A DNA stretch of 64,000 nucleotides, taken from NCBI GenBank assembly GCA_017390475.1, contig JAFPBO010000055.1:4133-68132 (forward strand), read 5' to 3'. Both the position numbers and the translations under genes were made by a program. Under the pieces are notes generated by a model. It saw only the letters and a program-made list of their open reading frames with translations, made no database searches and was not told where the DNA came from. Of the stretch, positions 1 through 64,000 are shown in pieces (position 1 is the stretch's first letter; each line of letters begins with the position of its first letter). The stretch comes from Loktanella sp. Its GTDB lineage: Bacteria > Pseudomonadota > Alphaproteobacteria > Rhodobacterales > Rhodobacteraceae.

Positions 1-1464
1 ATGACCCCCACCCGCCGCGATATCCTGCGCATGGCCAGCGGCCTTGCCGCCAGCGCCGTCGCCACTTCAATGCCCACCTTCGCAGCACTCGCCAGAGGAC
101 CGGGCGGATCACCATCCGTGCCCTCGTTTCTGTCCGGGCATTTCCGCCCGGTGTTCGATGAGGCGACCGCGTTTGATCTGCCCGTCCGGGGGGCGATCCC
201 GCCGGTGCTGTCGGGGCGCTACTTCCGCAACGGGCATAATCCGAAGGAAGGGATCAATCCGGGCGCGTGGTTCTATGGGTCGGGCATGATCCATGGTCTG
301 CGCATCTCCGGCGGAAGGGCGGAATGGTACCGCAACCGCTGGGTCAAAACCCCGGCCCTGCTGGAAGGCAAGCCGCTATTCACCGATCAGGGCACCATCG
401 ACCTGACCGCCAGCGCCGCCGGGACCAGCGTGATTGCCCATGCGGGCCGGATCCTTGCCTTGCAGGAAGTGAATCTGCCTTTTGAGATCACGCCCGAACT
501 GGAAACCCTCGGAGCCTATGATTTCGGCGGTGCGTTGACCACCATGATGACGGCGCATCCAAAAGTCTGCCCCCGAACGGGTGAGATGCTCTTCTTCGGC
601 AATTCGCCACTGGCCCCGCATCTGACCTATCATGTCGCAGATGCCAGAGGCGCGCTGATCCACAGCGAGGTGATCGACGGACCGGCTGCCTCGATCATCC
701 ACGACTTTGCGATCACCGAAAACTACGTGATCTGGTTCGATCCGTCGGCGGTGCTCGACCTCGGTCTCAATCAGCCGTTCCCCTACGATTGGAACGACAA
801 ATACCCCGCGCGTATAGGCGTCATGCCGCGCGACCGCAGCAAGGGCGGTGTGCGCTGGATCGACGTGCCCTCGTTTTATGCGCTGCACTTCGCCAATGCT
901 TGGGAGGATGCCGAGGGCAAGATCATCGTCGAGGGTCCGTATTTCGACCGCCTTGCGTGGGACAGCGCGCTCGATTTCATCAACGGCGTCGCGGCCCATG
1001 GCGCGCCACCAGCAGATGGCTGCGTGCGCGGGCAATGGCGGATCGACCCAAAAGCAGGCACGGCAACGGTGGCCTTGCTGGACGATTTGACGGTGGAGTT
1101 CCCGACGATCAACCTTGCGCATACCGGCCGCGAAAGTCGCTATGTTTATGCATGTTCTTTCCCCGGCGCGGGACAGCGGGGCTGCGGAATCGTTAAATAT
1201 GATGTCCGAAGCGGCGAGCGCGCACTGCTGACCCTGCCCGACGGCGTCATGGCGGGCGAGCCATGCTTTGTCCCCGATCCGGCAGGGACGGCAGAGGACC
1301 ACGGCTGGCTGCTGACCTATGTCGGCGACCTTCGAAGCAATGCGGCTGAACTTTGGATCCTTGACGCCACAAGGATCGAAGCGGGCCCGGTTGCCGCAAT
1401 CGAACTGCCAGTCTGGGTACCCGCAGGCGTCCACGGCAGCTGGATCGACGATCTGGCGATCTGA
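1..1464 (+). CDS. carotenoid/stilbene cleavage oxygenase (RPE65/CCD) family protein with Tat leader
   Basis: 487-aa ORF. The N-terminal TRRDILRMASGLAASAVA is a twin-arginine signal. Family motifs HDFAITENYVIW and ALHFANAWED are present. The ORF begins at window base 1, so the true start could lie upstream. Confidence 0.85.
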   Translation: MTPTRRDILRMASGLAASAVATSMPTFAALARGPGGSPSVPSFLSGHFRPVFDEATAFDLPVRGAIPPVLSGRYFRNGHNPKEGINPGAWFYGSGMIHGLRISGGRAEWYRNRWVKTPALLEGKPLFTDQGTIDLTASAAGTSVIAHAGRILALQEVNLPFEITPELETLGAYDFGGALTTMMTAHPKVCPRTGEMLFFGNSPLAPHLTYHVADARGALIHSEVIDGPAASIIHDFAITENYVIWFDPSAVLDLGLNQPFPYDWNDKYPARIGVMPRDRSKGGVRWIDVPSFYALHFANAWEDAEGKIIVEGPYFDRLAWDSALDFINGVAAHGAPPADGCVRGQWRIDPKAGTATVALLDDLTVEFPTINLAHTGRESRYVYACSFPGAGQRGCGIVKYDVRSGERALLTLPDGVMAGEPCFVPDPAGTAEDHGWLLTYVGDLRSNAAELWILDATRIEAGPVAAIELPVWVPAGVHGSWIDDLAI

Positions 1465-1576
1465 TCCGGCAGCGCGGCAGGCCTGCGAAGGCTTGCCGCA
1501 CTCGTGCCGATAAATTCCTACACTTGGCTACGCAGGCGCAGTCCGCCTCAGGTCGCACACCAAACAAGGACACATC

Positions 1577-2023
1577 ATGTTGATTCAAAACAAAACGGCT
1601 GCCCGATATCCAGCCAATCCCGTTCCCGCAGCACGAGACAAGACCGCTCGCTACCTGATGATCGCGCTATCGGTCGCAACCCTGGGTGCCTTTGCCAATG
1701 CGGCAGCTGAGTTCGGATCGTTACCTCCTGACCGGCTGATTGTCGGCACCTGGCAAATATTGGGCTTTGCGGTCTTTGCCGGTCTCTTCGCGCTTCTCGC
1801 AATCTGGCCACGGCGCATGCCGGGCTTGTGGGAGCTGATCCTGTTGCACAAGGTCGGAGTCACGCTGATGAACATCGGGTTTATCGAAACCGTTTCCGGT
1901 CCGATGCCATCGGATAATCCGACAGCCGTTGTGATGATCGACGGCACGCTGGTTGCAATAACATTGCTTGCCTACGTTCTGGCCCAAGGTTGGCGCCCGT
2001 GGTTTACGAAGTCAGCGCAGTAA
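1577..2023 (+). CDS. hypothetical small integral membrane protein
   Basis: 148-aa ORF with about four hydrophobic helices (IALSVATLGAFANAAA, ILGFAVFAGLFALLAIW, GVTLMNIGFI, VVMIDGTLVAITLLAYVL). No family motif recognised. Confidence 0.5.
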   Translation: MLIQNKTAARYPANPVPAARDKTARYLMIALSVATLGAFANAAAEFGSLPPDRLIVGTWQILGFAVFAGLFALLAIWPRRMPGLWELILLHKVGVTLMNIGFIETVSGPMPSDNPTAVVMIDGTLVAITLLAYVLAQGWRPWFTKSAQ

Positions 2024-2029
2024 ATGGGG

Positions 2030-2701
2030 TCAACCCACTCCGGCTTCAGACCCCAGATGCTGCAGGGCCCCAACAATCATTGCGGCCTCGCGCGCAAGCT
2101 GCGCCCGCGTGGGCGTGCGGCCGATCACCACCATGCGCCAATAGAGCGAAGCCGGAATGAGATCGAGCGCAAGTTCCCTGTCTATGCTCTCCTTCAGCTC
2201 TCCCCGCGCAATGGCTCGGTCCAGAATCGCAGTTCCCTGCGCGCGTCTGGCTTCAGCGACCTGGGTGTTGAGCCGGCGCATGTCGGGCGAGCGTGCCGCC
2301 TCGGCGTGAAGATCCGGCAGGATTCGGCGGATCAGGGGATGACGCAGGACCGTGCGCAGCCGAGTGAGAAACGCCAGAACATCGGCTTCGAGATCGCCGT
2401 GATCCGCAGCGACCGCAACCTTCAGACCGAGGGCCGTAACGGCCGCCGCAGCAAAGGCCTGGCGCGAGGCGAAGCGGCGGTAGATCGCCGCCTTGCCGGC
2501 ACCGGCCCTCGCGGCAACCCTCTCAAGGCTGATGGCAGCGAAACCGTGTTCGGCCCAATCCTGAAAAAATGCCCGGAAAAGCGCCTCTGTCAGTTCCGCG
2601 CGGGGCACGGCAGCTCCGCTAGGCTTGCGGCGCTTTTTTTCGTCGGAACGGTTGCGTTTCAACGAAGGCCCTCCCATATGGATGATACGATAGCGTTCCA
2701 A
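2030..2701 (-). CDS. TetR/AcrR family transcriptional regulator
   Basis: 223 aa. The N-terminal HTH region FRAFFQDWAEHGFAAISLERVAARAGAGKAAIYRRFASRQAF is a canonical TetR signature. The same-size antisense ORF 2024..2707 has no motif. Confidence 0.85.
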   Translation of the reverse strand: MERYRIIHMGGPSLKRNRSDEKKRRKPSGAAVPRAELTEALFRAFFQDWAEHGFAAISLERVAARAGAGKAAIYRRFASRQAFAAAAVTALGLKVAVAADHGDLEADVLAFLTRLRTVLRHPLIRRILPDLHAEAARSPDMRRLNTQVAEARRAQGTAILDRAIARGELKESIDRELALDLIPASLYWRMVVIGRTPTRAQLAREAAMIVGALQHLGSEAGVG

Positions 2702-2718
2702 TCATAAGAGGTTTTGCC

Positions 2719-3159
2719 ATGGCTGACAAGTTCGACACCTTCTCCGACCTCCTGCGCGCGGCACTAGGCTCGCATTTAGCCCCCGCAGACGATATGCTGG
2801 ACCTGTTCACCGACGACATCGTCTTTGAGTTTCCGTTTGCCCCCGAGGGACTCCCCACCCGGTTTGAAGGGCGCGACGCGCTCACCGGCCATCTGGCGAA
2901 GCTCGGCCCGTTGCTTTCGCTTGGCGAGATGGAGCTGCACGCCGTTTATCCATCCGGAGACACCGTGATTGCCGAGTTTTCCTGCAAGGGCCGAGGCGTG
3001 CAAACGGGTTTACCCTATGACCAGAACTATGTCTCGGTCATCACACTGCGCGACGAACGCATCGCGCGGTACCGCGACTACTGGAATCCGCTGGTCGTGC
3101 TTGCGGCACTGGGCGGCGCAGATGCCGCAAACGCTGCTTTCAGCGCGGCAGGATCATGA
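2719..3159 (+). CDS. SnoaL-like / NTF2-fold protein
   Basis: 146 aa. The size and pattern (DDIVFEFPF, GRDAL, the C-terminal IARYRDYWNP) are typical of SnoaL/ketosteroid-isomerase-like proteins. Divergent from the TetR gene. Confidence 0.65.
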   Translation: MADKFDTFSDLLRAALGSHLAPADDMLDLFTDDIVFEFPFAPEGLPTRFEGRDALTGHLAKLGPLLSLGEMELHAVYPSGDTVIAEFSCKGRGVQTGLPYDQNYVSVITLRDERIARYRDYWNPLVVLAALGGADAANAAFSAAGS

Positions 3160-3986
3160 TTGGTCCTGTCCTCGTCATCGGGGGCACCGGCAAGACCGGC
3201 CGCCGTGTCGCCGCCCGCCTTGCGGCAGAGGGCATTGACGCCCGCATTGGCACGCGTTCCCCTCAAGAGCCGCAGCACCGGCGCTTTGACTGGGCCGACA
3301 TGTCTTGTGCCAAAGCCTTCGATGGCTGCACCGCCGCATGGCTGGTCGCACCGACTGACCGCACGGATCATCTGGCGGTGATGCAGCCAATGCTCGAACA
3401 GGCCATGGCGCGCGGCGTGCGGCGCTTCGTGCTCCTCAGTTCCTCGCTTTTTGAGGCGGGTGGCCCGTTGATGGGCGAGGTCCACGCTTGGCTGGCCGGA
3501 CATGCCGAAGAATGGGCGGTGCTGCGGCCTTCGTGGTTCATGCAAAATTTCACCGAAGGGGCGCATGGCGACACCATTCGCAAGGAGGACGCGATCTACA
3601 GCGCCACGGGCAGCGGGCGGGTCGGATTCATCGACGCGGACGACATAGCTGCCGCCGCCGTGGCGGCCCTGACGACCGATACAGCGATGAATGCGGACGC
3701 CATTCTCACTGGACCCGAGGCGCTGAGCTACGATGACATTGTGACGATCGTCTCGGAATCGACTGGTAGGACGGTGCGCCATGTCGCATTGGAACCTGAG
3801 GCATTGTCGGCTCGCCTGAACGCTCTTGGCATGCCTCCGGGATATGTCGAAGCGCTTGTCCGGCTCGATCTGGTCATCAGCGAAGGTGCCGAGGATCGGA
3901 CGACGACCGGCGTGATGGACCTGACCGGAAGGCAACCCCGGTCTTTCCAGGCTTTCGTCACTGAGTGCAAAGTGACGTGGGACTGA
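3156..3986 (+). CDS. NmrA-like NAD(P)H-binding protein
   Basis: 276 aa. N-terminal Rossmann motif VLVIGGTGKTGRRVAARL. 4-nt overlap with the upstream SnoaL-like gene. Confidence 0.8.
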   Translation: MIGPVLVIGGTGKTGRRVAARLAAEGIDARIGTRSPQEPQHRRFDWADMSCAKAFDGCTAAWLVAPTDRTDHLAVMQPMLEQAMARGVRRFVLLSSSLFEAGGPLMGEVHAWLAGHAEEWAVLRPSWFMQNFTEGAHGDTIRKEDAIYSATGSGRVGFIDADDIAAAAVAALTTDTAMNADAILTGPEALSYDDIVTIVSESTGRTVRHVALEPEALSARLNALGMPPGYVEALVRLDLVISEGAEDRTTTGVMDLTGRQPRSFQAFVTECKVTWD

Positions 3987-4587
3987 GGGATACGTCGTCG
4001 CAGAGCCTCGGTGGGTGAAGCAACAGTCCCACGAAAATTGGTAGCATCCGGCAGCCGGCGGGATGGGAATACGGTGACCCAGTTTCAGAATGGAGCCGCT
4101 ACTGACGGGGCCGGATCGCGCGACAGGAAGGGCGGGATCCGACCCCGTCAGCGCGATCAGCCCCTGAATATGATGCGCGATCCATGAATGTCGGTTTCGG
4201 TGACGCTGCGATGCGGCTTCCAATCAGGCGGCGAGTGTCCAGTAAGGGCCGTCCTCGATTGGTCGGTCCTCAACGTTGGACGCGAGACAGCCGAACCGAA
4301 AGGCTGAAAACTAACATTCAGTTGGGCTGATCACCGCGGTCAGTTCTGTAATGCTGCAGATCGGCAGAGAGCCCTTTCTGATGGTCGCCAGCGCGTTGGA
4401 TGCTGCGCCTTCGTTCGGCAAGTGCAAGTCATACGGGCGGTCTGTTGCGGTGCAGCATGCGAATGACCACACCGCCAGAAATCGCGGCCTTTGCGTCACT
4501 CCTAACTGCGGCAGCGACAGCGTGTCGGCATTTTTCTCTTCACGCTTGTCGGAATACGCCTAAGTTTGCACTGGCCTGAAGCAGTTC

Positions 4588-5838
4588 GTGCCGAGCGTGA
4601 ACGAAGAAGAAATACTGAAAAAACTCAGGTTCTATGGTACGGTCGCCAAAAGGATTTTGCCACTGATGCGTATTTTGTCGGACATTGACCGGTTTTCCGA
4701 AGTTGTCGCCTCGATCTATTCGGCAGCTCTCGATCCGTCGCACTGGCAGGCTGTTCTTGATCGGCTGCAATTAGAGTCTGGGGGCACTGCCACCCATATT
4801 ATCGGTTATGACTTCGAGACCGGAATGGACCTTGGCTTCATTACTGCGGGCTACGATGACGCATTTCTTCAATCCTACGCCGCGCATTACTGCCACAAGA
4901 ACGTCTGGGCAGCGGGATGGATACAGTACGCTAGCGGCCGACCGATATTCTCTCAGCAGATGTACCCACTGGATGAGTTGTTAAAGACGGAATTTTACAA
5001 TGATTGGGTGAGACCGCAGGAGGACCGGCGCGCTGGCGGTGGTGTCCTTTTCCACAAGAGCCAGGGCCGAATGTTCGCGCTCGGAGGCAACATTCGCAAA
5101 AAGGACGAGGAAACCCTGGAGCCTGCCTGGATGCGAGCGGTTCATCTGCTCAAGCCACATCTCGAGCGCGCCTTTGAGATCAATCGTCGGATGGCAGGTC
5201 GGAGCCTGGTTGAGAATCTGGCATCGCCAATTCAGCGCGGTGCAAGCACAGTGCTCGTTATATCAGCGAAGGGTCGGCTGCTTTATGCTTCGGAAGCGGC
5301 GGGCCTGCACTTGGCCAGAGACGATCTCTTCCGGTGCGATACCCTCAACCGGATCTCACTTGTCGAAGATGAGGCCGAGACGACGCTCCGAAGGGCTCTT
5401 TTCGCGATACAGGCGGAGCCGGTTCTTTGGGCGCTAACCTGCAAAAGCCAGCGTCCTGGCTCTCGGTACCGCCGGACTTATGAGTTCATCGCATTTGCGA
5501 GTGGGGCGCAGGCAGCGTCGGATCTCGGATTTATCTGTGGTGCGAATGAAAATTGTCTTCTGGTGACGATGACACATGAAGAAACGTCACGCAGTCCCGC
5601 CCGAGAGCTGATGCATGCGTACCAGCTGACGCAGGCGGAGGCGGACGTGGCGTTGCTGCTTTCGGACGGGCGGTCGGCAGTTGAAATTGCAGGGCTTAGA
5701 TCTGCCGCCATCACCACTGTGCGCAACCAGATCAAAGCAGCGATGACCAAATGCGGCGTACGCCGCCAGCTCGACCTTGTGCGCGTCGTAGAGCGCAATG
5801 TCCACGGTGGGGCGCGCAAAATAAACAACTCTCCATAG
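4588..5838 (+). CDS. LuxR-family transcriptional regulator (C-terminal HTH)
   Basis: 416 aa. The C-terminal LTQAEADVALLLSDGRSAVEIAGLRSAAITTVRNQIKAAMTKCGVRRQLDLVRVV is a LuxR/GerE HTH. The listed start is GTG; an alternative ATG lies at 4666 (MRILSDIDRF). Confidence 0.8.
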   Translation: MPSVNEEEILKKLRFYGTVAKRILPLMRILSDIDRFSEVVASIYSAALDPSHWQAVLDRLQLESGGTATHIIGYDFETGMDLGFITAGYDDAFLQSYAAHYCHKNVWAAGWIQYASGRPIFSQQMYPLDELLKTEFYNDWVRPQEDRRAGGGVLFHKSQGRMFALGGNIRKKDEETLEPAWMRAVHLLKPHLERAFEINRRMAGRSLVENLASPIQRGASTVLVISAKGRLLYASEAAGLHLARDDLFRCDTLNRISLVEDEAETTLRRALFAIQAEPVLWALTCKSQRPGSRYRRTYEFIAFASGAQAASDLGFICGANENCLLVTMTHEETSRSPARELMHAYQLTQAEADVALLLSDGRSAVEIAGLRSAAITTVRNQIKAAMTKCGVRRQLDLVRVVERNVHGGARKINNSP

Positions 5839-5947
5839 TCCATATGGATCATGACGGACTGGCTGCCTTCCGGTTCGATATGTTAGCGGGATGTCCCGCA
5901 GAACCTATGCTCGCCCGCTTGTGGGGGGCTCATAGAAAGGCGAAAAC

Positions 5948-6967
5948 ATGAAACTTCATTCAAAATTTTCTCTCGTAGGCGTTGCACTGGGAGCGTTGGC
6001 GGCCTGTTCGGATAGCGATACCGTCACCCCTGGGATCACCATCAATCCTGAGGAACCTGGGATCACCATCAGCCCTGAGGAAGAAGCGTTGCGGGTCATG
6101 GCGGTTCAGGATGACGGCAACACGATTGATGCTGGCGGGGCGATTGCCGGGGGCGAGGTACTGACGGCCCGCTCTGTCTCGGTTGCAGCGCAAAGCGTCT
6201 TTTATGGCGACGGCGAAACTTTTCCGATTGATGCGACGGTGCAGGTGGAGCGCAATCCCGCGACAGGCGAGGTCACGCTCACGCTGAACGGCGAGCCCTA
6301 CGACTTCACGACGGCAGACCGCAGCGGGTTTGAAGGCACAGTCTTTGGCTACGATGTGTCGGACAGAGAGAACGACAAGTTCGTGGCTATGTGGAACTGG
6401 ACCGGCCCGCTTGACGATCTTCTGGCTTCGGGTAGCGGGTTCGCGGAGGCTATCGAGGCGCAGTCGAACCTGGTTCCCGGCGGTCCAAACGTGCGGGTCT
6501 TCGCGGTAGTCGGTGCCGAAACCGCTGACGCCGATCTCTCTGGATTGCCGACCGCGACCTACGACGGTAGCAGCACCATTTTGTTCACCCCGAACGAAGG
6601 GTTCGATGGCTCCGAAGATGAAACGCAGCTGCGATCGAGACTGACGATGACGGCAGATTTCGGCGCCGGCACCGTTTCAGGAAACCTCAGCGAGTTGAAG
6701 TTCCGGGACGGCCGCGGGGAGCGACGCAACGCTGCGGGCAAAATCCTGCTGAACACAGCTGAATTTGGCGTCAACGGCTTCGAAGGAACGATCAGCCCCG
6801 ACGCTACGTATGCCACAAATGGTGAACTCAGCATCAATTCAGGCTCCTACTCCGGCGCCTTCTATGGCCCCGTGGCCAACGAAATCGGCGGTGTGATCAG
6901 TGCCGCGGGTGACCGAGGCGCGGAACCGGTTAACGGTATCGGGTTCTTCCACGGAGAGCAGAACTGA
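5948..6967 (+). CDS. lipoprotein with TbpB-like C-terminal beta-barrel (candidate Slam-dependent surface lipoprotein)
   Basis: 339 aa. Lipobox LGALAAC|SDSD. The C-terminal GSYSGAFYGPVANEIGGVISAAGDRGAEPVNGIGFFHGEQN matches the terminal strands of the TbpB/fHbp-type lipoprotein barrel. It sits immediately upstream of a DUF560-like gene. Confidence 0.65.
   Translation: MKLHSKFSLVGVALGALAACSDSDTVTPGITINPEEPGITISPEEEALRVMAVQDDGNTIDAGGAIAGGEVLTARSVSVAAQSVFYGDGETFPIDATVQVERNPATGEVTLTLNGEPYDFTTADRSGFEGTVFGYDVSDRENDKFVAMWNWTGPLDDLLASGSGFAEAIEAQSNLVPGGPNVRVFAVVGAETADADLSGLPTATYDGSSTILFTPNEGFDGSEDETQLRSRLTMTADFGAGTVSGNLSELKFRDGRGERRNAAGKILLNTAEFGVNGFEGTISPDATYATNGELSINSGSYSGAFYGPVANEIGGVISAAGDRGAEPVNGIGFFHGEQN
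6029..6082 (+). repeat. 27-nt tandem direct repeat x2 inside the lipoprotein gene
   Basis: cctgggatcaccatcaatcctgaggaa is followed by cctgggatcaccatcagccctgaggaa (2 mismatches). Together they encode PGITINPEE-PGITISPEE in the linker after the lipobox. Confidence 0.9.
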
Positions 6968-7130
6968 TGCTCAGCTGACGGAGGGTCGGGCTTTCGGATC
7001 ATGTTGATTCACGGTCCTCCTGGCGCGGGCGTTCCCCAAGCAACGTCCGCGCCACCACACAACGCACCGGGATGTCTCGCGCCGCTTGGGGGCATGGCGA
7101 AACACCCCCTTAATGCTTGGGATCTACATC

Positions 7131-8417
7131 ATGTCAATTATCACACGCGCGGCTGCGTCGCTCGCAGTCCTCGTCGTCGCAGATGCGCTTTGCGCGCAAG
7201 ACGCCACCCCATCCCCCCTCACGGCGCTTCGGGACGGCGATTACGCGAAGGCACGATCAGAGCTCGTGATGATTGTTGCCAACAGGCCCGATGCGGCGCT
7301 GCACATCGCATACCTTGAGGGCCTGATAAAAGTGCAGCAAGGAGAGTTCGAGGCTGCGGCCAGCACCTTCCGTAGCATCCTTTCGGTGGCACCCGACTAC
7401 GAGCCCGCCCGGCGCGAACTGACCTTTGCGCTGGCGCATTTGGGCGAAACCGCGGGCGCGCTCTATCATGCTGAGCGGCTGGTGGCGCAGACCTCAGACG
7501 AGCGCCTCCGCGCGGGGCTTCAAGCCTTGATCAACAATACTTCGCAGGGCAATCCGCGTGGGGTCGGCCTGCAATTCGCGATCCTGCCGTCCACGAACGC
7601 GAGCAAGGGCACCGATGACGAGGTGATCGTGATCGGCGGCCTGCCGTTTGTGATCGATGAGGCATCCCGGGCGCAGGACGGAGTCGGGCTCAGCTTCGGC
7701 ATCTCCGCTTGGAATCGCTGGGTGCTATCCGAAAACTGGAGCGCGACCTTGAGCGGTACGCTTTCGGCGCAGGTTTACAAAGAGGCGCGCGCGAATGAAC
7801 AGACCGGTACGGTGAAACTCGATTTTCATCGTCCCTTTACACAAGGGCGCGTAAACATCGGGCCTGTTGCCGATCTGACCTTTACCGACGGCGACAAGAG
7901 CAGGGAGCGGATAGGGGTCGCCGGCAGTGGTGTCTACGCACTGGCGCCCGGACGCGAGATGAGCGCAGGGCTGACGCACTGGTGGCAGACATACCCCGAT
8001 CGGGAGTTTCGGGACGGCACGAGCATTGTAGGGTTTCTTGGCTATCGGCAATCCTTGTCACCGTCGACCAGCCTTTCTCTATCCCTGCCGTTCAATCGGG
8101 AGCGGACGGATCTAGCGCATCTGGATCACGACGACATCGGTGTAGTCGTCGGTCTCGACAGGGAGTGGAGCAACGGCCTGATCAGCGGGTTCAGTGCAGG
8201 CCTGCGGCGCGATAATTACCTTGGGGATTTTCCGGGTAGCGACGAACCCCTCGAAGACATCGTCTCGACGCTCGGGGTCTCGCTTCTGCATCGCAACCTC
8301 ACGATCGGGCGCTACGCGCCGCTGTTCAGCTATACCTACACAAACTCCAGCTCAAACATCGGGTTTTTCGACTATGACAGCCACGATGTGGCTATCACGC
8401 TATCGACGCGCTTCTGA
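7131..8417 (+). CDS. surface lipoprotein assembly modifier (Slam/DUF560)-like outer membrane protein
   Basis: Signal peptide MSIITRAAASLAVLVVADALCAQD. An N-terminal TPR-like helical region is followed by an about 280-aa beta-rich domain (LQFAILPSTNASKGTDD...) ending in the OMP-type terminus ITLSTRF. The ORF track starts at TTG 7086; I prefer ATG 7131. Confidence 0.65.
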   Translation: MSIITRAAASLAVLVVADALCAQDATPSPLTALRDGDYAKARSELVMIVANRPDAALHIAYLEGLIKVQQGEFEAAASTFRSILSVAPDYEPARRELTFALAHLGETAGALYHAERLVAQTSDERLRAGLQALINNTSQGNPRGVGLQFAILPSTNASKGTDDEVIVIGGLPFVIDEASRAQDGVGLSFGISAWNRWVLSENWSATLSGTLSAQVYKEARANEQTGTVKLDFHRPFTQGRVNIGPVADLTFTDGDKSRERIGVAGSGVYALAPGREMSAGLTHWWQTYPDREFRDGTSIVGFLGYRQSLSPSTSLSLSLPFNRERTDLAHLDHDDIGVVVGLDREWSNGLISGFSAGLRRDNYLGDFPGSDEPLEDIVSTLGVSLLHRNLTIGRYAPLFSYTYTNSSSNIGFFDYDSHDVAITLSTRF

Positions 8418-8544
8418 CTCGACCTCAGTCCACCCCGAGAAGCAAAGGTGGTGACCGCGCGGGATGGGCAGTGCAATGGACGTTTCCGAAGATGATTAGA
8501 ATTGGCAATAAAAACATAGGGCTAAGTGCAGCGACGGCGTCGCG

Positions 8545-9005
8545 ATGCTTTCGCGTCCAGCGATCTTCGATGCGCGGAATTAAGTCCAGCAGAACTGCTG
8601 GGCACAGATCTTTGCCGCGTCCCGCAATGACGCTAGGTATACCGAGCGGCCCTGTTGGCGCAGCCCGTGCTCCTCGCTGTTTCGGATGAACATCTGCGCG
8701 CCGGTCAAAATGTTGTTGCAGAGGATGCGTATGGAATTGTCGGGCTGGCCGCAGTCACCCCTCGGCCAGATGGACTGGAGCTGAAAGGCCTGTTTTCTCA
8801 TCCTAATCAGTGGGAGCAAGGAATTGGCCGTTTCCTGATCGAAAGTGCTGCAGAACAGTTCGGCAACTGCCCGACTGGGAACATGTATGTCATGGCGGGC
8901 CCTGACGCAAAATCCTTCTATCAGGCTTGCGAATTTGAGGTTGTCGGCGAGACCGACACGCAATTCGGCCCTGCCATCGCGATGATGGGCAGCGGGAGGA
9001 AATGA
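8545..9005 (+). pseudogene. GNAT-family N-acetyltransferase, apparently frameshifted
   Basis: The C-terminal part is intact (GLFSHPNQWEQGIGRFLIESAAEQ...FYQACEFEVVGE, the GNAT core). The N-terminal part (MLSRPAIFDAR) lies in a different frame and is interrupted by stops near 8578 and 8634. Confidence 0.45.
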
Positions 9006-9127
9006 ACAATGCTGCTATGACCAATGTGCGGGACAAACTGCTGTTCAAATCTATCGTCCGGGAACAAAAACTCGACTAGGTGGATACTTGACCAAGCGCG
9101 GCGAGTAATGTGGATCATTCCGATGAA

Positions 9128-9502
9128 TCACTCTGCCGCGGCGAGGTGGTAGGGCTTCACGAGACAGTCTGCCGGTATGTGCCACTCACTGCTCAGCCTG
9201 TGGATCATGTCCACCGTCAAGGCGCGTTTTCGGTTCAGCACTTCGGATGCGCGGGGGCGCGATCCGAACAATGCCGCCAGATCGGCTTGGGTGCGCCCTC
9301 TCGTGTCCATGTGCACCTTGAGCAGGTCAATCGGCTCCATAGCCTCGACGTGAAAGTGCTTGCTCTCGTAGTGCTCAACGAGATCCATGAGGATATCAAG
9401 CTCATCGCCTTCGGGCGTGCCGGGTTCTTTGCCCCAGAGGGAGTCGATGCGGGCAAGAGCGGCGGTCAGATCGTCGTTCGTGCGGATCGGTCGGATTTCC
9501 AT
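9128..9502 (-). CDS. higA: HigA-family antitoxin (HTH, XRE-type)
   Basis: 124 aa. IRTNDDLTAALARIDSLWGKEPGTPEGDELDILMDLVEHYE is followed by the HTH GRTQADLAALFGSRPRASEVLNRKRALTVDMIHRL. This is the typical long HigA architecture. Confidence 0.8.
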   Translation of the reverse strand: MEIRPIRTNDDLTAALARIDSLWGKEPGTPEGDELDILMDLVEHYESKHFHVEAMEPIDLLKVHMDTRGRTQADLAALFGSRPRASEVLNRKRALTVDMIHRLSSEWHIPADCLVKPYHLAAAE

Positions 9503-9515
9503 GATGTCGCTCCTT

Positions 9516-9804
9516 TCAGAATTTCGAGACGGTCGAAGTATCTATGCGGACGTACTCGGCGTGCGTGCCGATAAACTTTAAGAAGGCCACCTCACGGCGG
9601 AAATCGAAGGCGCAGATCACGCGGAAGTCGCCCCCGGACACGCTCGGCGTTCAGCACCTTGGCCTTGGAAAAGGCTGCCTGAACATCACCGGTCGGAGTC
9701 TACACGGCTGCGGTCGCCACCCGTAGCCAGTGTTCAAGAGGGGCGCGGGCAGCAGGGTTCTTTGCCCCAAACTCTACAATCGTTCGCTTGGCAATGATCC
9801 GCAT
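9516..9804 (-). pseudogene. higB: HigB-family toxin pseudogene
   Basis: My own minus-strand translation reads MRIIAKRTIVEFGAKNPAARAPLEHWLRVATAAV*. After an in-frame TAG and at least one frameshift it continues ...GDFRVICAFDFRREVAFLKFIGTHAEYVRID.... This matches the HigB pattern (MR.I.K..L.EF....P.A...L..W ... F.GTHAEYD.ID). No intact ORF of 60 aa or more is present. Confidence 0.6.
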
Positions 9805-10488
9805 AACGTCCCTATGTTCCCAAATTGCGAAGGCAGGGAGCGGGGAAGGCTGTCAAGGACATGTTCCCATATTGGGATCACAGGCAAAACCCGGACGTTT
9901 TTGTTCCTGACCGAATCCACCGTTCTAGGCAGACAGGTTCTGGCAAGGGGTTTCGATCTGGTAGAAGTCGTTCATGACCTGTGCGGCGAATGCCGAGATC
10001 GAGCCCTCTTTACCAATCTTCTGTACCGCAGCTAACAGCGCGCGATGATAGGTCAAACCCGTCCTCAACGTTGGTTTTTTGGACCGAATGGTCCATGGCG
10101 ATAGTGTTCATCCGCACGTTTTTGAACGGAGTGCTCTGAACAGTTTCAAGAGGTCTGATCCACCCGAAAGCCAGCGGCAACTGCCCTTCAGAAGGAGCAT
10201 AGCGGAGGTTGTTAGTGCTGCGCAAAGCTAGCCTACGGCTCGGAAGAATTTTCATCAAAATGTACTTTTTGATGAAACTTGTCCGGCGAAATGCACGTGA
10301 CTGTAACTGCAGATCAGCGATCGAAAAGAGGAATGTTGTCATTGTGTAGCTCGGAAACGGGCAATCGTGCCGAAGGTGGTAAATTTCGCACCTATCGCCT
10401 GGCTCTTCCGGTCACATCGGTCTGGCAATCAATTGTCTTGCTTTGGCAAGCAATAAGAATCCTGAAAATTAACCAACTGGAGTGTAAT

Positions 10489-11154
10489 ATGAACCTGAAA
10501 TTTATTGCTGCCACGGTTGCGGCTTTTGGTGCTTCGGCCATAGCAGCGCAAGCGGGCAGCCTCTCACCTGCTGTTGAACAGGCACCTGTCGCGGTCATGC
10601 AGCCACAACCTGTGACTCAGATGCGATCAGGCGACTGGACCGGTGCCTATGGTGGTTTGAGCTTTGGCGGATCTGATATTGATGCGACCGTGAAGCCACT
10701 TAACGATCTGAAGTTGGAAGGTGACGGCAATTCGACCGGTATCTTCGCGGGCTACAACTATCAGATGGGGAACATCGTCATTGGTGGTGAATTCGATTTC
10801 GACGCAACCAACTATCGTGTCGGTGAGGATATTCTTGGCAGCGATAGCGTTTTGGTGGAATCGACCGCACGCTTGAAAGCGCGCTTGGGCGTCCCGGTCG
10901 GCAATGGATTACTCTATGGTGTGGCAGGTGTTGTCGGCGCATCAACAAACACAGTAATTCCTGACGCAAAGACGGGTCTTGGCGCAGATTTCGCCGTCGA
11001 AGACGGTGTCGGCTATTTGGTAGGTGCAGGTTATGACATGCGGATCGGTGATAACCTGCTCGCTGGCGCCGAAGTGCTGTACCATGAGTTTGACGATGAC
11101 GTATTGAACGTCGAAGTCACCACATTTCGTCTGCGCGTCGGCTATCGTTTCTGA
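10489..11154 (+). CDS. outer-membrane beta-barrel protein (Omp25/OmpA-like 8-strand family)
   Basis: Signal peptide MNLKFIAATVAAFGASAIAAQA, alternating beta pattern, C-terminal RLRVGYRF. The start was moved from 10279 to ATG 10489 at the signal peptide. Confidence 0.8.
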   Translation: MNLKFIAATVAAFGASAIAAQAGSLSPAVEQAPVAVMQPQPVTQMRSGDWTGAYGGLSFGGSDIDATVKPLNDLKLEGDGNSTGIFAGYNYQMGNIVIGGEFDFDATNYRVGEDILGSDSVLVESTARLKARLGVPVGNGLLYGVAGVVGASTNTVIPDAKTGLGADFAVEDGVGYLVGAGYDMRIGDNLLAGAEVLYHEFDDDVLNVEVTTFRLRVGYRF

Positions 11155-11178
11155 CTTTCGCTGAATAAACATAAGATC

Positions 11179-11208
11179 GGCGCGGGATGCTCCCGCGCCC
11201 TTTTTATT
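11179..11208 (+). terminator. Rho-independent terminator
   Basis: Perfect 9-bp stem ggcgcggga/tcccgcgcc with the 3-nt loop tgc, followed by c-ttttt-a-ttt. It lies 25 nt after the OMP stop codon. Confidence 0.7.
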
Positions 11209-11287
11209 TGTTGCCCTGACACTGACTGGCGTCGCTTAGAAGTGGTTTGCAAGGACGCAGGCCGTGCTTTTTCGAGAAAAACCGATT

Positions 11288-11743
11288 TCATCCGACATCA
11301 AGGGCCTTCGTTGCGCGATCGAGTGCGGTGTAAAGCGCATTTGTGGTTTCAGAGCCAAGGGCAGCAGTAATCGTCGTATGCGCCTCTTTCCAGTGGGGCA
11401 GAGCGGCTGCAAGGCGGGTTTTGCCAGTGTCAGTTAGGCTAACGATACGTACCCGCCGGTCAGCTAGCGCGCGCGCAACGGTGACCAGACCGCCGCGTTC
11501 CAGCACCGATAGGTTGCGCGTCAAAGTGGACAATTCCAACCCCAGAGTTTCACCCAGCTTTGCAACAGGTTGCATGCTGTTCTGCCCCAGCGCGATGGCA
11601 TTCATCAAGGTAATCTGCGTCGCCTTCAACCCAGTGGGGTGCAGTGCTGCATCATAGGCGCGGGTGATCGCACGGGCCGTGCGTCTGGCGCGAAAGCACA
11701 GGCAGTCGGCAGCCATAATCTGCGCGGCATCAATATGGTTCAT
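11288..11743 (-). CDS. MarR-family transcriptional regulator
   Basis: CLCFRARRTARAITRAYDAAL...GLKATQITLMNAIAL...LGETLGLELSTLTRNLSVLERGGLV...DRRVRIVSLTDTGK is a canonical MarR wHTH. ATG 11743 is preferred over 11773. Confidence 0.85.
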   Translation of the reverse strand: MNHIDAAQIMAADCLCFRARRTARAITRAYDAALHPTGLKATQITLMNAIALGQNSMQPVAKLGETLGLELSTLTRNLSVLERGGLVTVARALADRRVRIVSLTDTGKTRLAAALPHWKEAHTTITAALGSETTNALYTALDRATKALDVG

Positions 11744-11999
11744 CGTTATCCTCGTCACTGCGACAAGCAGCATGCTTCTGGGCTGCCCGTTAAAATACTT
11801 GTATATACAAATATATCTTGCTACACAATTTGTCGAAACGATTCCAATAGGTGAAAGTGATGCCTAGGCCCGCGACATTTGCGCACGTTCAAGTGCAGGT
11901 TGTTCGAGCGCTGTGTTGGTGCCGACCAGATGTCATGTTTCACCACTTCAGACTGATACCCCTCACGGCGACCAAGCCCGCTCAGACAAGGAGAGAAAG

Positions 12000-12713
12000 A
12001 TGACCTATATCCAAGGCTTTGTCGTCGCCGTCCCGACTGGCAACCGCGACAGGTTCCGCACCCATGCAGACACAGCGATGGAGGGATTTCGTGCCTATGG
12101 CATGCAGCACGCCGCTGAATGCTGGGGCGATGATGTGCCAGAAGGCAAACTGACGTCCTTTCCAATGGCTGTGCAGGCGCAGCCGGACGAAACGGTGGTT
12201 TTCGCGTGGTATCTCTGGCCAAGCAAAGCTGTTCATGACGCCGCCATGAGAGACAGCGTCAATGATCCGCGCCTGAGCATGGACGCGAACCCGATGCCTT
12301 TTGACGGCAAGCGCGTCATATATGGCGGCTTTGAACCCGTATTGGAACTGGGGTCACGCCAGCCCGGCGGCTATTTCGATGGTTTTATCTGTGCCGTACC
12401 GAAGGACGCGCGCGCGGCGTTTCGTAGCTTTGCGGATAAGGTTGATCCGATCTTTCTGCAATATGGTGCAACATGGATCATGGAGAACCTGGGCGTCGAT
12501 GTGCCAGAGGGTACCATAACTGATTTCCGCCGCGCCGTGCAGGCTAGGTCCGATGAAGATGTCATGTTCAGTTGGACACAATGGCCTGACAAAGCCACCC
12601 GCGACGCAGGATCACGCCGGATGATGGAGGACCCGCGCTTTGCTGATATGCAGATGCCATTTGACGGAAGCCGCATGATTTTTGGCGGATTTGCACCACT
12701 GGTCGAGCGGTAG
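12000..12713 (+). CDS. tandem-duplicated DUF1428 protein
   Basis: Two DUF1428-like modules in one ORF. Module 1: YIQGFVVAVP...ECWGDDVPEGKLTSFPMAVQAQPDETVVFAWYLWPSKAVHDAA...MPFDGKRVIYGGFEPV. Module 2: YFDGFICAVP...ENLGVDVPEGTITDFRRAVQARSDEDVMFSWTQWPDKATRDAG...MPFDGSRMIFGGFAPL. ATG 12000 is preceded by aaggagag. Confidence 0.75.
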   Translation: MTYIQGFVVAVPTGNRDRFRTHADTAMEGFRAYGMQHAAECWGDDVPEGKLTSFPMAVQAQPDETVVFAWYLWPSKAVHDAAMRDSVNDPRLSMDANPMPFDGKRVIYGGFEPVLELGSRQPGGYFDGFICAVPKDARAAFRSFADKVDPIFLQYGATWIMENLGVDVPEGTITDFRRAVQARSDEDVMFSWTQWPDKATRDAGSRRMMEDPRFADMQMPFDGSRMIFGGFAPLVER

Positions 12714-12846
12714 AAAATCATGGGTGTGCTGCCCGGTAAGGCCGCAGTTAACGATGTGATGAGGACATGCAAAACAGGTCAGAACCGAGGTGCTTTCATC
12801 TCAGTTGCGGCGATGGTCATTCAATTCCGGTGAAGTTTAATGGGTG

Positions 12847-15243
12847 TTAAGAAGAATTACCCCCCGTCGGTCCGTCGTCACCGTCGGAATCCGGCACATC
12901 ATCCGCTTCTATTGCCTGACTGAGCGTGCGGTCTGGTTTGCTGCTATCCCTTGTATTCGTGTCCATCATCCGGATCGGCTGCGTACTGCCGTCCTTGGCC
13001 TCACCGAGCCAGATCGTCTGCTGCGGGAACGGGATTTCAATACCGCGCTCGTCAAAGACTTTTTTGAGATATCCGTTATAGACACGGCCAGTGCCCCATT
13101 GCTTGCCTGGAACTGTCTTGATCCGCGCGCGCAGAACGACGGCGCTGTCGCCAAAGCTGTTGAGGCCGAACCATTCCAGTTCCCCCATGATGGCCGCTGC
13201 GGTGTCCGGCTCTTTTTCAGTCATCATGGCAAAGGCATCGAACATGGCCTGTTTTGCCTCGTCGACGTCTTCGCGATAGGCGATCCCCATATCGCAGACG
13301 AAGTAAGAAAAATCGCGCATATAGTTACTAACCATGTCCACGGATGAAAACGGTATCATGTGGAATGTACCCTGTACGTCGCGCAGAGAAACAGAGCGCA
13401 CGGACAGTTTCTCTACCGTGCCGGTCGTCCCGCCAACGGTGATGACATCGCCCACGTTGATGGCGTTCTCAAACTGAATAAAGATACCGGTAATGATGTC
13501 CTGCACCATCTTCTGCGCGCCGAAACCAATCGCCAAACCCAGCACACCAGCCGAGGCGAGCAGCGGCCCGATGTTCAGGCCAATCTCGCTCAGTACGAAC
13601 ATCAGCGTTATGACGCTCAGCGCGATGGTTGCCGCATTACGCAAAAGAGTCAGTAGGGTGGTTTCGCGCGACGTTGCGATTGCACCATAATCAGGGTTGA
13701 GTTTGTAATCGACGAAAGATGTCAGACCAAGCCAGATTGCGAAAGCCACAATCAGTATCATCGACACCGAAATAATCGCCGCAGTGACTGCCAACCCGAC
13801 CTGACTTTCTAGCCAACCGCGCATATCGATCATACCGGTAACATCAAGCGTGAACAGCAGCACGCAGGCCAGCAGGAAAAGCCGCATCAGGCCAAAGGCG
13901 CGCGGCACGAAAGTGTTGATCCGTCGTTCCAGAAGCGGCAGCTTGGCATTCACGTCTTTGGGCAGGGAAATGCCGCGGCGGATCGCTGTTGCTAGCCAGC
14001 GCGAAACCAGCGTCGCGACGACGACCGCAATCAGGATCTGTCCCGAACCCTTCAGCGCGTTCAGCGTTGTTTCGGCCGGTCGCGTCATCACCACGATGAA
14101 CATTACCGCCAGATAGGTCAGCGCAAACCAGTGCCAGATCGACGCCAACCCGTGAAGCAGTTTGCTGGCGGGACCGCGGCGCGGTTCGACAATTGTGCCA
14201 TCCACCGGATCTGTGATCAGGGGAGGCGCAGCCTCGTTCTGGAACCAATTTGCCACCTCCTTGCTGTGTCGCAGGACAACATAGACGGCATAGAGCAGTG
14301 CGAAAACGGCGATCAGCGCTGACACACTGCTCCCCGCGGTCGGCGATGCGCTTTGGTTGACGATTGGCACGATCAACAACTGTCCGTAACCTAGGACGCT
14401 AACGATAATGCTGAAATATCGTGTCATCGCCACTGCGGCATAGTCACTGACCGGGGCGATACGCAGCCCTGACGCGATCGGCGATAGGAAGGACCTGATC
14501 ACAACCTTGGTCATCTCGACCAAAAGGAAGGCATTAAGGTACATGGATTGCCGGATGCCGATTTGCCCGAATTCGCCGATTGCAAGAATGGCAATCACAT
14601 AACCCGCTGCCCAGGCAAAGATCACAATCAGTGCATCCGTCACATTTGACCCGGCGAATAAGGCGAAGGACCTGATGGCCCCCGCATTCTCGGCACTGCG
14701 ACCCATGCGGGCGTAAAGCCCTTTGGCAAAATATCGCAAGACCATGAAGATCGCGACCGTGATCGCGATGACCGTTAGCAGACCGGGTATAGCATTCAGC
14801 AATATCTGCAGATCAGCGCTGCCGAACCCGGAAAACACACTACCGCCGGTGGTGAGCGAGCGCCAGAATTCGGACAGCGTCATCACTGTTTCCTCGCCGA
14901 TACTTTGCGTGACCAATGCAACCCGACGCCCGATTGAAACAGTTTCTTCAGTCTCGGTTCCCATGATCGTATCTTGGGTTACCAGTGGCTCTTCAGGTGT
15001 CAGCGTCTGCTCGAGTTCCGCGATAAGCTCCGCGCGGGCTTGGTCGTCTTTGAGGATTTCTAAAAGTGTCGCAAGCGGCGTCGCCGGATCGGCTTGGGTC
15101 TCGCTGGACCTGGGTTCGTTGCCGGTTAACCCTGTCTGCGCCTGTGCCGACTGAAAAGTAGGCACCACGGCAAGTATGACAAAAGCCATAGTGATCGCAA
15201 CGAACTTAGAGTTGGATAAAATCGTCCTAAAAGTTTTCAACAT
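12847..15243 (-). CDS. large mechanosensitive ion channel (MscS-domain, MscK/MscM-like)
   Basis: Signal peptide plus a periplasmic region, many TM helices and the canonical MscS core LGLAIGFGAQKMVQDIITGIFIQFENAINVGDVITVGGTTGTVEKLSVRSVSLRD. The start was moved to ATG 15243 (MLKTFRTIL). Confidence 0.85.
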   Translation of the reverse strand: MLKTFRTILSNSKFVAITMAFVILAVVPTFQSAQAQTGLTGNEPRSSETQADPATPLATLLEILKDDQARAELIAELEQTLTPEEPLVTQDTIMGTETEETVSIGRRVALVTQSIGEETVMTLSEFWRSLTTGGSVFSGFGSADLQILLNAIPGLLTVIAITVAIFMVLRYFAKGLYARMGRSAENAGAIRSFALFAGSNVTDALIVIFAWAAGYVIAILAIGEFGQIGIRQSMYLNAFLLVEMTKVVIRSFLSPIASGLRIAPVSDYAAVAMTRYFSIIVSVLGYGQLLIVPIVNQSASPTAGSSVSALIAVFALLYAVYVVLRHSKEVANWFQNEAAPPLITDPVDGTIVEPRRGPASKLLHGLASIWHWFALTYLAVMFIVVMTRPAETTLNALKGSGQILIAVVVATLVSRWLATAIRRGISLPKDVNAKLPLLERRINTFVPRAFGLMRLFLLACVLLFTLDVTGMIDMRGWLESQVGLAVTAAIISVSMILIVAFAIWLGLTSFVDYKLNPDYGAIATSRETTLLTLLRNAATIALSVITLMFVLSEIGLNIGPLLASAGVLGLAIGFGAQKMVQDIITGIFIQFENAINVGDVITVGGTTGTVEKLSVRSVSLRDVQGTFHMIPFSSVDMVSNYMRDFSYFVCDMGIAYREDVDEAKQAMFDAFAMMTEKEPDTAAAIMGELEWFGLNSFGDSAVVLRARIKTVPGKQWGTGRVYNGYLKKVFDERGIEIPFPQQTIWLGEAKDGSTQPIRMMDTNTRDSSKPDRTLSQAIEADDVPDSDGDDGPTGGNSS

Positions 15244-15626
15244 AATCACTCTCTTCTGTCTACTCGGCCTTTGGTCAGTCCCCACAAACCTTAAAGAATA
15301 CGGCGACCGATGAAAAGTCAGCCACAAAAGGCCCCGCAGATCATGGGTTGCTGAGGTTCGGGATTCCCGCCTGGGGTGAGTTCTGAGTGACGGATGCAAA
15401 CAAAAGAGCGCAACCTTGACCCGACGCCCACTGGACGATCATCGAACGATTTCACCTTTGCAGGCATGCCGACGCCAGCCAGACCGCGCACCAAGCGTCT
15501 CAGCGTGCGCTTAGAGCTGCATGAACTTGTCGTTGTAGTAATCGCACGAAGGATGGTCGCAATTGCCAACGCGATTGTAAAAGCCGGCAAAACTTTGCCG
15601 TTTCAACACGGTGGATGACACAGTTG

Positions 15627-16994
15627 CTAATTGGCTGTCCGTGAAACGCAGCCTTCGCCGATTGTGCCACTGGCCAGCGCATGGTTAACGCCGCCCATCA
15701 GATGCCTAGCCAGCACAGCACGCGCGGCCCCGGCATCGCGTGCCATCGCCGCGTCCAGCAGATCGTGATGTTCGCGGGACGCCACATCGCCGCGAAACGA
15801 AAGCGCGATCATCTGATAGCGCAGATATTTATCGAAATTGGCGCCGTGGAACTGGCGAAGGACTTGCGAACCACAGGCGCTGATCAGCGCCTGATGGAAT
15901 TCCCAGTCAAATCGTTTCCAGTCCTGCATAGCGCTTTTGTCACCACCGCTAATCCGCTCTTCCATCCGCGCCAGCCGATGATAGGCGGCCATGACGCGCG
16001 CTTCCCATTCAACATCGCCACGGGTGAATGAGTCTTTCAGCGCTTGCCCTTCGATCAGCAGGCGTAGTTCAGCCAATTCGCGCAGATTGGCAGGTGAGAT
16101 CGGAGCAACCTCGAAGCCGCGCTGCCCTTCGGCGATGACTAGATCTTCGGTAGCAAGCCGGTTCAGAACCTCGCGCAATGTACTCACGGATGCGCCGTAT
16201 CTTGTGCGCAGACCGTCAAGCCTCAGCTTTTGCATGGGGGCGAGCGTACCGTTTAGAATGTCGCTTCGCACGCGTCGCCAGATCATGCCGGATACGGTCT
16301 CCTCAACCGGATCGCTACGGTCGCTGGCGTTGGGATAACTGCTTTCCAGCTTATTGCTACTGGCTGTGCTTTTGACGCAGGCTGAAATATGCTTTGACAG
16401 TACTGCACAGGCATGGTCGGCATCGCGCTCTAGAGCTGCATCCCGCAAGGCGAGATGTTCATCGGCTGCAGGCTGCCCCCGAAAAATTACTGCGATGATC
16501 TGATAGCGAAGGTAGCGGTCGAACACTGCGGAATGCGCGTCAAGCAATTCCTTTGAACCACAATCGGACATCAGCGCATGGTGGAATTCCTTGTCGCAAT
16601 GTTTCCAGAGGGTGGAATTCTGGGCCTCGCCATTCTGCATCTGTCGTTCCGTGACGCTCAGCATGTGATGGGCGCCGACGACACGCCCTTCCCAGGCCAG
16701 ATCGCCGTTTTCGAATGCGCGCCGCAGGGCATGGGTTTCCAGCAATTCGCGCAGCTCCGCCAGGTTTTCAAATTCCTGCTGGGATACCGGCGTCACTGCA
16801 AAGCCTTTTTGTCCTTCTGAGATGACAAGACCTTCGCCGGTCAGCCGGTTCAGGGTTTCCCTGATTGTGCTGACACTGGCACCATACGTTTCGCGCAGGT
16901 GTTCAAGCCGCAGTTTGGTACGCGGCGCAAGTCGTCCCTGGATGACATCGTGCCGAATCGTCCGATAGGCATGTTCGCTGGCAGTATCGATCAT
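15627..16994 (-). CDS. GntR/FCD-family regulator with two complete wHTH+FCD modules in one polypeptide
   Basis: Module 1 carries ...LRLEHLRETYGASVSTIRETLNRLTGEGLVISEGQKGFAVTPVS... and FHHALMSDCGSKELL. Module 2 carries ...LRLDGLRTRYGASVSTLREVLNRLATEDLVIAEGQRGFEVAPIS... and FHQALISACGSQVL. They are joined by the linker STASSNKLESSYPNASDRSDPVEE. Start taken at ATG 16994. Confidence 0.8.
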   Translation of the reverse strand: MIDTASEHAYRTIRHDVIQGRLAPRTKLRLEHLRETYGASVSTIRETLNRLTGEGLVISEGQKGFAVTPVSQQEFENLAELRELLETHALRRAFENGDLAWEGRVVGAHHMLSVTERQMQNGEAQNSTLWKHCDKEFHHALMSDCGSKELLDAHSAVFDRYLRYQIIAVIFRGQPAADEHLALRDAALERDADHACAVLSKHISACVKSTASSNKLESSYPNASDRSDPVEETVSGMIWRRVRSDILNGTLAPMQKLRLDGLRTRYGASVSTLREVLNRLATEDLVIAEGQRGFEVAPISPANLRELAELRLLIEGQALKDSFTRGDVEWEARVMAAYHRLARMEERISGGDKSAMQDWKRFDWEFHQALISACGSQVLRQFHGANFDKYLRYQMIALSFRGDVASREHHDLLDAAMARDAGAARAVLARHLMGGVNHALASGTIGEGCVSRTAN

Positions 16995-17062
16995 CGGGAT
17001 CCTGATTTTAGGTGCATGTACTTGTCTCATGCAGTTTATGATCAGACAACCATCAAGAATAA

Positions 17063-17084
17063 ATGATATTTTTATAAATATCAT
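17063..17084. promoter_or_regulatory. 22-bp palindrome in the divergent GntR/dctP promoter region (candidate operator)
   Basis: atgatattt-ttat-aaatatcat: perfect 9-bp inverted arms with a 4-nt spacer in an AT-rich stretch. A direct repeat gatttgt-gatttgt follows at 17107-17120. Confidence 0.3.
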
Positions 17085-17192
17085 ATGAAAGTCAAAATAG
17101 CAGGTTGATTTGTGATTTGTAGGATTTAAGGTGACGGTCGTTGATGGGTTATTATTTGACCCGCATCAGGGATGGAAATCAGGGAGGATACC

Positions 17193-18188
17193 ATGAAACT
17201 TAACGTCTCAAGACGGGCAATTATGCTGGCTGGCGCTGTGGCGCTGTCGGTTGGAAGCCTGCAAATTGGCGCGGCAAACGCACAAGATAACCCAGTTCTG
17301 CGGTTCTCTGCCGTCTTTTCGGATCAGGACATCCGCGCAAGGATGATGGAACGCTTTACCGAAAGCGTTGCCGATCTGGTGACGATGGAAATGCATTATG
17401 GCGGCACATTGTTCAGCCAGGGCACTGAATTGGTGGCGCTGCAACGCGGCAACCTGGAGATGGGCAACATCGCGCCGCAAGACATTGCCAATCAGGTGCC
17501 AGCATGGTCGATCCTGACTTCGGCATACCTGTTCCGCGATCCAGCGCATTTGCAAACATTCTTTGACTCGGAGGCTGGGACCGAGATGAAGGCAATGGCC
17601 GAAAATCAACTGGGCATCAAGATTCTGGGGCCAACCTATTTCGGGTCACGCCATCTGGGTCTGCGCCCAGATCAGCGGATCGAGACTCCGGCGGATCTGG
17701 CGGGCATTCGTTTGCGCATGCCACCGGGTGAGTCCTGGCAGTTCCTGGGTGAATCCATCGGTGCAAACCCGACATCCATGGCCTATGCCGAGGTTTACAC
17801 CGGACTTCAGACAGGCGCGATTGACGGGCAGGACAACCCTCTGCCCAATGTGCAGAACATGAAGTTCTACGAAGTCATGTCGCAAATTGCGCTGACATCG
17901 CACCTGGTGGCTTTCGATCTGCTGACCATCTCATCCTCAGCATGGGAGGCGATGAGCGAAGAAGAACAATCAGCATTTCAGGCTGCAGCAGATGAAGCGA
18001 TGGTTTGGTCTGCCGAACAGCACGTGCAAAGTGAAGCTGAACTTGCTGCGTATTTCGAAGAGCAGGGTCTGGAAGTTTACACGCCTGATGTCGATGCGTT
18101 CCGCGAGTTCGCGCAGGAGAAATACCTGAACTCGCCGTTGTCGGATAGCTGGCCCGAAGGGATGGTCGAGCGTATCAACGCTCTTTGA
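17193..18188 (+). CDS. dctP: TRAP transporter substrate-binding protein (DctP family)
   Basis: Signal peptide MKLNVSRRAIMLAGAVALSVGSLQIGAANA and DctP-family body. RBS agggagg lies at 17181-17187. Confidence 0.9.
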   Translation: MKLNVSRRAIMLAGAVALSVGSLQIGAANAQDNPVLRFSAVFSDQDIRARMMERFTESVADLVTMEMHYGGTLFSQGTELVALQRGNLEMGNIAPQDIANQVPAWSILTSAYLFRDPAHLQTFFDSEAGTEMKAMAENQLGIKILGPTYFGSRHLGLRPDQRIETPADLAGIRLRMPPGESWQFLGESIGANPTSMAYAEVYTGLQTGAIDGQDNPLPNVQNMKFYEVMSQIALTSHLVAFDLLTISSSAWEAMSEEEQSAFQAAADEAMVWSAEQHVQSEAELAAYFEEQGLEVYTPDVDAFREFAQEKYLNSPLSDSWPEGMVERINAL

Positions 18189-18254
18189 CCTCAGCTGAAC
18201 AATGGCCGGCCATAACGGCCGGTCATTTCCCTATCGCAAGTGGAGGTCACGCCC

Positions 18255-18770
18255 ATGATAGCGACTGCGCGTAAAATGTTCCGCTTCCTCGCTCTCGCGG
18301 CCGAAGCCGTCGCCGCACTGATGCTCGCGGTCATGTTCTTGTCGTTTTTGGTGACGATCTTGTTCAGATATGTCCTCAACTGGCCGTCAGGATGGGCGTC
18401 AGAGCTTAGTTCCGTCATGTGGGTATGGCTCGTGCTTTGGGGTGCGGCCTTCGTTCTGCGCGAAAGCGAGGAAATCCGCTTTGACATCATCTATGGGTCC
18501 GCACCACCCGCCGTGCGCCGGATTTTCACAATCATCATTGCGATAGGCGTCATAGTATTGTTTGCACTCTCGTTGCCCGCAGTCTGGGACTACGTGACCT
18601 TCATGAAAGTGCAAAGCACCTCTTATCTCAAAATCCGTTATGACTGGCTTTATTCCATCTATGTCGCTTTCGCGGTTGCCATAATCATCCGCTATCTGTG
18701 GTTGGCTGGACACGCTGCGCGGGATGCATTTTCTGACACCCCCCCCACTACATCCGACAAGGAGGTCTGA
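18255..18770 (+). CDS. dctQ: TRAP transporter small permease (DctQ family)
   Basis: About 170 aa with four TM helices, located between the DctP and DctM genes. ATG 18255 is preceded by ggagg. Confidence 0.85.
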   Translation: MIATARKMFRFLALAAEAVAALMLAVMFLSFLVTILFRYVLNWPSGWASELSSVMWVWLVLWGAAFVLRESEEIRFDIIYGSAPPAVRRIFTIIIAIGVIVLFALSLPAVWDYVTFMKVQSTSYLKIRYDWLYSIYVAFAVAIIIRYLWLAGHAARDAFSDTPPTTSDKEV

Positions 18771-18772
18771 TA

Positions 18773-20065
18773 TTGGACCCGTTTTCCGCTGCCTTGGGCA
18801 TGATCTGCCTGTTGGCCCTTTTCGGGCTTCCCATCGGTCTGTCGATGATTTCTGGATCGGTCCTGTATCTCTATATGCGCGGACAGGACATGGGGCTGGT
18901 CGCTGAACGGCTGCTCAATAGCATGTTCTCTGGCTATGTCATACTCGCAGTGCCGCTTTTCATTCTGGCGGCAGAGCTGATGAATACCGGTTCAATGACC
19001 GACCGTTTGCTGCGGTTCTGCAATGCGATTGTCGGGCGGTTCCGGGGTGGGCTGGCACATGTGAACATCGTGCAATCCCTGATCTTTTCTGGCATGTCGG
19101 GGTCGGCCTTTGCCGATGCAGCAGGCACAGGTCGGATCATCGCCAATATGATGACCCGCGATGGGCGCTATACGAAAAGCTTTGCCGCGGCCCTCACGGC
19201 AAGCGCTGCCGTGATCGGACCGATTGTGCCACCTTCGATCCCGATGGTGCTTTATGCACTCGTGTCAAATACGTCGATTGGCTATCTCTTTCTGGCGGGC
19301 ATCATCCCCGGTGCCCTGATGGCGATGATGCTTATGGTGCTGGTGATCATCCAGTCGCGCCGTCAGAATTTCCCCGTCGAGGCCCCGACGCCGCTGCGGG
19401 AATTGCCGGGCATCACGATCAGCGCCTTTCCAGCTCTCTTGATGCCGGTCGTCTTGCTGGGCGGTATCTATTCGGGGGCAATGACTCCGACAGAGGCAGC
19501 AGCCGTGGCCGCAGCTTATGCGTTCATCGTGTCGGCCGTGCTTTACCGGTCGATTTCACTGCGCGCGCTTTATGCGTCGTTGACATCGGGTGCCCGATCC
19601 TCTGCTTCGATCGGGATGCTGATCGCGGGCGCTCTGGTGTTCAACTATATCGTCACCGCCGAAAACATCCCGCAGTCTCTGCGGATGTATCTTGCTGGCT
19701 GGGATCTGACTCCGCTGCAGTTTCTTATTCTGGTCAACATCGTTCTGCTCCTTCTGGGGGCGATGCTTGAAGGTACGGCTATCATTCTGATCATTGTGCC
19801 GGTGTTCATTCCGGCGGCAGTCGCACTTGGGATCGACCCGGTGCATTTTGGTGTCGTCGCGGTGGTAAATATCATGATCGGGCTGATCACGCCGCCGTAT
19901 GGTCTGCTGATCTTCATCATGCAAAGCATTACCGGCGCGCGGCTGAAAGATATCTTTTCAGACCTTGTTCCGTTCATTTTTGCGCTTTTGCTCGTGCTGG
20001 CGGCGCTTACCCTTTTCCCTGATCTGGTGCTTTGGCTGCCGCGGCAGTTCGGCTACCAAGGATGA
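18773..20065 (+). CDS. dctM: TRAP transporter large permease (DctM family)
   Basis: 430-aa polytopic protein with DctM-type motifs (FSGMSGSAFADAAGTG, LITPPYGLLIF). TTG start after aaggagg. Confidence 0.9.
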   Translation: MDPFSAALGMICLLALFGLPIGLSMISGSVLYLYMRGQDMGLVAERLLNSMFSGYVILAVPLFILAAELMNTGSMTDRLLRFCNAIVGRFRGGLAHVNIVQSLIFSGMSGSAFADAAGTGRIIANMMTRDGRYTKSFAAALTASAAVIGPIVPPSIPMVLYALVSNTSIGYLFLAGIIPGALMAMMLMVLVIIQSRRQNFPVEAPTPLRELPGITISAFPALLMPVVLLGGIYSGAMTPTEAAAVAAAYAFIVSAVLYRSISLRALYASLTSGARSSASIGMLIAGALVFNYIVTAENIPQSLRMYLAGWDLTPLQFLILVNIVLLLLGAMLEGTAIILIIVPVFIPAAVALGIDPVHFGVVAVVNIMIGLITPPYGLLIFIMQSITGARLKDIFSDLVPFIFALLLVLAALTLFPDLVLWLPRQFGYQG

Positions 20066-20520
20066 CTGACAGAAAGGCAAAACCTTTGTCCAATACCATT
20101 CACGTTCTCAACGGTCCCAATCTCAACCGACTTGGTACGCGCGAGCCAGAGATTTATGGCCATACGACGCTGGCTGAGGTCGAACAGATGTGTCGCGACG
20201 CGGCGGGCGACCGTGATCTGATTTTTCAGCAATCCAACGCGGAATACCAGATCATCGACTGGATTCACGAAGCCATCGACACAAATGCTGCGGCTATCAT
20301 CATCAACCCTGCGGGACTGACCTTTACGTCGGTGCCGATCATGGACGCGCTCAAAATGTTTCCGGGCAAGGTTATCGAATTGCACATTACCAACATCCAC
20401 CGGCGCGAAGCGGTCTATCAAAATTCGCTGATGTCCAAGGTGGCAACAGCCGTGATCGCAGGACTGGGTCCCCAAGGATACCGTAGCGCGGTCGAGGCAG
20501 CCTGCCGCCTGACTGAATAG
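20062..20520 (+). CDS. aroQ: type II 3-dehydroquinate dehydratase
   Basis: VLNGPNLNRLGTREPEIYG...QSNAEYQIIDWIHEA...IIINPAGLTFTSV...IELHITNIHRRE are canonical AroQ motifs. ATGA overlap with dctM. Confidence 0.9.
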   Translation: MTDRKAKPLSNTIHVLNGPNLNRLGTREPEIYGHTTLAEVEQMCRDAAGDRDLIFQQSNAEYQIIDWIHEAIDTNAAAIIINPAGLTFTSVPIMDALKMFPGKVIELHITNIHRREAVYQNSLMSKVATAVIAGLGPQGYRSAVEAACRLTE

Positions 20521-20544
20521 GCGGCAGGCCAGAAAGATAGAGAG

Positions 20545-21390
20545 ATGACAACGACAACCACGATCAAGCTTGGCCTTATCGGTGACAATATCACGCGGTC
20601 CAAATCGCCGCGCCTGCACCGCACTGCCGGGAAACTGACGCAGCATGACGTGACCTATGACAGGCTGATCCCAAAGGACATGGGCCTGACCTTTGATCAA
20701 GTCTTCGAACAGGCCCGCATCAGCGGCTATCGCGGGATCAACGTCACCTACCCCTATAAAGAGATCGTGACCTCCAAGGTCGAAGTTGCCGACCAGCTGG
20801 TCCGCGCGATTGGTGCCGTGAACACCGTCGTTTTCGCCGAAGACGGCCCGCAGGGCTTTAATACTGACTATACTGGTTTCAAGGCCGCTTATCGCGCTGT
20901 TCGCGGCATACAACCTCCTGGCACCGTCTGCCTGATCGGCACCGGCGGCGTCGGCAAGGCGGTGGCCTTTGGGTTGATAGGGTTGCAGGCCAGCGTGATC
21001 CGCTGTGTCGATCTTGACGCCGACAAGGCGCAGGCGCTGACGGATGCGTTGCAGGCCTTGGGTTCTGATACGCGGGTTGAAACGCATAGCGATGCCATCG
21101 TCGCCGCAAAAGGCGCTGACGGGATCATCAACTGCACCCCTTTAGGGATGGTCGGCATCGGCGGCACGCCCTTGCCGCCCGCGGCGATGCACGGTGCTCA
21201 ATGGGTGTTCGACGCGGTCTATACCCCCGTTGATACACAGTTTCTCCAAGATGCTGGACAGGCGGGGCTGACGGTCATTTCTGGATATGAACTATTCTTC
21301 GGGCAGGGTGTCGACGCCTGGGAGATCTTCACGAAAATCCCGCTGGATCATGCCGCGCTTCGGGCTGCTATACAGGGGAACGCACTATGA
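20545..21390 (+). CDS. aroE: shikimate/quinate dehydrogenase
   Basis: LIGDNITRSKSP, GINVTYPYKE, GAVNTV and the Rossmann motif LIGTGGVGKAVAF. The catabolic context suggests quinate/shikimate oxidation. Confidence 0.85.
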   Translation: MTTTTTIKLGLIGDNITRSKSPRLHRTAGKLTQHDVTYDRLIPKDMGLTFDQVFEQARISGYRGINVTYPYKEIVTSKVEVADQLVRAIGAVNTVVFAEDGPQGFNTDYTGFKAAYRAVRGIQPPGTVCLIGTGGVGKAVAFGLIGLQASVIRCVDLDADKAQALTDALQALGSDTRVETHSDAIVAAKGADGIINCTPLGMVGIGGTPLPPAAMHGAQWVFDAVYTPVDTQFLQDAGQAGLTVISGYELFFGQGVDAWEIFTKIPLDHAALRAAIQGNAL

Positions 21391-23269
21391 AAACATCCAT
21401 CGCCACGGTGTCGATATCCGGCAATCTGGTCGAAAAGCTGGAGGCAATTGCCGCCGCTGGTTTCGACGGTATAGAGATTTTCGAACAGGATTTCATCGCC
21501 CATGACGGCAACCCGCGCGAGGTGGGTGACCTGATCCGGTCGATGGGCCTCGACATCACTCTGTTCCAGCCGTTCCGCGATTTCGAAGGTTTGCCAGATC
21601 CTTTGCGCGCCAAGGCTTTTGACCGCGCTGAGCGCAAGTTTGACCTGATGCAGGAGCTCGGTACCGATCTGGTTCTGATCTGTTCATCCTGCCATCCGGA
21701 GGCTTTGGGCGGTATCGACCGCGCGGCAGAGGATTTCCAAGTGCTTGGCGAACGGGCCGCCAAGCGTGGCCTGCGCGTAGGGTTCGAAGCGTTGGCTTGG
21801 GGGCGGCACGTCAATGATCATCGCGATGCCTGGGAAATTGTGCGCCGCGCCGATCATGCGAATGTCGGGCTGGTCCTTGACAGCTTTCACACGCTGGCGC
21901 GCAAGATAGATCCCGAAACGATCCGTCGCATTCCGGGTGATAAGATATTCTTTGTTCAACTTGCCGATGCGCCGCAGATTACGATGGACCTGCTTTATTG
22001 GTCCCGCCATTTCCGCAACATGCCAGGCGAAGGCGATCTGCCCGTCACCGATTTCATGCGGGCAGTGATGGCGACGGGATATAGCGGGCCAATCTCGCTG
22101 GAGATTTTTAACGACCAGTTTCGCGGCGGCCCGGCCAAGGCGATTGCCAAAGATGGTTACCGGTCCTTGGTCGCGCTCATGGATGATGTGTATCGCGCTG
22201 AACCTGCCACCGTCACTGATCCTACACCTATGCCGCAGCGAGCGCGGATCACCGGCACGTCATTCGTGGAATTCGCCACGCGTGGAGATGATGCAGATAC
22301 GCTTGAATCCATGTTAACCACGCTAGGGTTCCAGGAGTCCGGCACGCATATTGCCAAAAAACTGGCTGTCTGGACGCAAGGCGATATCCGCATCGTCGTG
22401 AACCATGAAGAGGTCGGCTACGCCGCCAGCGCCTATCATATGCACGGCACAACGGTCTGTGATATCGGTATCTCGGTGGATGCCGCACAGGCGGCGGTGT
22501 TGCGCGCGCAGCATCTGGGCGCGGAACCCTTCCGGCAACCGACTGGGCCAGGTGAGTTGGACATTCCGGCCATCCGTGGCCTCAGTGGCAGCGTGCTGCA
22601 TTTCATCGACGATACCAGCGGATTGAGCGATGTCTGGCAAGTCGAATTCACACAAAACCCGACCATGGGCCCCGATGCGGGCCTAAAACGCATCGACCAT
22701 CTGGCCCAAACGATGAGCTACGACGAAATGCTCAGCTGGTCGCTGTTTTATACTACCCTGTTCCAGATGCGGAAATCGCCCATGGTCGATGTCGTCGATC
22801 CTGACGGGCTGGTGCGCAGTCAGGCGCTCGAAGCACCAGACGGCACCTTCCGCATCACGTTGAACGGTGCCGAAACACATCGCACGATGGCCGGGCATTT
22901 TCTGGCCGATAGTTTTGGCGCATCGGTCCAGCATATCGCCTTGGCGAGTGACGATATCTTTGCCACATCAACGGCACTGCTGGCGCGGGGGTTTGAGCCT
23001 TTGCCGATGTCCGACAATTACTACGCAGATCTTGTGGCGCGGTTTGATTTGGATGCCGCTCTTCTGGACCGGCTGAAGGCTGGCAATATTCTGTATGACG
23101 AAGACTCAAACGGCGCGTTCTTCCAGTTCTATTCGCGTCCCTATGCGGGCGGTATGTTCTTTGAGATTGTGGAACGGCGCGGTGGCTACACGGGCTATGG
23201 CGCGCCGAATGCGCCTTTCAGGATTGCTGCACAGAAGCGGCTGATGCGCCAGAAAGGGATGCCGAAACA

Positions 23270-23273
<4 letters not shown>
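21387..23273 (+). CDS. quiC: 3-dehydroshikimate dehydratase (TIM-barrel domain fused to an HPPD-like domain)
   Basis: 628 aa. The N-terminal xylose-isomerase-like TIM barrel and C-terminal VOC/4-hydroxyphenylpyruvate-dioxygenase-like half form the known QuiC/QsuB architecture. Located between aroE and the pca genes. Confidence 0.85.
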
Positions 23274-24372
<1,099 letters not shown>

Positions 24373-24373
24373 C

Positions 24374-24973
24374 ATGGTCCAGTCATTGCATTATCTCAAG
24401 GAATCCGCGTCCCAAACAGCAGGCCCCTATGTGCATATCGGCCTTGCCCCCGGTGCGGCAGGGTTCGACATTTACCGTCAGGAACTCGGACGTGATATCG
24501 CCGGACCGAACGCCCAAGGCGAGCGGATCACCGTGACTGGCCAAGTGACAGATGGTGTCGGCGCGTTGGTTAAGGACGTGTTGATCGAGGTCTGGCAGGC
24601 CAATGCCGCAGGTATCTATCCTGGCAAGGGCACGGTGGAGAATGGTTTTCGCGGCTGGGGTCGTGTAATTTCCGATTTTGATACGGGGGTATTTTCCTTC
24701 GAAACCGTCAAACCCGGCGCTGTTGCGGGACGTGATGGGCGGATGATGGCCCCGCATCTGAACCTGTGGCTCGTGGCGCGCGGGATCAATGTGGGTCTGA
24801 ACACGCGGATGTACTTTGGTGACGAAGCAGCAGCAAATACAACAGACCCAGTACTGAACTTGATCGAAAATGCGCATCGTCGCGAAACCTTGGTCGCGCG
24901 TGCAGATGGCGACGTCTACCATTTCGACATCTGCCTTCAAGGCGATGACGAAACTGTCTTTTTCGATATTTGA
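24374..24973 (+). CDS. pcaG: protocatechuate 3,4-dioxygenase alpha subunit
   Basis: The start was moved to ATG 24374 (MVQSLHYLKESASQTAGPYVHIGL). IEVWQANAAGIY and MAPHLNLWLVARGI are typical of PcaG. Confidence 0.9.
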   Translation: MVQSLHYLKESASQTAGPYVHIGLAPGAAGFDIYRQELGRDIAGPNAQGERITVTGQVTDGVGALVKDVLIEVWQANAAGIYPGKGTVENGFRGWGRVISDFDTGVFSFETVKPGAVAGRDGRMMAPHLNLWLVARGINVGLNTRMYFGDEAAANTTDPVLNLIENAHRRETLVARADGDVYHFDICLQGDDETVFFDI

Positions 24974-24977
24974 GGTG

Positions 24978-25817
24978 ATGATGACCAACCCTTGTATCAT
25001 CTGTGTGGCGATCACAGGGTCTTTGCCGACCAAAGACAACAACCCCGCCGTGCCGATCACAATTGCTGAACAGATCGAAAGCACCCAAGCTGCGTTCGAG
25101 GCGGGTGCCAGCATCGCCCATTGCCATGTGCGTGACGATGACGGCAAACCCACATCCGACCCCGACCGGTTTGCGCGGTTGAAAGAAGGGCTGGAAAAGC
25201 ACTGCCCGGGCATGATTATCCAACTTTCAACCGGAGGGCGTTCAGGGGCAGGGAAGGCGCGCGGCGGGATGCTGCCGCTGGCACCTGATATGGCGTCGTT
25301 GTCCGTGGGGTCGAACAACTTTCCCACCCGCGTCTATGAAAACCCGCCCGATCTGGTGGACTGGCTGGCGGGTGAAATGCGCACTTATGCCGTCAAACCC
25401 GAGATCGAGGCTTTCGACCTTAGCCATATCGTCCAAGCCACCCGGATGGCGGGGGAGGGGCAGTTGCTTGGTCCTCTTTATGTGCAATTCGTAATGGGGG
25501 TGAAGAATGCAATGCCGGCCGATGAGGTGATCTTCGATTTCTATATTGAAACGCTGAAACGGTTGGCCCCTGATGCGCAATGGTGTGCCGCTGGGATCGG
25601 GGCCGCGCAACTGACGATCAATGAATGGTCCATCGCAAAGGGCGGGCATACCCGTACCGGGCTGGAAGATAATGTCAGGCTGGACCGTGACAGGCTTGCA
25701 CCATCGAATGCGGCGCTGGTGCAGCGGGCGGTCGATCTGTGCGAAAAATACAAACGGCCCGTCGCGACATGGCAACAAGCGCGCGAGATTCTGGGGTTGC
25801 GCAAGGTGGCGGCCTGA
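24978..25817 (+). CDS. BKACE (3-keto-5-aminohexanoate cleavage enzyme, DUF849) family protein
   Basis: CVAITGSLPTKDNNPAVPITIAEQIESTQAAFEAGASIAHCHVRDDDGKPTSD is the family N-terminal signature. The gene is embedded between pcaG and pcaD. Confidence 0.8.
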   Translation: MMTNPCIICVAITGSLPTKDNNPAVPITIAEQIESTQAAFEAGASIAHCHVRDDDGKPTSDPDRFARLKEGLEKHCPGMIIQLSTGGRSGAGKARGGMLPLAPDMASLSVGSNNFPTRVYENPPDLVDWLAGEMRTYAVKPEIEAFDLSHIVQATRMAGEGQLLGPLYVQFVMGVKNAMPADEVIFDFYIETLKRLAPDAQWCAAGIGAAQLTINEWSIAKGGHTRTGLEDNVRLDRDRLAPSNAALVQRAVDLCEKYKRPVATWQQAREILGLRKVAA

Positions 25818-26596
25818 TGAGTTTTGCCATCATCAATGGGGCTGCGCTGCATTTCCGGTTCGCGCCGGGGGGCGGGATACCTGTCGTCCTGCTCAATTCG
25901 CTTGGGACGGATATGCGTATCTGGGACGGCGTGATTGCCGGCTTGCCCGCTGGCATGCCCGTGCTGAGCATCGACAAGCGCGGCCACGGGCTAAGCGATG
26001 ATGGCCCTGCCAGCATGGACCAGCTGGTCAGCGATGTCGCCGTGCTTATGGATCACCTGGGGCTGAAAGGCGCCTTGATCTGCGGCGTATCGGTCGGCGG
26101 GATGATCGCGCAGGGGCTGGCGATCGCCCGCCCTGATCTGGTGTCGCGGCTAGTGCTGTGCTGCACGGGTGCCCGGATTGGTGACGCCCTTAGTTGGAAT
26201 ACCCGCATCGAAAATGTACAAAGGACAGGCATCGTGCCGATGGCCGATGCCGTCCTTGACCGATGGTTTTCACCAAGTTTCCGCAAATCGCAAGCCGCTG
26301 ATCTTGCGGGTTATCGCAACATGCTGGTGCGTACCTCGCCGCAGGGCTACGGTGCTGTTTGTGCTGCGATCCGCGATACTGACCTGCGTGGGCAGATCGC
26401 TGGGCTGGATCAGCCGGCGCATTGCATCGCAGGCGCAGATGACCTTGCCACACCGCCTGATGTCGTCCGCGCTTTGGCAGGGCTGATCCCCAATGCGCAA
26501 TTTTCTATCATCGACAATTGCGGACATCTGCCCTGTATCGAGGCACCTGATATCGTGGCCAACGCGATCCTTGAGATGCTTGAGAGGGAGGCATGA
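25817..26596 (+). CDS. pcaD: 3-oxoadipate enol-lactonase (alpha/beta hydrolase)
   Basis: The start was moved to ATG 25817 (MSFAIINGAALHF), which overlaps the upstream stop. Nucleophile elbow CGVSVGGMIA. Pca context. Confidence 0.85.
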   Translation: MSFAIINGAALHFRFAPGGGIPVVLLNSLGTDMRIWDGVIAGLPAGMPVLSIDKRGHGLSDDGPASMDQLVSDVAVLMDHLGLKGALICGVSVGGMIAQGLAIARPDLVSRLVLCCTGARIGDALSWNTRIENVQRTGIVPMADAVLDRWFSPSFRKSQAADLAGYRNMLVRTSPQGYGAVCAAIRDTDLRGQIAGLDQPAHCIAGADDLATPPDVVRALAGLIPNAQFSIIDNCGHLPCIEAPDIVANAILEMLEREA

Positions 26597-27657
26597 CCGG
26601 CGATGTTTTTTCCCATCCATGGCTTGGTGGGCTATTTGGTGACGCTCATGCCGCCGCGATCTGGTCGCCCGACCGGCAGCTTGCGCATATGCTGCGGGTC
26701 GAAGCGGCATATACACACGCCCTCGGCGCTGTCGGATCACTACCATCTGAAAAGGCAGCACGCGTTTCAACCATGATCATGGCATTCGCGCCTGATATTG
26801 CGGCCATTAACGTGGGTACTGCCCGAGACGGGGTGCCTGTGCCCGACCTTGTGCGCCAGATCAAAGCCGCCGCCGGTGCCGATGCCGATGCGGTTCACAA
26901 AGGCATGACGTCGCAGGACGTCATCGATACGGCACTTGCCTTGACCCTGCAAGATTTCAACAATCTCATCAATGTGCGGCTGGCCGACCTGTCAGCAGGA
27001 TTAAAAACACTCACTCAGAAATTCGGCGCGGTGCAAATAATGGGGCGGACAAGAATGCAGGCCGCTTTACCGATCCTCTTTGCACAACGCGCCACAAGTT
27101 GGTCCGCCCCGATTATCACCCATCAGGCTCGCTTGGCGGCCCTGCGCCCCAAGGTCGAAGCCGTGCAATTGGGCGGCCCAGTTGGGGATCGGGCCGCAAT
27201 CGGCCCACAAGCGAACGCTATTGCAGCAGAAATGGCGGCGGCACTTGGCCTGACGGACACGCCGACTGCATGGCACAGTCAGCGTGAGGCGATCGTCGAT
27301 TATACCAATCTACTATCATTGATCACCGGCACCTTGGGTAAGATGGGTCAGGATATTGCCTTGATGACTCAACAGGGGGTCGACGAGGCGCAGATATCAG
27401 GTGGCGGTGGATCGTCAGCGATGCCGCATAAGCAAAACCCGGTGCTGGCAGAATTGTTGGTCACGCTGGCACGGTTTAACGCGACCCAAATCAGCGGGAT
27501 GCACCACGCGCTGGTTCATGAACAGGAACGGTCGGGTGCCGCATGGGGCCTAGAATGGATGATCCTGCCACAAATGGCGATGTCTACAGCGAGGAGCATC
27601 ATCGTCGCGCATGATCTCTGTCTCAGTCTGGCACTGGTCACAAGCAATGAAATATAA
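26593..27657 (+). CDS. pcaB: 3-carboxy-cis,cis-muconate cycloisomerase
   Basis: Fumarate-lyase superfamily signature GGGSSAMPHKQNPV. 4-nt overlap with pcaD. Confidence 0.85.
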   Translation: MTGDVFSHPWLGGLFGDAHAAAIWSPDRQLAHMLRVEAAYTHALGAVGSLPSEKAARVSTMIMAFAPDIAAINVGTARDGVPVPDLVRQIKAAAGADADAVHKGMTSQDVIDTALALTLQDFNNLINVRLADLSAGLKTLTQKFGAVQIMGRTRMQAALPILFAQRATSWSAPIITHQARLAALRPKVEAVQLGGPVGDRAAIGPQANAIAAEMAAALGLTDTPTAWHSQREAIVDYTNLLSLITGTLGKMGQDIALMTQQGVDEAQISGGGGSSAMPHKQNPVLAELLVTLARFNATQISGMHHALVHEQERSGAAWGLEWMILPQMAMSTARSIIVAHDLCLSLALVTSNEI

Positions 27658-27790
27658 GGTTTGAATATAGCAAAAATCCGAGGGGCAGGGCAATTAAGAG
27701 AGCTGGGACATAAACCAGCCGTATCTATGGCTTTGTCGATGTCGTCGGGAGGGGGCATCCACTCCATCAACCAAGCCATTTGATTACCGA

Positions 27791-28567
27791 TTAGACCAGC
27801 ACGACGGTTACGCCTGCCTCAGTAAGCAGCCGGGAGAGCTCAGTAGCAGGTGGGGAGTCGGTTACCAGTAAATCAACATCTCGGATCGACCCGAGGCGGA
27901 CCAGCGCCCTGCGCAGGAATTTGGTTTGATCCACAGCAAGGATCGTCTTTTCTGCCTGCCGCATCGCGGCGTGAACGGCTTGGACTTCGCCATGATCATC
28001 GTCGCACATGTCGCCATCTGCGTCGATGCTACTGACTGATATGATCGCAATGTCGAACTTGAACCGACCAATGAAATCGACTGTGTCATGCCGGAATACC
28101 CCGGCGTCCACATTGCGCACAAAGCCGCCGGGCACGGCTACGGAAAATCCCTCGACCTCACAAAGCGTGGTCGCAGCACGCAGCCCATACGTCACTGTCC
28201 GCAGATTGCGGCGCATTGTAAGCGCGCGGGCAACCGCTTCGCATGTTGTGCCAGTATCTAGAAATATCGAAGAGCCATCAACCACCAAATCGGCTATTTT
28301 CGCTGCGATCCGATCCTTTGCGGCAGCGTTCTCAACCCGCCGGTTGCGTAGCGTCGGCGGGTCAATGGCGCCATTGGCCAACATTGCCCCGCCATGAAGG
28401 CGGCGGACAATTCCGGCATTTTCCAGTTCCATCAAATCGCGGCGGGCGGTCTGTGTTGTGACAGAAAAGCGGCTTGCAATGTCGTCAAGCGAGATGAAGC
28501 GATGGGCCTGCAGATGGGCAACCAGCTTTGACTGGCGGCGGCTTTTCTTGTCTGTGTCTTGCATCAA
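27791..28567 (-). CDS. DeoR-family transcriptional regulator
   Basis: N-terminal HTH ISLDDIASRFSVTTQTARRDLMELENAGIVRRLHGGA plus a DeoR C-terminal sensor domain. Confidence 0.85.
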   Translation of the reverse strand: MMQDTDKKSRRQSKLVAHLQAHRFISLDDIASRFSVTTQTARRDLMELENAGIVRRLHGGAMLANGAIDPPTLRNRRVENAAAKDRIAAKIADLVVDGSSIFLDTGTTCEAVARALTMRRNLRTVTYGLRAATTLCEVEGFSVAVPGGFVRNVDAGVFRHDTVDFIGRFKFDIAIISVSSIDADGDMCDDDHGEVQAVHAAMRQAEKTILAVDQTKFLRRALVRLGSIRDVDLLVTDSPPATELSRLLTEAGVTVVLV

Positions 28568-28652
28568 ATCACCGGGGCATCATTCGTTTAACCAAAATTT
28601 TGCCCCTTATAGCTGGAAAGGGGGCAACAAGCGCCCCCTTTCGCGATGTTTT

Positions 28653-31600
28653 CTAGAAACGGATGTGGAGGTCCGCAGTCACACCATGGTCAGCAGTGTC
28701 GTCGCTGAACTGGCCCGCATAGCCCACGACGAATTGCGCACCCGGTGCCAGATCAAACCCGACAGAGGCCCGCAGGACGGCGGAATCTTCGGCGATAGGC
28801 GCCCCCAACACATCAAAGCCAGCCCCACCGTCTGCGAAACCCATCGCGATACCTGGGTCAACATCGCCAAAGGCGTGACGCCAGCCCAGTTCACCTCGCA
28901 GGGTTGCGTCTGTTTGACCCATGGCAAACATCTGCTCTGTACGCAGACCCAGCGTCGTAAAGGTCGTGTCGACATTGCCACCACCAGAGGTCAATGCAGC
29001 GGCACCCCCCGCTTCAGTGAATGCATCGGTTGACTGACGCACATGGGAGAGCGCGCCGAAGGGTTCCAGCACGCCATGCGCCGTGTCGAAGCGATAGCGC
29101 GCTTCACCAAAAACCTGCGTCGTGTCGGCGTCATATGTGGCGGTCAACGTCTCGGTCGTGGTGCCAAAGGTCGCACGGCGCAGGCTGTCCACCTCGTTGC
29201 GGCTGTGGCTCAACCCGACGCCCAGCCCCAGAGGACCGGATGTGGTGCCTGCGTAGATACCGGCATGAAGGCTATCAGCGTCTAGACGGTCGCCACCATC
29301 ACGCCGTACATCGCCACTTCCCAATCCGACGAAACCACCCAGATGCCAGTTACTGTCAAGCGTCGTGTCAAAGCCGATCAGCGTGCCGTTGCTGCTACGT
29401 TCGATATCTGTGACACCGTCACCACTGCCGTCGCCCCAATTGCCGAAAGTCTGGAACCAGATCTGTCCTGTGCCCATTGCAGTCGCTGTCGGCCCCTGCG
29501 CTACATCAATCTGGCCTCCCGTCATTGCACGGCTTCGGTCAGCCACGACGCTGCCTATTGCCAGCGCATTTTCGGCAAAGGCACCGGCAGCTGAGGCATG
29601 CATTTCGCCCGAGAGTCCGTCAAAGGCGACATCGGCGGTATCAGCATCAGCCATGACGATAGCGTCATAGACCGCATTACCCATCCCCAGGCTTTCCGCA
29701 GCACCTGCCACGGCGCGGCGGTTCCGGGTGCTGGCCACGCTGTCAAAGGCAGTGTCATTGCGGTCCAGCGTCATTGTTACGTCGTTCGCGCCATAGGCCA
29801 GCTCTGCGTCAAGAAAGGCCAGAGTAGAAGTGACAGTGCCAAAGGTACCGCTGATCCCATTGCCCGCAGTCAGGATCGTGTAGCTGGTGCTGGGCCTGTA
29901 TGCTCCCGTCGCTGCAAGCGCAAAAACCGATCCCGTCAGGCTGGCACGTCCGGTCACATCAACGCGGTCAGTATTGCCTGTCGCATCCGTCTCGACCTCA
30001 AGGCGGGCTCCATCAGCAAAGGTCAGATCACCCACAACATTCAATGTGCCAATGGAATTGCCAGCACCCAATGTACCGCCCGATGCAATTGTCAGGTTGC
30101 CGACGGATCCGGTTCCGCCAAGCACTGCACCCTGCTGGACTGTGGTCATGCTGGAGGATGCGATAGATCCATTCACAGCCAGCAAACCATGGGTCACAAT
30201 CGTGGCACCCGTGTAGGTGCTGTCACCCGAAAGGGTCAGCGTTCCTGCCCCGCCAGTGGTTAAGCTGCCGGTTCCGCTAAAGGTGCCCTTTGCATCTACG
30301 CTGGCCGCTGCATTGGTAATGTCGATGAAGCCGCCCACACCTTCCAGTGACACATCGCGGTCCAGCGTCTGCATCGCAGTGCCTGTAATGCGCAGCCCGC
30401 CATCTGCCAGCCGTAGTCGCGCCGACGCATCGCCTAGTGCTGCATTTTCATCAATCATCACAGTGCCGCCATCGGTCACCAGCGTTTCGTTGATAAAGCT
30501 GTGATCGTCGATGCAATATTCGACGATCGCCGCCTGAAAACGCGGATCGCTGCTGGTGCAATCAAGCAGGGTTTTCTTTTCTTCCAGGGTCAGCCCGGTC
30601 AGAATCGGATTGCCGTTCTCGTCTGAAACCTGCCCAAGATATACATCATTGCGCATGTTGTTGCGCGTCAGATAAAACACCTTGTCGTCTTCGGAAAACG
30701 TGCTGGCGCCTTCGCCCCAGACCAGTCGTGTCGCATCCCCGTCGTAGGTTTCCAGTTGCGGGCCAACCCAGCGGAATTCATGCGCGACCAGATCATGGTC
30801 CGACAATGGGCGGCGATTGCCTTCTGGCCCGCCTTCAAGCCCGTCGATCACCCCCAGATAGGGGTCGTTCGGGTCATCCACCAGCGCGAACCATTTACCA
30901 TAAGGGCGCGAAACCATCAGATGGTCGATCCGCGCACGGTGCCAACTGCCCCAGGTATTGGTCGCGTCTTCCAGATTGCTGGGCCATGTGGCGCTCCCGT
31001 TGCCGCGTTCATGCGGCATGAAAGCTTCGCGTACCGCCTCTGTCTGCATCAGCATGAATTGTTTCTTGAGGATGTTCATCGTGACCGGGGTGTTGCCCGC
31101 AATCGGATATAATTCTTCCTCGAACAGGCCAGCCGGGATTGGCGCGTTATCAATGGCCGTATTTCCCGTCCCGCGCCAGCTGGAAATAAACTGGTCAAGC
31201 ACGGCCTTGTCCGTCGCATATTGCGTCAGCAGGTTATAGTAAAAGCTGTTGTTGGTCTTGGTATAGATTCGCAGCAGAAGTTCTTGCTGGCTGACCGAAT
31301 GCAGGCCCCGCTCGGACACATCGCCAGCATTGAAATCGCCCCCCATGATCAATGGCCCACTGATGGAACGCGCCCATGCGTTGAGGCCTTTCGCTTCGTT
31401 CATGCGGGTGTTTGGCTGATCGGAATAGTCGAAATGGACCGAACCTATCATGGTTTCCGGCCGCCCAAGCGCCGCCTCGGAACGAGCATAGGTGATGGCG
31501 CGGCCCTGGGCGCCAGGTGCGGGAAGCGTATGTGTGCCCATCGTCCCAGGCAGACGCGAGATAATCCCTGAACTGCCGTTGCGAGCACCTTGGTATGTGC

Positions 31601-31892
31601 CCAGACCCTGAGCCGCGAGCATGCCGGGAATATCGTTCACATAGCGCGATCCGTTTTCTTCCTGAAACATCACAACATCATAATTACCCGCAGCGATAGC
31701 TTCGGCGGCGTATTGTGGCGACTGCTTGTAGCGGTTCCAGATATTGTAGGTCAGCAGCCGCAGCGTCGCAGACGTATCCTCCGCCTGCGCAGGCGCGGCC
31801 TGAAGCAATGGAAAGCTGAGCAGGGTGGTGCCCAAAAGGAAGGCATAGCCGCCCCTGCGCAGGGCGGAACACGGTGTAAAAGTTAGGGACAT
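28653..31892 (-). CDS. autotransporter with an endonuclease/exonuclease/phosphatase (EEP) passenger domain
   Basis: Signal peptide ...LLQAAPAQA. EEP catalytic motifs occur in order: LTYNIWN, MFQEENG, MGGDFNAGD, RIDHLMVS, LSDHDLV. PATR-type repeats (GTGSLTTGGAGTLTLSGDSTYTGATIV) follow. The C-terminal about 280-aa autotransporter barrel ends in ADLHIRF. Confidence 0.85.
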   Translation of the reverse strand: MSLTFTPCSALRRGGYAFLLGTTLLSFPLLQAAPAQAEDTSATLRLLTYNIWNRYKQSPQYAAEAIAAGNYDVVMFQEENGSRYVNDIPGMLAAQGLGTYQGARNGSSGIISRLPGTMGTHTLPAPGAQGRAITYARSEAALGRPETMIGSVHFDYSDQPNTRMNEAKGLNAWARSISGPLIMGGDFNAGDVSERGLHSVSQQELLLRIYTKTNNSFYYNLLTQYATDKAVLDQFISSWRGTGNTAIDNAPIPAGLFEEELYPIAGNTPVTMNILKKQFMLMQTEAVREAFMPHERGNGSATWPSNLEDATNTWGSWHRARIDHLMVSRPYGKWFALVDDPNDPYLGVIDGLEGGPEGNRRPLSDHDLVAHEFRWVGPQLETYDGDATRLVWGEGASTFSEDDKVFYLTRNNMRNDVYLGQVSDENGNPILTGLTLEEKKTLLDCTSSDPRFQAAIVEYCIDDHSFINETLVTDGGTVMIDENAALGDASARLRLADGGLRITGTAMQTLDRDVSLEGVGGFIDITNAAASVDAKGTFSGTGSLTTGGAGTLTLSGDSTYTGATIVTHGLLAVNGSIASSSMTTVQQGAVLGGTGSVGNLTIASGGTLGAGNSIGTLNVVGDLTFADGARLEVETDATGNTDRVDVTGRASLTGSVFALAATGAYRPSTSYTILTAGNGISGTFGTVTSTLAFLDAELAYGANDVTMTLDRNDTAFDSVASTRNRRAVAGAAESLGMGNAVYDAIVMADADTADVAFDGLSGEMHASAAGAFAENALAIGSVVADRSRAMTGGQIDVAQGPTATAMGTGQIWFQTFGNWGDGSGDGVTDIERSSNGTLIGFDTTLDSNWHLGGFVGLGSGDVRRDGGDRLDADSLHAGIYAGTTSGPLGLGVGLSHSRNEVDSLRRATFGTTTETLTATYDADTTQVFGEARYRFDTAHGVLEPFGALSHVRQSTDAFTEAGGAAALTSGGGNVDTTFTTLGLRTEQMFAMGQTDATLRGELGWRHAFGDVDPGIAMGFADGGAGFDVLGAPIAEDSAVLRASVGFDLAPGAQFVVGYAGQFSDDTADHGVTADLHIRF

Positions 31893-32269
31893 TCAATCGA
31901 ATCCTTGGATTGGAAATAGGGTAACAGAATGTCACATTAGATACTTTTTATGTCATCAATATTACATTATAGAGAAATCATCTTCGTTTGTTAGCTTTGT
32001 TGAAAGCATGGATGTTCCTTCCTGACGGCATCGTAATGTGCTGTGCCTGACGTCGGGTCCATAGGAAAGGGATGGGCGTGTGAATTGTACGCGAGCTAGC
32101 ATTGGCCGATCCGGTCATGCAGGAACGGTTAGGCACACCACAGATCGCACGTCAGATTGAGCTGATCGATAGATTTCCAACCACACGCGGCCAGGTCATC
32201 GAGCATTTCCACAATCTGCTTGCGCCCACCTGCGGTGAACATGGGGTGTCCTGGGAGTTGTGATTGCCT

Positions 32270-33682
32270 CTAGAACATGTTGCGTCCAATCGACAAATAT
32301 TTACGTAACGCAATTCGATCGATCTTGGAGTGGTGTCGTCTGTCAAGCGGAATGGCTGATATGTTCCGCACCTTCTTGATCCCAAAGGCTGCGGCACCTC
32401 CGCGCCAGGTTTCCATATGTTTGGCATCGCCTTCAATCACCAGCACCGGCATTTGGTTCCGTTCGGTCAACGCGGCCCGCACTACCCCCGGCCACATCCG
32501 CGCTGCAGTCTCGATCGCGAAAGGATATTGCACGCCTTTGTCGGTCGTCACCTGATCCCCGACACGGCCCAGTAGCCACAGCCGTCCTTGATCGTCCAAC
32601 CGCCCTGCGTCACCTGTGCGGTGCCAGATCATGGCACCTTCATACACTTTGTTTTCTGCATCGCGTCTTGGATCAAGATAGCCTGTATTCACATGGTTTC
32701 CGGACACTTGAATTTCCATGTCCACAATCCGCAGACGTACAGCATCAACGGGGCGCCCGACGTACAGACCATAACCTTCTTCGGTGGAATTGGCATGCGC
32801 GATAGGCTCGGCCTCGGTCGAGCCATATACAGTGGTTACTTTGATGTTCTTGGTGATATTTTGTAGATTATGGACGACGTCCGGGAAGACCGGACCACCA
32901 CCTGTGAAGATGTGGCCAAGCGTTCCTGTTTCCCCGGCCTTGACCAGTTTTTCGCAAAGCGCGGGAGGCAGCAACGCGCGCGTGCAGTGATTGGCAGATA
33001 TCCAATTGACAAACGCCTTTGGCTCGAGCGAAGCCAGTCTGGACATCTTCCAGTTCGGCAGGACAGACGTCCGTCCTTCAGCCAGATTGATCAGCACGAA
33101 GACCGGGAAGGTCACAAGGTCAATTTCTGCAGTTTCGCTATGCAACAAAGGTGCGACCGCTTTCCATTGCGCCATCAAGAATGCATGCGTGCGGGGGATT
33201 GCCTTTGGTGTTCCGGTGGTGCCAGAGGTGAAGGAAATCAGGGCCAGACTGTCTGGGTCGGCGACGGGTTTATACGGCGCGGCCTTGCCATGTCTGTTCG
33301 GTGTCAGCAGTTTTATGCGCCAAAGGTCCGGCAGCAGCAGCTTAATTGCCTTGTACGGACCAGCCGCGCAAAAGAACTTGGGCTGTGTGGCTTTGATCGC
33401 GGTTCTGACCCCAGCCAACCCCATCGCTGGTTCCGGCAAAACGACAGTAGCGCCCAAAGACCAGAGCGCGGCAAGCGAGGCGTAAAGATCAACGCCGATC
33501 CCCATCGCGATCAACACCCGGTCGCCAGAGCGCACCCCTTTGGCATACCAGCCGGAGGCGTCGCTGTCGGCCATCCGCTGGACTTGCGAAAACCGGTAGG
33601 CGGTGCCGTCGGCATCAATCACCGCGGTCCGGTCGCGGTAATCAGCCGCGGCTTGCGCGAAGGCAGTGGAAAGGGTTGTCAC
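32270..33682 (-). CDS. AMP-dependent synthetase/ligase (ANL adenylating enzyme)
   Basis: ISFTSGTTGTPKAI (A3), YGSTEAEP (A5), TGDAGRLDDQGRLWLLGR (A7/A8) and SKIDR (A10 Lys). Last gene of the coupled operon. Confidence 0.85.
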   Translation of the reverse strand: MTTLSTAFAQAAADYRDRTAVIDADGTAYRFSQVQRMADSDASGWYAKGVRSGDRVLIAMGIGVDLYASLAALWSLGATVVLPEPAMGLAGVRTAIKATQPKFFCAAGPYKAIKLLLPDLWRIKLLTPNRHGKAAPYKPVADPDSLALISFTSGTTGTPKAIPRTHAFLMAQWKAVAPLLHSETAEIDLVTFPVFVLINLAEGRTSVLPNWKMSRLASLEPKAFVNWISANHCTRALLPPALCEKLVKAGETGTLGHIFTGGGPVFPDVVHNLQNITKNIKVTTVYGSTEAEPIAHANSTEEGYGLYVGRPVDAVRLRIVDMEIQVSGNHVNTGYLDPRRDAENKVYEGAMIWHRTGDAGRLDDQGRLWLLGRVGDQVTTDKGVQYPFAIETAARMWPGVVRAALTERNQMPVLVIEGDAKHMETWRGGAAAFGIKKVRNISAIPLDRRHHSKIDRIALRKYLSIGRNMF

Positions 33683-34521
33683 AAAGCGCGCCCCATCAAT
33701 GCATAGCGACGAAACACGTCCGCCCCATTCAACCCTGACCTGATAGCGGACAGGTTGTCGTCATGCATCAGCGCATGAATGGCGGTTTCAAACCCCATCA
33801 CTTTAGCGTTGAGGTAGAATTGATAAGACAGCCAGTGCCCCGCGCCCTTTTGCGTTGACGCATAGGTCTTCAGGATCACAGAGGTGGGTTCTGGCCCTTC
33901 CGCATAGTTTGGGATGCCGAACAGAAAGCCGACCAATGCGCCCGTCCCATCGCGGGCGAACAAGATCAAATCCTGTTTCAGCAATGGCACGACAGGGCGA
34001 TACATCGTCAGGAAATCAGCAAGGTCGATGTGTTTATAGAACGGGTTGCCCGCGAAAGCCGCGCAGGACAGATCATAGACTTGCGTGAAGAGCATATCAG
34101 GATCAGTGCCATCCCACGCCGACACCGTAAAGACGTCCGTGTCACGGGGTTTTGCACCAGGCAATTCGGACAACGGGGCAGAGGCTGAAAAGTAGGATGA
34201 GATCACGTCAAAACCTGCGGCCCTGAACGCCGCTGCATCATGATCGGCGCTGGCGGGTTCCATAAGGAAGGGCTGGTGCATGCCACGTTCGGAAATCAGG
34301 CGATAAGCGTGCCATGTATCGCCCTCCATCGGGCCGATCAGGGCGGTGGCCCCCTTGGATTTTGCAATGGCTGCCGCCTCAGCCAACAGACGCGCGCCAG
34401 CCTTGGCCGAGGAAAACTTGCATTTACCAACTGTCGCCACCTGTGAATGGTCATCCCAAACGGGGCCATCAAACCAAATGGTCAACTGTCCATCATTGGT
34501 CTTCAATGTCTGTGTATTCAT
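33679..34521 (-). CDS. GNAT-fold acyl-CoA N-acyltransferase-like protein
   Basis: The C-terminal half LILFARDGTGALVGFLFG...LKTYASTQKGAGHWLSYQFYLNAKVMGFE fits the GNAT beta4-alpha3 Q/R-x-x-G-x-G/A region. The N-terminal half is unassigned. The start was moved to ATG 34521 (ATGA overlap). Confidence 0.5.
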   Translation of the reverse strand: MNTQTLKTNDGQLTIWFDGPVWDDHSQVATVGKCKFSSAKAGARLLAEAAAIAKSKGATALIGPMEGDTWHAYRLISERGMHQPFLMEPASADHDAAAFRAAGFDVISSYFSASAPLSELPGAKPRDTDVFTVSAWDGTDPDMLFTQVYDLSCAAFAGNPFYKHIDLADFLTMYRPVVPLLKQDLILFARDGTGALVGFLFGIPNYAEGPEPTSVILKTYASTQKGAGHWLSYQFYLNAKVMGFETAIHALMHDDNLSAIRSGLNGADVFRRYALMGRAL

Positions 34522-35834
34522 ACAGCCATCACCTTTATGCCAAAGCTGCACAGCGGGACCACAAGTGCCAGCAGCGTCAGTTTCGCCGCACGATGCGTGT
34601 CGAAAACCGCGGGTTTGAGCGACCCGGCGATCACCATCGCGCCGATCACGATTGCACCTGTCACTGTCATATCACCGGGCCAGCGCACAGAAACAGGATT
34701 GAAAAGCATCAGAACCTGGTAGAGGCCAAACAACCCAAGCCCCAGCAGGGTTGCGGCGCCAACGCGAAGCCAGAACGGTCTTTGTCCCCAAGCAACACCG
34801 GCAAAGCCCACGCAAAGCCCGACTACCATCAGCCCATAATACATCAGCGCATTCGCTTCGGTGACCAATCCAAGCGCCAGCCAGCCAAAGCTAGCCAGTG
34901 CAAGAGCAGCAACGATATCAAGCGCTGGATAGGCCGCTTTGCAAGGGTTTCGTCGGTGCGCAATGGCGTGCATGATAAACACCAGCAGCGGAATAACTGT
35001 ATTCTGAGGGGCAGTCACCGAGATCAGCAAGAAGGTCGAGATGATGTAAACCCGTGCCGCATGGTTGGTGATCCCGAACTTTGGAGCGACGCGCATGAAT
35101 AGCACAATCGCAAACAAGAACATCCCGATCAGTGCGACCAGCTCCTGCCACTGGCTGTTCATATGGCTTTCAAGAAAGACCAGCAGGCCGGTAGGCAAAA
35201 AGAAATTGTCGAAACCCCGCCAGCTGTCCGCCTCGACTAAAGTGCCGAAGGATGCGACCATAACGGCAAGCAGGATGACATTGGGGCGGGAGACGTCCGA
35301 CAAAAGCAACAGACACACCATCGCAATCACAAGCGTGATCATGAAAAAAGCGACAGAGCCTTCGATCGATTTCTGGCCGTCTTCAACGGTAAAGAATTTT
35401 CGACCATAATGGCTGCCTGTCAAAGCCGCGGCGGCATCTGCCAGGGTCAAGGTCGCAATTGGAAGGATGTACAGGATTGCGTGCCCATCCGAGAGCAGGA
35501 ACGCCGTTCCGACCGCAAGCGCAAGAAGAAGATCACCATATGATTGCCGGTTCACGCCGTGCAATGTTGCGCCGATCCCCCCTTTGGAAAAGCTAGGCAT
35601 GCGCAAGATGCACATGACGATAAGTGTGAGCCCGACCAACATGAAAACCGGCCAGTCGTCGGTGAAAAGCCAGGGCAGGGTCAGCGCATAAAGCCCTGTG
35701 CCGATATGGACCAGTTTGCGTTGAACTTCGGTGGAAATGTCGTACGCGCTAGCAAGGCGTTTGACGCTTGCCATCAGCCCCAGCAGGACCGCCACAGATG
35801 CAAATGCGATTGCGATTTGCAGTGCCACGCTCAC
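34518..35834 (-). CDS. polytopic membrane protein: CTP-transferase family (CdsA / phytol-dolichol kinase-like) N-domain plus an uncharacterised C-terminal TM extension
   Basis: QRKLVHIGTGLYAL and LADAAAALTGSHYGRKFFTVEDGQKSIEGSVAFF match the G-D-x-x-A-x-x-x-G...K-S-x-E-G signature of PF01148-type enzymes. About 220 further residues are hydrophobic. Confidence 0.6.
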   Translation of the reverse strand: MSVALQIAIAFASVAVLLGLMASVKRLASAYDISTEVQRKLVHIGTGLYALTLPWLFTDDWPVFMLVGLTLIVMCILRMPSFSKGGIGATLHGVNRQSYGDLLLALAVGTAFLLSDGHAILYILPIATLTLADAAAALTGSHYGRKFFTVEDGQKSIEGSVAFFMITLVIAMVCLLLLSDVSRPNVILLAVMVASFGTLVEADSWRGFDNFFLPTGLLVFLESHMNSQWQELVALIGMFLFAIVLFMRVAPKFGITNHAARVYIISTFLLISVTAPQNTVIPLLVFIMHAIAHRRNPCKAAYPALDIVAALALASFGWLALGLVTEANALMYYGLMVVGLCVGFAGVAWGQRPFWLRVGAATLLGLGLFGLYQVLMLFNPVSVRWPGDMTVTGAIVIGAMVIAGSLKPAVFDTHRAAKLTLLALVVPLCSFGIKVMAV

Positions 35835-36934
35835 CCCTGAAATTCCTCGATTACGAAGTCGGAATAGAAAAAGGCTTTGTCCTTGGCTTTCAGACGGATT
35901 TCATTCTCGGTCAGGGTTGTCATCTGATCGGTAAAGGCAGGCGGGACACGCCGCTGTGCCATCATATTCCAATAGACAAGACGCGCCTTTGGATTTGCAG
36001 CGCTCAGGATCTGCCCGTAAACTTGGGCAAAGATGTTCGGGGACATGTATTCAAAAATATCCGACAGGTTAAACCCATCGGCCTTGTCGCCGTCATCAAT
36101 AAACGCCTCAAGCGCGCCTTGGCGAATGTCCAGCCGATCCAGTCGGTCGCGGATCGTCGTGTAGTGTTCGGCGCGCCAAGGCATCGGCACAGCATCGCCA
36201 TGTTTACCTTTCATGATCCAGTACAGATAGGGATTTTGCGACGGGTCACAATCGACCGCCGCATGCTTGATCCTGCGCGCGACATGTTGCGCTACAGAGC
36301 CTTGAACGTGATCAAAGAATGCCTTGTCTCGGCCCATCCGGCCCATCATGAAACGCGAAAAGAACAGATTGAGCAAAAGCCGCCAGCGCCATGTGTTGAA
36401 TCGCTGATCTAGAAATTTCTGTCGTTCGGCCTTGGGACGTGGAACGAAAATGTCGTCGATAGTCTTCCTCGAATGAACTAAAGGCAGTAGCTTTGTTCTG
36501 AAAATGCGGAAATAGCGTTCAAATTTACCAACCCCACCGGCGCCATAAGCAATGACATCATCACGTTGGTCTTGCCAGAATAGGCGCGTTTCCGAGTCGA
36601 TCTCGGCGATGGCCCGGTCCAGCAGCGCGCCACGCCGGGTGCTGGGGCGTGAACCCATCAATTCAAGGAATTCCGGTTGTGACAACGCGCGGTAAGCACC
36701 GATGCGCAGGCGCAGGCAGGCGATCTGGGCAGGCGACAGATCCACCACAACCACGCGCGCTGGGTCCAGTGTCAGCATCGCCAAAGCATTGTCGCCAGCC
36801 GAACAGATTGAAACAAGCGTTTTGTCTGGATCCTGAGGCAGTGCGGCACACAGAACATCCGCATCTTCCCACAATTGCGCATAACGGATGTGGTCGAAAT
36901 TTGCTTTTCCTGCGATTTCAGAGCTTTGCGTCAT
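35831..36934 (-). CDS. DUF3419 / BtaA-like (SAM:lipid 3-amino-3-carboxypropyl transferase family) protein
   Basis: IRYAQLWEDADVLCAAL...TLVSICSAGDNALAMLTLDPARVVVVDLSPAQIACLRLRIGAY matches my recollection of the BtaA/DUF3419 N-terminal signature. No btaB-like methyltransferase is nearby. Confidence 0.65.
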   Translation of the reverse strand: MTQSSEIAGKANFDHIRYAQLWEDADVLCAALPQDPDKTLVSICSAGDNALAMLTLDPARVVVVDLSPAQIACLRLRIGAYRALSQPEFLELMGSRPSTRRGALLDRAIAEIDSETRLFWQDQRDDVIAYGAGGVGKFERYFRIFRTKLLPLVHSRKTIDDIFVPRPKAERQKFLDQRFNTWRWRLLLNLFFSRFMMGRMGRDKAFFDHVQGSVAQHVARRIKHAAVDCDPSQNPYLYWIMKGKHGDAVPMPWRAEHYTTIRDRLDRLDIRQGALEAFIDDGDKADGFNLSDIFEYMSPNIFAQVYGQILSAANPKARLVYWNMMAQRRVPPAFTDQMTTLTENEIRLKAKDKAFFYSDFVIEEFQG

Positions 36935-39324
36935 GTCTTCGTCACCAGCCCTGTCGCCCCGTTCACAAGCAATGTTTCACCATCCTTGACCCACTGCGTC
37001 GCCCCCTTAAGCCCGACAACACATGGAATGCCCAATTCACGCGCGACGATGGCAGAATGGGACAAAAGCGACCCGCGCTCCACGACAATGGCGCTTGCGT
37101 TGGAAAACACAGCGATCCAGCCGGGGTCGGTGTGTCTGGCGACAAGAATATCGCCCGGGGACAGGCTTTCGGTACGTGGGTCGCGGATCACGCGGGCTTT
37201 GGCGGTTACTTGTCCGGCAGAACATCCGGTGGCGGTGCGCGTATCGCCGGTTTCGGTTGTTTGCATCACCGCATGAATCGTCGTGGCAGGCAGGATCGCA
37301 GGGCCGCGCACCTCAATCCGTTCAGGCGGGTCGTTGCGGGTGGCCGATGCTGCGTCTTCTGTCTGGCGCAGCTCGATCAGCCCGCGCAGGTTCGAGGACA
37401 ATCCGAACCCTTCAATCGCGCCCATGACTTCTGCGACGGTCAGATGAAATATATCGCGGGGTTGATCAATCAGGTCACGTGCAGCGAATTCACGGCCCAT
37501 GGACAGGAAAACCTGCCGCGCCCGACCAAACAGTCGTGTGCGTTCAAATCGTAGGTTTTCGCGGTCGCGCACACGCGCCTTGGCCCATCCGACAATCCAT
37601 TTCGCCAGCCGGGCCTTGACGGGTTTGCCCCGAAAAATCTTTGCCCAATCCGGTTCCGGTGCCACGATATGATCTGCCGGGGGGCGTTTGGCGCTTGCGG
37701 CAATGGCTGCGAAAAGCTGGGATGCATCCTCGGTCAAAGGAATGGATTCCAGCTTCAGTTCTTCAGTACAGCGGTCGCCGAATTTGGCAAGGTAGCTGGC
37801 CAATTCATCTTTCAGCGCCGGGTGGGTCCCGATCTGATCGGCGGGAATATCATGCTCTGCCGCGATACGACCCATTCTCGCGATCCGCTGTGCAGGTTCG
37901 GCCGAGACGATATCACCCTGCCCAATCATGACGTCATTGTGCAACATCAGTCCATCATCGCCCAGCCAATTTTCCAGCAGGTTCCGTGACGCGCCAAACG
38001 CGATCATGCACAGAAAATCATTGATCAAAGGAGCATCCCAACGGTCCAGCAAGGTGCTTTCGATGCGGCGATACTCGCTGGCAAGCTGTGTCAGGTTGGC
38101 GGTTTGTAGGTGAAGGTCGCTGTCCAGTGCTGCATTCAGGCGTGAATAGAAATTGCGCCGGGTTCGGGGGAGACGCATCGCCTCGAAAACCAACCGCGCG
38201 GCGACACCGGCGAGTTTGCCGTATTCCGTCACCTTTGCGAATCCCTTGGCAGGTGGCGGGCCGATATTGTCTGTAATCTCAGCGGGCATGGGCGTGTCGA
38301 CGCCCATCATGGTCTCCATATAGGCGCGGTTCAGCGAAAAACCGGGCAAATGCGCAAGCGCGCGGTACCAGTTGACGAGATTGTAGTAAACATGCCCATC
38401 AACGCGCCCCAGCATGTTGCCAAAAATTGCCGCATTTTCGGAGATGGTGGCTTCGCTCACGCCCAATAGCCGCACAAAGGATTGGTAGACGCGGTCGTAG
38501 ACATGCACCGCGAAACTGTAGGTCAGCGGCGATACCATCCCCGGGTAACTTTCGACAATATTGGAGTTATCGAATATAGTCAGTGCGTTGTCGGGCATTG
38601 CTATCGGTTTCAGTGCGGTCGTGATCGGGCGGGTTTGCAGGATATGCAGCCCATCCGCGTCAATCGCCCATTCGATATCTTGCGGACTACCAAATGCTGC
38701 TTCAGCCTTGCGCGCTATCTCGGCGATGCTGTTGATTTCGGCCTCCGACAGAATGGGGTCTGGCGGCGCGGTGACCGTGTCGGCGACCACCCAGCTTTGG
38801 CCGTCAACCTCGCCACTGACCAAGGCATCGCCAAGGCCCTCGGTCGCGGAGATGACCACGCAATCGCGTCGTCCGCTGACCGGGTCAGCGCTGAACGCGA
38901 TACCGGATACACGGGCGTCGATCATCTGCTGAACAACGATGGCCGGTGCTGCCGCACCACCCCCCGATTTGACCGCACGATAGGTGGTGACCGTCTCACC
39001 AAACCCCGAGGCCCAGACCTTCGCAGCGGCATCAACGACATTGCCCGCTTTGACATTCAGAAAGGTATCGAACTGGCCCGCGTGACTATGTTCCTGCCCG
39101 TCCTCGGCATGGCCAGAGGATCGCACCGCATAGGGGCCGGGGCCGATGGTTTTCAGCGCTTTGGTGACGGCAGTTTTCAGCCCACGCAGCGGTTTGCCAT
39201 CGGTAAATGCATCTGCCGGGATGACAAAGGATGCAGGCGGATTGAACCCGCATTTCGCAAGCCGGGCAAGGGACGCGCCTTTGCCACCTGCCTGCGCGGG
39301 ATCGGTGTTGTTGAACAAGATCAT
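36931..39324 (-). CDS. PEP-utilising-enzyme family dikinase with rifampin-phosphotransferase-like domain order
   Basis: N-terminal ATP-grasp (PPDK_N-like: GGKGASLARLAK...AVRSSGHAEDG). The swivel phospho-His domain sits at the extreme C-terminus (ILVARHTDPGWIAVFSNASAIVVERGSLLSHSAIVARELGIPCVVG). There is no C-terminal PEP/pyruvate TIM barrel. The start was moved to ATG 39324 (ATGA overlap). Confidence 0.8.
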   Translation of the reverse strand: MILFNNTDPAQAGGKGASLARLAKCGFNPPASFVIPADAFTDGKPLRGLKTAVTKALKTIGPGPYAVRSSGHAEDGQEHSHAGQFDTFLNVKAGNVVDAAAKVWASGFGETVTTYRAVKSGGGAAAPAIVVQQMIDARVSGIAFSADPVSGRRDCVVISATEGLGDALVSGEVDGQSWVVADTVTAPPDPILSEAEINSIAEIARKAEAAFGSPQDIEWAIDADGLHILQTRPITTALKPIAMPDNALTIFDNSNIVESYPGMVSPLTYSFAVHVYDRVYQSFVRLLGVSEATISENAAIFGNMLGRVDGHVYYNLVNWYRALAHLPGFSLNRAYMETMMGVDTPMPAEITDNIGPPPAKGFAKVTEYGKLAGVAARLVFEAMRLPRTRRNFYSRLNAALDSDLHLQTANLTQLASEYRRIESTLLDRWDAPLINDFLCMIAFGASRNLLENWLGDDGLMLHNDVMIGQGDIVSAEPAQRIARMGRIAAEHDIPADQIGTHPALKDELASYLAKFGDRCTEELKLESIPLTEDASQLFAAIAASAKRPPADHIVAPEPDWAKIFRGKPVKARLAKWIVGWAKARVRDRENLRFERTRLFGRARQVFLSMGREFAARDLIDQPRDIFHLTVAEVMGAIEGFGLSSNLRGLIELRQTEDAASATRNDPPERIEVRGPAILPATTIHAVMQTTETGDTRTATGCSAGQVTAKARVIRDPRTESLSPGDILVARHTDPGWIAVFSNASAIVVERGSLLSHSAIVARELGIPCVVGLKGATQWVKDGETLLVNGATGLVTKT

Positions 39325-40232
39325 GGCAGCCCTCCAAGGACGAGCGGCAGAAAGCCTGCAGTTGCATAACAGCCAAACACCCACAATCCTGCCAGCGTGT
39401 CCATCTGCTTTTCAGCTTTGACGGTCGGGGCGGCGGCGTAACGGCGTGCCGCGAAGCTGCAGACCAGCAAGCCACTAAGGCTGATCAAGCAAAAAGCAAT
39501 CGCAAAACCTGCAGCGATGCCGACGCCGATCACCAATCCGGCGGATATACCTACAAAGACAAGCCAGATGTTGGCGGCGCGTTTTGGTCCCCAGAGGCCG
39601 GAATAGGTATCCACCCCGACCCGTTCATTTTCGACAGCCCAAAGCTTGCGGCCTATTTCTAGCACACACCCGTTCGAGAATGACAAGGCAATAAACAGCC
39701 AGAGCGCAGGTGCGGCTGATCCATGCGGCAACCATTCGATCCCGGTCAGCATCAGGTCGATCAGCGGCATGATTGCCATATGCGACAATAGATAAAGCAC
39801 CGGGCGTGCCTTGAGCCATACCGGGACGCCGAATTCGAACGTCATCGCCCCAAGCCACGCCCATGTCAGCAATAGCAGCCAGATTAGGCCCGCACCGTGC
39901 AGCAACGCTAGGACGATGCCCAAAGGTATGGTCACGACCCCAAGCAGGACAATCAGGCGCAGCGTCACCAAACCACGCGGAATTGGCCGTTCGGGGCGGT
40001 ACTTTGCATCGTCTTCCCCGTCTTTCACCTCGTCTGCAACACGCAGTTGGAAGAACAGAAAAAACACCAGCAGAAAGCCAACGATATATGCCGATAGGTC
40101 CGGCAGGGAACGGTCGGACAGAACGGCAGATATTGTGATAGAAGCCGCAGAAAAACACGCTAGAAGCGGCACGGTTTTCACCAAGGGGAACCGTTCAGCC
40201 TGATAAATCCACAAACGCTGTGCGAGGGTCAT
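39321..40232 (-). CDS. UbiA-superfamily prenyltransferase
   Basis: 303 aa with about eight TM helices. First Asp-rich motif RVADEVKDGEDDAKYRPERPIPRGLV. The second loop EIGRKLWAVENERVGVDTYSGLWG resembles the UbiA second motif region. Confidence 0.7.
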   Translation of the reverse strand: MTLAQRLWIYQAERFPLVKTVPLLACFSAASITISAVLSDRSLPDLSAYIVGFLLVFFLFFQLRVADEVKDGEDDAKYRPERPIPRGLVTLRLIVLLGVVTIPLGIVLALLHGAGLIWLLLLTWAWLGAMTFEFGVPVWLKARPVLYLLSHMAIMPLIDLMLTGIEWLPHGSAAPALWLFIALSFSNGCVLEIGRKLWAVENERVGVDTYSGLWGPKRAANIWLVFVGISAGLVIGVGIAAGFAIAFCLISLSGLLVCSFAARRYAAAPTVKAEKQMDTLAGLWVFGCYATAGFLPLVLGGLP

Positions 40233-41494
40233 CTGAACCGTGCCAGGTTTTCATGGGCGCGGGTGAAATCCCCCGCAGCGATTGCAGCAACAATAGATAT
40301 TTCACCGCAAAGACACAGGGCTGCCGTTACCTCGGCCAGCGCACCACCTTTGCCCGGCCCTTTGAGGCCCAGAATGTTTAGTCCGGCACACTGGCTGGCA
40401 AGGCCAGTGCCACCGCCCACCGATCCGACAAGGATGTTGGGCATGGTCACGGAACAGAACAGATCGTCGCCGCGCGCCTCCATCCGGGTGAAACCTACGG
40501 CACTTTCGGCAACGCACGCCGCGTCCTGACCTGTGGCAATGTAAAGTGCGGCAAGCCCGTTGGCATAATGCGCCTGCGCGCCCATCTGTCCCGAAAGTTT
40601 GGCACCCAGATCGGCAATGCGCCCGTAGGCCAGCATGTCTTGCGCCGTTGTCCCAAGGGTGTTTGCGATGATCGCAGCGGGCAACACGACAGAAGCACTG
40701 ACCTTGCGCCCGCGCCCCGTCATCAGACCAAGGGCAGAGGCTTTTTTATCGCCGGAAAAGTTTCCCTCGATATACCAACGGTTGATCGGCACAGTGCAAT
40801 CTGCAGCGATCTTTTCGCATAATGCATGGGTCGCAATCGTGACCATATTCTGCCCCGCCGCGTCGCCGGTGGTATAGCGGCAGATCAGGAACACGACGTC
40901 ATTGTCGATGACCGGTTCAACCGAGGTCAGCTTGCCATATTGCGTGGTGCTTTCGGCGACTTTGCGTAAGTCACTGATATTGTTGGCGACCCATTCAACA
41001 AACAGGCCAGAGTTCAAGATATTGTCAAAGGTGAAAGCAGGCGTTCGGATTACGCCTTCGTATAAAACTGCGGTGCTGATGCCGCCTGCTTTGGTCGCGG
41101 CATATGCACCGCGCCCGTATGACGCCACCAGCGCCGCCTCGGTCGTAGCAAGGGGAATGTGGTAATCGCCAGCGGCATTTATGCCGTTCAGACGCAGTGG
41201 ACCAATGACGCCTACAGGGACTTTGACGGTTCCGATAAAGTTTTCGATGTTGCCAGAATAATCTGCGGCAGCGGCAAGGGTTGCAGGATCCGCAATCTGG
41301 TCGCGATCAGCAGCCGAGGCTGGCCCGATGAGTCGATCCCAATATCGCAACACACTTTGTTCAGAGGCAATGCGTACTGGACGCAACGTGCGAAAAGGTG
41401 CGTTACGGGCCGCCATCTGCAAACGCAATTTTTCTGGCGTGAATTTTTCACGCAGCCTCGTCAGCATCGCTTGCACATGTGCTGGAATGGTCAT
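40229..41494 (-). CDS. hydroxymethylglutaryl-CoA reductase (class I-like) homologue
   Basis: ENFIGTVKVPVGVIGPL, LATTEAALVASYGRGA, TGDAAGQNM, GNFSGDKKAS, VGSVGGGTGL and the C-terminal GDFTRAHENL correspond to the conserved HMGR blocks, including the catalytic Glu, Asp, Lys and His regions. Confidence 0.85.
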   Translation of the reverse strand: MTIPAHVQAMLTRLREKFTPEKLRLQMAARNAPFRTLRPVRIASEQSVLRYWDRLIGPASAADRDQIADPATLAAAADYSGNIENFIGTVKVPVGVIGPLRLNGINAAGDYHIPLATTEAALVASYGRGAYAATKAGGISTAVLYEGVIRTPAFTFDNILNSGLFVEWVANNISDLRKVAESTTQYGKLTSVEPVIDNDVVFLICRYTTGDAAGQNMVTIATHALCEKIAADCTVPINRWYIEGNFSGDKKASALGLMTGRGRKVSASVVLPAAIIANTLGTTAQDMLAYGRIADLGAKLSGQMGAQAHYANGLAALYIATGQDAACVAESAVGFTRMEARGDDLFCSVTMPNILVGSVGGGTGLASQCAGLNILGLKGPGKGGALAEVTAALCLCGEISIVAAIAAGDFTRAHENLARFR

Positions 41495-41496
41495 GG

Positions 41497-41769
41497 TTAT
41501 TTCCCCGCAGATTGGTGCAATGCCTTGCGGTTCATATACACCTGTTCGAGCGCATCACGCTTAGCTAGGATGGGACATGTTTCACCGAAAACCTTCATAC
41601 GGAACACGTCACCAAAGCGGTCGACCTGATCAAAATTGGTGCCGCAAGGGTCCAGCCCAAAACTGAGGGTTTTCCCAATGAACGGTATCGTGCGCGGCCC
41701 CGGGAGATGCCCAAGGTCTGGATGAGCAAACCGGGCCTCGGCTGCCGTCATGGTTTCTAGGACCGTCAC
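41497..41769 (-). CDS. 90-aa ORF resembling only the N-terminus of a cytochrome P450
   Basis: LPGPRTIPFIGKTLSFGLDP...FDQVDRFGDVFRMKVFGETCPILAKRDALEQVY fits the P450 Pro-rich hinge and first beta-sheet region. There is no I-helix or heme-Cys region. The stop lies 2 nt before the HMGR start. RBS aagga precedes GTG 41769. Confidence 0.4.
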   Translation of the reverse strand: MTVLETMTAAEARFAHPDLGHLPGPRTIPFIGKTLSFGLDPCGTNFDQVDRFGDVFRMKVFGETCPILAKRDALEQVYMNRKALHQSAGK

Positions 41770-42252
41770 AATAGTCGTTTCCTTGTTCGCTTTAGGCGAT
41801 ACCCAAAAATTGAACGGTGCTCAATGTCAGCGGGTCCGTACCTTTTGGGATCAACGGTAGTGGCGCGATGCTGCTCAGGCAAACAAAAGAACTTCATGCT
41901 GACCCGCCAGAACAATCAAAGTAAAGAGAATATCCGGATCAGATTGTTGCGTTACGCGGGGCTGCTTGGGATTATCGTTGTGAAAGGACTGCTGATATGT
42001 GCAGCAAACAGCCGTTTCGTTGACGAGTTCTTTGGCTTGGCCGCCGGAAAGCAACGCCCAATGGGCATCGGTTGGCTGAGAAGACCTATCCTGCAGCTGT
42101 TCAAGACGATCAGCTCTCATCAAAAGAGCATGAAGAGCGGAAACCAGCCTGAAGCCGCAGCCGCGTTTTTCGACAGTATCAGCCCATCATGAATCGTGCT
42201 TCAATCACTGTGAATGATCGCCTTTACCGCCTCGCAAGTGTTGGAAAAACCG

Positions 42253-43674
42253 TTACCCATCGATCAGCGATTCTGGGTTAGCCAGCAAGTGGTTCAAGTC
42301 TGACATGGCTTTTAGGAAGAGGACATCGGATGCGCATGTATTTATGGCCAGTCGCACTGCATTTGGGGCATTGCAATTCGGCAACGCAAATTCATCGGCG
42401 GGCTTGATCAGAATATCACGTTTTTCGCATGCCATGGCAAAGCCGGATGCACGCCATCCCTGCGGCATATTCAAATATACGAACGGCGCATCTTCTCGCC
42501 ATCGTAAATCCCAAGCCCCAAGAGCATTGACCGCCAGCCGCGCTCGCCTTGCGGTCTCTGCTATAACGCGATCACGAATTTCGAAGGCTGCGCCGCTCGT
42601 AATCAATTCGTGGCACAAATCTAGGATTGGCTGCGCCACCCCATAAAACGAGCTTTGCGCAACTTGCCGCAGTTCTTTCTCACGCCCAACGGGGGCAATG
42701 GCGTATCCAAACCGCAACGCCCCGCTGACTGACTTTGTCAGCGACGAAACAAGGTAGCTCTGGTCGGGCAGTATCGAGCGATAGCTGGGAATGTCGCTTG
42801 AGGCCGTGGTATGACAATCATCTTCGATGATTGTGATGTCCAATTGACGCGCGATTTGCGCTAACTCTTGTTTACGCGCGAGGCTGGTACGGATCGTCGT
42901 CGGGCTATGCACTTCGGCCGCGGTCAGCAGAATGCGACCACCGTGATCGCGGCAGGCCTGCCTGAAAAATTCCGGCAGAATACCTTCATCATCCATCGGC
43001 AGACCAACAGTTTGTGCGCGAAGCAAGCGTGCAGCATGACGCGTACCGGGGTAGCCCAGTTCCTCTGTCATGATGATTGGGTGCTGACCGCTCAGTTCGG
43101 CCTGTAGCGCCAGGATGCAGCAGTTTTGTGCCCCATTCCCCAAAACAATACTCTCAGGCTCAACCCCGCCTGACCGCGCTTGGTCCACCCAAGACGCGAC
43201 AGCAGCGCGTGCTTCGAAGTCAGTTTCCGCCGTCGGGTAGTTAATATGACGACGCCGGTGGCTTTCACCCTGCTTGATCAGGGCAGCGTCTATTATCTGA
43301 CCCTGCCCGACATCAGGCACACGGCTACTGCGAAAATCTGCAACCGCATCGACCGGCAAGTTCACCAAAGGGGTCACGCGCTCGGTTTTTGCCGCACGTC
43401 CCGCTGCAACGAAGGTGCCGCGACCCACCTCTGCCCGAAGACGCCCTTCTTCGGTCAGCAAGGTATAGGCCCGCGCGACAGTGCCCGGCGTTACCTTCAC
43501 GCGGAAGGCAAGATCACGCACGGGGGGTAGTTTCATTCCAGGTACAAGATGTCCTGCTGCGATGCCGTCACGAATGGCTTGAGCCAGCGCTTTGTACTTG
43601 GATTTCCCTGAAATCGGCAGGTGAGGTTGCCAAATTGTACTGGTCACAATCATTTTGTATCCCTCATATGCCAT
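42253..43674 (-). CDS. MocR-type regulator (GntR wHTH fused to a PLP aminotransferase-fold domain)
   Basis: The N-terminal wHTH KYKALAQAIRDGIAAGHLVPGMKLPPVRDLAFRVKVTPGTVARAYTLLTEEG is followed by an about 350-aa class I/II aminotransferase fold with SLTKSVSGALRFGY (PLP Lys). Confidence 0.85.
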   Translation of the reverse strand: MAYEGYKMIVTSTIWQPHLPISGKSKYKALAQAIRDGIAAGHLVPGMKLPPVRDLAFRVKVTPGTVARAYTLLTEEGRLRAEVGRGTFVAAGRAAKTERVTPLVNLPVDAVADFRSSRVPDVGQGQIIDAALIKQGESHRRRHINYPTAETDFEARAAVASWVDQARSGGVEPESIVLGNGAQNCCILALQAELSGQHPIIMTEELGYPGTRHAARLLRAQTVGLPMDDEGILPEFFRQACRDHGGRILLTAAEVHSPTTIRTSLARKQELAQIARQLDITIIEDDCHTTASSDIPSYRSILPDQSYLVSSLTKSVSGALRFGYAIAPVGREKELRQVAQSSFYGVAQPILDLCHELITSGAAFEIRDRVIAETARRARLAVNALGAWDLRWREDAPFVYLNMPQGWRASGFAMACEKRDILIKPADEFALPNCNAPNAVRLAINTCASDVLFLKAMSDLNHLLANPESLIDG

Positions 43675-43738
43675 CTATTGTATTCCTACATTGTGCTTTA
43701 TTCAATATTGTGTCAATACAATGCAAAGAGATACCTCC

Positions 43739-43966
43739 ATGTCACCATCGCTTCACGCAGCCCAGATTGCGCTTCTTAACGACCAGGCGCGCCTTCCGTC
43801 AGTGGCATATGTCTTGATCACCATGGCTGTCATGGTAACAAAATGGGATCGGTATCGGCGTACGCGTAAAGCTTTGAGTGGCCTCGAGCCGCATCTTTTG
43901 GAGGATGTCGGTCTCACCCGCGAAGCCGCATACAACGAAGCGAGAAAGCCTTTCTGGAAAGACTAA
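43739..43966 (+). CDS. DUF1127 small protein
   Basis: TKWDRYRRTRKALSGLEPHLLEDVGLTREAA matches the DUF1127 core (W..R.R.R..L..L.D..L.D.GL.R). Alternative ATG at 43721. Divergent from the MocR gene. Confidence 0.7.
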   Translation: MSPSLHAAQIALLNDQARLPSVAYVLITMAVMVTKWDRYRRTRKALSGLEPHLLEDVGLTREAAYNEARKPFWKD

Positions 43967-44124
43967 AGCGTCGTCTACCAGCTTTGGTGCCGTCAAAAAC
44001 TGGCGGGACCAAACGGGACGGCGCTTTAGCGGTCACATTGCAACAAATGCCAACGTCAGATTGGTCCGCTGGCTGCCGGTCCCGCTAGATTTGGCGTGGT
44101 GCGCCGCACCTGGACGCTGGTTAC

Positions 44125-46128
44125 CTAACCCGCCCGGCCCGCAGCCCAGCTTTTGCGCCCCATCGCAGCGATCCGCGCTATTTGTTCATCAGGCACCTGT
44201 ACCACCGTAGCAGGCGACGGCAGAACGTCATCGTGGAACAAATAAAGCCGGGCAGCGAATTCCTCAAACAAAAGCGAGCCTTCTCCAAAACGCTCGCCAG
44301 CACCGCTGGTCGAGACAATCACACCATGGCCCCAATCCTGCCCGCTGTCATTGTTCGGGTTGAAAAAGTAAACACGCGTATGGCCATCCTGGTCCAGCCC
44401 GGCCCGGATCAGCGTGATCGCATGCCAGCCGACAAAGGTGCCGGTGGCGTCAGTCACCGCGATCCCGGCGGGCTGCGGATGGATCACGGGTTGATTGCCA
44501 TTGTGCAGCGGATGATAGGACGCGTGGAAGGCGCGCAGGAAATCTTCGTACTCCTTCAGGGCACCGGTGGCCACATCGACCGCGATGTGAAAGGCGCGCC
44601 CGACCCACCAGCCGTGCAGTTCGGGGTTGATCCAGCGGTGCGGGTCTTCGGACCTGCCGATACAGCGGCGGCCCATCTCGGCATAGGCGCGATCAAGATG
44701 CGGCACCAACAGCACCGATACAGGATCGGCATCCAGCAACGCGGATGTCGCAAGGCCGGGCGGCAAAGTGGCCGTATCCAGCGGCTCACCTTCGAAATGC
44801 AGCACCAGCCGGTCACCACGTGTGATCTGCGCGATCAGCCAGAGGAGGTAATCAGGATCGTTCAGCGCCCACATCGACAGGGCACGTGCGGATTGGCAGG
44901 TTGGGTTATTGCCCTGACCTACACCCAAAGGCTGGCCTAACAACATCAGCACCCCGGCGACCAGATGTGTTTTTGCAGGCAGCAACGTGCCGCAAGACGC
45001 GCCCAAGGCGCTGGTGCAATCTTCGCTCAGCGGTGTTTCCAGCAATCGCCACAATGATGGCGCGATGGGTGGGGAGTAAAGGATGCCACGTTCCAGCATC
45101 AGCGCCAGACCGTAAACCGCCTGTGCGGTGCCGGGCTGGATAGCGGCATCGACCATGCCGTAGACGAGCGATTCATAACAGCGCAGCGCATCCAGACCGG
45201 TGGTGGATAAACCCAATGCATGGGGCAACATCCGCGCGTGATCAGCATCCAGCGTCCAGCGCAGAAATGCCGCATGATAATCCGACACGAGCCCGGTATC
45301 ATGCATGGCACGCGCAAGCGCATAGGCTTCATCCTGAATGGCCCGTTCATCCGCGCGCGACAGGCGGTTGATATAAACAGCAATGCCCGGATCATCCCGG
45401 CACAGGGTTGCCGGCCCAAAAAGGGCGCTGATCAACCTGTCTGCTCCAAGATGGGCATCGGCGGCATTCGTGCTACCACTCTGCAAGGCCTGTGCGATCT
45501 GCACAACCATTCCCTTCACATGATCAACCTGCAACGGGCGCTGCGCCATGATCCGCCAGACTTCATCGATCAGGTGATCCAGAATGCCATCTGGCCCCAG
45601 CTCCTGCATCAAATAGCGCATCAGTCGGTCAACCGCTGGTGTCAGCGGTCCCTGTGCATTGCGCTGTGCTTCATCCGCAGCCTGACCCAGAAGCCGATCC
45701 AGATTGAGAGCAAGAACCTGCGTCAGAAATTGTTTCGCCTGCTCAGCCAGCAGTCCGGGATTGGCGTGATCGCCGGTAGCAGCCACCAGAAAGCGCAGCA
45801 GACTCATCGCCTCCAGTGTGATCGTGGCAGGTGCGGCATGGGTCAACGTCTGTTTGACAAGACTTGGCTGCAGATTGGTGGGGCAGGCCCAGTCGCTGCC
45901 GGAAAATAGGCCAGCCTGATCCATCACGCCTATGCGCTGGCGCAATGCAGGCAAACCCTCCTCATGTTCCAGCACCCGGCGGGCCACTTCGAGCACGCGC
46001 AATGCGTGATCGGACTTACCGATCCGCGATGCACCATCCAAATGGATAATCTGCCGGTCCAGCCGGTCCAGAAGTGCTTGCAGGTTGGCTGTCGCGCTCT
46101 TTGACGTTGTTTTTTCGGCTTCGACCAC
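44125..46128 (-). CDS. hypothetical 667-aa protein with a C-terminal calpain/papain-like cysteine peptidase signature
   Basis: GQ(405)GNNPTC(411)QSARALSMW has Gln six residues before Cys. VGWH(569)AITLI and VYFFN(590)PNNDSGQDWG follow. The N-terminal about 380 aa are helical and unassigned. GTG start. Confidence 0.55.
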   Translation of the reverse strand: MVEAEKTTSKSATANLQALLDRLDRQIIHLDGASRIGKSDHALRVLEVARRVLEHEEGLPALRQRIGVMDQAGLFSGSDWACPTNLQPSLVKQTLTHAAPATITLEAMSLLRFLVAATGDHANPGLLAEQAKQFLTQVLALNLDRLLGQAADEAQRNAQGPLTPAVDRLMRYLMQELGPDGILDHLIDEVWRIMAQRPLQVDHVKGMVVQIAQALQSGSTNAADAHLGADRLISALFGPATLCRDDPGIAVYINRLSRADERAIQDEAYALARAMHDTGLVSDYHAAFLRWTLDADHARMLPHALGLSTTGLDALRCYESLVYGMVDAAIQPGTAQAVYGLALMLERGILYSPPIAPSLWRLLETPLSEDCTSALGASCGTLLPAKTHLVAGVLMLLGQPLGVGQGNNPTCQSARALSMWALNDPDYLLWLIAQITRGDRLVLHFEGEPLDTATLPPGLATSALLDADPVSVLLVPHLDRAYAEMGRRCIGRSEDPHRWINPELHGWWVGRAFHIAVDVATGALKEYEDFLRAFHASYHPLHNGNQPVIHPQPAGIAVTDATGTFVGWHAITLIRAGLDQDGHTRVYFFNPNNDSGQDWGHGVIVSTSGAGERFGEGSLLFEEFAARLYLFHDDVLPSPATVVQVPDEQIARIAAMGRKSWAAGRAG

Positions 46129-46270
46129 TTTGTCGCCTTTTTTGTCATGGCCGGAGCACGGTGAATGCAGCCAGCCGTTAGTGCAAGTACGCGACTGACC
46201 CCAAGGTGTCAGCGGCGAAGATATGCCACACCTCGGGGATCACGAGAACCACTGCCGTTCGGAATGCCGA

Positions 46271-47497
46271 TCAGATGTAGAAATCAAGCTCTTCCTGTGC
46301 TTTGAGTAGATCACGCATTTCAACCGCATCTTCGCCAAAGAAATAGACAAGGCCCCAATGCGTCCCGAACGCCGTCCGCTTGGTCACCTTTTGGGCATGC
46401 GGCGGATTAAGCTCGTGAAAGTCAAAATACGGATGGTTTTCAGTCTCTGCCGGGATCTCAAGATTGCTGACGACACGACGACGCGGATAGACGCCAAAGC
46501 AACCTGCATGACCTTTTGCATCCACGACTTCTGTCGGGAAGAATGCCTCAAGCTCTTCTTGCGTTGTCTTGGGATCGAAGACCATAATCATCGCCTGATA
46601 CGCGTTGAAACCATAGGCCCGTTCCAGTAGTTCAAAAACGTTGAATCCTGGCGGACGATAGGCAACTTCACCGAAATACATTGTGCCATCCGAGGTAACG
46701 AAATACTCGGGGTGAATGAACCCGAAATCAATTTCAAACACCTCGATCAGTTTTTCGATTTCCTGTGTGATGCGACCGCGCCATTTTTCCAGTTCAGGTG
46801 TGGCGGGGACGAAAACGGAATAACCCAACGTGACATATTCCGAAATATTCAAAAATTGAATTTTACCATCCTTGATCCATGCTTCAACGGCAAATTCCCA
46901 TCCATCCAGGTGGCTTTCCAAAAGCGCTGGAAATTCATCGTCCGAAATTGACGCAACATCATCGGCCGTGCGGATCACCCTGTGTCCAAGGCAGCCGGCC
47001 TTGTCAAAGGCTTTGAAATGGATCGGGTCATTGGGGTCACCATCCAGCTTCAGCAGCGTCTGGTTCACGCGCCGCAAAAAACGGGTCACATCGGCCTGAT
47101 CCATCGCCTCTTCAAAAATACCCACGCGAATGCCGCCCAGTTGTGCGCGGCGTTTCATCAGTGATTTATCGCGAAACAGCATAGATTGCCCGAGCAGACG
47201 GGCATTCTTCAACAGCACTGAATTCACAGCGCCGGCCCATTCGACAGTTTCTTCAAACAACGGAACTGCGACATCCACCCCCATCTTTTCGAGCGTGGTG
47301 GCCAGTTCCATCGACCGGTCGTTGATCCGTTCAAAGTCCCACGACACAAACGGGATATCATGCTCTACCGCATGGGCCTCTGCCCAGGCAGGAGCGACGA
47401 TCACATACCGCCGGTCAAATTTTTCCAGCGCATCAATGCAGCGCAGGCTCCAGCCAAATATGGCGATGTATCCTTTATCCAGATTTTTCTCGGTCAT
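46271..47497 (-). CDS. ATP-grasp fold ligase
   Basis: HFKAFDKAGCLGHRVI, LESHLDGWEFAVEAWIKDGKIQF and GFIHPEYFVTSDGTMYFGEVAYRPPG match the ATP-grasp central and C-domain pattern (E..N.RP.G-like). Strong RBS aaggagag before ATG 47497. Confidence 0.7.
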   Translation of the reverse strand: MTEKNLDKGYIAIFGWSLRCIDALEKFDRRYVIVAPAWAEAHAVEHDIPFVSWDFERINDRSMELATTLEKMGVDVAVPLFEETVEWAGAVNSVLLKNARLLGQSMLFRDKSLMKRRAQLGGIRVGIFEEAMDQADVTRFLRRVNQTLLKLDGDPNDPIHFKAFDKAGCLGHRVIRTADDVASISDDEFPALLESHLDGWEFAVEAWIKDGKIQFLNISEYVTLGYSVFVPATPELEKWRGRITQEIEKLIEVFEIDFGFIHPEYFVTSDGTMYFGEVAYRPPGFNVFELLERAYGFNAYQAMIMVFDPKTTQEELEAFFPTEVVDAKGHAGCFGVYPRRRVVSNLEIPAETENHPYFDFHELNPPHAQKVTKRTAFGTHWGLVYFFGEDAVEMRDLLKAQEELDFYI

Positions 47498-47873
47498 TAT
47501 CTCTCCTTATTTGCGTATCGGCCAACTGACTATATCTTTGGGCCAATAGTTTCAAGGAAAGTGGTTTTTTAACAGGTATTTTACAGCTAATCGTCTGTAA
47601 TTTATCCCTTATTCAGTTTCCTGAAAAATGTATGAATATCCGTCCATGTGTCATAGGGACGCAACGAAAGGCGGTATGTTATATCGGTCGGTAGCATCTC
47701 GCTGACGCTCTTTCGACGCCATGCATATCACCGCGGCTTTTTCCAAGTTCAGGATAGCTATGCGTCACAGAATGAGGCAGAGGCGGGTCAGATTCACAGC
47801 GATGCCTACTTAAAAATCGCATAACGAAAGGTTCTGCATTTCGTGTTTTTTGGCGGTTGGGGTGCGGCGACTT

Positions 47874-48644
47874 TTAAGAAAAGGCCGCGCAGAACGCTGC
47901 GAGCGCTAACTCATCTTCGCCCGACGCATATGCCTCCATCGTAACGGTTCCGTCATAGCCCATTGTCGTCAGTGCCCGAGCGATGCCGGAAAAGTTTATC
48001 TCTCCAGTGCCAGGTTCAAAACGACCGGGCACATCGGCGACCTGAATTTCGCCGATCCATGGTAGGCAGGCGCGGCAGAGTTCGATCAGATTTCCCTCAC
48101 CGATCTGCGCATGGTAAAGATCGAGGTTGATCTGAAGCTGCGGTCGATCAACCGCGGCAACCAGCATCAGCGTTTCATCCGCCCGGGCATAGGGAACACC
48201 GGCGTGATCAACCGGCGCGTTGAGGTTCTCCAGTGTAAATACGACATCTAGTTCTTCGGCCATATCGCAGATCCGGTGCAATGTGTCGCGCGCCTTTACC
48301 CATTTCAGCGGTGTCGCCACCTCCGCCAGAAGTGGGCGACCGCCGTCGCCCAGACCCGTGCCATGCAGGTTCAGTCGCGCGACGCCCAGACGTTTGCCGA
48401 CCAGCGCCGCTTCGCGGGCGGAGGCTAGCAGCATGTCGGCACCTGCGTCATCAGACAGCCGCCCCTGAAGATAGCCGTTCATGATCCCGAAACGCGCGCC
48501 GGATTGTTCCAGCTGGTCAAGGTCATGGGCGTTCCAGTTCCACAGCCCAACCTGAAGCCCCATTTCGTTCAGCCGGGCGCAGCGCCATGCCATCGGTTTG
48601 TCTTGCCACAGCATTTCGGCGCAGGCGGCGAGTGTAAACGGCAT
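47874..48644 (-). CDS. hydroxypyruvate isomerase-like TIM-barrel protein (sugar-phosphate isomerase/epimerase superfamily)
   Basis: MPFTLAACAEMLWQDKP... is a Hyi/OtnI-type N-terminus in a 256-aa AP-endonuclease-2 TIM barrel. Last gene of the minus-strand iol sub-operon. Confidence 0.75.
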   Translation of the reverse strand: MPFTLAACAEMLWQDKPMAWRCARLNEMGLQVGLWNWNAHDLDQLEQSGARFGIMNGYLQGRLSDDAGADMLLASAREAALVGKRLGVARLNLHGTGLGDGGRPLLAEVATPLKWVKARDTLHRICDMAEELDVVFTLENLNAPVDHAGVPYARADETLMLVAAVDRPQLQINLDLYHAQIGEGNLIELCRACLPWIGEIQVADVPGRFEPGTGEINFSGIARALTTMGYDGTVTMEAYASGEDELALAAFCAAFS

Positions 48645-48647
48645 TTG

Positions 48648-49649
48648 TCAGGCTCCTGTCATAGCTTTGGTGATCGTGACTGGCTGCCCCGAAGCCAGAG
48701 ACTGGTTCGCGGCCTCTGCAAGGGCGAGCGCATTCACGCCGTCCTGTATCGTGGCAGGCACGGGTTTGCCGTCAAGGCAGGCATCGACGAAAGCCGACCA
48801 TTCGATGCCATAGGCGCGCATGTAGCGTTCAAGGAAGAAGTAGACCGGTTTGGCGGCAATCGCGCCCGCAGCTGTGGTGGTGACTAGCGTGTTTTCAATC
48901 TCGTTGCGGACCTCAAGCGTGCCTTTGGACCCCAGCACTTCGACTCGCTGATCGTAGCCATAGGGTGCACGGCGCGAGTTGCGGATCGTAGCGATCCTCC
49001 CGTCGGCATAGGTCAGCACGACAACAGCGGTATCCACATCGCCGGCAGCACCGATGTCGGGGTCGACCAGACAGGATCCGTGTGCCATGACAATCTGCGG
49101 CATGCCGAAGAGGAAGGCGCACATGTCGAAGTCATGGATCATCATGTCCCGGAACAACCCGCCCGATACCTTGATATAGCTGACCGGCGGTGGGGCCGGA
49201 TCATAGGATGTCACCGCCAGCAGTTCGCCCTTGCCGATCTCACCTGCGTCCAGTGCGGCTTTGACGGCGGCAAAATTTGGGTCAAACCGGCGGTTGAAGC
49301 CCATCATCACCGGCTTGTCATGGGTGCTGGCGATTGCGCGCACGTTGAGCGCACGTTCCAGAGACAGGTCAATCGGCTTTTCGCAGAAGATTGCCTTGCC
49401 CGCCTTGACCCCGGCTTCGATCAGGTCGGAATGGGTGTTGGTCGATGAGGCGATAAGGATCGCGTCGATGTCGGGATCGGCCAGAATGTCATCGGCGGAA
49501 CGGGCCGCGATGCCATGTTCTTGTGCCAATGCCGTGGCGGCATCCATCATCACATCCGTGACGGCGATTAGTTCAGACCGGGGATCCATACGGATCGAAG
49601 CAGCGTGGACCTTGCCGATACGACCGGCGCCGAAAATGGCAACTTTCAT
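48648..49649 (-). CDS. iolG: inositol 2-dehydrogenase (Gfo/Idh/MocA)
   Basis: MKVAIFGAGRIGKVHAASI..., 333 aa, iol context. Confidence 0.8.
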   Translation of the reverse strand: MKVAIFGAGRIGKVHAASIRMDPRSELIAVTDVMMDAATALAQEHGIAARSADDILADPDIDAILIASSTNTHSDLIEAGVKAGKAIFCEKPIDLSLERALNVRAIASTHDKPVMMGFNRRFDPNFAAVKAALDAGEIGKGELLAVTSYDPAPPPVSYIKVSGGLFRDMMIHDFDMCAFLFGMPQIVMAHGSCLVDPDIGAAGDVDTAVVVLTYADGRIATIRNSRRAPYGYDQRVEVLGSKGTLEVRNEIENTLVTTTAAGAIAAKPVYFFLERYMRAYGIEWSAFVDACLDGKPVPATIQDGVNALALAEAANQSLASGQPVTITKAMTGA

Positions 49650-49670
49650 TGGTAACTCCCTTAAGTGATG

Positions 49671-50792
49671 TCAGAGGGTGATACGACGGCCCTGTCTGGC
49701 TGCGGCATCAATGCTGTGAATGACGGTCTCGAACCCGAGCGCGTCGGTGAATGACGGAAAGGCTTCTGTCCCGGCGGCGATGGCGCGCAGGAAACTGGCC
49801 GCTTCGATGGTTTTCAGGTCGCCGAAGCCAAGCTGGTGGCCGGGGGCGGGGCAGAACTGCCGGTAGGGCAGATGGTCCGGCCCGGCCAGAATGGTACGAA
49901 AACCCTGCGTGCTTTTGGGGCCTTCATTGATGTAAAGCTGTAATTCGTTCAACCGTTCCTGGCTGAAGGTGATCATGCCTTTGGTGCCGTGCACCTCCCA
50001 GTCGAGCTTGTTTTTGCGCCCCCATGCTGCGCGCGAGGAACATAACGTGCCGTGCGCGCCGCTTGCATAGCGGACAATTGCCGATGCGGTATCTTCATTC
50101 TCGACCGGGGCGTTGCCGGTGCCAGCCGGCAGCGGACGTGTCGCATGGATGATCTGGGTGTCAGCTATCAGGCTATCGATAGGGCCCATCAGGAGATGGC
50201 TGACCGACACCAGATGACAGCCCAGATCGCCCAAAGTGCCAAGACCTGCGTCGGCTCGCCGCGACCGCCATGTCCAGTGCAGGTCGGGATCGGCCTGATA
50301 ATCTTCGTCCACCCAACCGCGGAAATGCACCGGGCGGCCAATCATGCCGGCGGCAATAAGCTGTTGTGCATGTTGCACCATCGGGTTGTGCAGGTAATTG
50401 TAGCCGACAATCGTGCGCACACCGGCCTTGCGCGCAGCGCTTTCCATGTCCTGCGCCTGTTTTAGTGTTAGCGCGAGCGGTTTTTCGCAGTGCACATGCT
50501 TTCCCGCCGCAATTGCTGCCAGCGCGATGTCATGGTGCAGGGCGTTTGGGGTGGTGATGGAAACAATATGGACAGCCGGGTCGTTGACAAGCGCGCGCCA
50601 ATCGTCTGTGACGTCGGCAAAGCCGAATTGCGCACCCAGTGTCCGGGCGCTTTCCTGCGGCGTGTCACTGAACAGGCAAAGCCGGACGGAAGGCAGGTCA
50701 CCAAAGACGGCAGGGGCGGCGCGATAGGCCAGAGCATGCGCCTTGCCCATGAAGCCACCGCCGATCAGCCCAAGGCCTAAGCTTTTGTCCAA
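49671..50792 (-). CDS. Gfo/Idh/MocA-family oxidoreductase
   Basis: LGLIGGGFMGKAHALAY Rossmann N-terminus, 373 aa. Adjacent to iolG. Substrate not assignable. Confidence 0.8.
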   Translation of the reverse strand: MDKSLGLGLIGGGFMGKAHALAYRAAPAVFGDLPSVRLCLFSDTPQESARTLGAQFGFADVTDDWRALVNDPAVHIVSITTPNALHHDIALAAIAAGKHVHCEKPLALTLKQAQDMESAARKAGVRTIVGYNYLHNPMVQHAQQLIAAGMIGRPVHFRGWVDEDYQADPDLHWTWRSRRADAGLGTLGDLGCHLVSVSHLLMGPIDSLIADTQIIHATRPLPAGTGNAPVENEDTASAIVRYASGAHGTLCSSRAAWGRKNKLDWEVHGTKGMITFSQERLNELQLYINEGPKSTQGFRTILAGPDHLPYRQFCPAPGHQLGFGDLKTIEAASFLRAIAAGTEAFPSFTDALGFETVIHSIDAAARQGRRITL

Positions 50793-50875
50793 GATTCCAC
50801 CCCCCCCTAAATGAAATTTTTATTCCATACGCTGCATGATATGATACGACGATACTGTCAAGATGGAGAAACAGC

Positions 50876-51706
50876 ATGAGCCAATTCGCAGAACCGACAA
50901 CCGCGCCCGAAACCGTCGCCGAGGCGCTAGCGCGGATGGATGCGATAGCGGAGACCCTGCCCAAGCGGTTGAAGCAATGTGCGACGTTTACCCGTCACCA
51001 TCTACACTTGATCGCAGTGTCGACCGTGTCCGAAATGGCGCAGGCGGCAGATGTCGCGCCTTCTGCCTTTATGCGGTTCTGTCAGGCGATGGGTTTCAGC
51101 GGATACTCCGATATGCAGGCGCTATTCCGAACGCAGTTTACGTCCTTTCGCCCCGACTATGATACACGGCTTGCACAGCTGCGCCCCAGCGTGGGGGCAG
51201 ACGCTGGTCGGTTGATGATGGACTTTGCCGAATCTGGGCATAAGTCACTGTTATCATTAACAGGATCGGTGACATCTGAAAGCATGAACGGGGCCGCAAA
51301 AGCTATGGCAGAGGCCCGTATTGTGCATCTGATCGGCCTGCGCCGAGCCTATGCGGTGGCAGTAAACATGGCCTATTACTTCGGCAAGTTGGAGGTGCCG
51401 TGCGTTCTGCATGCCAGCGTTGGTTTGCAGGATCTTGCACCCGTTATTTGCAAAGATGACGTGCTGTTCGCAATCACATTCGCGCCCTTTTCGGAAGAAA
51501 CCATCAAGCTGGCGCGACGGGCGGCGAACAATGGCGCGCGGGTGATCGGGTTGACCGATTCCGAGACCTGCCCGCTAAGCAGTTTCGCCGATGATGTCTT
51601 GCTTGTGCGCGAGAACGAGGTCGGCGGCTTTCGCGCACTGAACGGTGCGATCACGCTGAGCACTGCGCTTTCCGTCGCTGTCGGGGCGGTGAAGAATACT
51701 GATTGA
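50876..51706 (+). CDS. MurR/RpiR-family regulator (HTH_6 + SIS), probable iol repressor
   Basis: The N-terminal RpiR HTH (LPKRLKQCATFTRHHLHLIAVSTVSEMAQAADVAPSAFMRFCQAMGFSGYSDM) is followed by a SIS domain. Divergent from the iolG sub-operon. Confidence 0.85.
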   Translation: MSQFAEPTTAPETVAEALARMDAIAETLPKRLKQCATFTRHHLHLIAVSTVSEMAQAADVAPSAFMRFCQAMGFSGYSDMQALFRTQFTSFRPDYDTRLAQLRPSVGADAGRLMMDFAESGHKSLLSLTGSVTSESMNGAAKAMAEARIVHLIGLRRAYAVAVNMAYYFGKLEVPCVLHASVGLQDLAPVICKDDVLFAITFAPFSEETIKLARRAANNGARVIGLTDSETCPLSSFADDVLLVRENEVGGFRALNGAITLSTALSVAVGAVKNTD

Positions 51707-51826
51707 CAGACAGATGATTCGGCCTCAAATAGAATATACGTTCCAAAATGGCGAGGAGTCAGGGGCGTGACTGTAGATTGTCCGGCTGTTTCAATGCCGG
51801 GCTTCAGTTGTTCTTAGGGAGGAAAC

Positions 51827-52753
51827 ATGTCGAATTTTACCAAAGCAGCGTCGCTGATTGTCGGGCTGGCGATTGCCGCACCGGCAGCGGCACAAAACAT
51901 TATCGTCGTAGCGCATGGTCAGGCGAATGATCCGTTCTGGTCAGTCGTCAAGAACGGTGCAGATATGGCAGCCACTCATACCGGCGCCAGAGTTGATTTT
52001 CGATCGCCGGAAACCTTTGACATGGTTCAGATGAGCCAGCTGATCGACGCCGCCGTCAATCAGGAGCCTGATGGGCTGGTCATTTCAATCCCTGATGCCG
52101 ATGCGCTGGGGCCGTCGATCGCACGTGCCATTCAGGCCGGTATTCCGGTGATCTCTATGAATTCGGGTGGCGATGTGGCGGCAGATCTGGGTGTCCTGCT
52201 ACATGTCGGACAGGACGAATACACCTCCGGCAAGATCGCAGGCGAAAGATTGGCCGAGATGGGCGGGACCACCGGGATCTGTGTGAACCAGGAAGTGGGC
52301 AATGTATCGCTTGACCAGCGCTGCGCTGGTTTTGCCGAAGGGTTCGGCGGAAGTGTCGAGGTGATTCCGACGCTGAATGATCCTGCAGAAGTCCGTGCCA
52401 AAGTGCAGGCGGCACTGGAATCCAACCCCGATGTCGACACGATCATGGCGCTTGGGGCAACCCTTGTCGGTGAACCTGCCATTGAAGCAGTCCGCACTGT
52501 CGGGCGCGCGGGTGAGGTCAATATCGCAACTTTCGATCTGTCCGCCGGTTTTCTGGAGGCGGTTGCTGCAGGTGATGCAGCCTTTGCCATCGACCAGCAG
52601 CAATTCCTGCAAGGCTATCTGCCGGTCGTGTTTCTGGCGATGAACGCGACATATGGGCTGATGCCCGGTGGCGACGTTCCGTCCGGCCCAAACCTCGTGA
52701 TGCAGGATCAGGCAGGGATGGTCGTTGAAATGTCTGCGATGGGCATCCGCTAA
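51827..52753 (+). CDS. sugar ABC transporter periplasmic binding protein (RbsB-like)
   Basis: Signal peptide MSNFTKAASLIVGLAIAAPAAAQN and a type I periplasmic binding fold. Confidence 0.85.
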   Translation: MSNFTKAASLIVGLAIAAPAAAQNIIVVAHGQANDPFWSVVKNGADMAATHTGARVDFRSPETFDMVQMSQLIDAAVNQEPDGLVISIPDADALGPSIARAIQAGIPVISMNSGGDVAADLGVLLHVGQDEYTSGKIAGERLAEMGGTTGICVNQEVGNVSLDQRCAGFAEGFGGSVEVIPTLNDPAEVRAKVQAALESNPDVDTIMALGATLVGEPAIEAVRTVGRAGEVNIATFDLSAGFLEAVAAGDAAFAIDQQQFLQGYLPVVFLAMNATYGLMPGGDVPSGPNLVMQDQAGMVVEMSAMGIR

Positions 52754-52839
52754 GCGGCTTTTACCAACACTTGTTACCAATGGGATCGCGGCGCTTTCGC
52801 TGCGCTGCGATCCTGTCCAGTTTTAGGGAGATAAGAGCC

Positions 52840-53946
52840 ATGGTCGATGTTGCGCAGGCTGATCAGGACGAAAGACTAAAGAAAGAAAGCTTTGGAACAC
52901 GCCTTTTGCGGCGACCAGAGCTTGGAGCGATGGCCGGGCTTGTTCTTGTCACGGCGTTCTTTCTTTATACCGCCGACAGTGCGATGTTCACATTGTCCGG
53001 CATCATCAACTTCATGACGCCCGCTGCACAATTGGGCATTCTGGCCATCGGGGCAGCGATGCTGATGATCGGCGGTGAATTCGATCTGTCCATCGGCTCG
53101 ATGGTGGCCTTTGCCGGGCTGATCTTTGGCGCCTGCGTCGTGACGATGGGATTGCCGTTGGTCATCGCCATTCCGATCACGCTGGTGGTGGCTGGGGCCA
53201 TCGGGGCGTTCAATGGGTCTGTCGTGCTCAAGACTGGGTTGCCGTCATTTATCGTGACTCTTGCCTTCCTATTCATTCTGCGCGGGGCCTCGCTTGTCGG
53301 ACTCAAGCTGGCCTCTGACGGGTCGACACAATTGCGCGGCGTGCGCGAGGCTGTCGGGAATGACTGGCTGGCACCGCTGTTTGCAGGTGATGCATTCGGC
53401 CCGCTTTTCCTGTGGCTGGGTGAGCGCGGATGGATCGAGACATTCAACAACGGCACGCCCAAGGTGACCGGCATCCCGGTCGAGATTTTATGGTTTATCG
53501 CGCTGACGGCGGTAGCGACCTACGTCCTGTTGCGCACCCCTTTCGGCAACTGGATCTTTGCCGCCGGTGGTGACCGGAATGCGGCGTCCAATTCTGGTGT
53601 GCCGGTGCGCCGCGTCAAGATATCGCTGTTCATGTTTGCGGCCTGTTGTGGCGCGCTGGTCGCCATCATCACGGTCATGGATACAGGATCCACTGATGCG
53701 CGACGTGGTTTCATGAAGGAATTCGAGGCGATCATCGCTGCGGTCATTGGGGGCTGCCTGTTGACCGGCGGCTATGGGTCGGCCATCGGAGCGTTTTTCG
53801 GCGCGATCATATTTGGCATGGTCACTATTGGGCTGACCTATACCAATTTTGATCAGGACTGGTTCCAGGTGTTCCTTGGCGGGATGCTGCTGATCGCGGT
53901 TCTGTTTAACAACTACATCCGCAAACGCGTGACGGGAGAGCGGTAA
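52840..53946 (+). CDS. sugar ABC transporter permease
   Basis: Polytopic RbsC/AraH-like protein. The start was moved to ATG 52840 after agggag. Confidence 0.85.
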
Positions 53947-53947
53947 T

Positions 53948-54769
53948 ATGGCACAGGACACATCATTCCATCACGGCGATGCCCCAGCAGATGTGGCGCC
54001 GATCCTTGAAATGCGCGATATCGAAAAGCATTTCGGCAATATCATTGCACTGGCCGGTGTCAGTTTCGACGTTCGCCCCGGCGAATGCCATTGCCTGCTA
54101 GGCGACAACGGGGCAGGGAAATCAACCTTCATCAAGACGATGTCAGGCGTTCACAAGCCCACGATCGGCACGATCACAATCGGCGGCAAGCCCATGAACT
54201 TCGCCAGCCCGCGTGAAGCGATGGAGGCCGGGATCGCCACCGTCTTTCAGGATCTGGCGATGATTCCGCTGATGAGTGTGTCGCGCAACTTTTTTATGGG
54301 GCGTGAACCGACCACGGGATCTGGTCCGTTCAAACGCCTTGATGTCGACAGGATGAACGACATCACCATGACACATATGCGCGAGATGGGGATAAACCTG
54401 CGCGCGCCAGATCAGGCTGTCGGCACTTTGTCGGGCGGTGAACGCCAGACCGTTGCTATTGCGCGGGCGGTCTATTTCGGGGCTAAAGTGCTGATCCTTG
54501 ATGAGCCGACATCGGCGCTTGGCGTGCGCCAGACCTCGAATGTGCTGGCCACGATTGACCGCGTGCGTAAACAAGGTGTCGGCGTCGTTTTCATAAGTCA
54601 CAACGTGCGGCATGCACTGGCAGTGGGTGACCGCTTTACCGTGCTGAACCGGGGTAAAACGCTGGGCACAGCGGCACGCGGCGAAATCTCGCCCGATGAA
54701 TTGCAGGATATGATGGCGGGTGGTCAGGAAATGGCGCAGCTTGAAGGATCGCTTGGGGGAACAGTGTGA
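53948..54769 (+). CDS. sugar ABC transporter ATP-binding protein
   Basis: Walker [10 protein letters not shown], signature LSGGERQ, Walker B LILDEPT. Confidence 0.9.
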
Positions 54770-56682
54770 TGCAGAAAGACCTTGATCTGATCACTATCGG
54801 GCGGTCTTCGGTCGATCTTTATGGCGGGCAGGTCGGCGGCCGACTGGAAGATATGCGGTCGTTCGACAAATATCTGGGCGGCTCGCCCACCAATATGGCC
54901 GCCGGAACCGCGCGGCTGGGCCTGCGCTCAGCGGTGCTGACAAAAGTCGGTGACGAACATATGGGCCGTTTCATCCGCGAAGAATTGGCGCGTGAAGGTG
55001 TTGATACCACAGGGGTGCTGACAGACCCTGACCGATTGACCGCGCTGGTGCTACTGGGGATCCGGGATGAAAATCAGTTTCCGCTAATATTCTACCGTGA
55101 AAATTGTGCCGATATGGCGCTGACCGAGGATGACGTGGACGAAGCGTTTATCGCCCGCGCCCGCGCTGTTGTTGCCACTGGCACGCATCTGTCGCACCCA
55201 AAGACAGAGGCAGCCGTGATCAAGGCGCTGCAACTCGCGCGCCAGCACGGCGCGCGGAGGGCGCTGGATATTGACTACCGCCCCAATCTATGGGGGCTGG
55301 CGGGGCATGATGCGGGCGAGGAACGGTTCATCGCCTCTGACGCCGTGACGGAAAAGCTGCAGTCGCATCTGCAGTATTTCGATCTGATCGTCGGCACCGA
55401 AGAGGAATTCCACATCGCGGGTGGCACCACCGATACGCTGTCCGCGCTGCGCGCTGTGCGCGCCGTGTCGGATGCCACATTGGTTTGCAAACGCGGCGCT
55501 GCCGGTGCTGTTGCCTTTGTCGGGGATATTCCTGGGTCTTTGGACGATGGCCAGACCGGCCCGGGTTTCCCAATCGAGATCTTCAACGTGCTAGGTGCTG
55601 GGGATGGTTTCATGTCCGGCCTGCTGAAAGGCTGGCTGGATGATGCCGGTTGGCCGACAGCGCTGCAATATGCCAATGCCTGCGGGGCTTTCGCGGTGTC
55701 GCGTCATGGCTGCACACCTGCCTATCCCAGTTGGGCAGAACTGCAGTTTTTCCTGCAGCGGGGGGTCATCCGGCCTGATTTGCGCAATGATGCGGAACTG
55801 GATCAGATCCATTGGTCCACTAACCGCAAGGGTGATTGGTCGACCATGCGGGTCTTTGCTTTTGATCACCGGATACAGATGGAAGATCTTGCCGGGGCTA
55901 CCCCTGCGAAGATCGGTGCTTTCAAGGAATTATGCCTTGACGCCTGCGCCGCAGTTGCTGGCGGGCGGCCCGGATACGGGCTGCTGTGCGATAGCCGGCT
56001 GGGCCGCGCGGCGCTGCAAAAGGCGGCGGGGCAGGGGCTGTGGATCGGGCGTCCGGTCGAATGGCCGGGGTCACGCCCGTTGAAGCTGGAACCTGAACTT
56101 GGTCCTGATTTTGGTGGCCTGTCGGAATGGCCTGCGGATCATGTAGTGAAATGCCTGTTCTTCTACCACCCCGATGACGATGCCGCCGCGCGTGCCGAAC
56201 AAGAGGCCACCGTGCTGCGCGTGTTCCATGCCGCGCGGCGCAATCGGCTGGAATTCCTGCTTGAGGTTATTCCGTCCAAGGTTGGTCCGGTCGATGACAG
56301 CACCAATGCCGCAATTATCCGTCGGTTTTATAACATTGGCGTTTATCCTGATTGGTGGAAGCTGGAACCGATGCGCAGCGAGGCGGCATGGGATGCCGCC
56401 TGCACGGCGATCGCGCAGAATGATCCGCATACCCGTGGTATCGTGGTGCTGGGCCTGGCCGCGGAGGAAACGGCGCTGGCGGAAAGTTTCCAGATTGCTG
56501 CGCGGTTCCCGCTGGTAAAGGGTTTCGCGGTGGGGCGTACGATATTTGGCGCCGCTGCCGAGGACTGGATGGCAGGCAGGATGAGCGATGCCGCAGCGGT
56601 GACGCAGATGCGCCACAATTACACCCGCCTGTGCGAGATCTGGGACACGGCGCGCGACAAGTTAAGAAAGGATGCAGCATGA
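54766..56682 (+). CDS. iolC: 5-dehydro-2-deoxygluconokinase fused to a DUF2090 domain
   Basis: N-terminal PfkB ribokinase-like domain ([11 protein letters not shown]) plus an about 300-aa C-terminal domain. This is the long IolC form known in alphaproteobacteria. Confidence 0.85.
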
Positions 56683-58505
56683 CCATGATCCGGCTGACCG
56701 CCGCACAGGCGATGGTGAAATACCTTGCCGCGCAGTGCAATGAAGATGGAGAGCCATTTCTGGCGGGCATCTGGGCGATATTCGGCCACGGCAATGTCGC
56801 AGGCATCGGCGAGGCGCTTTACGCCGAACGCGACAATTTCCAGACATGGCGCGGCCATAACGAACAAACGATGTGCCACGCTGCCATAGCCTATGCCAAG
56901 CAATCGGGCCGGCGGCGTGCGATGGCTGTCACTTCTTCCATCGGGCCGGGGGCGCTGAATATGGTGACCGCTGCGGCGCTGGCGCATGTGAACCGCTTGC
57001 CGCTGCTGATGATCCCCGGCGATGTCTTTGCCGGGCGCGGGCCTGACCCGGTGCTGCAACAGATCGAGGATTTCGACGACGGTACAATTTCCGCCAACGA
57101 TTGTTTCAAACCTGTCACCCGGTATTTTGACCGGATCACCAGGCCAGAGCAATTGCTGACGGCCTTGCCGCGTGCCTTTCGCACCATGACAGACCCCGCC
57201 GACTGCGGCCCGGTCTGTCTGTCCTTCTGTCAGGATGTGCAGGCCGAGGCCTATGACTGGCCGGTAGATTTCTTTACCGAAACCATCTGGCGCACACGGC
57301 GCCCCTATCCTGACCCGGTCGAGATTGCGGATGTGACCGCATTGCTGAAAGCTGCGAAAAAACCAGTCATCGTCGCCGGTGGCGGCACACATTATTCTGG
57401 TGCGACCGGCGCCCTGCAGGCCTTTGCCGAAGCGCATCAGGTCCCGGTCGTTGAAAGCCAGGCAGGCAAATCCGCCCTGGCATGGGACCATCCGATGAAC
57501 CTGGGGCCTGTGGGCGTCACGGGCGCATCTTCGGCCAATATTGCCTGTGCTGAGGCCGATCTTGTTCTGGGCGTGGGCACAAGGTTTCAGGATTTTACTA
57601 CCGGGTCATGGAACCTGTTCCAGAACCCCGCGCACAAGCTGGTTTCGCTGAACGTGGCCGCTTACGACGCGATGAAACATGGTGCCGTGCCTTTGTGCTG
57701 CGACGCGCTTGTCGGCCTGGAGATGCTGAGTGAGGCGCTCGAAGATCATACGTTCACAGCACCAGACCCTAAGTTAAAAACCGATTGGTTTGCCGCCGTC
57801 GATCCACTGACCGCAGCGCCGCAGGATGATCACCTGCCCAGTGACCAGCAGGTGATCGGTGCGGTCCAGCGCGCCAGCGGCCCCGATAGCGTCGTGATGT
57901 GTGCCGCTGGCACGATGCCGGGCGAACTGCACAAATTGTGGAAAGCAGCCCGGCCCGGTGGCTATCATATGGAATACGGCTTTTCTTGCATGGGATATGA
58001 GATTGCAGGTGCCATGGGCATTAAGATGGCTCAGCCCGACCGTGATGTAATCTGCATGCTGGGCGATGGCAGCTATATGATGGCAAATTCCGAACTTGCC
58101 ACGGCGGTGATGATGGGGATTAAGATCACTGTCGTGATCACTGATAACCGGGGTTACGGCTGCATCAACCGGCTACAGATGGGCTGCGGCGGGGCAGAGT
58201 TCAACAACATGCTGGACCATTCCTATCACGAAGCCCCGGCCAATATCGACTTTGCTGCCCATGCCGCCGCGATGGGGGCTGCGGCGGTCCATGTCGCCAC
58301 CATCGCCGAGCTGGAGGAAGCTTTGGCACGCTCGAAAGAGGCCACTGGTCCCTTTGTCGTGGTCATCGATACCAACCCTTATCCCTCTACCCCGGATGGT
58401 GGACATTGGTGGGATGTCGCTGTCCCCGAAGTATCGGAACGCGCAGAGGTGCGGCGCGCCCGTGCCGCCTATGAGGCCCAGATTAAGGCACGTGCGATCA
58501 ACTGA
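56679..58505 (+). CDS. iolD: 3D-(3,5/4)-trihydroxycyclohexane-1,2-dione acylhydrolase (ThDP-dependent)
   Basis: The start was moved to ATG 56679 ([16 protein letters not shown]), an ATGA overlap with iolC. ThDP motif GDGSYMMANSELATAV. Confidence 0.9.
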   Translation: MTMIRLTAAQAMVKYLAAQCNEDGEPFLAGIWAIFGHGNVAGIGEALYAERDNFQTWRGHNEQTMCHAAIAYAKQSGRRRAMAVTSSIGPGALNMVTAAALAHVNRLPLLMIPGDVFAGRGPDPVLQQIEDFDDGTISANDCFKPVTRYFDRITRPEQLLTALPRAFRTMTDPADCGPVCLSFCQDVQAEAYDWPVDFFTETIWRTRRPYPDPVEIADVTALLKAAKKPVIVAGGGTHYSGATGALQAFAEAHQVPVVESQAGKSALAWDHPMNLGPVGVTGASSANIACAEADLVLGVGTRFQDFTTGSWNLFQNPAHKLVSLNVAAYDAMKHGAVPLCCDALVGLEMLSEALEDHTFTAPDPKLKTDWFAAVDPLTAAPQDDHLPSDQQVIGAVQRASGPDSVVMCAAGTMPGELHKLWKAARPGGYHMEYGFSCMGYEIAGAMGIKMAQPDRDVICMLGDGSYMMANSELATAVMMGIKITVVITDNRGYGCINRLQMGCGGAEFNNMLDHSYHEAPANIDFAAHAAAMGAAAVHVATIAELEEALARSKEATGPFVVVIDTNPYPSTPDGGHWWDVAVPEVSERAEVRRARAAYEAQIKARAIN

Positions 58506-58528
58506 TCTGCCTACAGAAAGACAAGAAA

Positions 58529-59437
58529 ATGACGATAAAACTAGGTATCTCGCCGATCGCCTGGCAAAATGACGACCTGCCCGATCTGACCCGCGATTTC
58601 ACCATGGATGATGCTTTGCGCGATGCTGCCGCCATCGGCTATACCGGCATCGAACGTGGCCGCAGGATGCCTGCCGATACGTTAGGTCTGCGGGCCTATC
58701 TTGACGCCTATGGTTTGCAGCTTTGCGGCGGCTGGTGTTCTGGGTCGCTTTTGGCCAATGACTTTGCCGCCGAGACTGACCAGATGCGCGCACAGGTCAC
58801 TCAATTTGCCGCACTTGGCGCGCCCTGCATCGTCTATGCGGAATGTTCCAATACTGTGCAGGGTGATCCTCTGGTCCCGGTGAACAAACGCCCGAAACTG
58901 ACTCGGGCCGAGGTGACGGATTACGCCAGACGTCTGTCGGAGATCGCGAAATGGAGTGCGGATCAAGGTCTGCCGCTGGTCTATCACCACCATATGGGCG
59001 CGATCATCGAAGATCAGGATGATGTTAATTGGCTGATGGAAGGGTCGTCGTCCGAACTTGGCCTGCTGTTCGACACCGGGCATCTGGTGTTCGGCCGCGG
59101 TGATCCGATGGCGACCTTGGATCGCTGGGGTGACCGGATCAGCCATGTGCATTACAAGGATCTGCGTGCAAGTATCGCGCAGCAGGCAAGGGCAGAGAAC
59201 TGGTCTTTCCTTGACGCGGTGCAGGCCGGTGCCTTTACCGTTCCCGGCGATACCGAAGGGTCGATTGATTTTGCCGCCGTGACCGACCGTCTGGCCAAGA
59301 TGGGCTATGCGGGCTGGATTGTGGTTGAGGCGGAACAAGACCCGGCCAAGGTTGCCCCCTATGCAGCGTCGAAACTGGGATATGAGACGATCCTAGCGCA
59401 ATGCAAGGCTGCAGGCCTGACCGTAGAAACCCGCTGA
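58529..59437 (+). CDS. iolE: myo-inosose-2 dehydratase
   Basis: LGISPIAWQNDDLPDL N-terminus and TIM-barrel fold, 302 aa. Confidence 0.85.
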   Translation: MTIKLGISPIAWQNDDLPDLTRDFTMDDALRDAAAIGYTGIERGRRMPADTLGLRAYLDAYGLQLCGGWCSGSLLANDFAAETDQMRAQVTQFAALGAPCIVYAECSNTVQGDPLVPVNKRPKLTRAEVTDYARRLSEIAKWSADQGLPLVYHHHMGAIIEDQDDVNWLMEGSSSELGLLFDTGHLVFGRGDPMATLDRWGDRISHVHYKDLRASIAQQARAENWSFLDAVQAGAFTVPGDTEGSIDFAAVTDRLAKMGYAGWIVVEAEQDPAKVAPYAASKLGYETILAQCKAAGLTVETR

Positions 59438-59455
59438 ACCACCTAAGGAGACCCA

Positions 59456-60259
59456 ATGTCCCTGCTTCATCGCCCCTTTGGCACCCATGGCGAGGTGCAT
59501 CGCATTACCCCAGAATCCGCTGGCTGGCGCTATGTCGGTTTTGCGCTTCACCGGCTGCGGGCCGGCGATATCGTGACCGATCAGACCGGCAACCGCGAGG
59601 TGATCCTTGTCATCGTCGAAGGCAAGGCAAAGCTGACAGGTGCCGGGCAGGATTGGGGCGAACTGGGCGACCGGATGCAGGTCTTCGAGAAAACGCCACC
59701 ACATTGTCTTTATCTGCCAGATGGCAGCGAATGGCAGGCCAAGGCGACCACGGATTGCATCATCGCGGTCTGTTCCGCGCCAGGGATGGGCGGCCATGCG
59801 GCGCGTCGGATTGGGCCGGATGGCATCACCCTGACCGAGCGCGGAAAAGGTACCAATACCCGCTATATCAACAATATCGCGATGGAGAATGAGGATTACT
59901 GCGACAGCCTGTTGGTGACCGAGGTGTTCACACCTGCGGGCCATTGGTCGAGCTACCCCAGCCACCGCCATGACGAGGATGATTATCCGCGCATAACATA
60001 TCTGGAAGAAACGTATTACCACCGGATCGATCCGGCGGAGGGTTTCGGCATTCAGCGCGTCTATACCGACGATGGCAGTCTGAATGAGACGATGGCCGTT
60101 CATGACGGCGACGTGGTCTGCGTGCCGCGCGGGCATCATCCCTGCGGCGCGCCTTACGGTTTTGGCATGTATTACCTGAATGTCATGGCAGGCCCCTTGC
60201 GCAAATGGCGTTTTGTCGCCGCTCCCGAAGTGGAACCGATCATGCATCGCGACAAGTAA
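59456..60259 (+). CDS. iolB: 5-deoxy-glucuronate isomerase
   Basis: 267-aa cupin-type IolB pattern (SYPSHRHDED...YYHR). Follows iolE. Confidence 0.85.
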   Translation: MSLLHRPFGTHGEVHRITPESAGWRYVGFALHRLRAGDIVTDQTGNREVILVIVEGKAKLTGAGQDWGELGDRMQVFEKTPPHCLYLPDGSEWQAKATTDCIIAVCSAPGMGGHAARRIGPDGITLTERGKGTNTRYINNIAMENEDYCDSLLVTEVFTPAGHWSSYPSHRHDEDDYPRITYLEETYYHRIDPAEGFGIQRVYTDDGSLNETMAVHDGDVVCVPRGHHPCGAPYGFGMYYLNVMAGPLRKWRFVAAPEVEPIMHRDK

Positions 60260-60430
60260 ATCTGCTCTCCTTGAATTGAACGTACGAATTTTAGCGTAGA
60301 GTTGGGATGGTTAACGAAACGGAAGCCCCTCCCAACGGCATCCATGCTATCAACGAGCTAAAGACCGGATCATTTACGAATGGTCCCTGAGAGCTCTGTG
60401 CGCGATGTAAATGTATCCGAATAAATTTTT

Positions 60431-60750
60431 TCACACGCTCTTTTCCGCCGGCAAGTACCTGTAAAAGCGTTCAGCAAGACCGTCTTTCGAGTAGGCGAAG
60501 CGGTAGATCGTCGCGCGGCTTACGCGGATCGGATTCTTTTCAAGCGCATGCGACGGGCGATCTGTTCGGCGGCCAGCCAGCTTTGCCTATGTCCGCGATT
60601 GCTTTCTGCCCGAGACTGTTTTGGCGCGCGCCGGGCACCGTGAAACGGACGACCGCCTGCCCGCCATTGTCGCGGCCATCAAGGGCGCGGATCCGGACAA
60701 TTACCCTTAAGGCGATCTGCAGCCGGCTAAAAGCGATGCGAGAGCGCACA
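60431..60750 (-). pseudogene. IS30-family transposase relic (N-terminal part only, frameshifted)
   Basis: My own minus-strand translation gives ...IADIGKAGW / SWLAAEQIARRMRL / EKNPIRVSRATIYRFAYSKDGLAERFYRYLPAEKSV* across two frames. It fits the IS30 W-S-P-E-Q-I-A-x-R-L...S-H-E-T-I-Y-R-x-I-Y region. No DDE domain follows. Confidence 0.45.
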
Positions 60751-61309
60751 GCTCGCGAGCGGACGAGCTGGCAGCCGTCATTTGTCAGAATGCCGTTGGA
60801 GTGGGCTGAAAAGTTGGACTTGCTCGATTAGGAATAATAACCTTGCAAATTTTCCAAGCCATAGAGCAATTGCAAGGTATGTATCAATGCCAGACCAATC
60901 AGACCGTGCGATCCGCTCTCGACGCTCAAACGGCTGTTGTCCTTCGCGACGCTGCATGGCATCGCCGACCGCCAGCGGCGCAACTTCTACCAGCTTACCG
61001 CCAAGGTCTGCCATCTGGGCCGCTACTACCACGAATACACCATGTCGGTAGACATCACGCGTGATAGCCCAAGCTGGCAGCCGCCCACCGAAGACGCAGA
61101 GAAGATCTCGACCGGGGCGCTGCGCGACCTTTCCCGCTGGCTCTAACGCCAGCTTCTGGCCGAATACGATTACCTGACCTCGGACGAGTCCATCGAGGAT
61201 GGCATCATCGCCAATGAATACACCTTAACCGAAGGAGGACGGCGGTTCGGGTGATCATCGGTGATGAACGTACGGTTCATTTGATCTTTACAATAGGGTC
61301 ATATGACCT

Positions 61310-61723
61310 ATGTTGAGGGCAATGGAGGACGATATGCAAGTAGTAGAGAAAACCCGGGAACCTGCACGGGTCAACGCCGTCGCATTGAAGGCCTACGCGC
61401 GCGTGGCTGATGCCTGGGGTCTCAGCCTCAAGGAAGCGGCTGGTCTGGCCGACATGTCGGAGAGCACGTGGAAGCGCGCCAAGAAGCCGGACTTCGCGGG
61501 GGAACTGACCAAGGATCAACTGCTGCGGCTTAGTGCGGTGATCGGCATCTACAAGTCGCTCGAACTCTACTTCTCTGAGCCGCTCGCGCGAAGCTGGTTC
61601 ACCCGACCGAACACAGGGCCGCTCTTCGGGGGTAGCCGTCCAATTGACACCGCGATCGACGGGGGCTTGCCACAGATCCTCGCCGTTCGGACCTATCTGG
61701 ATGCGCTGCGTGGTGGGGCATGA
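61310..61723 (+). CDS. Xre/ParS/MbcA-type antitoxin (HTH + DUF2384)
   Basis: 137 aa. AWGLSLKEAAGLADMSESTWKRAKK is the Xre-like part. SWFTRPNTGPLFGGSRPIDTAIDGGLPQILAVRTYLDAL is the DUF2384 toxin-binding domain. 4-nt overlap with the RES gene. Confidence 0.8.
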   Translation: MLRAMEDDMQVVEKTREPARVNAVALKAYARVADAWGLSLKEAAGLADMSESTWKRAKKPDFAGELTKDQLLRLSAVIGIYKSLELYFSEPLARSWFTRPNTGPLFGGSRPIDTAIDGGLPQILAVRTYLDALRGGA

Positions 61724-62421
61724 AGCAGACCGAGATTTCTGATCGCGGTCTCGTTCGCCTTCTGCCCGCCACCTATCACAAGCCGCCATCGCTGCGCGGT
61801 CTGATCGACACCGATGACGAGATGGAGATCCTGGCAGAAATCGAGGGCCTGACCAGCGGTCGGCTTCTAGCCGAACGCGGGCGCAACCCTCACCTCGACC
61901 CGCGCGAGCTCGCCTGGCAGCGCCGCAGCCGTGATCTGCGCATCTACGGCGACAGCCATGTCAATGCAGCCTTCACCTATACTCGCGCGGGCGGAAACCG
62001 CTTCAACACCGAGGAGCGCGGTGCGTGGTACTGCGCATGGGAGGTAATGGTTTCCGTCAGCGAAGTGGCCTGGCACCGCACACGCGAACTTGGCTTTACG
62101 GGCAGCTTCCATGACAGCGCCCGCTACGTGGAGCTGCTGGCGGATTTCATCGGGATCTTCGATGGTCTGACCGATGAGCCGGAACATCCGGCGCTGCATC
62201 CCGATCCGGCCGTTGGATACCCTGAGGGGCAAAGCCTAGCCCAACGTCTGCGCCGAGCGGGATCCCGCGGTCTGATTTACCCTTCGGTCCGGGCGCCTGA
62301 GCCTGGCGGGAATTGTTTGGTCTGCTTCGAGCCGCACGCCATCCAGAACGTCCGACCGGGCGCGTCTTGGGATCTTGTTTGGGATGGAACACCGCACTAC
62401 TCGATTACGGCCGTCGGCTGA
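61720..62421 (+). CDS. RES-domain toxin (NAD+-targeting family)
   Basis: 233 aa. R in GGNRFNT, E in SVSEVAWHR, S in LIYPSVRAP. The Arg-Glu-Ser signature occurs in order. Confidence 0.85.
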   Translation: MKQTEISDRGLVRLLPATYHKPPSLRGLIDTDDEMEILAEIEGLTSGRLLAERGRNPHLDPRELAWQRRSRDLRIYGDSHVNAAFTYTRAGGNRFNTEERGAWYCAWEVMVSVSEVAWHRTRELGFTGSFHDSARYVELLADFIGIFDGLTDEPEHPALHPDPAVGYPEGQSLAQRLRRAGSRGLIYPSVRAPEPGGNCLVCFEPHAIQNVRPGASWDLVWDGTPHYSITAVG

Positions 62422-62730
62422 CGAGTTACGGCGCATGCGCTTTTTGGGGGTCCGAAGAAATGAAACCGACAAACGACACCAGCGTGGACGTCACGAACTT
62501 GAAGCCATGTAACCATCAGGCGTTCTTCGAGCCTACACATTGCGCGATGCGACCGAGGACGGGGTCAGCGCGCGCCTGTCGGATGCCTAGCGTTTCGGAA
62601 GCGCACCAACACCTCTGATCCAACCAGGCAAGTTCCGGGAGCCCTCGGACAAGCTGATGCAGATCCTGGCCGTCGGCGCGCAACGTTCGTGACCGTTGCG
62701 GTAAAATGGCGTCCCGCATTCTGCAGGGCG

Positions 62731-64000
62731 CTATTCCATCACATAGCCGAGAGCCCGGTAACCGGTTCTTCTTTTGGCCGCCATTCTGGCGAGGACCGGG
62801 ACCGAACTGTCTACATAGTCGACCACCAACACGTCCTTCTTGTCGTGATGTCGGCGGTGCAACCTGCCGACATATTGCGCCAGCGTTCCCTTCCATGCGA
62901 TCGGCATCGTCAGGAACAGGGTGTCGAGCCGCGCGTCATCGAAGCCTTCGCCGATATAGCGCCCTGTCGCGAGGATCAGCCGTTCCTCATCGTCCTCCAC
63001 ATTCAGCGCCGCATGCGCGGCCTTCCGGTCCTTTGCGGACATGCCGCCACGGAGCACGACGATGTTCTTCGCAAATCGGGAGAACCGCTTATGAAGATAC
63101 TCGAGGTGATCCTTCCGCTCGGTTAGTATGATCGGCGAGCGTTTGGCCTCCAATGATTTCAGTACGTCGTCGAAGATCAGATCGTTTCGGGCCTCGTCCT
63201 CTGCCAGAGCGGCATAGATCGCGGGCATTGACGGGCGCTCGGCCATTGCGAGGGCCACTGGCAGCCGGAATCTCGTGTGACGTTCCCGCGCTCGATGGCG
63301 CAGTCCGCTTTCGGCGGCCTGCGATTTGGCGCTCACCTGATGGCGCACCGGGCCACATTGCATGAAGATGATCGGATGATGCCCGTCCTTTCGAGCGACC
63401 GTCGCCGACAACCCGGCGACATAGCGCGCTTTCGATCTGCGGGCGACAAGCTCAAAGCTCGCGGCGGACAGGTGATGGCATTCATCGACGACGAGATGGC
63501 CATAATCGGCAACGATATCGTCAACTTCGCCCTTCCGAACCAGACTCTGAATCAACGCTACATCGATCACACCGGTGGGTTTGCGTTTTCCGGCACCGAT
63601 GGTGCCTATCAGCTTGGGATCGATCTGTAAAAATGAGCCAAGCCGTTCGACCCATTGGTTCAGCAATTCCCGGCGGTGAACCAAGACCAGCGTATTGCGA
63701 GCGCGGTGCGCAATCAGTGCCGAGGCTACCACTGTCTTGCCGAATGCAGTCGTGGCGGCAAGCACGCCGGTATCGTGTTCGGCCAATGCGTCAAACGCTC
63801 GTGATTGCTGCTGGCGAAGTTGGCCATCGAAGCAGACCGTCTCCGGCAAACGAGCTCCGACTACACGCAAATCGTCCAGATCGGCTGTCGCACCGTGATC
63901 GGACAGGAACCTGATCGCTTCGTCGAAGCTACCGCGCGGCAGGGCAACGTGACGGGGATGTAGTTCGGCGCAGGACACGATGCGTGGCTTGCCGAATGTT
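62731..64000 (-). CDS. SF2 DEAD/DEAH-box helicase (type III restriction res-like), 5'-truncated by the window edge
   Basis: Motif I TAFGKTVV, motif II VVDECHHL, motif III GLSATV, motif VI QYVGRLHRR. The reading frame stays open to base 64000, so the N-terminus lies outside the window. Confidence 0.75.
   Translation of the reverse strand, partial: TFGKPRIVSCAELHPRHVALPRGSFDEAIRFLSDHGATADLDDLRVVGARLPETVCFDGQLRQQQSRAFDALAEHDTGVLAATTAFGKTVVASALIAHRARNTLVLVHRRELLNQWVERLGSFLQIDPKLIGTIGAGKRKPTGVIDVALIQSLVRKGEVDDIVADYGHLVVDECHHLSAASFELVARRSKARYVAGLSATVARKDGHHPIIFMQCGPVRHQVSAKSQAAESGLRHRARERHTRFRLPVALAMAERPSMPAIYAALAEDEARNDLIFDDVLKSLEAKRSPIILTERKDHLEYLHKRFSRFAKNIVVLRGGMSAKDRKAAHAALNVEDDEERLILATGRYIGEGFDDARLDTLFLTMPIAWKGTLAQYVGRLHRRHHDKKDVLVVDYVDSSVPVLARMAAKRRTGYRALGYVME

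Follow-up and report, generated by a model that had tools for sequence, protein, structure and literature searches.

A seven-gene cluster with a probable FcrA-type reductase as a candidate operon for a fatty-alcohol-based lipid in several bacterial phyla

FcrA, reported in 2025 and tested experimentally, is a fatty acyl-CoA reductase that acts on C4-C18 acyl-CoA and not on HMG-CoA, and it is discriminated from HMGR by the substitutions Ser684→Glu, Lys735→Ala and Leu862→Phe (PMC11948995). The bulky residue at the Leu862 position was proposed to exclude branched chains, and some members of the FcrA clade may accept smaller substrates (PMC11948995). The enzyme was found in the context of wax-ester synthesis, and fcrA is frequently present without WS/DGAT (PMC11948995).

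A gene with this signature opens the intact part of a tightly packed cluster in the window, the whole 64,000-nucleotide stretch of Loktanella sp. DNA analysed here. Its product retains the catalytic residues E119, K250, D324 and H414, and residues E243, A294 and F410 are the counterparts of Ser684, Lys735 and Leu862 in hHMGR. All 73 orthologues carry the Glu and Phe substitutions, and in every one of them the Lys735 position is occupied by a small residue, Ala or Ser. The original prediction had named the protein an HMGR homologue; homology through PF00368 holds, but identity as an HMG-CoA enzyme was rejected on the FcrA signature and a TIGR00533 score of 298, under the cut-off of 442. Because all three FcrA substitutions are present, the enzyme probably yields a fatty alcohol rather than mevalonate, which would shift the entry of the pathway from isoprenoid-type chemistry to fatty alcohols.

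Eight genuine open reading frames run on the minus strand from 41769 to 32270 with no true intergenic space, as had been predicted (Table 1). They do not make up the eight-gene operon proposed with them: the region is seven intact genes with a P450 stump as its first ORF. This ORF was rejected as an eighth gene and is a truncated P450 start, as judged by blastn and by its identity to relatives. It weakly matches the N-terminal part of the P450 family (PF00067 positions 2-62, E = 0.2). In loci L003-L006 the P450 gene is full-length (458 aa), and its beginning shares 62-64% identity with the stump; the intact copy in Yoonia maricola lies at L003:2900-4276, and in blastn the window lacks about 1.2 kb corresponding to L003 3146-4341. 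The expected 2-nt spacing was seen between the stop of the stump and the ATG at 41494. Six further junctions had been described as ATGA overlaps; all six are 4-nt start/stop overlaps, but only four read ATGA (40229-40232, 39321-39324, 36931-36934 and 34518-34521), those at 35831-35834 and 33679-33682 being GTGA.

Table 1. Features of the cluster and its upstream region, in window coordinates.
Feature	Position	Strand	Details
DUF1127 gene	43655-43966	+	PF06568, E = 1.2e-10; ~1.9 kb upstream of operon
MocR-type gene (GntR + aminotransferase domains)	42253-43674	-	ends 483 bp upstream of operon
Non-coding stretch upstream of operon	41770..42252	.	483 bp
P450 stump (first ~85 codons + short new tail)	41497..41769	-	90 aa; pseudogene or leader ORF
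HMGR-fold protein with FcrA signature	40229..41494	-	PF00368, 1.8e-101
UbiA-superfamily integral membrane transferase	39321..40232	-	303 aa; PF01040, 1.5e-15, above cut-off
RPH/PigC-like phosphohistidine dikinase	36931..39324	-	797 aa; PPDK_N 2.1e-47, PEP-utilizers 4.1e-26
DUF3419 protein, BtaA family of SAM-binding enzymes	35831..36934	-	367 aa; PF11899, 4.6e-59
Polytopic membrane protein (MEM)	34518..35834	-	438 aa; GTG start
Tandem-GNAT acyltransferase	33679..34521	-	280 aa; AF2 fold
ANL adenylating enzyme or acyl-CoA ligase	32270..33682	-	470 aa; GTG start; PF00501, 1.4e-39

The promoter presumably lies within the non-coding stretch, where no ORF with a family match and no Rfam match was found. 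A sigma-70-like site (42214-42186, minus strand) does not outscore shuffled controls, and the stretch is not conserved among relatives. Both the MocR and the DUF1127 genes had been placed about 480 bp upstream, which is correct for the former but not for the latter.

The family calls made from the sequence alone for PF00368, PF01040, PF01326 with PF00391, PF11899 and PF00501 all score above Pfam's own cut-offs. The UbiA protein reaches no NCBIfam subfamily cut-off and has no named subfamily; its sole solved sequence relative is the DGGGP synthase 6m31 (E = 0.001), and its motif D67-E-x2-D71-x3-D75...R79-P-x-R-P-I-P-x-G is unchanged in 79 homologues. The dikinase, which would be 817 aa long if translated from an alternative GTG at 39384, shows no PEP/pyruvate-binding TIM-barrel domain in a Pfam scan and best matches the Listeria rifampin phosphotransferase 5fbs in the PDB (8.5e-51), with PF27448 (Rph_4th) present in its orthologues. 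Its His756, in the LLSHSAIVARELGIP loop, is kept in 84 of 85 homologues, the remaining one having a gap. The homologues of the DUF3419 protein all keep its SAM-type motifs, ICSAGDN and VVVDLS, and the earlier BtaA-like call is right as to family (PF11899) but not as to orthology: rhizobial DUF3419 proteins are about 25% identical to it from end to end, and at most 37% over part of the length, and the protein is, by sequence comparison, a paralogue and not an orthologue of BtaA-type and rhizobial DUF3419 proteins.

The assignment of MEM to PF01148 was not reproduced: Pfam, NCBIfam, PDB-sequence profile and Foldseek searches returned no match, and a comparison of MEM with E. coli CdsA by hhalign did not recover the relationship either. 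The source label “phytol kinase” is alone in pointing towards that family. The AF2 model of MEM is all-helical (pLDDT 80), and the protein belongs to a family of 3379 representative clusters at E ≤ 1e-3; its invariant residues all fall in the N-terminal ~220 residues, the C-terminal ~210 forming variable helices, and R39-K40-x2-H43, D133-x6-G140 and K155-S-x-E-G-S are unchanged in 88 homologues. For the 280-aa protein, a tandem-GNAT fold is supported by its AF2 model (pLDDT 89), the top Foldseek PDB matches being tandem GNATs (E ~1e-11, TM ~0.6), among them MAB_4324 (7q3a), MshD (1ozp/2c27), GlcN N-acetyltransferase (5kf1) and the clavulanate tandem GNAT (2wpw). The predicted GNAT membership is thus borne out by fold, though the Pfam scan of the window protein gave no hit; distant orthologues do match PF00583, and the G226-x-G228 loop is conserved. 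In the ANL enzyme the A10 lysine (K453) and the SGTTGxPK sequence of motif A3 are conserved, and among NCBIfam models it scores best against NF006754, “fatty acid CoA ligase family protein” (3.1e-80, under the cut-off of that model).

The same gene set recurs across phyla, a point that the original prediction had proposed to check. An identical seven-gene order was found at 76 distinct loci, with Rhodobacteraceae and Chelativorans among the carriers, and overlaps of -4, -1 or -8 nt prevail at each junction; the cluster is also present in an Armatimonadaceae genome, in Brevibacillus laterosporus, at a locus adjoining a Spore_YtfJ gene and at one with PSCyt2/PSD1/DUF1501 neighbours. In metagenomes the order is kept in 25 of 27 loci with enough flank. 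Because the order recurs in this way and overlaps prevail, the neighbourhood is more than a chance juxtaposition, and its preservation across phyla at GC contents of 0.31-0.72 implies horizontal transfer. Active-site motifs are conserved for all seven proteins (79-88 homologues). A pattern-limited genome scan gave 116 hits in 185,579 species genomes, mostly Rhodobacteraceae; in Roseinatronobacter the cluster is carried on a plasmid, and flanking genes vary by locus. The dikinase is fused to the DUF3419 protein in L173 and MEM to GNAT in P0251, a DUF3419-MEM-GNAT trio stands alone in a cyanobacterium, and the other six genes are kept without FcrA at three loci, two from metagenomes and one from a genome. 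The cluster is often accompanied by a P450, either alone or together with a sulfotransferase, and a P450 and Sulfotransfer_3 pair adjoins it at about 22 loci of Rhodobacteraceae as well as at the Spore_YtfJ-flanked locus. These P450s are closest to the terpenoid-acting CYP170A1, CYP97 and CYP175, CYP51 and CYP120.

Based on sequence, we tentatively read the seven genes as a translationally coupled operon for a fatty-alcohol-based lipid and as a horizontally mobile unit in several phyla, giving this just short of an even chance. The ANL enzyme would turn a fatty acid into acyl-CoA, which the FcrA-type reductase would reduce by four electrons to a fatty alcohol; these two steps alone have a direct precedent, and those from phosphorylation onward we infer. 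Next, the conserved N-terminal domain of MEM and/or the RPH-like dikinase, the latter through phospho-His756, would phosphorylate the alcohol or a lipid that contains it; a kinase role of MEM is suggested by motifs and source labels. In one lineage a PAP2 phosphatase gene is attached to the cluster, which counts in favour of a phosphorylated intermediate. The UbiA-family enzyme would then join a lipid diphosphate to a hydroxyl, the DUF3419 enzyme would add the 3-amino-3-carboxypropyl (homoserine) group of SAM, with no BtaB-type methyltransferase to follow, and the tandem GNAT would acylate the resulting amine with acyl-CoA. In many relatives a P450, often with a sulfotransferase, would hydroxylate and sulfate the product; since the P450 is deleted in the window, the product would be untailored there. 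Since the diphosphates that UbiA enzymes usually ionise are allylic, one with a saturated alkyl chain would serve poorly as donor, and the chain attached at this step may instead be an ordinary prenyl. A prenyl tail would likewise suit the terpenoid-type accessory P450s more than an alkyl one, and the prenylated, ether-type, decorated lipid originally predicted is still plausible. The literature searched gave no description of the cluster and no assigned product, in keeping with the earlier statement that the combination matches no textbook pathway.

The same chemistry could have another product fate, namely a secreted specialised metabolite, surfactant-like or signalling and sulfated in some strains, rather than a structural membrane lipid. 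The patchy spread, the plasmid location, the implied horizontal transfer, the varying flanks and the variable tailoring genes, with a P450 decayed in the window, all agree with such a product, but we consider it somewhat unlikely, given that no conserved exporter was found in the cluster in five neighbourhoods and that, of the seven proteins, two (MEM by model, UbiA by family) are enzymes integral to the membrane. That FcrA and ANL serve ordinary wax-ester or storage-lipid synthesis, with the other five genes an unrelated adjoining module, would accord with the context in which FcrA was first known and with the three loci without it. This is very improbable, however, as FcrA and ANL enclose those five genes with overlapping stop and start codons at 76 loci, WS/DGAT is absent from the Pfam families listed for the neighbourhoods examined, and fcrA often occurs without WS/DGAT elsewhere.

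Two isoprenoid routes share the “phytol kinase” label of MEM and the terpenoid-acting P450s as arguments. An archaeal-type prenyl lipid, made by a reductase acting on an HMG-CoA-like or isoprenoid thioester and activated by a CTP-dependent PF01148 enzyme, would also accord with PF00368 and PF01040 in one operon and with the DGGGP synthase relationship, but the FcrA-style exchange of three HMG-binding residues in all 73 orthologues, the low score against the curated HMGR model, the failure of every PF01148 test and the gene tables of five neighbourhoods, in which no G1P dehydrogenase, GGGP synthase or polyprenyl synthase was noticed, make it quite improbable. Many Rhodobacteraceae associate with algae, and carriers in the genome scan come mostly from this family, which is consistent with salvage of an isoprenoid acid or alcohol (algal material derived from phytol, for instance) that is reduced, phosphorylated twice and passed to the UbiA enzyme, two phosphotransfer-type enzymes being present beside it. 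Salvage is nevertheless about equally improbable: the Phe at the Leu862 position is invariant and would exclude branched chains if the proposal for FcrA holds (PMC11948995), the cluster also occurs in Brevibacillus, Armatimonadaceae and metagenome contigs, and DUF3419 and GNAT, the most tightly linked genes, are left with no role.

Compared with known systems, the salvage route would mirror plant phytol recycling. In plants this proceeds through VTE5, VTE6 and then VTE2 or chlorophyll synthase. For the fatty-alcohol-based lipid that we tentatively prefer, the likeness lies in single enzymes: the reductase shares all three discriminators of FcrA, the dikinase has the domain architecture and catalytic His of RPH, and the nearest solved relative of the UbiA-family enzyme, DGGGP synthase, is ether-forming.

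Our ORF reading of the window places eight ORFs head to tail on the minus strand between 41769 and 32270, and the original prediction joined all eight in one operon. Judged from the sequence, the operon consists of seven intact genes, because about 1.2 kb of a P450 gene has been deleted and only a stump of it is left as the first ORF. Against the P450 profile, this 90-aa ORF aligns with no more than the opening ~60 positions (E = 0.2). In the closest relatives (loci L003-L006, L003 being Yoonia maricola), the reductase gene is immediately preceded, on its own strand, by an intact 458-aa P450 gene, whose product begins with the same residues as the 90-aa ORF. By blastn, window 41783-41524 pairs with the first ~250 bp of the relatives' P450 gene and the alignment picks up again at the reductase start codon, with L003 3146-4341 (~1.2 kb) having no counterpart in the window. 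The deletion also took the original spacer that precedes the reductase gene and is common to L003, L054 and L007. Since its first ORF is a P450 stump, the eight-gene operon is rejected.

The stump may now serve as a translationally coupled leader ORF. The 2-nt gap noted at the first junction is present, between the TAA of the first ORF and the ATG at 41494. This ATG is new, the relatives starting the gene with GTG, and a GGGGA is seen ~8 nt upstream of it (window 41494-41783). Six further overlaps had been read as ATGA; six 4-nt start/stop overlaps do exist when the junctions are read on the minus strand, but only four are ATGA (40229-40232, 39321-39324, 36931-36934 and 34518-34521), the other two being GTGA (35831-35834 and 33679-33682). 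The family scans took in ~25 of the window's ORFs, and the predicted families PF00368, PF01040, PF01326 with PF00391, PF11899 and PF00501 were all matched in the Pfam scan.

Features of the operon and of its surroundings in the window
Feature	Coordinates	Strand	Remarks
Autotransporter, 1079 aa	28653-31892	-	directly downstream of operon; endonuclease/exonuclease/phosphatase passenger and PATR repeat
ANL enzyme	32270-33682	-	PF00501, 1.4e-39
280-aa protein (GNAT)	33679-34521	-	Pfam: none; tandem-GNAT fold
438-aa membrane protein (MEM)	34518-35834	-	family match: none in any test
DUF3419 protein	35831-36934	-	PF11899, 4.6e-59
RPH-like dikinase	36931-39324	-	PF01326, 2.1e-47; PF00391, 4.1e-26
UbiA-superfamily protein	39321-40232	-	PF01040, 1.5e-15
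FcrA-type reductase (candidate)	40229-41494	-	PF00368, 1.8e-101
MocR-type gene	42253-43674	-	GntR and aminotransferase domains; ends 483 bp upstream of operon
DUF1127 gene	43655-43966	+	diverges from MocR gene; ~1.9 kb from operon
667-aa ORF	44125-46128	-	Pfam: none at E <= 0.001; adjoins 46271-47497
408-aa ORF	46271-47497		only a sub-threshold ATP-grasp_4 match

A MocR regulator and a DUF1127 gene had both been placed about 480 bp upstream of the operon, a distance that holds for the former but not for the latter. MocR is ruled out as a dedicated regulator of the operon, because the genes flanking the cluster differ in every lineage. Promoter-like and terminator-like sites were no more frequent than in shuffled sequence, Rfam families were found neither in the window nor upstream of the operon, no k-mers were common to 71 upstream regions, and the window's DNA upstream of the operon is not conserved in relatives. 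A catabolic-looking block at 18773-27657, with a TRAP DctM transporter, a shikimate dehydrogenase, a BKACE enzyme, an alpha/beta hydrolase, a Lyase_1 enzyme and a xylose-isomerase-like TIM barrel fused to an HPPD-like domain, appears unrelated to the operon. The AT-skew extremes of the window (-0.24 at 18001-20000 and +0.18 at 34001-36000) coincide with genes for integral membrane proteins, namely DctM on the plus strand and the 438-aa MEM on the minus strand.

The presumed HMGR homologue is, going by its residues, probably an FcrA-type fatty acyl-CoA reductase. FcrA enzymes are HMGR-like proteins that reduce C4-C18 acyl-CoA to alcohols, not HMG-CoA, and are told apart by Glu for Ser684, a small residue for a salt-bridging Lys and a bulky one for Leu862 (PMC11948995, ISME J 2025). 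The best alignments of the window protein are with class-I HMGR structures (6hr7, 7.7e-75; human 1dq8, 1.2e-49), and the human catalytic residues Glu559, Lys691, Asp767 and His866, numbered as 1dq8 chain index + 421, correspond to its E119, K250, D324 and H414, which are invariant among 73 orthologues that include Armatimonadaceae, Chelativorans and one Granulosicoccaceae MAG. Human Ser684, Lys735 and Leu862 are replaced by E243, A294 and F410, and the orthologues carry Glu (73/73), Ala (71) or Ser (2), and Phe (73/73) at these positions. With all three HMG-binding residues replaced and a score of 297.9 against TIGR00533, the curated HMGR equivalog, which lies under the cut-off of 441.8, a canonical HMG-CoA reductase (EC 1.1.1.34) is rejected. 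Section 19 of PMC11948995 prints the salt-bridging residue of human HMGR as 'Lys795'; counted from the 1dq8 alignment, 795 is a Cys, and the printed number is probably a misprint for Lys735, the residue aligned with the substitution.

With FcrA the window protein shares its PF00368 fold, the complete set of four catalytic residues, the changes of Ser684 to Glu, Lys735 to a small residue and Leu862 to a bulky aromatic one, and the presence of an acyl-CoA ligase gene within the same cluster. Unlike FcrA, the window protein has neither an N-terminal alkyl-carrier (Lad) domain nor an ACP domain, its bulky residue at the Leu862 position is Phe and not Trp, and its neighbours are UbiA, dikinase, DUF3419, MEM and GNAT rather than WS/DGAT, AGPS or PlsC-like genes.

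The seven genes belong together well beyond this genome. A pattern-based genome scan, with one genome per species, gave 116 MEM relatives, and the 80 that were kept are nearly all from Rhodobacteraceae or Paracoccaceae, with Chelativorans salis and a Granulosicoccaceae MAG in addition. On contigs long enough, the genes stand in one order on one strand, the sole exception being locus L015, which has no reductase gene. The same order is found in the distant carriers L083, L085 (an Armatimonadaceae genome), L086 (GC 0.72) and L091, in L090, where the cluster adjoins a Spore_YtfJ gene, and on a contig with PSCyt2/PSD1/DUF1501 neighbours. Brevibacillus laterosporus B9 (locus L088; NZ_CP011076.1 459508-478590) holds the seven genes, with a P450 gene immediately downstream, at a GC content of 41.6%. 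Its 1.38-Mb record is filed as a plasmid, and the PLSDB table for it has 16 features in all, none of them in the cluster stretch. Of the 80 metagenome loci, 27 are flanked by enough sequence, and in 25 of these the seven genes are collinear on one strand, at GC contents of 0.31-0.72. Junction overlaps of -4, -1 or -8 nt dominate across 76 distinct loci, and each of the seven proteins keeps its predicted active-site motifs among 79-88 homologues. The recurring order, the overlaps and the metagenome loci rule out a chance juxtaposition, and the neighbourhood survey proposed with the original prediction accordingly finds the gene order recurring across phyla. The cluster is a mobile unit: it lies on a 137-kb plasmid in Roseinatronobacter sp. 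S2, and its flanking genes vary among lineages. Cultured carriers include Roseovarius nubinhibens ISM, Yoonia maricola DSM 29128, several Ruegeria and Paracoccus strains and B. laterosporus B9.

Three of the enzymes could be placed with differing precision. A profile of the 280-aa protein against PDB sequences returned noise only, and the fold search alone succeeded. The AlphaFold2 model, built from 18 homologues (pLDDT 89), has MAB_4324, MshD, GlcN N-acetyltransferase and the clavulanate tandem GNAT as its best PDB matches in Foldseek (E ~1e-11, TM ~0.6). Distant orthologues match PF00583 directly, and the acyl-CoA pyrophosphate-binding loop G226-x-G228 is conserved in homologues. The tandem fold and this loop bear out the GNAT call for a window protein that itself has no Pfam match. 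The ANL enzyme carries a complete A3 motif (SGTTGxPK) and the A10 lysine K453, both conserved, and its best NCBIfam match is a fatty-acid-CoA-ligase model. The dikinase is built of PF01326 (ATP-grasp, PPDK_N) and PF00391 alone, the PEP/pyruvate-binding TIM barrel being absent; its phosphohistidine His756 is conserved among homologues, PF27448 (Rph_4th) is present in orthologues, and the best solved relative is the Listeria rifampin phosphotransferase 5fbs (8.5e-51). It resembles RPH and the prodigiosin ligases PigC and RedH in combining ATP-grasp, Rph_4th and a swivelling His domain without the TIM barrel, and in its conserved catalytic His. Unlike them, it scores far under the equivalog cut-offs (RPH 246 against 999 and PigC 251 against 1300; PEP synthase, at 620 against 883, is not reached either), its gene lies inside a lipid operon, and it is sometimes fused to DUF3419, as in locus L173.

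The predicted assignment of the polytopic MEM to PF01148 (CTP_transf_1, the family of CdsA, dolichol kinase, phytol kinase and Dgk1) did not survive. MEM has no Pfam match even at E <= 10 and none in NCBIfam, and neither 13 family members nor 10 distant ones gave a Pfam match. Its profile found nothing among PDB sequences, Foldseek of its model (pLDDT 80) against the PDB gave a best E-value of 0.85, and hhalign against E. coli CdsA returned a probability of 0.1. With no similarity in sequence or fold detected, MEM is not placed in PF01148; only its motifs and the labels 'phytol kinase' and 'diacylglycerol/polyprenol kinase family' from JGI, UniRef and NCBI hint at that family. The invariant residues all fall within the N-terminal ~220 (R39-K40-x2-H43, D133-x6-G140 and K155-S-x-E-G-S), in motifs that may resemble those of the CTP-dependent Dgk1/Sec59/VTE5 lipid kinases. 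For kinases of that family, Han et al. (PMC2459266) describe a catalytic Asp that is conserved and a short motif common to the members. An exhaustive profile search puts the MEM family at 3379 representative clusters at E <= 1e-3 and 723 at E <= 1e-30, and Pfam has no model for it.

The UbiA protein scores 57.7 against PF01040 (cut-off 34.2); its first Asp-rich motif, D67-E-x2-D71-x3-D75, is invariant in homologues, and its second motif is Glu-rich (E203-x2-G-V-[DE]-T-Y-S). No named subfamily in NCBIfam (DGGGPS, MenA, UbiA, ChlG, EboC and others) was reached, the best score being 59 against a cut-off of 443. Of the solved structures, archaeal DGGGP synthase 6m31 alone shows detectable similarity in sequence, which is weak (E = 0.001 over ~80 residues) and spans the R-P-x-R-P-L-P-x-G segment as well as the first Asp-rich motif. 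The window protein differs from DGGGP synthase in having D-E-x2-D-x3-D instead of N-D-x2-D-x3-D and in its Glu-rich second motif, and genes for G1P dehydrogenase, GGGP synthase and CarS were not noticed in the cluster neighbourhoods read closely. The DUF3419 protein shares its family and SAM-binding motifs, which are invariant among homologues, with the BtaA/BtaB pathway to DGTS, and its predicted chemistry is that expected of BtaA, the transfer of a 3-amino-3-carboxypropyl group to a lipid. Compared with rhizobial DUF3419 proteins, it is ~25% identical along its whole length and at most 37% identical in a partial alignment, and the gene tables read around cluster copies hold no BtaB methyltransferase, the only neighbouring methyltransferase seen being of the UbiE type, in locus L092. 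At ~25% identity, and with a BtaB-like gene absent from those tables, both BtaA orthology and a BtaB partnership are rejected, and the dikinase-DUF3419 fusion in L173 has no parallel in DGTS synthesis.

Variants of the cluster may indicate how its parts divide. In locus L173 (5988-10004), which has no reductase gene, the dikinase (PPDK_N and PEP-utilizers) is fused to DUF3419 in a 1338-aa protein, and the metagenome protein cluster P0251 (722 aa; Acetyltransf_6, E = 0.0024) is a natural MEM-GNAT fusion. A Coleofasciculaceae cyanobacterium (L084:8825-12420) has the DUF3419-MEM-GNAT trio alone, between two-component sensor genes, which suggests that the trio is a self-sufficient head-group module. 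Because of the two fusions and this trio, the data suggest that DUF3419, MEM, GNAT and dikinase form a head-group core, and that FcrA, ANL and UbiA supply the tails. In L092, the set is split into ANL-UbiA-dikinase and FcrA-DUF3419-MEM, and the GNAT gene is absent. Locus L157 also has no reductase gene; a PLD-like gene and a class-3 lipase gene are seen there upstream of the UbiA gene (2235-4318). Accessory genes occur as well. A Sulfotransfer_3 and P450 pair adjoins the cluster in L090 and in ~22 loci from Rhodobacteraceae; carriers of the sulfotransferase include Aliiroseovarius crassostreae (L001) and Thalassococcus halodurans (L019). A second P450 type, of which the window keeps a decayed copy, lies upstream or downstream of the cluster in other loci. 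On the PSCyt2/PSD1/DUF1501 contig (JGI 3300047160), ANL is followed immediately, on the same strand, by genes for a PAP2_3 phosphatase and a P450. The nearest relatives of both P450 types act on terpenoids (CYP170A1, CYP97 and CYP175 for one, CYP51 and CYP120 for the other), and to that extent would favour a prenyl tail for the product.

A candidate order of reactions can be drawn from these assignments. The ANL enzyme would make acyl-CoA, which the FcrA-type reductase would turn into a fatty alcohol, both steps having precedent. The N-domain of MEM, the RPH-like dikinase or both may then phosphorylate the alcohol or a lipid carrying it; the UbiA enzyme would form an ether link, DUF3419 would add an aminocarboxypropyl group from SAM, the tandem GNAT would acylate the amine, and the P450, with or without the sulfotransferase, could tailor the tail where present. 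One weak point of the scheme is the donor, since saturated alkyl diphosphates serve UbiA enzymes poorly; others are the P450 relatives favouring a prenyl tail and the putative role of MEM. In full, the proposal, to which we give a rather low probability, is that of an undescribed bacterial pathway in several phyla, in which a new membrane-kinase family and an RPH-like dikinase would convert FcrA alcohols into activated alkyl phosphates or diphosphates, UbiA-type ether bonds would follow, and the product would receive a SAM-derived, N-acylated homoserine cap and, in many strains, a far-end sulfate through P450 and sulfotransferase.

That the operon makes a new lipid class is unproven, and the chance is a real one. 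A search of the literature outside subscription journals yielded the FcrA paper (PMC11948995) and found no paper on the cluster and no product assigned to it, in keeping with the original prediction that no textbook pathway matches. Each enzyme family is known; the gene combination and the product would be new, in a lipid biosynthetic operon fed by FcrA. The discoverers of FcrA, a type of reductase first recognised in 2025, note that fcrA often occurs without a wax-ester synthase and may feed ether-lipid synthesis, and that many FcrA lie outside wax-ester synthesis in unknown pathways; UbiA and Rhodobacteraceae go unmentioned in their paper (PMC11948995). The operon offers a concrete, conserved and testable candidate pathway for such reductases. 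A DUF3419 paralogue and a membrane protein family without a Pfam model would also gain a biochemical context from it, and it would widen the known uses of RPH-like dikinases and bring in a divergent UbiA enzyme. Should the product be a new ether or amino lipid, it would bear on bacterial membrane adaptation and on the interpretation of lipid biomarkers.

Two known systems offer parallels to the proposed scheme. In Mycobacterium tuberculosis, the P450 Cyp128 and the sulfotransferase Stf3, whose genes are neighbours, make sulfomenaquinone, the end of the lipid tail being hydroxylated and then sulfated. The Sulfotransfer_3 and P450 genes beside many cluster copies recall this arrangement, and the pair is absent from the window, where just the stump of a different P450 type remains. 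In plant phytol salvage, the kinases VTE5 and VTE6 act in turn, followed by the UbiA-family VTE2 or chlorophyll synthase. The succession proposed here, from lipid alcohol to phosphate to diphosphate to UbiA-type transfer, would be the same, and MEM carries the source label 'phytol kinase', whereas homology of MEM to VTE5 was not detected with the methods used, the second phosphotransferase would be an RPH-like dikinase instead of a VTE6-type kinase, and the predicted alcohol is a straight-chain fatty alcohol. If true, the proposed pathway would lead to a new class of ether amino-lipid and would represent a fatty-alcohol version of both the archaeal and the phytol-salvage logic.

Follow-up and report, generated by a model that had tools for sequence, protein, structure and literature searches.

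A two-gene unit of a predicted ATP-grasp ligase and a putative, divergent papain-like partner in Loktanella sp., shared mainly by halophilic, alkaliphilic and marine bacteria

Two genes were found on the minus strand of the window (the whole 64,000-nucleotide stretch of Loktanella sp. DNA that was analysed), one for a predicted ATP-grasp ligase of 408 aa and the other for a protein of 667 aa, here called the partner. Their layout was exactly as given in a first-pass annotation made from the sequence alone, with two same-strand ORFs 142 bp apart and FGEVAYRPPG in the ligase. The motifs GQGNNPTCQS, GWHAITL and FFNPNNDSGQDWG reported for the partner were all found.

Table 1. Features of the gene pair, in positions of the window
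Feature	Position	Strand	Basis or remark
Gene for predicted ATP-grasp carboxylate-amine ligase, L-amino-acid-ligase/PurK-like, 408 aa	46271..47497	-	ORF, ATG start
Ligase key codons	Lys162 47012-47014; Glu264 46706-46708; Glu277 46667-46669; Arg281 46655-46657	-	
Partner gene, 667 aa	44125..46128	-	ORF, GTG start
Partner N-terminal part, residues 1 to ~400, all-alpha solenoid-like domain	44929..46128	-	AlphaFold model
Partner C-terminal part, residues ~401-667 and stop, putative divergent papain-like Cys-His-Asn domain	44125..44928	-	
Partner catalytic codons (predicted role), verified	Gln405 44914-44916; Cys411 44896-44898; His569 44422-44424; Asn590 44359-44361	-	
Intergenic spacer between ligase and partner, 142 bp	46129..46270	-	No conserved ORF or RNA element
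Region upstream of ligase, AT-rich (GC 0.447), probable promoter region of the pair	47498..47873	-	Putative promoter function

The flanking DNA was searched for small conserved ORFs, and the search came back empty for both the spacer (sequence and six-frame check) and the 376-bp upstream region, in agreement with the earlier remark that no precursor-peptide ORF lay nearby. The spacer had no Rfam match at E <= 1, with no riboswitch or leader. Upstream of the ligase, a Shine-Dalgarno-like AAGGAGAG was present and a consensus scan gave two weak sigma-70-like sites (47654-47627 and 47525-47496); no upstream motif or sigma-54 site shared across lineages was found. A horizontal-transfer signature was considered and rejected, the low GC of the ligase gene being mostly a matter of second-codon-position composition. 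A RiPP/graspetide-type system was also rejected, there being no conserved precursor ORF by the ligase and a spacer that ranged from -22 to +209 bp in other genomes (78 same-strand loci).

The class of the ligase was predicted based on profile matches. Pfam ATP-grasp_4 (PF13535) matched at E 5.7e-5 and 23.2 bits, short of the 27-bit cut-off, and precomputed matches to PF13535 exist for many orthologues. The LAL-like NCBIfam family PRK07206 matched at E 3e-7 and was colinear with the whole length of the ligase (residues 56-391), and the ligase profile reached the PDB entries 4dim (4e-4), BL00235 (3vot, 8e-4), RizA (4wd3, 0.011) and PurK (3orq, 0.26). In the alignment, H262-P-E264 and G-E277-V-A-Y-R281 fell on HTE/HLE and EVGAR/EIAMR/EIAPR of BL00235, RizA and PurK, and these motif residues were invariant across 44 ligase orthologues. 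Judged by this alignment, the Mg/ATP residues of the ligase are intact, with Glu264 and Glu277 as predicted Mg-binding residues and Arg281 as the predicted catalytic one. The first-pass reading of the protein as an ATP-grasp enzyme was thereby borne out, and the profiles support its assignment as a probable carboxylate-amine ligase of the L-amino-acid-ligase/PurK type.

BL00235, RizA and PurK, the closest solved relatives, are of the same length class as the ligase and carry the same Asn-less H-x-E ... G-E-x-[AG]-x-R motif for Mg/ATP, although the likeness is limited to the central and C-terminal ATP-grasp core and the E-values are weak. The substrates of the LAL/PurK-like branch of ATP-grasp enzymes are amino acids in free form or other small carboxylates. 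Known LALs are encoded within antibiotic clusters and are not known to be paired with a papain-like protein, unlike the ligase here, and its substrate specificity cannot be inferred from BL00235, RizA or PurK. RimK and TTL families gave no match to the ligase in Pfam, NCBIfam or PDB profile searches. Across at least four phyla the ligase kept 74–86% identity and a fixed length of 408 aa, compared with 51–63% identity for the co-inherited partner. This gap in conservation suggests constraint on the whole ligase surface, as for an enzyme docking on a conserved macromolecule.

For the partner, the AlphaFold model consisted of helices only up to about residue 400, mostly at pLDDT 80-97, and W80, 228-239 and 345-361 were among the N-terminal residues invariant in 50 close homologues. 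No Pfam family recurred anywhere in the partner among 45 members, so that the first-pass description of a helical N-terminal region without a known motif still stands. Foldseek with the whole partner returned just generic ARM/HEAT-type matches (E > 0.1), the helical domain having swamped the search, after which the C-terminal domain was modelled and fold-searched alone.

At the sequence level, no informative match to the partner was found in Pfam, NCBIfam, PADLOC, PHROGs or PDB sequences, and a PDB profile search gave no peptidases. An exhaustive profile search against 1.84 billion representatives yielded 299 matches, all from the partner's own family, and therefore no bridge to a known family. 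None of the best 25 of 26 Pfam families matched by the 45 members at E <= 10 belonged to clan CA (CL0125), and hhalign against papain, cathepsin L and cathepsin K, with manually entered reference sequences, gave an insignificant probability of 0.3%. Gln405, Cys411, His569 and Asn590 showed no variation among 50 close homologues, and 44 of 45 divergent relatives (24–44% identity) also have them, which places these catalytic-set features far beyond chance. Conservation of the Cys, His and Asn, on which the first-pass proposal had been staked beforehand, thus extends to the divergent relatives. Further invariant polar residues were located around the site, namely D468, R575, R585, Q597, W599, E612 and E616.

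The model of the C-terminal domain had papain topology. Cys411 was placed at the N-terminus of helix 412-423 with Gln405 six residues upstream (the loop 406-410 between them has pLDDT < 50), His569 within strand 565-578 and Asn590 just after strand 584-589. Papain-fold peptidases made up 18 of the 20 top Foldseek matches in the PDB, at E 0.1-0.6 and TM ~0.2. In the viral library BFVD two matches had E <= 1e-3, at 7.4e-4 to a Lausannevirus papain-like peptidase and at 8.3e-4 to a phage lysin-type protein, with Tupanvirus cathepsin L2 (E 0.037) and a Marseillevirus papain-family protease (E 0.039) below them. Together, the Cys/His/Asn placement in the model and the papain-dominated matches in two libraries support the earlier proposal of a clan-CA-type domain, here a putative and very divergent papain-like one.

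The best fold matches, that is papain family C1, staphopains C47 and the giant-virus papain-like peptidases, have in common with the partner the Gln-x5-Cys at a helix N-terminus, the His on a strand and the Asn after the next strand. The partner differs from them in lacking sequence-profile similarity, in a fold overlap with TM-scores of ~0.2, in large insertions between Cys and His, and in being cytoplasmic, with no evident signal peptide or pro-region and with a unique N-terminal domain.

Two more specific kinships suggested by the first-pass annotation fared less well. The features by which the domain looks calpain-like by eye are real, namely the Gln-x5-Cys, the His-Asn spacing of ~21 residues and the Asn-Pro motif, but no calpain-specific kinship was found. 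Calpain was absent from the best 50 fold matches listed for either library (PDB, BFVD), Peptidase_C2 or any other clan-CA Pfam family was matched by 0 of 45 members (best 25 of 26 families), and the hhalign comparison with papain-type sequences was insignificant, as above. Transglutaminase-type similarity was not seen either, with no Transglut_core match by profile (Pfam, 45 members) or by fold (PDB, BFVD).

The synteny of the pair, which the first-pass annotation had proposed to examine in other genomes together with co-occurrence, was found to extend across phyla. Of 90 loci, drawn from at least six phyla, 85 had ligase and partner side by side, and in 78 of 84 the ligase was the next gene upstream, on the partner's strand; in one locus (L065) the genes were adjacent on opposite strands, and in Halorhodospira halochloris they were convergent. 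The pair was also present in Pirellulaceae, Halioglobus, Halorhodospira, Halobacillus, Nannocystaceae and Rossellomorea, while five genomes had a partner with no ligase within 6 kb. Overlaps of 8 bp (L087) and 4 bp (L089) between the genes were observed in two loci of these further groups, and the pairwise distances of ligase and partner co-varied (r = 0.86, Mantel p <= 0.001). The adjacency, the co-variation and the gene overlap argue for functional coupling of the two genes. The same three observations, together with the fold and profile evidence against a calpain-type protease already noted, make it extremely improbable that the partner is a calpain-type regulatory protease standing beside an unrelated ligase by chance.

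To determine what else travels with the pair, the neighbouring genes were compared by all-versus-all clustering and Pfam counts. Among 264 dereplicated neighbour clusters there was no third conserved gene, and no carrier-protein (PCP) family was among the most frequent neighbour families listed. Conserved transporter, decarboxylase or biosynthetic genes were likewise absent near the pair. With no carrier, transporter or precursor ORF at hand, the pair would have to draw its substrates from common metabolites or act on some conserved component of the cell. The best reading of the distribution is a self-contained two-gene unit that is inherited and transferred together.

Some minor features of the neighbourhood were recorded. 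HDAC-type deacetylases recurred weakly beside the pair (4 of 264 neighbour clusters), and plasmid carriage, an idea that was set aside, gave a single match, on a 1.8-Mb Halomonas replicon. Neither protein was matched in PADLOC at E <= 1 or in the phage library (PHROGs), and an anti-phage defence system was rejected for want of a PADLOC match to ligase or partner.

Clustering at 90% identity gave 2,544 clusters for the partner and 2,066 for the ligase, and at least 596 pattern-matching stretches were confirmed; the module occurs in hundreds of species, and its loci span at least six phyla. Halophiles, alkaliphiles and marine bacteria predominate among the hosts, including Halomonas and its allies, Salinivibrio, Halorhodospira, Methylohalobius, soda-lake Rhodobacterales, Halobacillus and marine myxobacteria. 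Public database names for both proteins were all generic, and a literature search that included locus tags and accessions gave no characterisation of ligase, partner or pair. The partner therefore represents an annotation gap, having no Pfam or NCBIfam model, name or literature.

Such a strong habitat bias could be expected if the pair were a compatible-solute synthase for high salt, making a peptide-type osmolyte that accumulates with rising external salinity, and the MscK-type mechanosensitive channel gene that adjoins the pair in Halomonadaceae would fit. In RNA-seq of Halomonas elongata, however, neither putative orthologue (HELO_2050 and HELO_2051, assigned by neighbourhood, length and GC rather than by sequence) was induced at 2 M NaCl; expression was 2.9-fold and 1.7-fold higher, respectively, at 0.17 M than at 2 M (PMC9006882). 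Because of this absence of high-salt induction the osmolyte reading was downgraded and is regarded as quite improbable. It is also at odds with the non-halophilic carriers Mycolicibacter sinensis, Nocardia wallacei and soil Peribacillus and Neobacillus, and osmolyte synthesis is not usually combined in one operon with an enzyme devoted to degradation.

The explanation we prefer, at a probability of about 0.4, is that the pair forms an autonomous cytoplasmic module of a synthetase and an amidase (or transferase) that sets the level of an amide-linked product. The ligase would activate a carboxylate as an acyl-phosphate and join it to an amine, giving an amide bond of peptide type. In the partner, His569 would activate Cys411, with Asn590 orienting His569 and Gln405 forming the oxyanion hole. 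Cys411 would open an amide bond of the kind that the ligase makes, and the resulting acyl-thioester may then be hydrolysed or handed to another amine. The helical region of ~400 aa would serve as a binding platform for the substrate, the ligase or both. The two enzymes, acting on a shared substrate, may thus jointly set the level of an amide-linked product, possibly a small molecule, made from common cellular metabolites and of use chiefly to bacteria adapted to salt, alkali or the sea. Against this reading stand the low significance of the fold match, the five genomes whose partner has no ligase close by, the convergent genes of Halorhodospira halochloris and, in Halomonas elongata, the unequal transcript levels of the two genes and their lack of induction at 2 M NaCl.

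The closest parallel is Gss/GspSA of E. coli (glutathionylspermidine synthetase/amidase), in which an ATP-dependent carboxylate-amine ligase and a papain-fold (CHAP) cysteine amidase make and break the same amide bond and so set the level of one conjugate. In Gss the activities are fused in one polypeptide with a small N-terminal CHAP amidase, whereas here there are two genes, and an alpha-solenoid of ~400 aa precedes the cysteine domain, which lies at the C-terminal end. No sequence or fold match to Gss was obtained for either protein.

The extreme conservation of the ligase and the large alpha-solenoid of the partner are no less compatible with a macromolecule, as binding partner or as substrate, than with a small molecule. 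In such a case the ligase might attach one amino acid or several to a conserved cellular protein, at its C-terminus or on a side chain, and the papain-like enzyme might remove them, with the alpha-solenoid recognising the target. Tubulin tyrosine ligase with vasohibin, and RimK, follow this logic: amino acids put on a protein by an ATP-grasp enzyme are taken off by a cysteine peptidase of papain- or transglutaminase-like type. The pair would share this add-and-remove logic. The near-fixed ligase sequence, the ARM/HEAT-like domain as a typical protein-binding scaffold and the absence of biosynthetic, transport or carrier genes are all in favour. The ligase, however, falls in the LAL/PurK-like branch and not with TTL or RimK, its detectable relatives (LALs, PurK, PRK07206) being small-molecule ligases; no gene for a candidate target accompanies the pair, and an enzyme that modifies a universal protein would not usually have so patchy and habitat-biased a spread. 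We therefore consider such a cycle, which would be the bacterial equivalent of tubulin tyrosine ligase/vasohibin or of tailing by RimK, unlikely.

The amidase direction is also open to a one-way alternative, in which the ligase makes or activates a building block and the papain-like domain, acting through acyl-Cys411 as a transacylase or transpeptidase, builds an oligomer or conjugate. Phytochelatin synthase acting after glutathione synthetase is one precedent, and CtaG/BtrH acting after CtaD/BtrJ is another. In CtaD/CtaG (closthioamide) and BtrJ/BtrH (butirosin), as proposed for the pair, an ATP-grasp enzyme works with a highly divergent papain-like enzyme, there with a Cys-His-Asp triad and an acyl-cysteine intermediate (PMC7183216). 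The intact and strictly conserved catalytic set is consistent with such a tandem, the extra invariant polar residues suggest a defined acceptor pocket, and some genomes show gene overlap or translational coupling. The thiotemplated examples, however, sit in larger clusters and need carrier proteins and PLP decarboxylases, none of which is conserved by the pair, which has no carrier or other conserved neighbour; the present data fit transfer and hydrolysis alike. This one-way scheme is accordingly held to be doubtful.

A more far-reaching possibility, which we regard as speculative and rather unlikely, is that the pair represents either a carrier-free, NRPS-independent amide or peptide synthase or a reversible protein amino-acid tailing cycle new for bacteria. 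As a synthase, Cys411 would capture the acyl-phosphate of the ligase, and the papain-like domain would run 'in reverse' as a transpeptidase or polymerase on the helical scaffold. The product could then be a new cytoplasmic oligo-amide or conjugate needed by salt- or alkali-adapted bacteria.

The strict pairing in at least six phyla, the near-frozen ligase and the bias of the hosts to saline and alkaline habitats point to unrecognised physiology in such bacteria. Once identified, the product would reveal a cytoplasmic metabolite or a protein modification that is new for bacteria, and the work would also define a new papain-like family. As only two genes are involved and a genetically tractable host exists, the question is directly testable.

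The hosts include Halomonas elongata, an industrial ectoine producer. For the putative orthologues HELO_2050/2051 of this species, partner mRNA was ~4x ligase mRNA per bp (PMC9006882).

Both ORFs proposed in the first-pass annotation, an ATP-grasp ligase and an adjoining larger protein (hereafter the partner), proved to be real same-strand genes when checked in the window, and the motifs and residue numbers quoted for them were all right by codon position.

Positions in the window of the ligase gene, the partner gene and the codons of the partner's predicted catalytic residues
Feature	Position	Strand	Description
Ligase gene	46271-47497	-	408 aa ORF
Partner gene	44125-46128	-	667 aa ORF
Spacer between ligase and partner genes			142 bp
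Gln405 codon (partner)	44914-44916	-	
Cys411 codon (partner)	44896-44898	-	
His569 codon (partner)	44422-44424	-	
Asn590 codon (partner)	44359-44361	-	

The GC content of the ligase gene was 0.509 against 0.601 for the partner gene, and the ligase was again the lower of the two in a second, distant host, Halomonas elongata (0.607 for HELO_2051 against 0.666 for HELO_2050, the putative orthologues). In the window the low value is due for the most part to the second position of codons (GC2 0.36), because the ligase is a frozen sequence rich in Phe, Glu, Asp, Lys and Tyr. Recent or foreign acquisition of the ligase gene was rejected, since the low GC reflects amino-acid composition.

The ligase matched Pfam ATP-grasp_4 with an E-value of 5.7e-5, slightly under the curated cut-off, and the NCBIfam PRK07206 alignment covered residues 56-391. 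A profile built from 44 orthologues and searched against the PDB matched the ATP-grasp protein 4dim (E 4e-4), the L-amino-acid ligases BL00235 (E 8e-4) and RizA (E 0.011), and PurK (E 0.26). In the profile alignments, H262-P-E264 and G-E277-V-A-Y-R281 fall on the Mg/ATP motifs of solved relatives, and all of these residues are invariant among the 44 orthologues. Because of this combination the protein looks like a competent carboxylate-amine ligase, of a branch of the ATP-grasp enzymes whose substrates are free amino acids or small acids.

The AlphaFold model of the partner (mean pLDDT 82) has two parts, an N-terminal part made of helices only, to about residue 400, and an alpha/beta C-terminal domain. 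Helix 412-423 has Cys411 at its N-terminus, strand 565-578 carries His569, and Asn590 comes just past strand 584-589; in the predicted structure this placement is the papain arrangement. A Foldseek search with the whole model returned nothing but generic ARM/HEAT solenoids and weak staphopain matches. When the C-terminal domain was modelled alone (pLDDT 71), papain-fold cysteine peptidases made up 18 of the 20 best PDB matches, at E 0.1-0.6 and TM about 0.2; the named matches were Amb a 11, cathepsins B and L, ananain, bromelain, staphopains and Pd_dinase. In BFVD, an independent library of viral proteins, the best match to this domain was a Lausannevirus 'papain-like cysteine peptidase' (E 7.4e-4), followed by a phage lysin-type protein (E 8.3e-4), with a Tupanvirus cathepsin L2 and a Marseillevirus papain-family protease at E about 0.04 each. 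Neither a calpain nor a transglutaminase was among the fold matches listed from the PDB and the viral library. The earlier description of the domain as 'calpain/papain-like' therefore stands in its papain-like part, on model topology and fold matches, and is not supported in its specifically calpain part; that the partner is a stand-alone calpain-type protease is highly improbable.

The papain-like catalytic residues proved to be conserved: Gln405, Cys411, His569 and Asn590 are invariant in 50/50 close homologues, and 44 of 45 relatives at 24-44% identity retain them. At the level of sequence, this conservation is decisive for the four residues themselves. We conclude that a papain-like Cys-His-Asn domain, though a very divergent one, makes up the C-terminal part of the partner.

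The partner had no match in Pfam, NCBIfam, PADLOC, PHROGs or PDB sequences, and no Pfam match recurred among 45 divergent family members, even at E <= 10. When 1.84 billion representatives were searched exhaustively with a profile, 299 proteins were returned, all of them members of the partner family, which thus stands alone in sequence space. Comparing profiles with manually entered sequences of papain, cathepsin L and cathepsin K gave an insignificant result; the sole local match placed N-D-S-G-Q-D-W-G of the partner over N175-S-W-G-T-G-W-G of papain. In all public records the ligase is named 'carboxylate-amine ligase / ATP-grasp domain-containing protein' and the partner 'hypothetical protein', and no literature mention of their locus tags or accessions was found. 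The domains of both proteins belong to known superfamilies, and the logic of a ligase plus a cysteine enzyme has precedents; the module includes a new family of papain-like proteins whose N-terminal domain is new as well.

The pair was found to be syntenic in other genomes, a check that the first-pass annotation had called for, and this holds for two subfamilies. In 78 of 84 loci the ligase lies directly upstream of the partner on the same strand; one locus has it adjacent but divergent, and five have no ligase within 6 kb. The partner genes with no ATP-grasp gene within 6 kb were those of Chromatocurvus halotolerans and four MAGs (loci L014, L027, L029, L049 and L061). Searches begun from the ligase found the partner following it in a Pirellulaceae MAG and in Halioglobus (8 bp gene overlap), and adjoining but convergent in Halorhodospira halochloris. 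Hoyosella, Methylohalobius and Orrella retain the pair amid wholly different flanking genes. The second subfamily, from Bacillota, Myxococcota and Planctomycetota, shares 52-54% (ligase) and 38% (partner) identity with the window proteins, and the pair is retained in Halobacillus, Nannocystaceae (4-bp overlap) and Rossellomorea alike. Pairwise distances of ligase and partner were correlated (r = 0.86, Mantel p <= 0.001), with the partner evolving 1.85 times faster. The pair is essentially chromosomal.

The reading of the pair that has the best support (confidence 0.4) is an amide-bond module complete in itself. The ligase would form an amide via an acyl-phosphate, and the papain-like domain would attack the same kind of bond via an acyl-Cys411 thioester, to be hydrolysed or transferred, with the helical domain supplying binding. 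In function, its nearest analogue is glutathionylspermidine synthetase/amidase. For an ATP-grasp enzyme that works with a papain-like acyl-enzyme, CtaD/CtaG offers the nearest precedent (PMC7183216); unlike that system, the present pair has no carrier protein. The extraordinary conservation of the ligase and the solenoid of the partner would also suit a writer and eraser of protein tails, which we consider unlikely. A one-directional pathway, with the ligase and a transpeptidase acting in it, is likewise doubtful.

The putative amide-bond module occurs widely, with strict pairing, unusual conservation and a bias in habitat, and it lends itself to experiment. Clustering at 90% identity gave 2,544 partner and 2,066 ligase clusters, and at least 596 pattern-matching stretches were confirmed in a one-genome-per-species collection, a count that used two patterns, so that distinct species may be fewer, yet in the hundreds. 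In a sample ordered by similarity to the query, the great majority of named hosts are halophiles, alkaliphiles or marine bacteria, a bias that is descriptive and carries no statistic. They include Halomonas (H. elongata among them) and its allies, Salinivibrio, Marinobacter, Halorhodospira, Methylohalobius, Thiohalomonas, soda-lake Rhodobacterales, Halobacillus and marine myxobacteria; among the exceptions are Mycolicibacter sinensis, Nocardia wallacei and soil bacilli.

In H. elongata DSM 2581, HELO_2051 (1224 bp) and HELO_2050 (2049 bp) are the putative orthologues of ligase and partner, respectively, based on neighbourhood, gene length and GC. In published RNA-seq data, where log2FC is positive for genes more strongly expressed in 0.17 M than in 2 M NaCl, HELO_2050 had a log2FC of +1.53 (padj 1.7e-144, baseMean 7064) and HELO_2051 of +0.73 (padj 3e-15, baseMean 961; PMC9006882, Table S2), and the putative pair therefore lacks high-salt induction. 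Neighbouring genes had similar positive values (PMC9006882), so part of the seeming preference for low salt may be due to a global skew. The expression data (PMC9006882), for orthologues that are putative, weaken the proposal of a high-salt osmolyte synthase, which is improbable.

Across loci, no third gene conserved beside the pair was found, and Pfam counts over 264 dereplicated neighbour clusters gave nothing strong. Neither an Rfam element nor a conserved upstream motif, a sigma-54 site or a small ORF was found at the pair; the flank check, which detected no conserved small ORF, agrees with the earlier remark that no obvious precursor-peptide ORF was seen nearby. HDAC/AphA-type deacetylase genes occur <=3 genes from the pair in 4 of 90 loci (L020, L023, L070 at 2087-3349 and L089 at 9009-10061), representing 3-4 unrelated lineages (Desulfurivibrionaceae, Desulfobulbaceae, H. 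elongata and Nannocystaceae); this recurrence (4 clusters) exceeds rough expectation, yet is weak after multiple testing. In the Nannocystaceae MAG (L089, 3647-7004), a bona fide argC (338 bits to TIGR01850, cut-off 234), an ArgA-like GNAT and another GNAT precede the pair on the same strand, an adjacency that may be housekeeping or a hint towards N-acetyl-glutamate/ornithine chemistry.

Genes for a TlyA-like FtsJ/S4 methyltransferase and a 1170-aa MscK-type mechanosensitive channel adjoin the pair in 18-22 Halomonadaceae loci (8115-12476 in L070, from H. elongata strain 153B), an arrangement specific to Halomonas and allies. Between mscK and the tlyA-like gene, DSM 2581 carries HELO_2046-HELO_2047 (1290 and 2121 bp), of low GC (0.51-0.52; PMC9006882, supplementary tables); they are missing from strain 153B and resemble an insertion next to the module that is specific to the strain.

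In the window, a MocR-type GntR/aminotransferase-fold regulator (42253-43674, minus strand) lies directly downstream of the pair, next to a divergent small DUF1127 ORF (43655-43966, plus strand); neither is conserved beside the pair in other loci. A run of overlapping genes (36931-41769, minus strand) encodes a PPDK_N/PEP-utilizers enzyme (817 aa), a UbiA-family prenyltransferase (303 aa), an HMG-CoA reductase (421 aa) and an unassigned 90-aa ORF. The first three may form a small isoprenoid-related operon, a trio that is unusual in an alphaproteobacterium.
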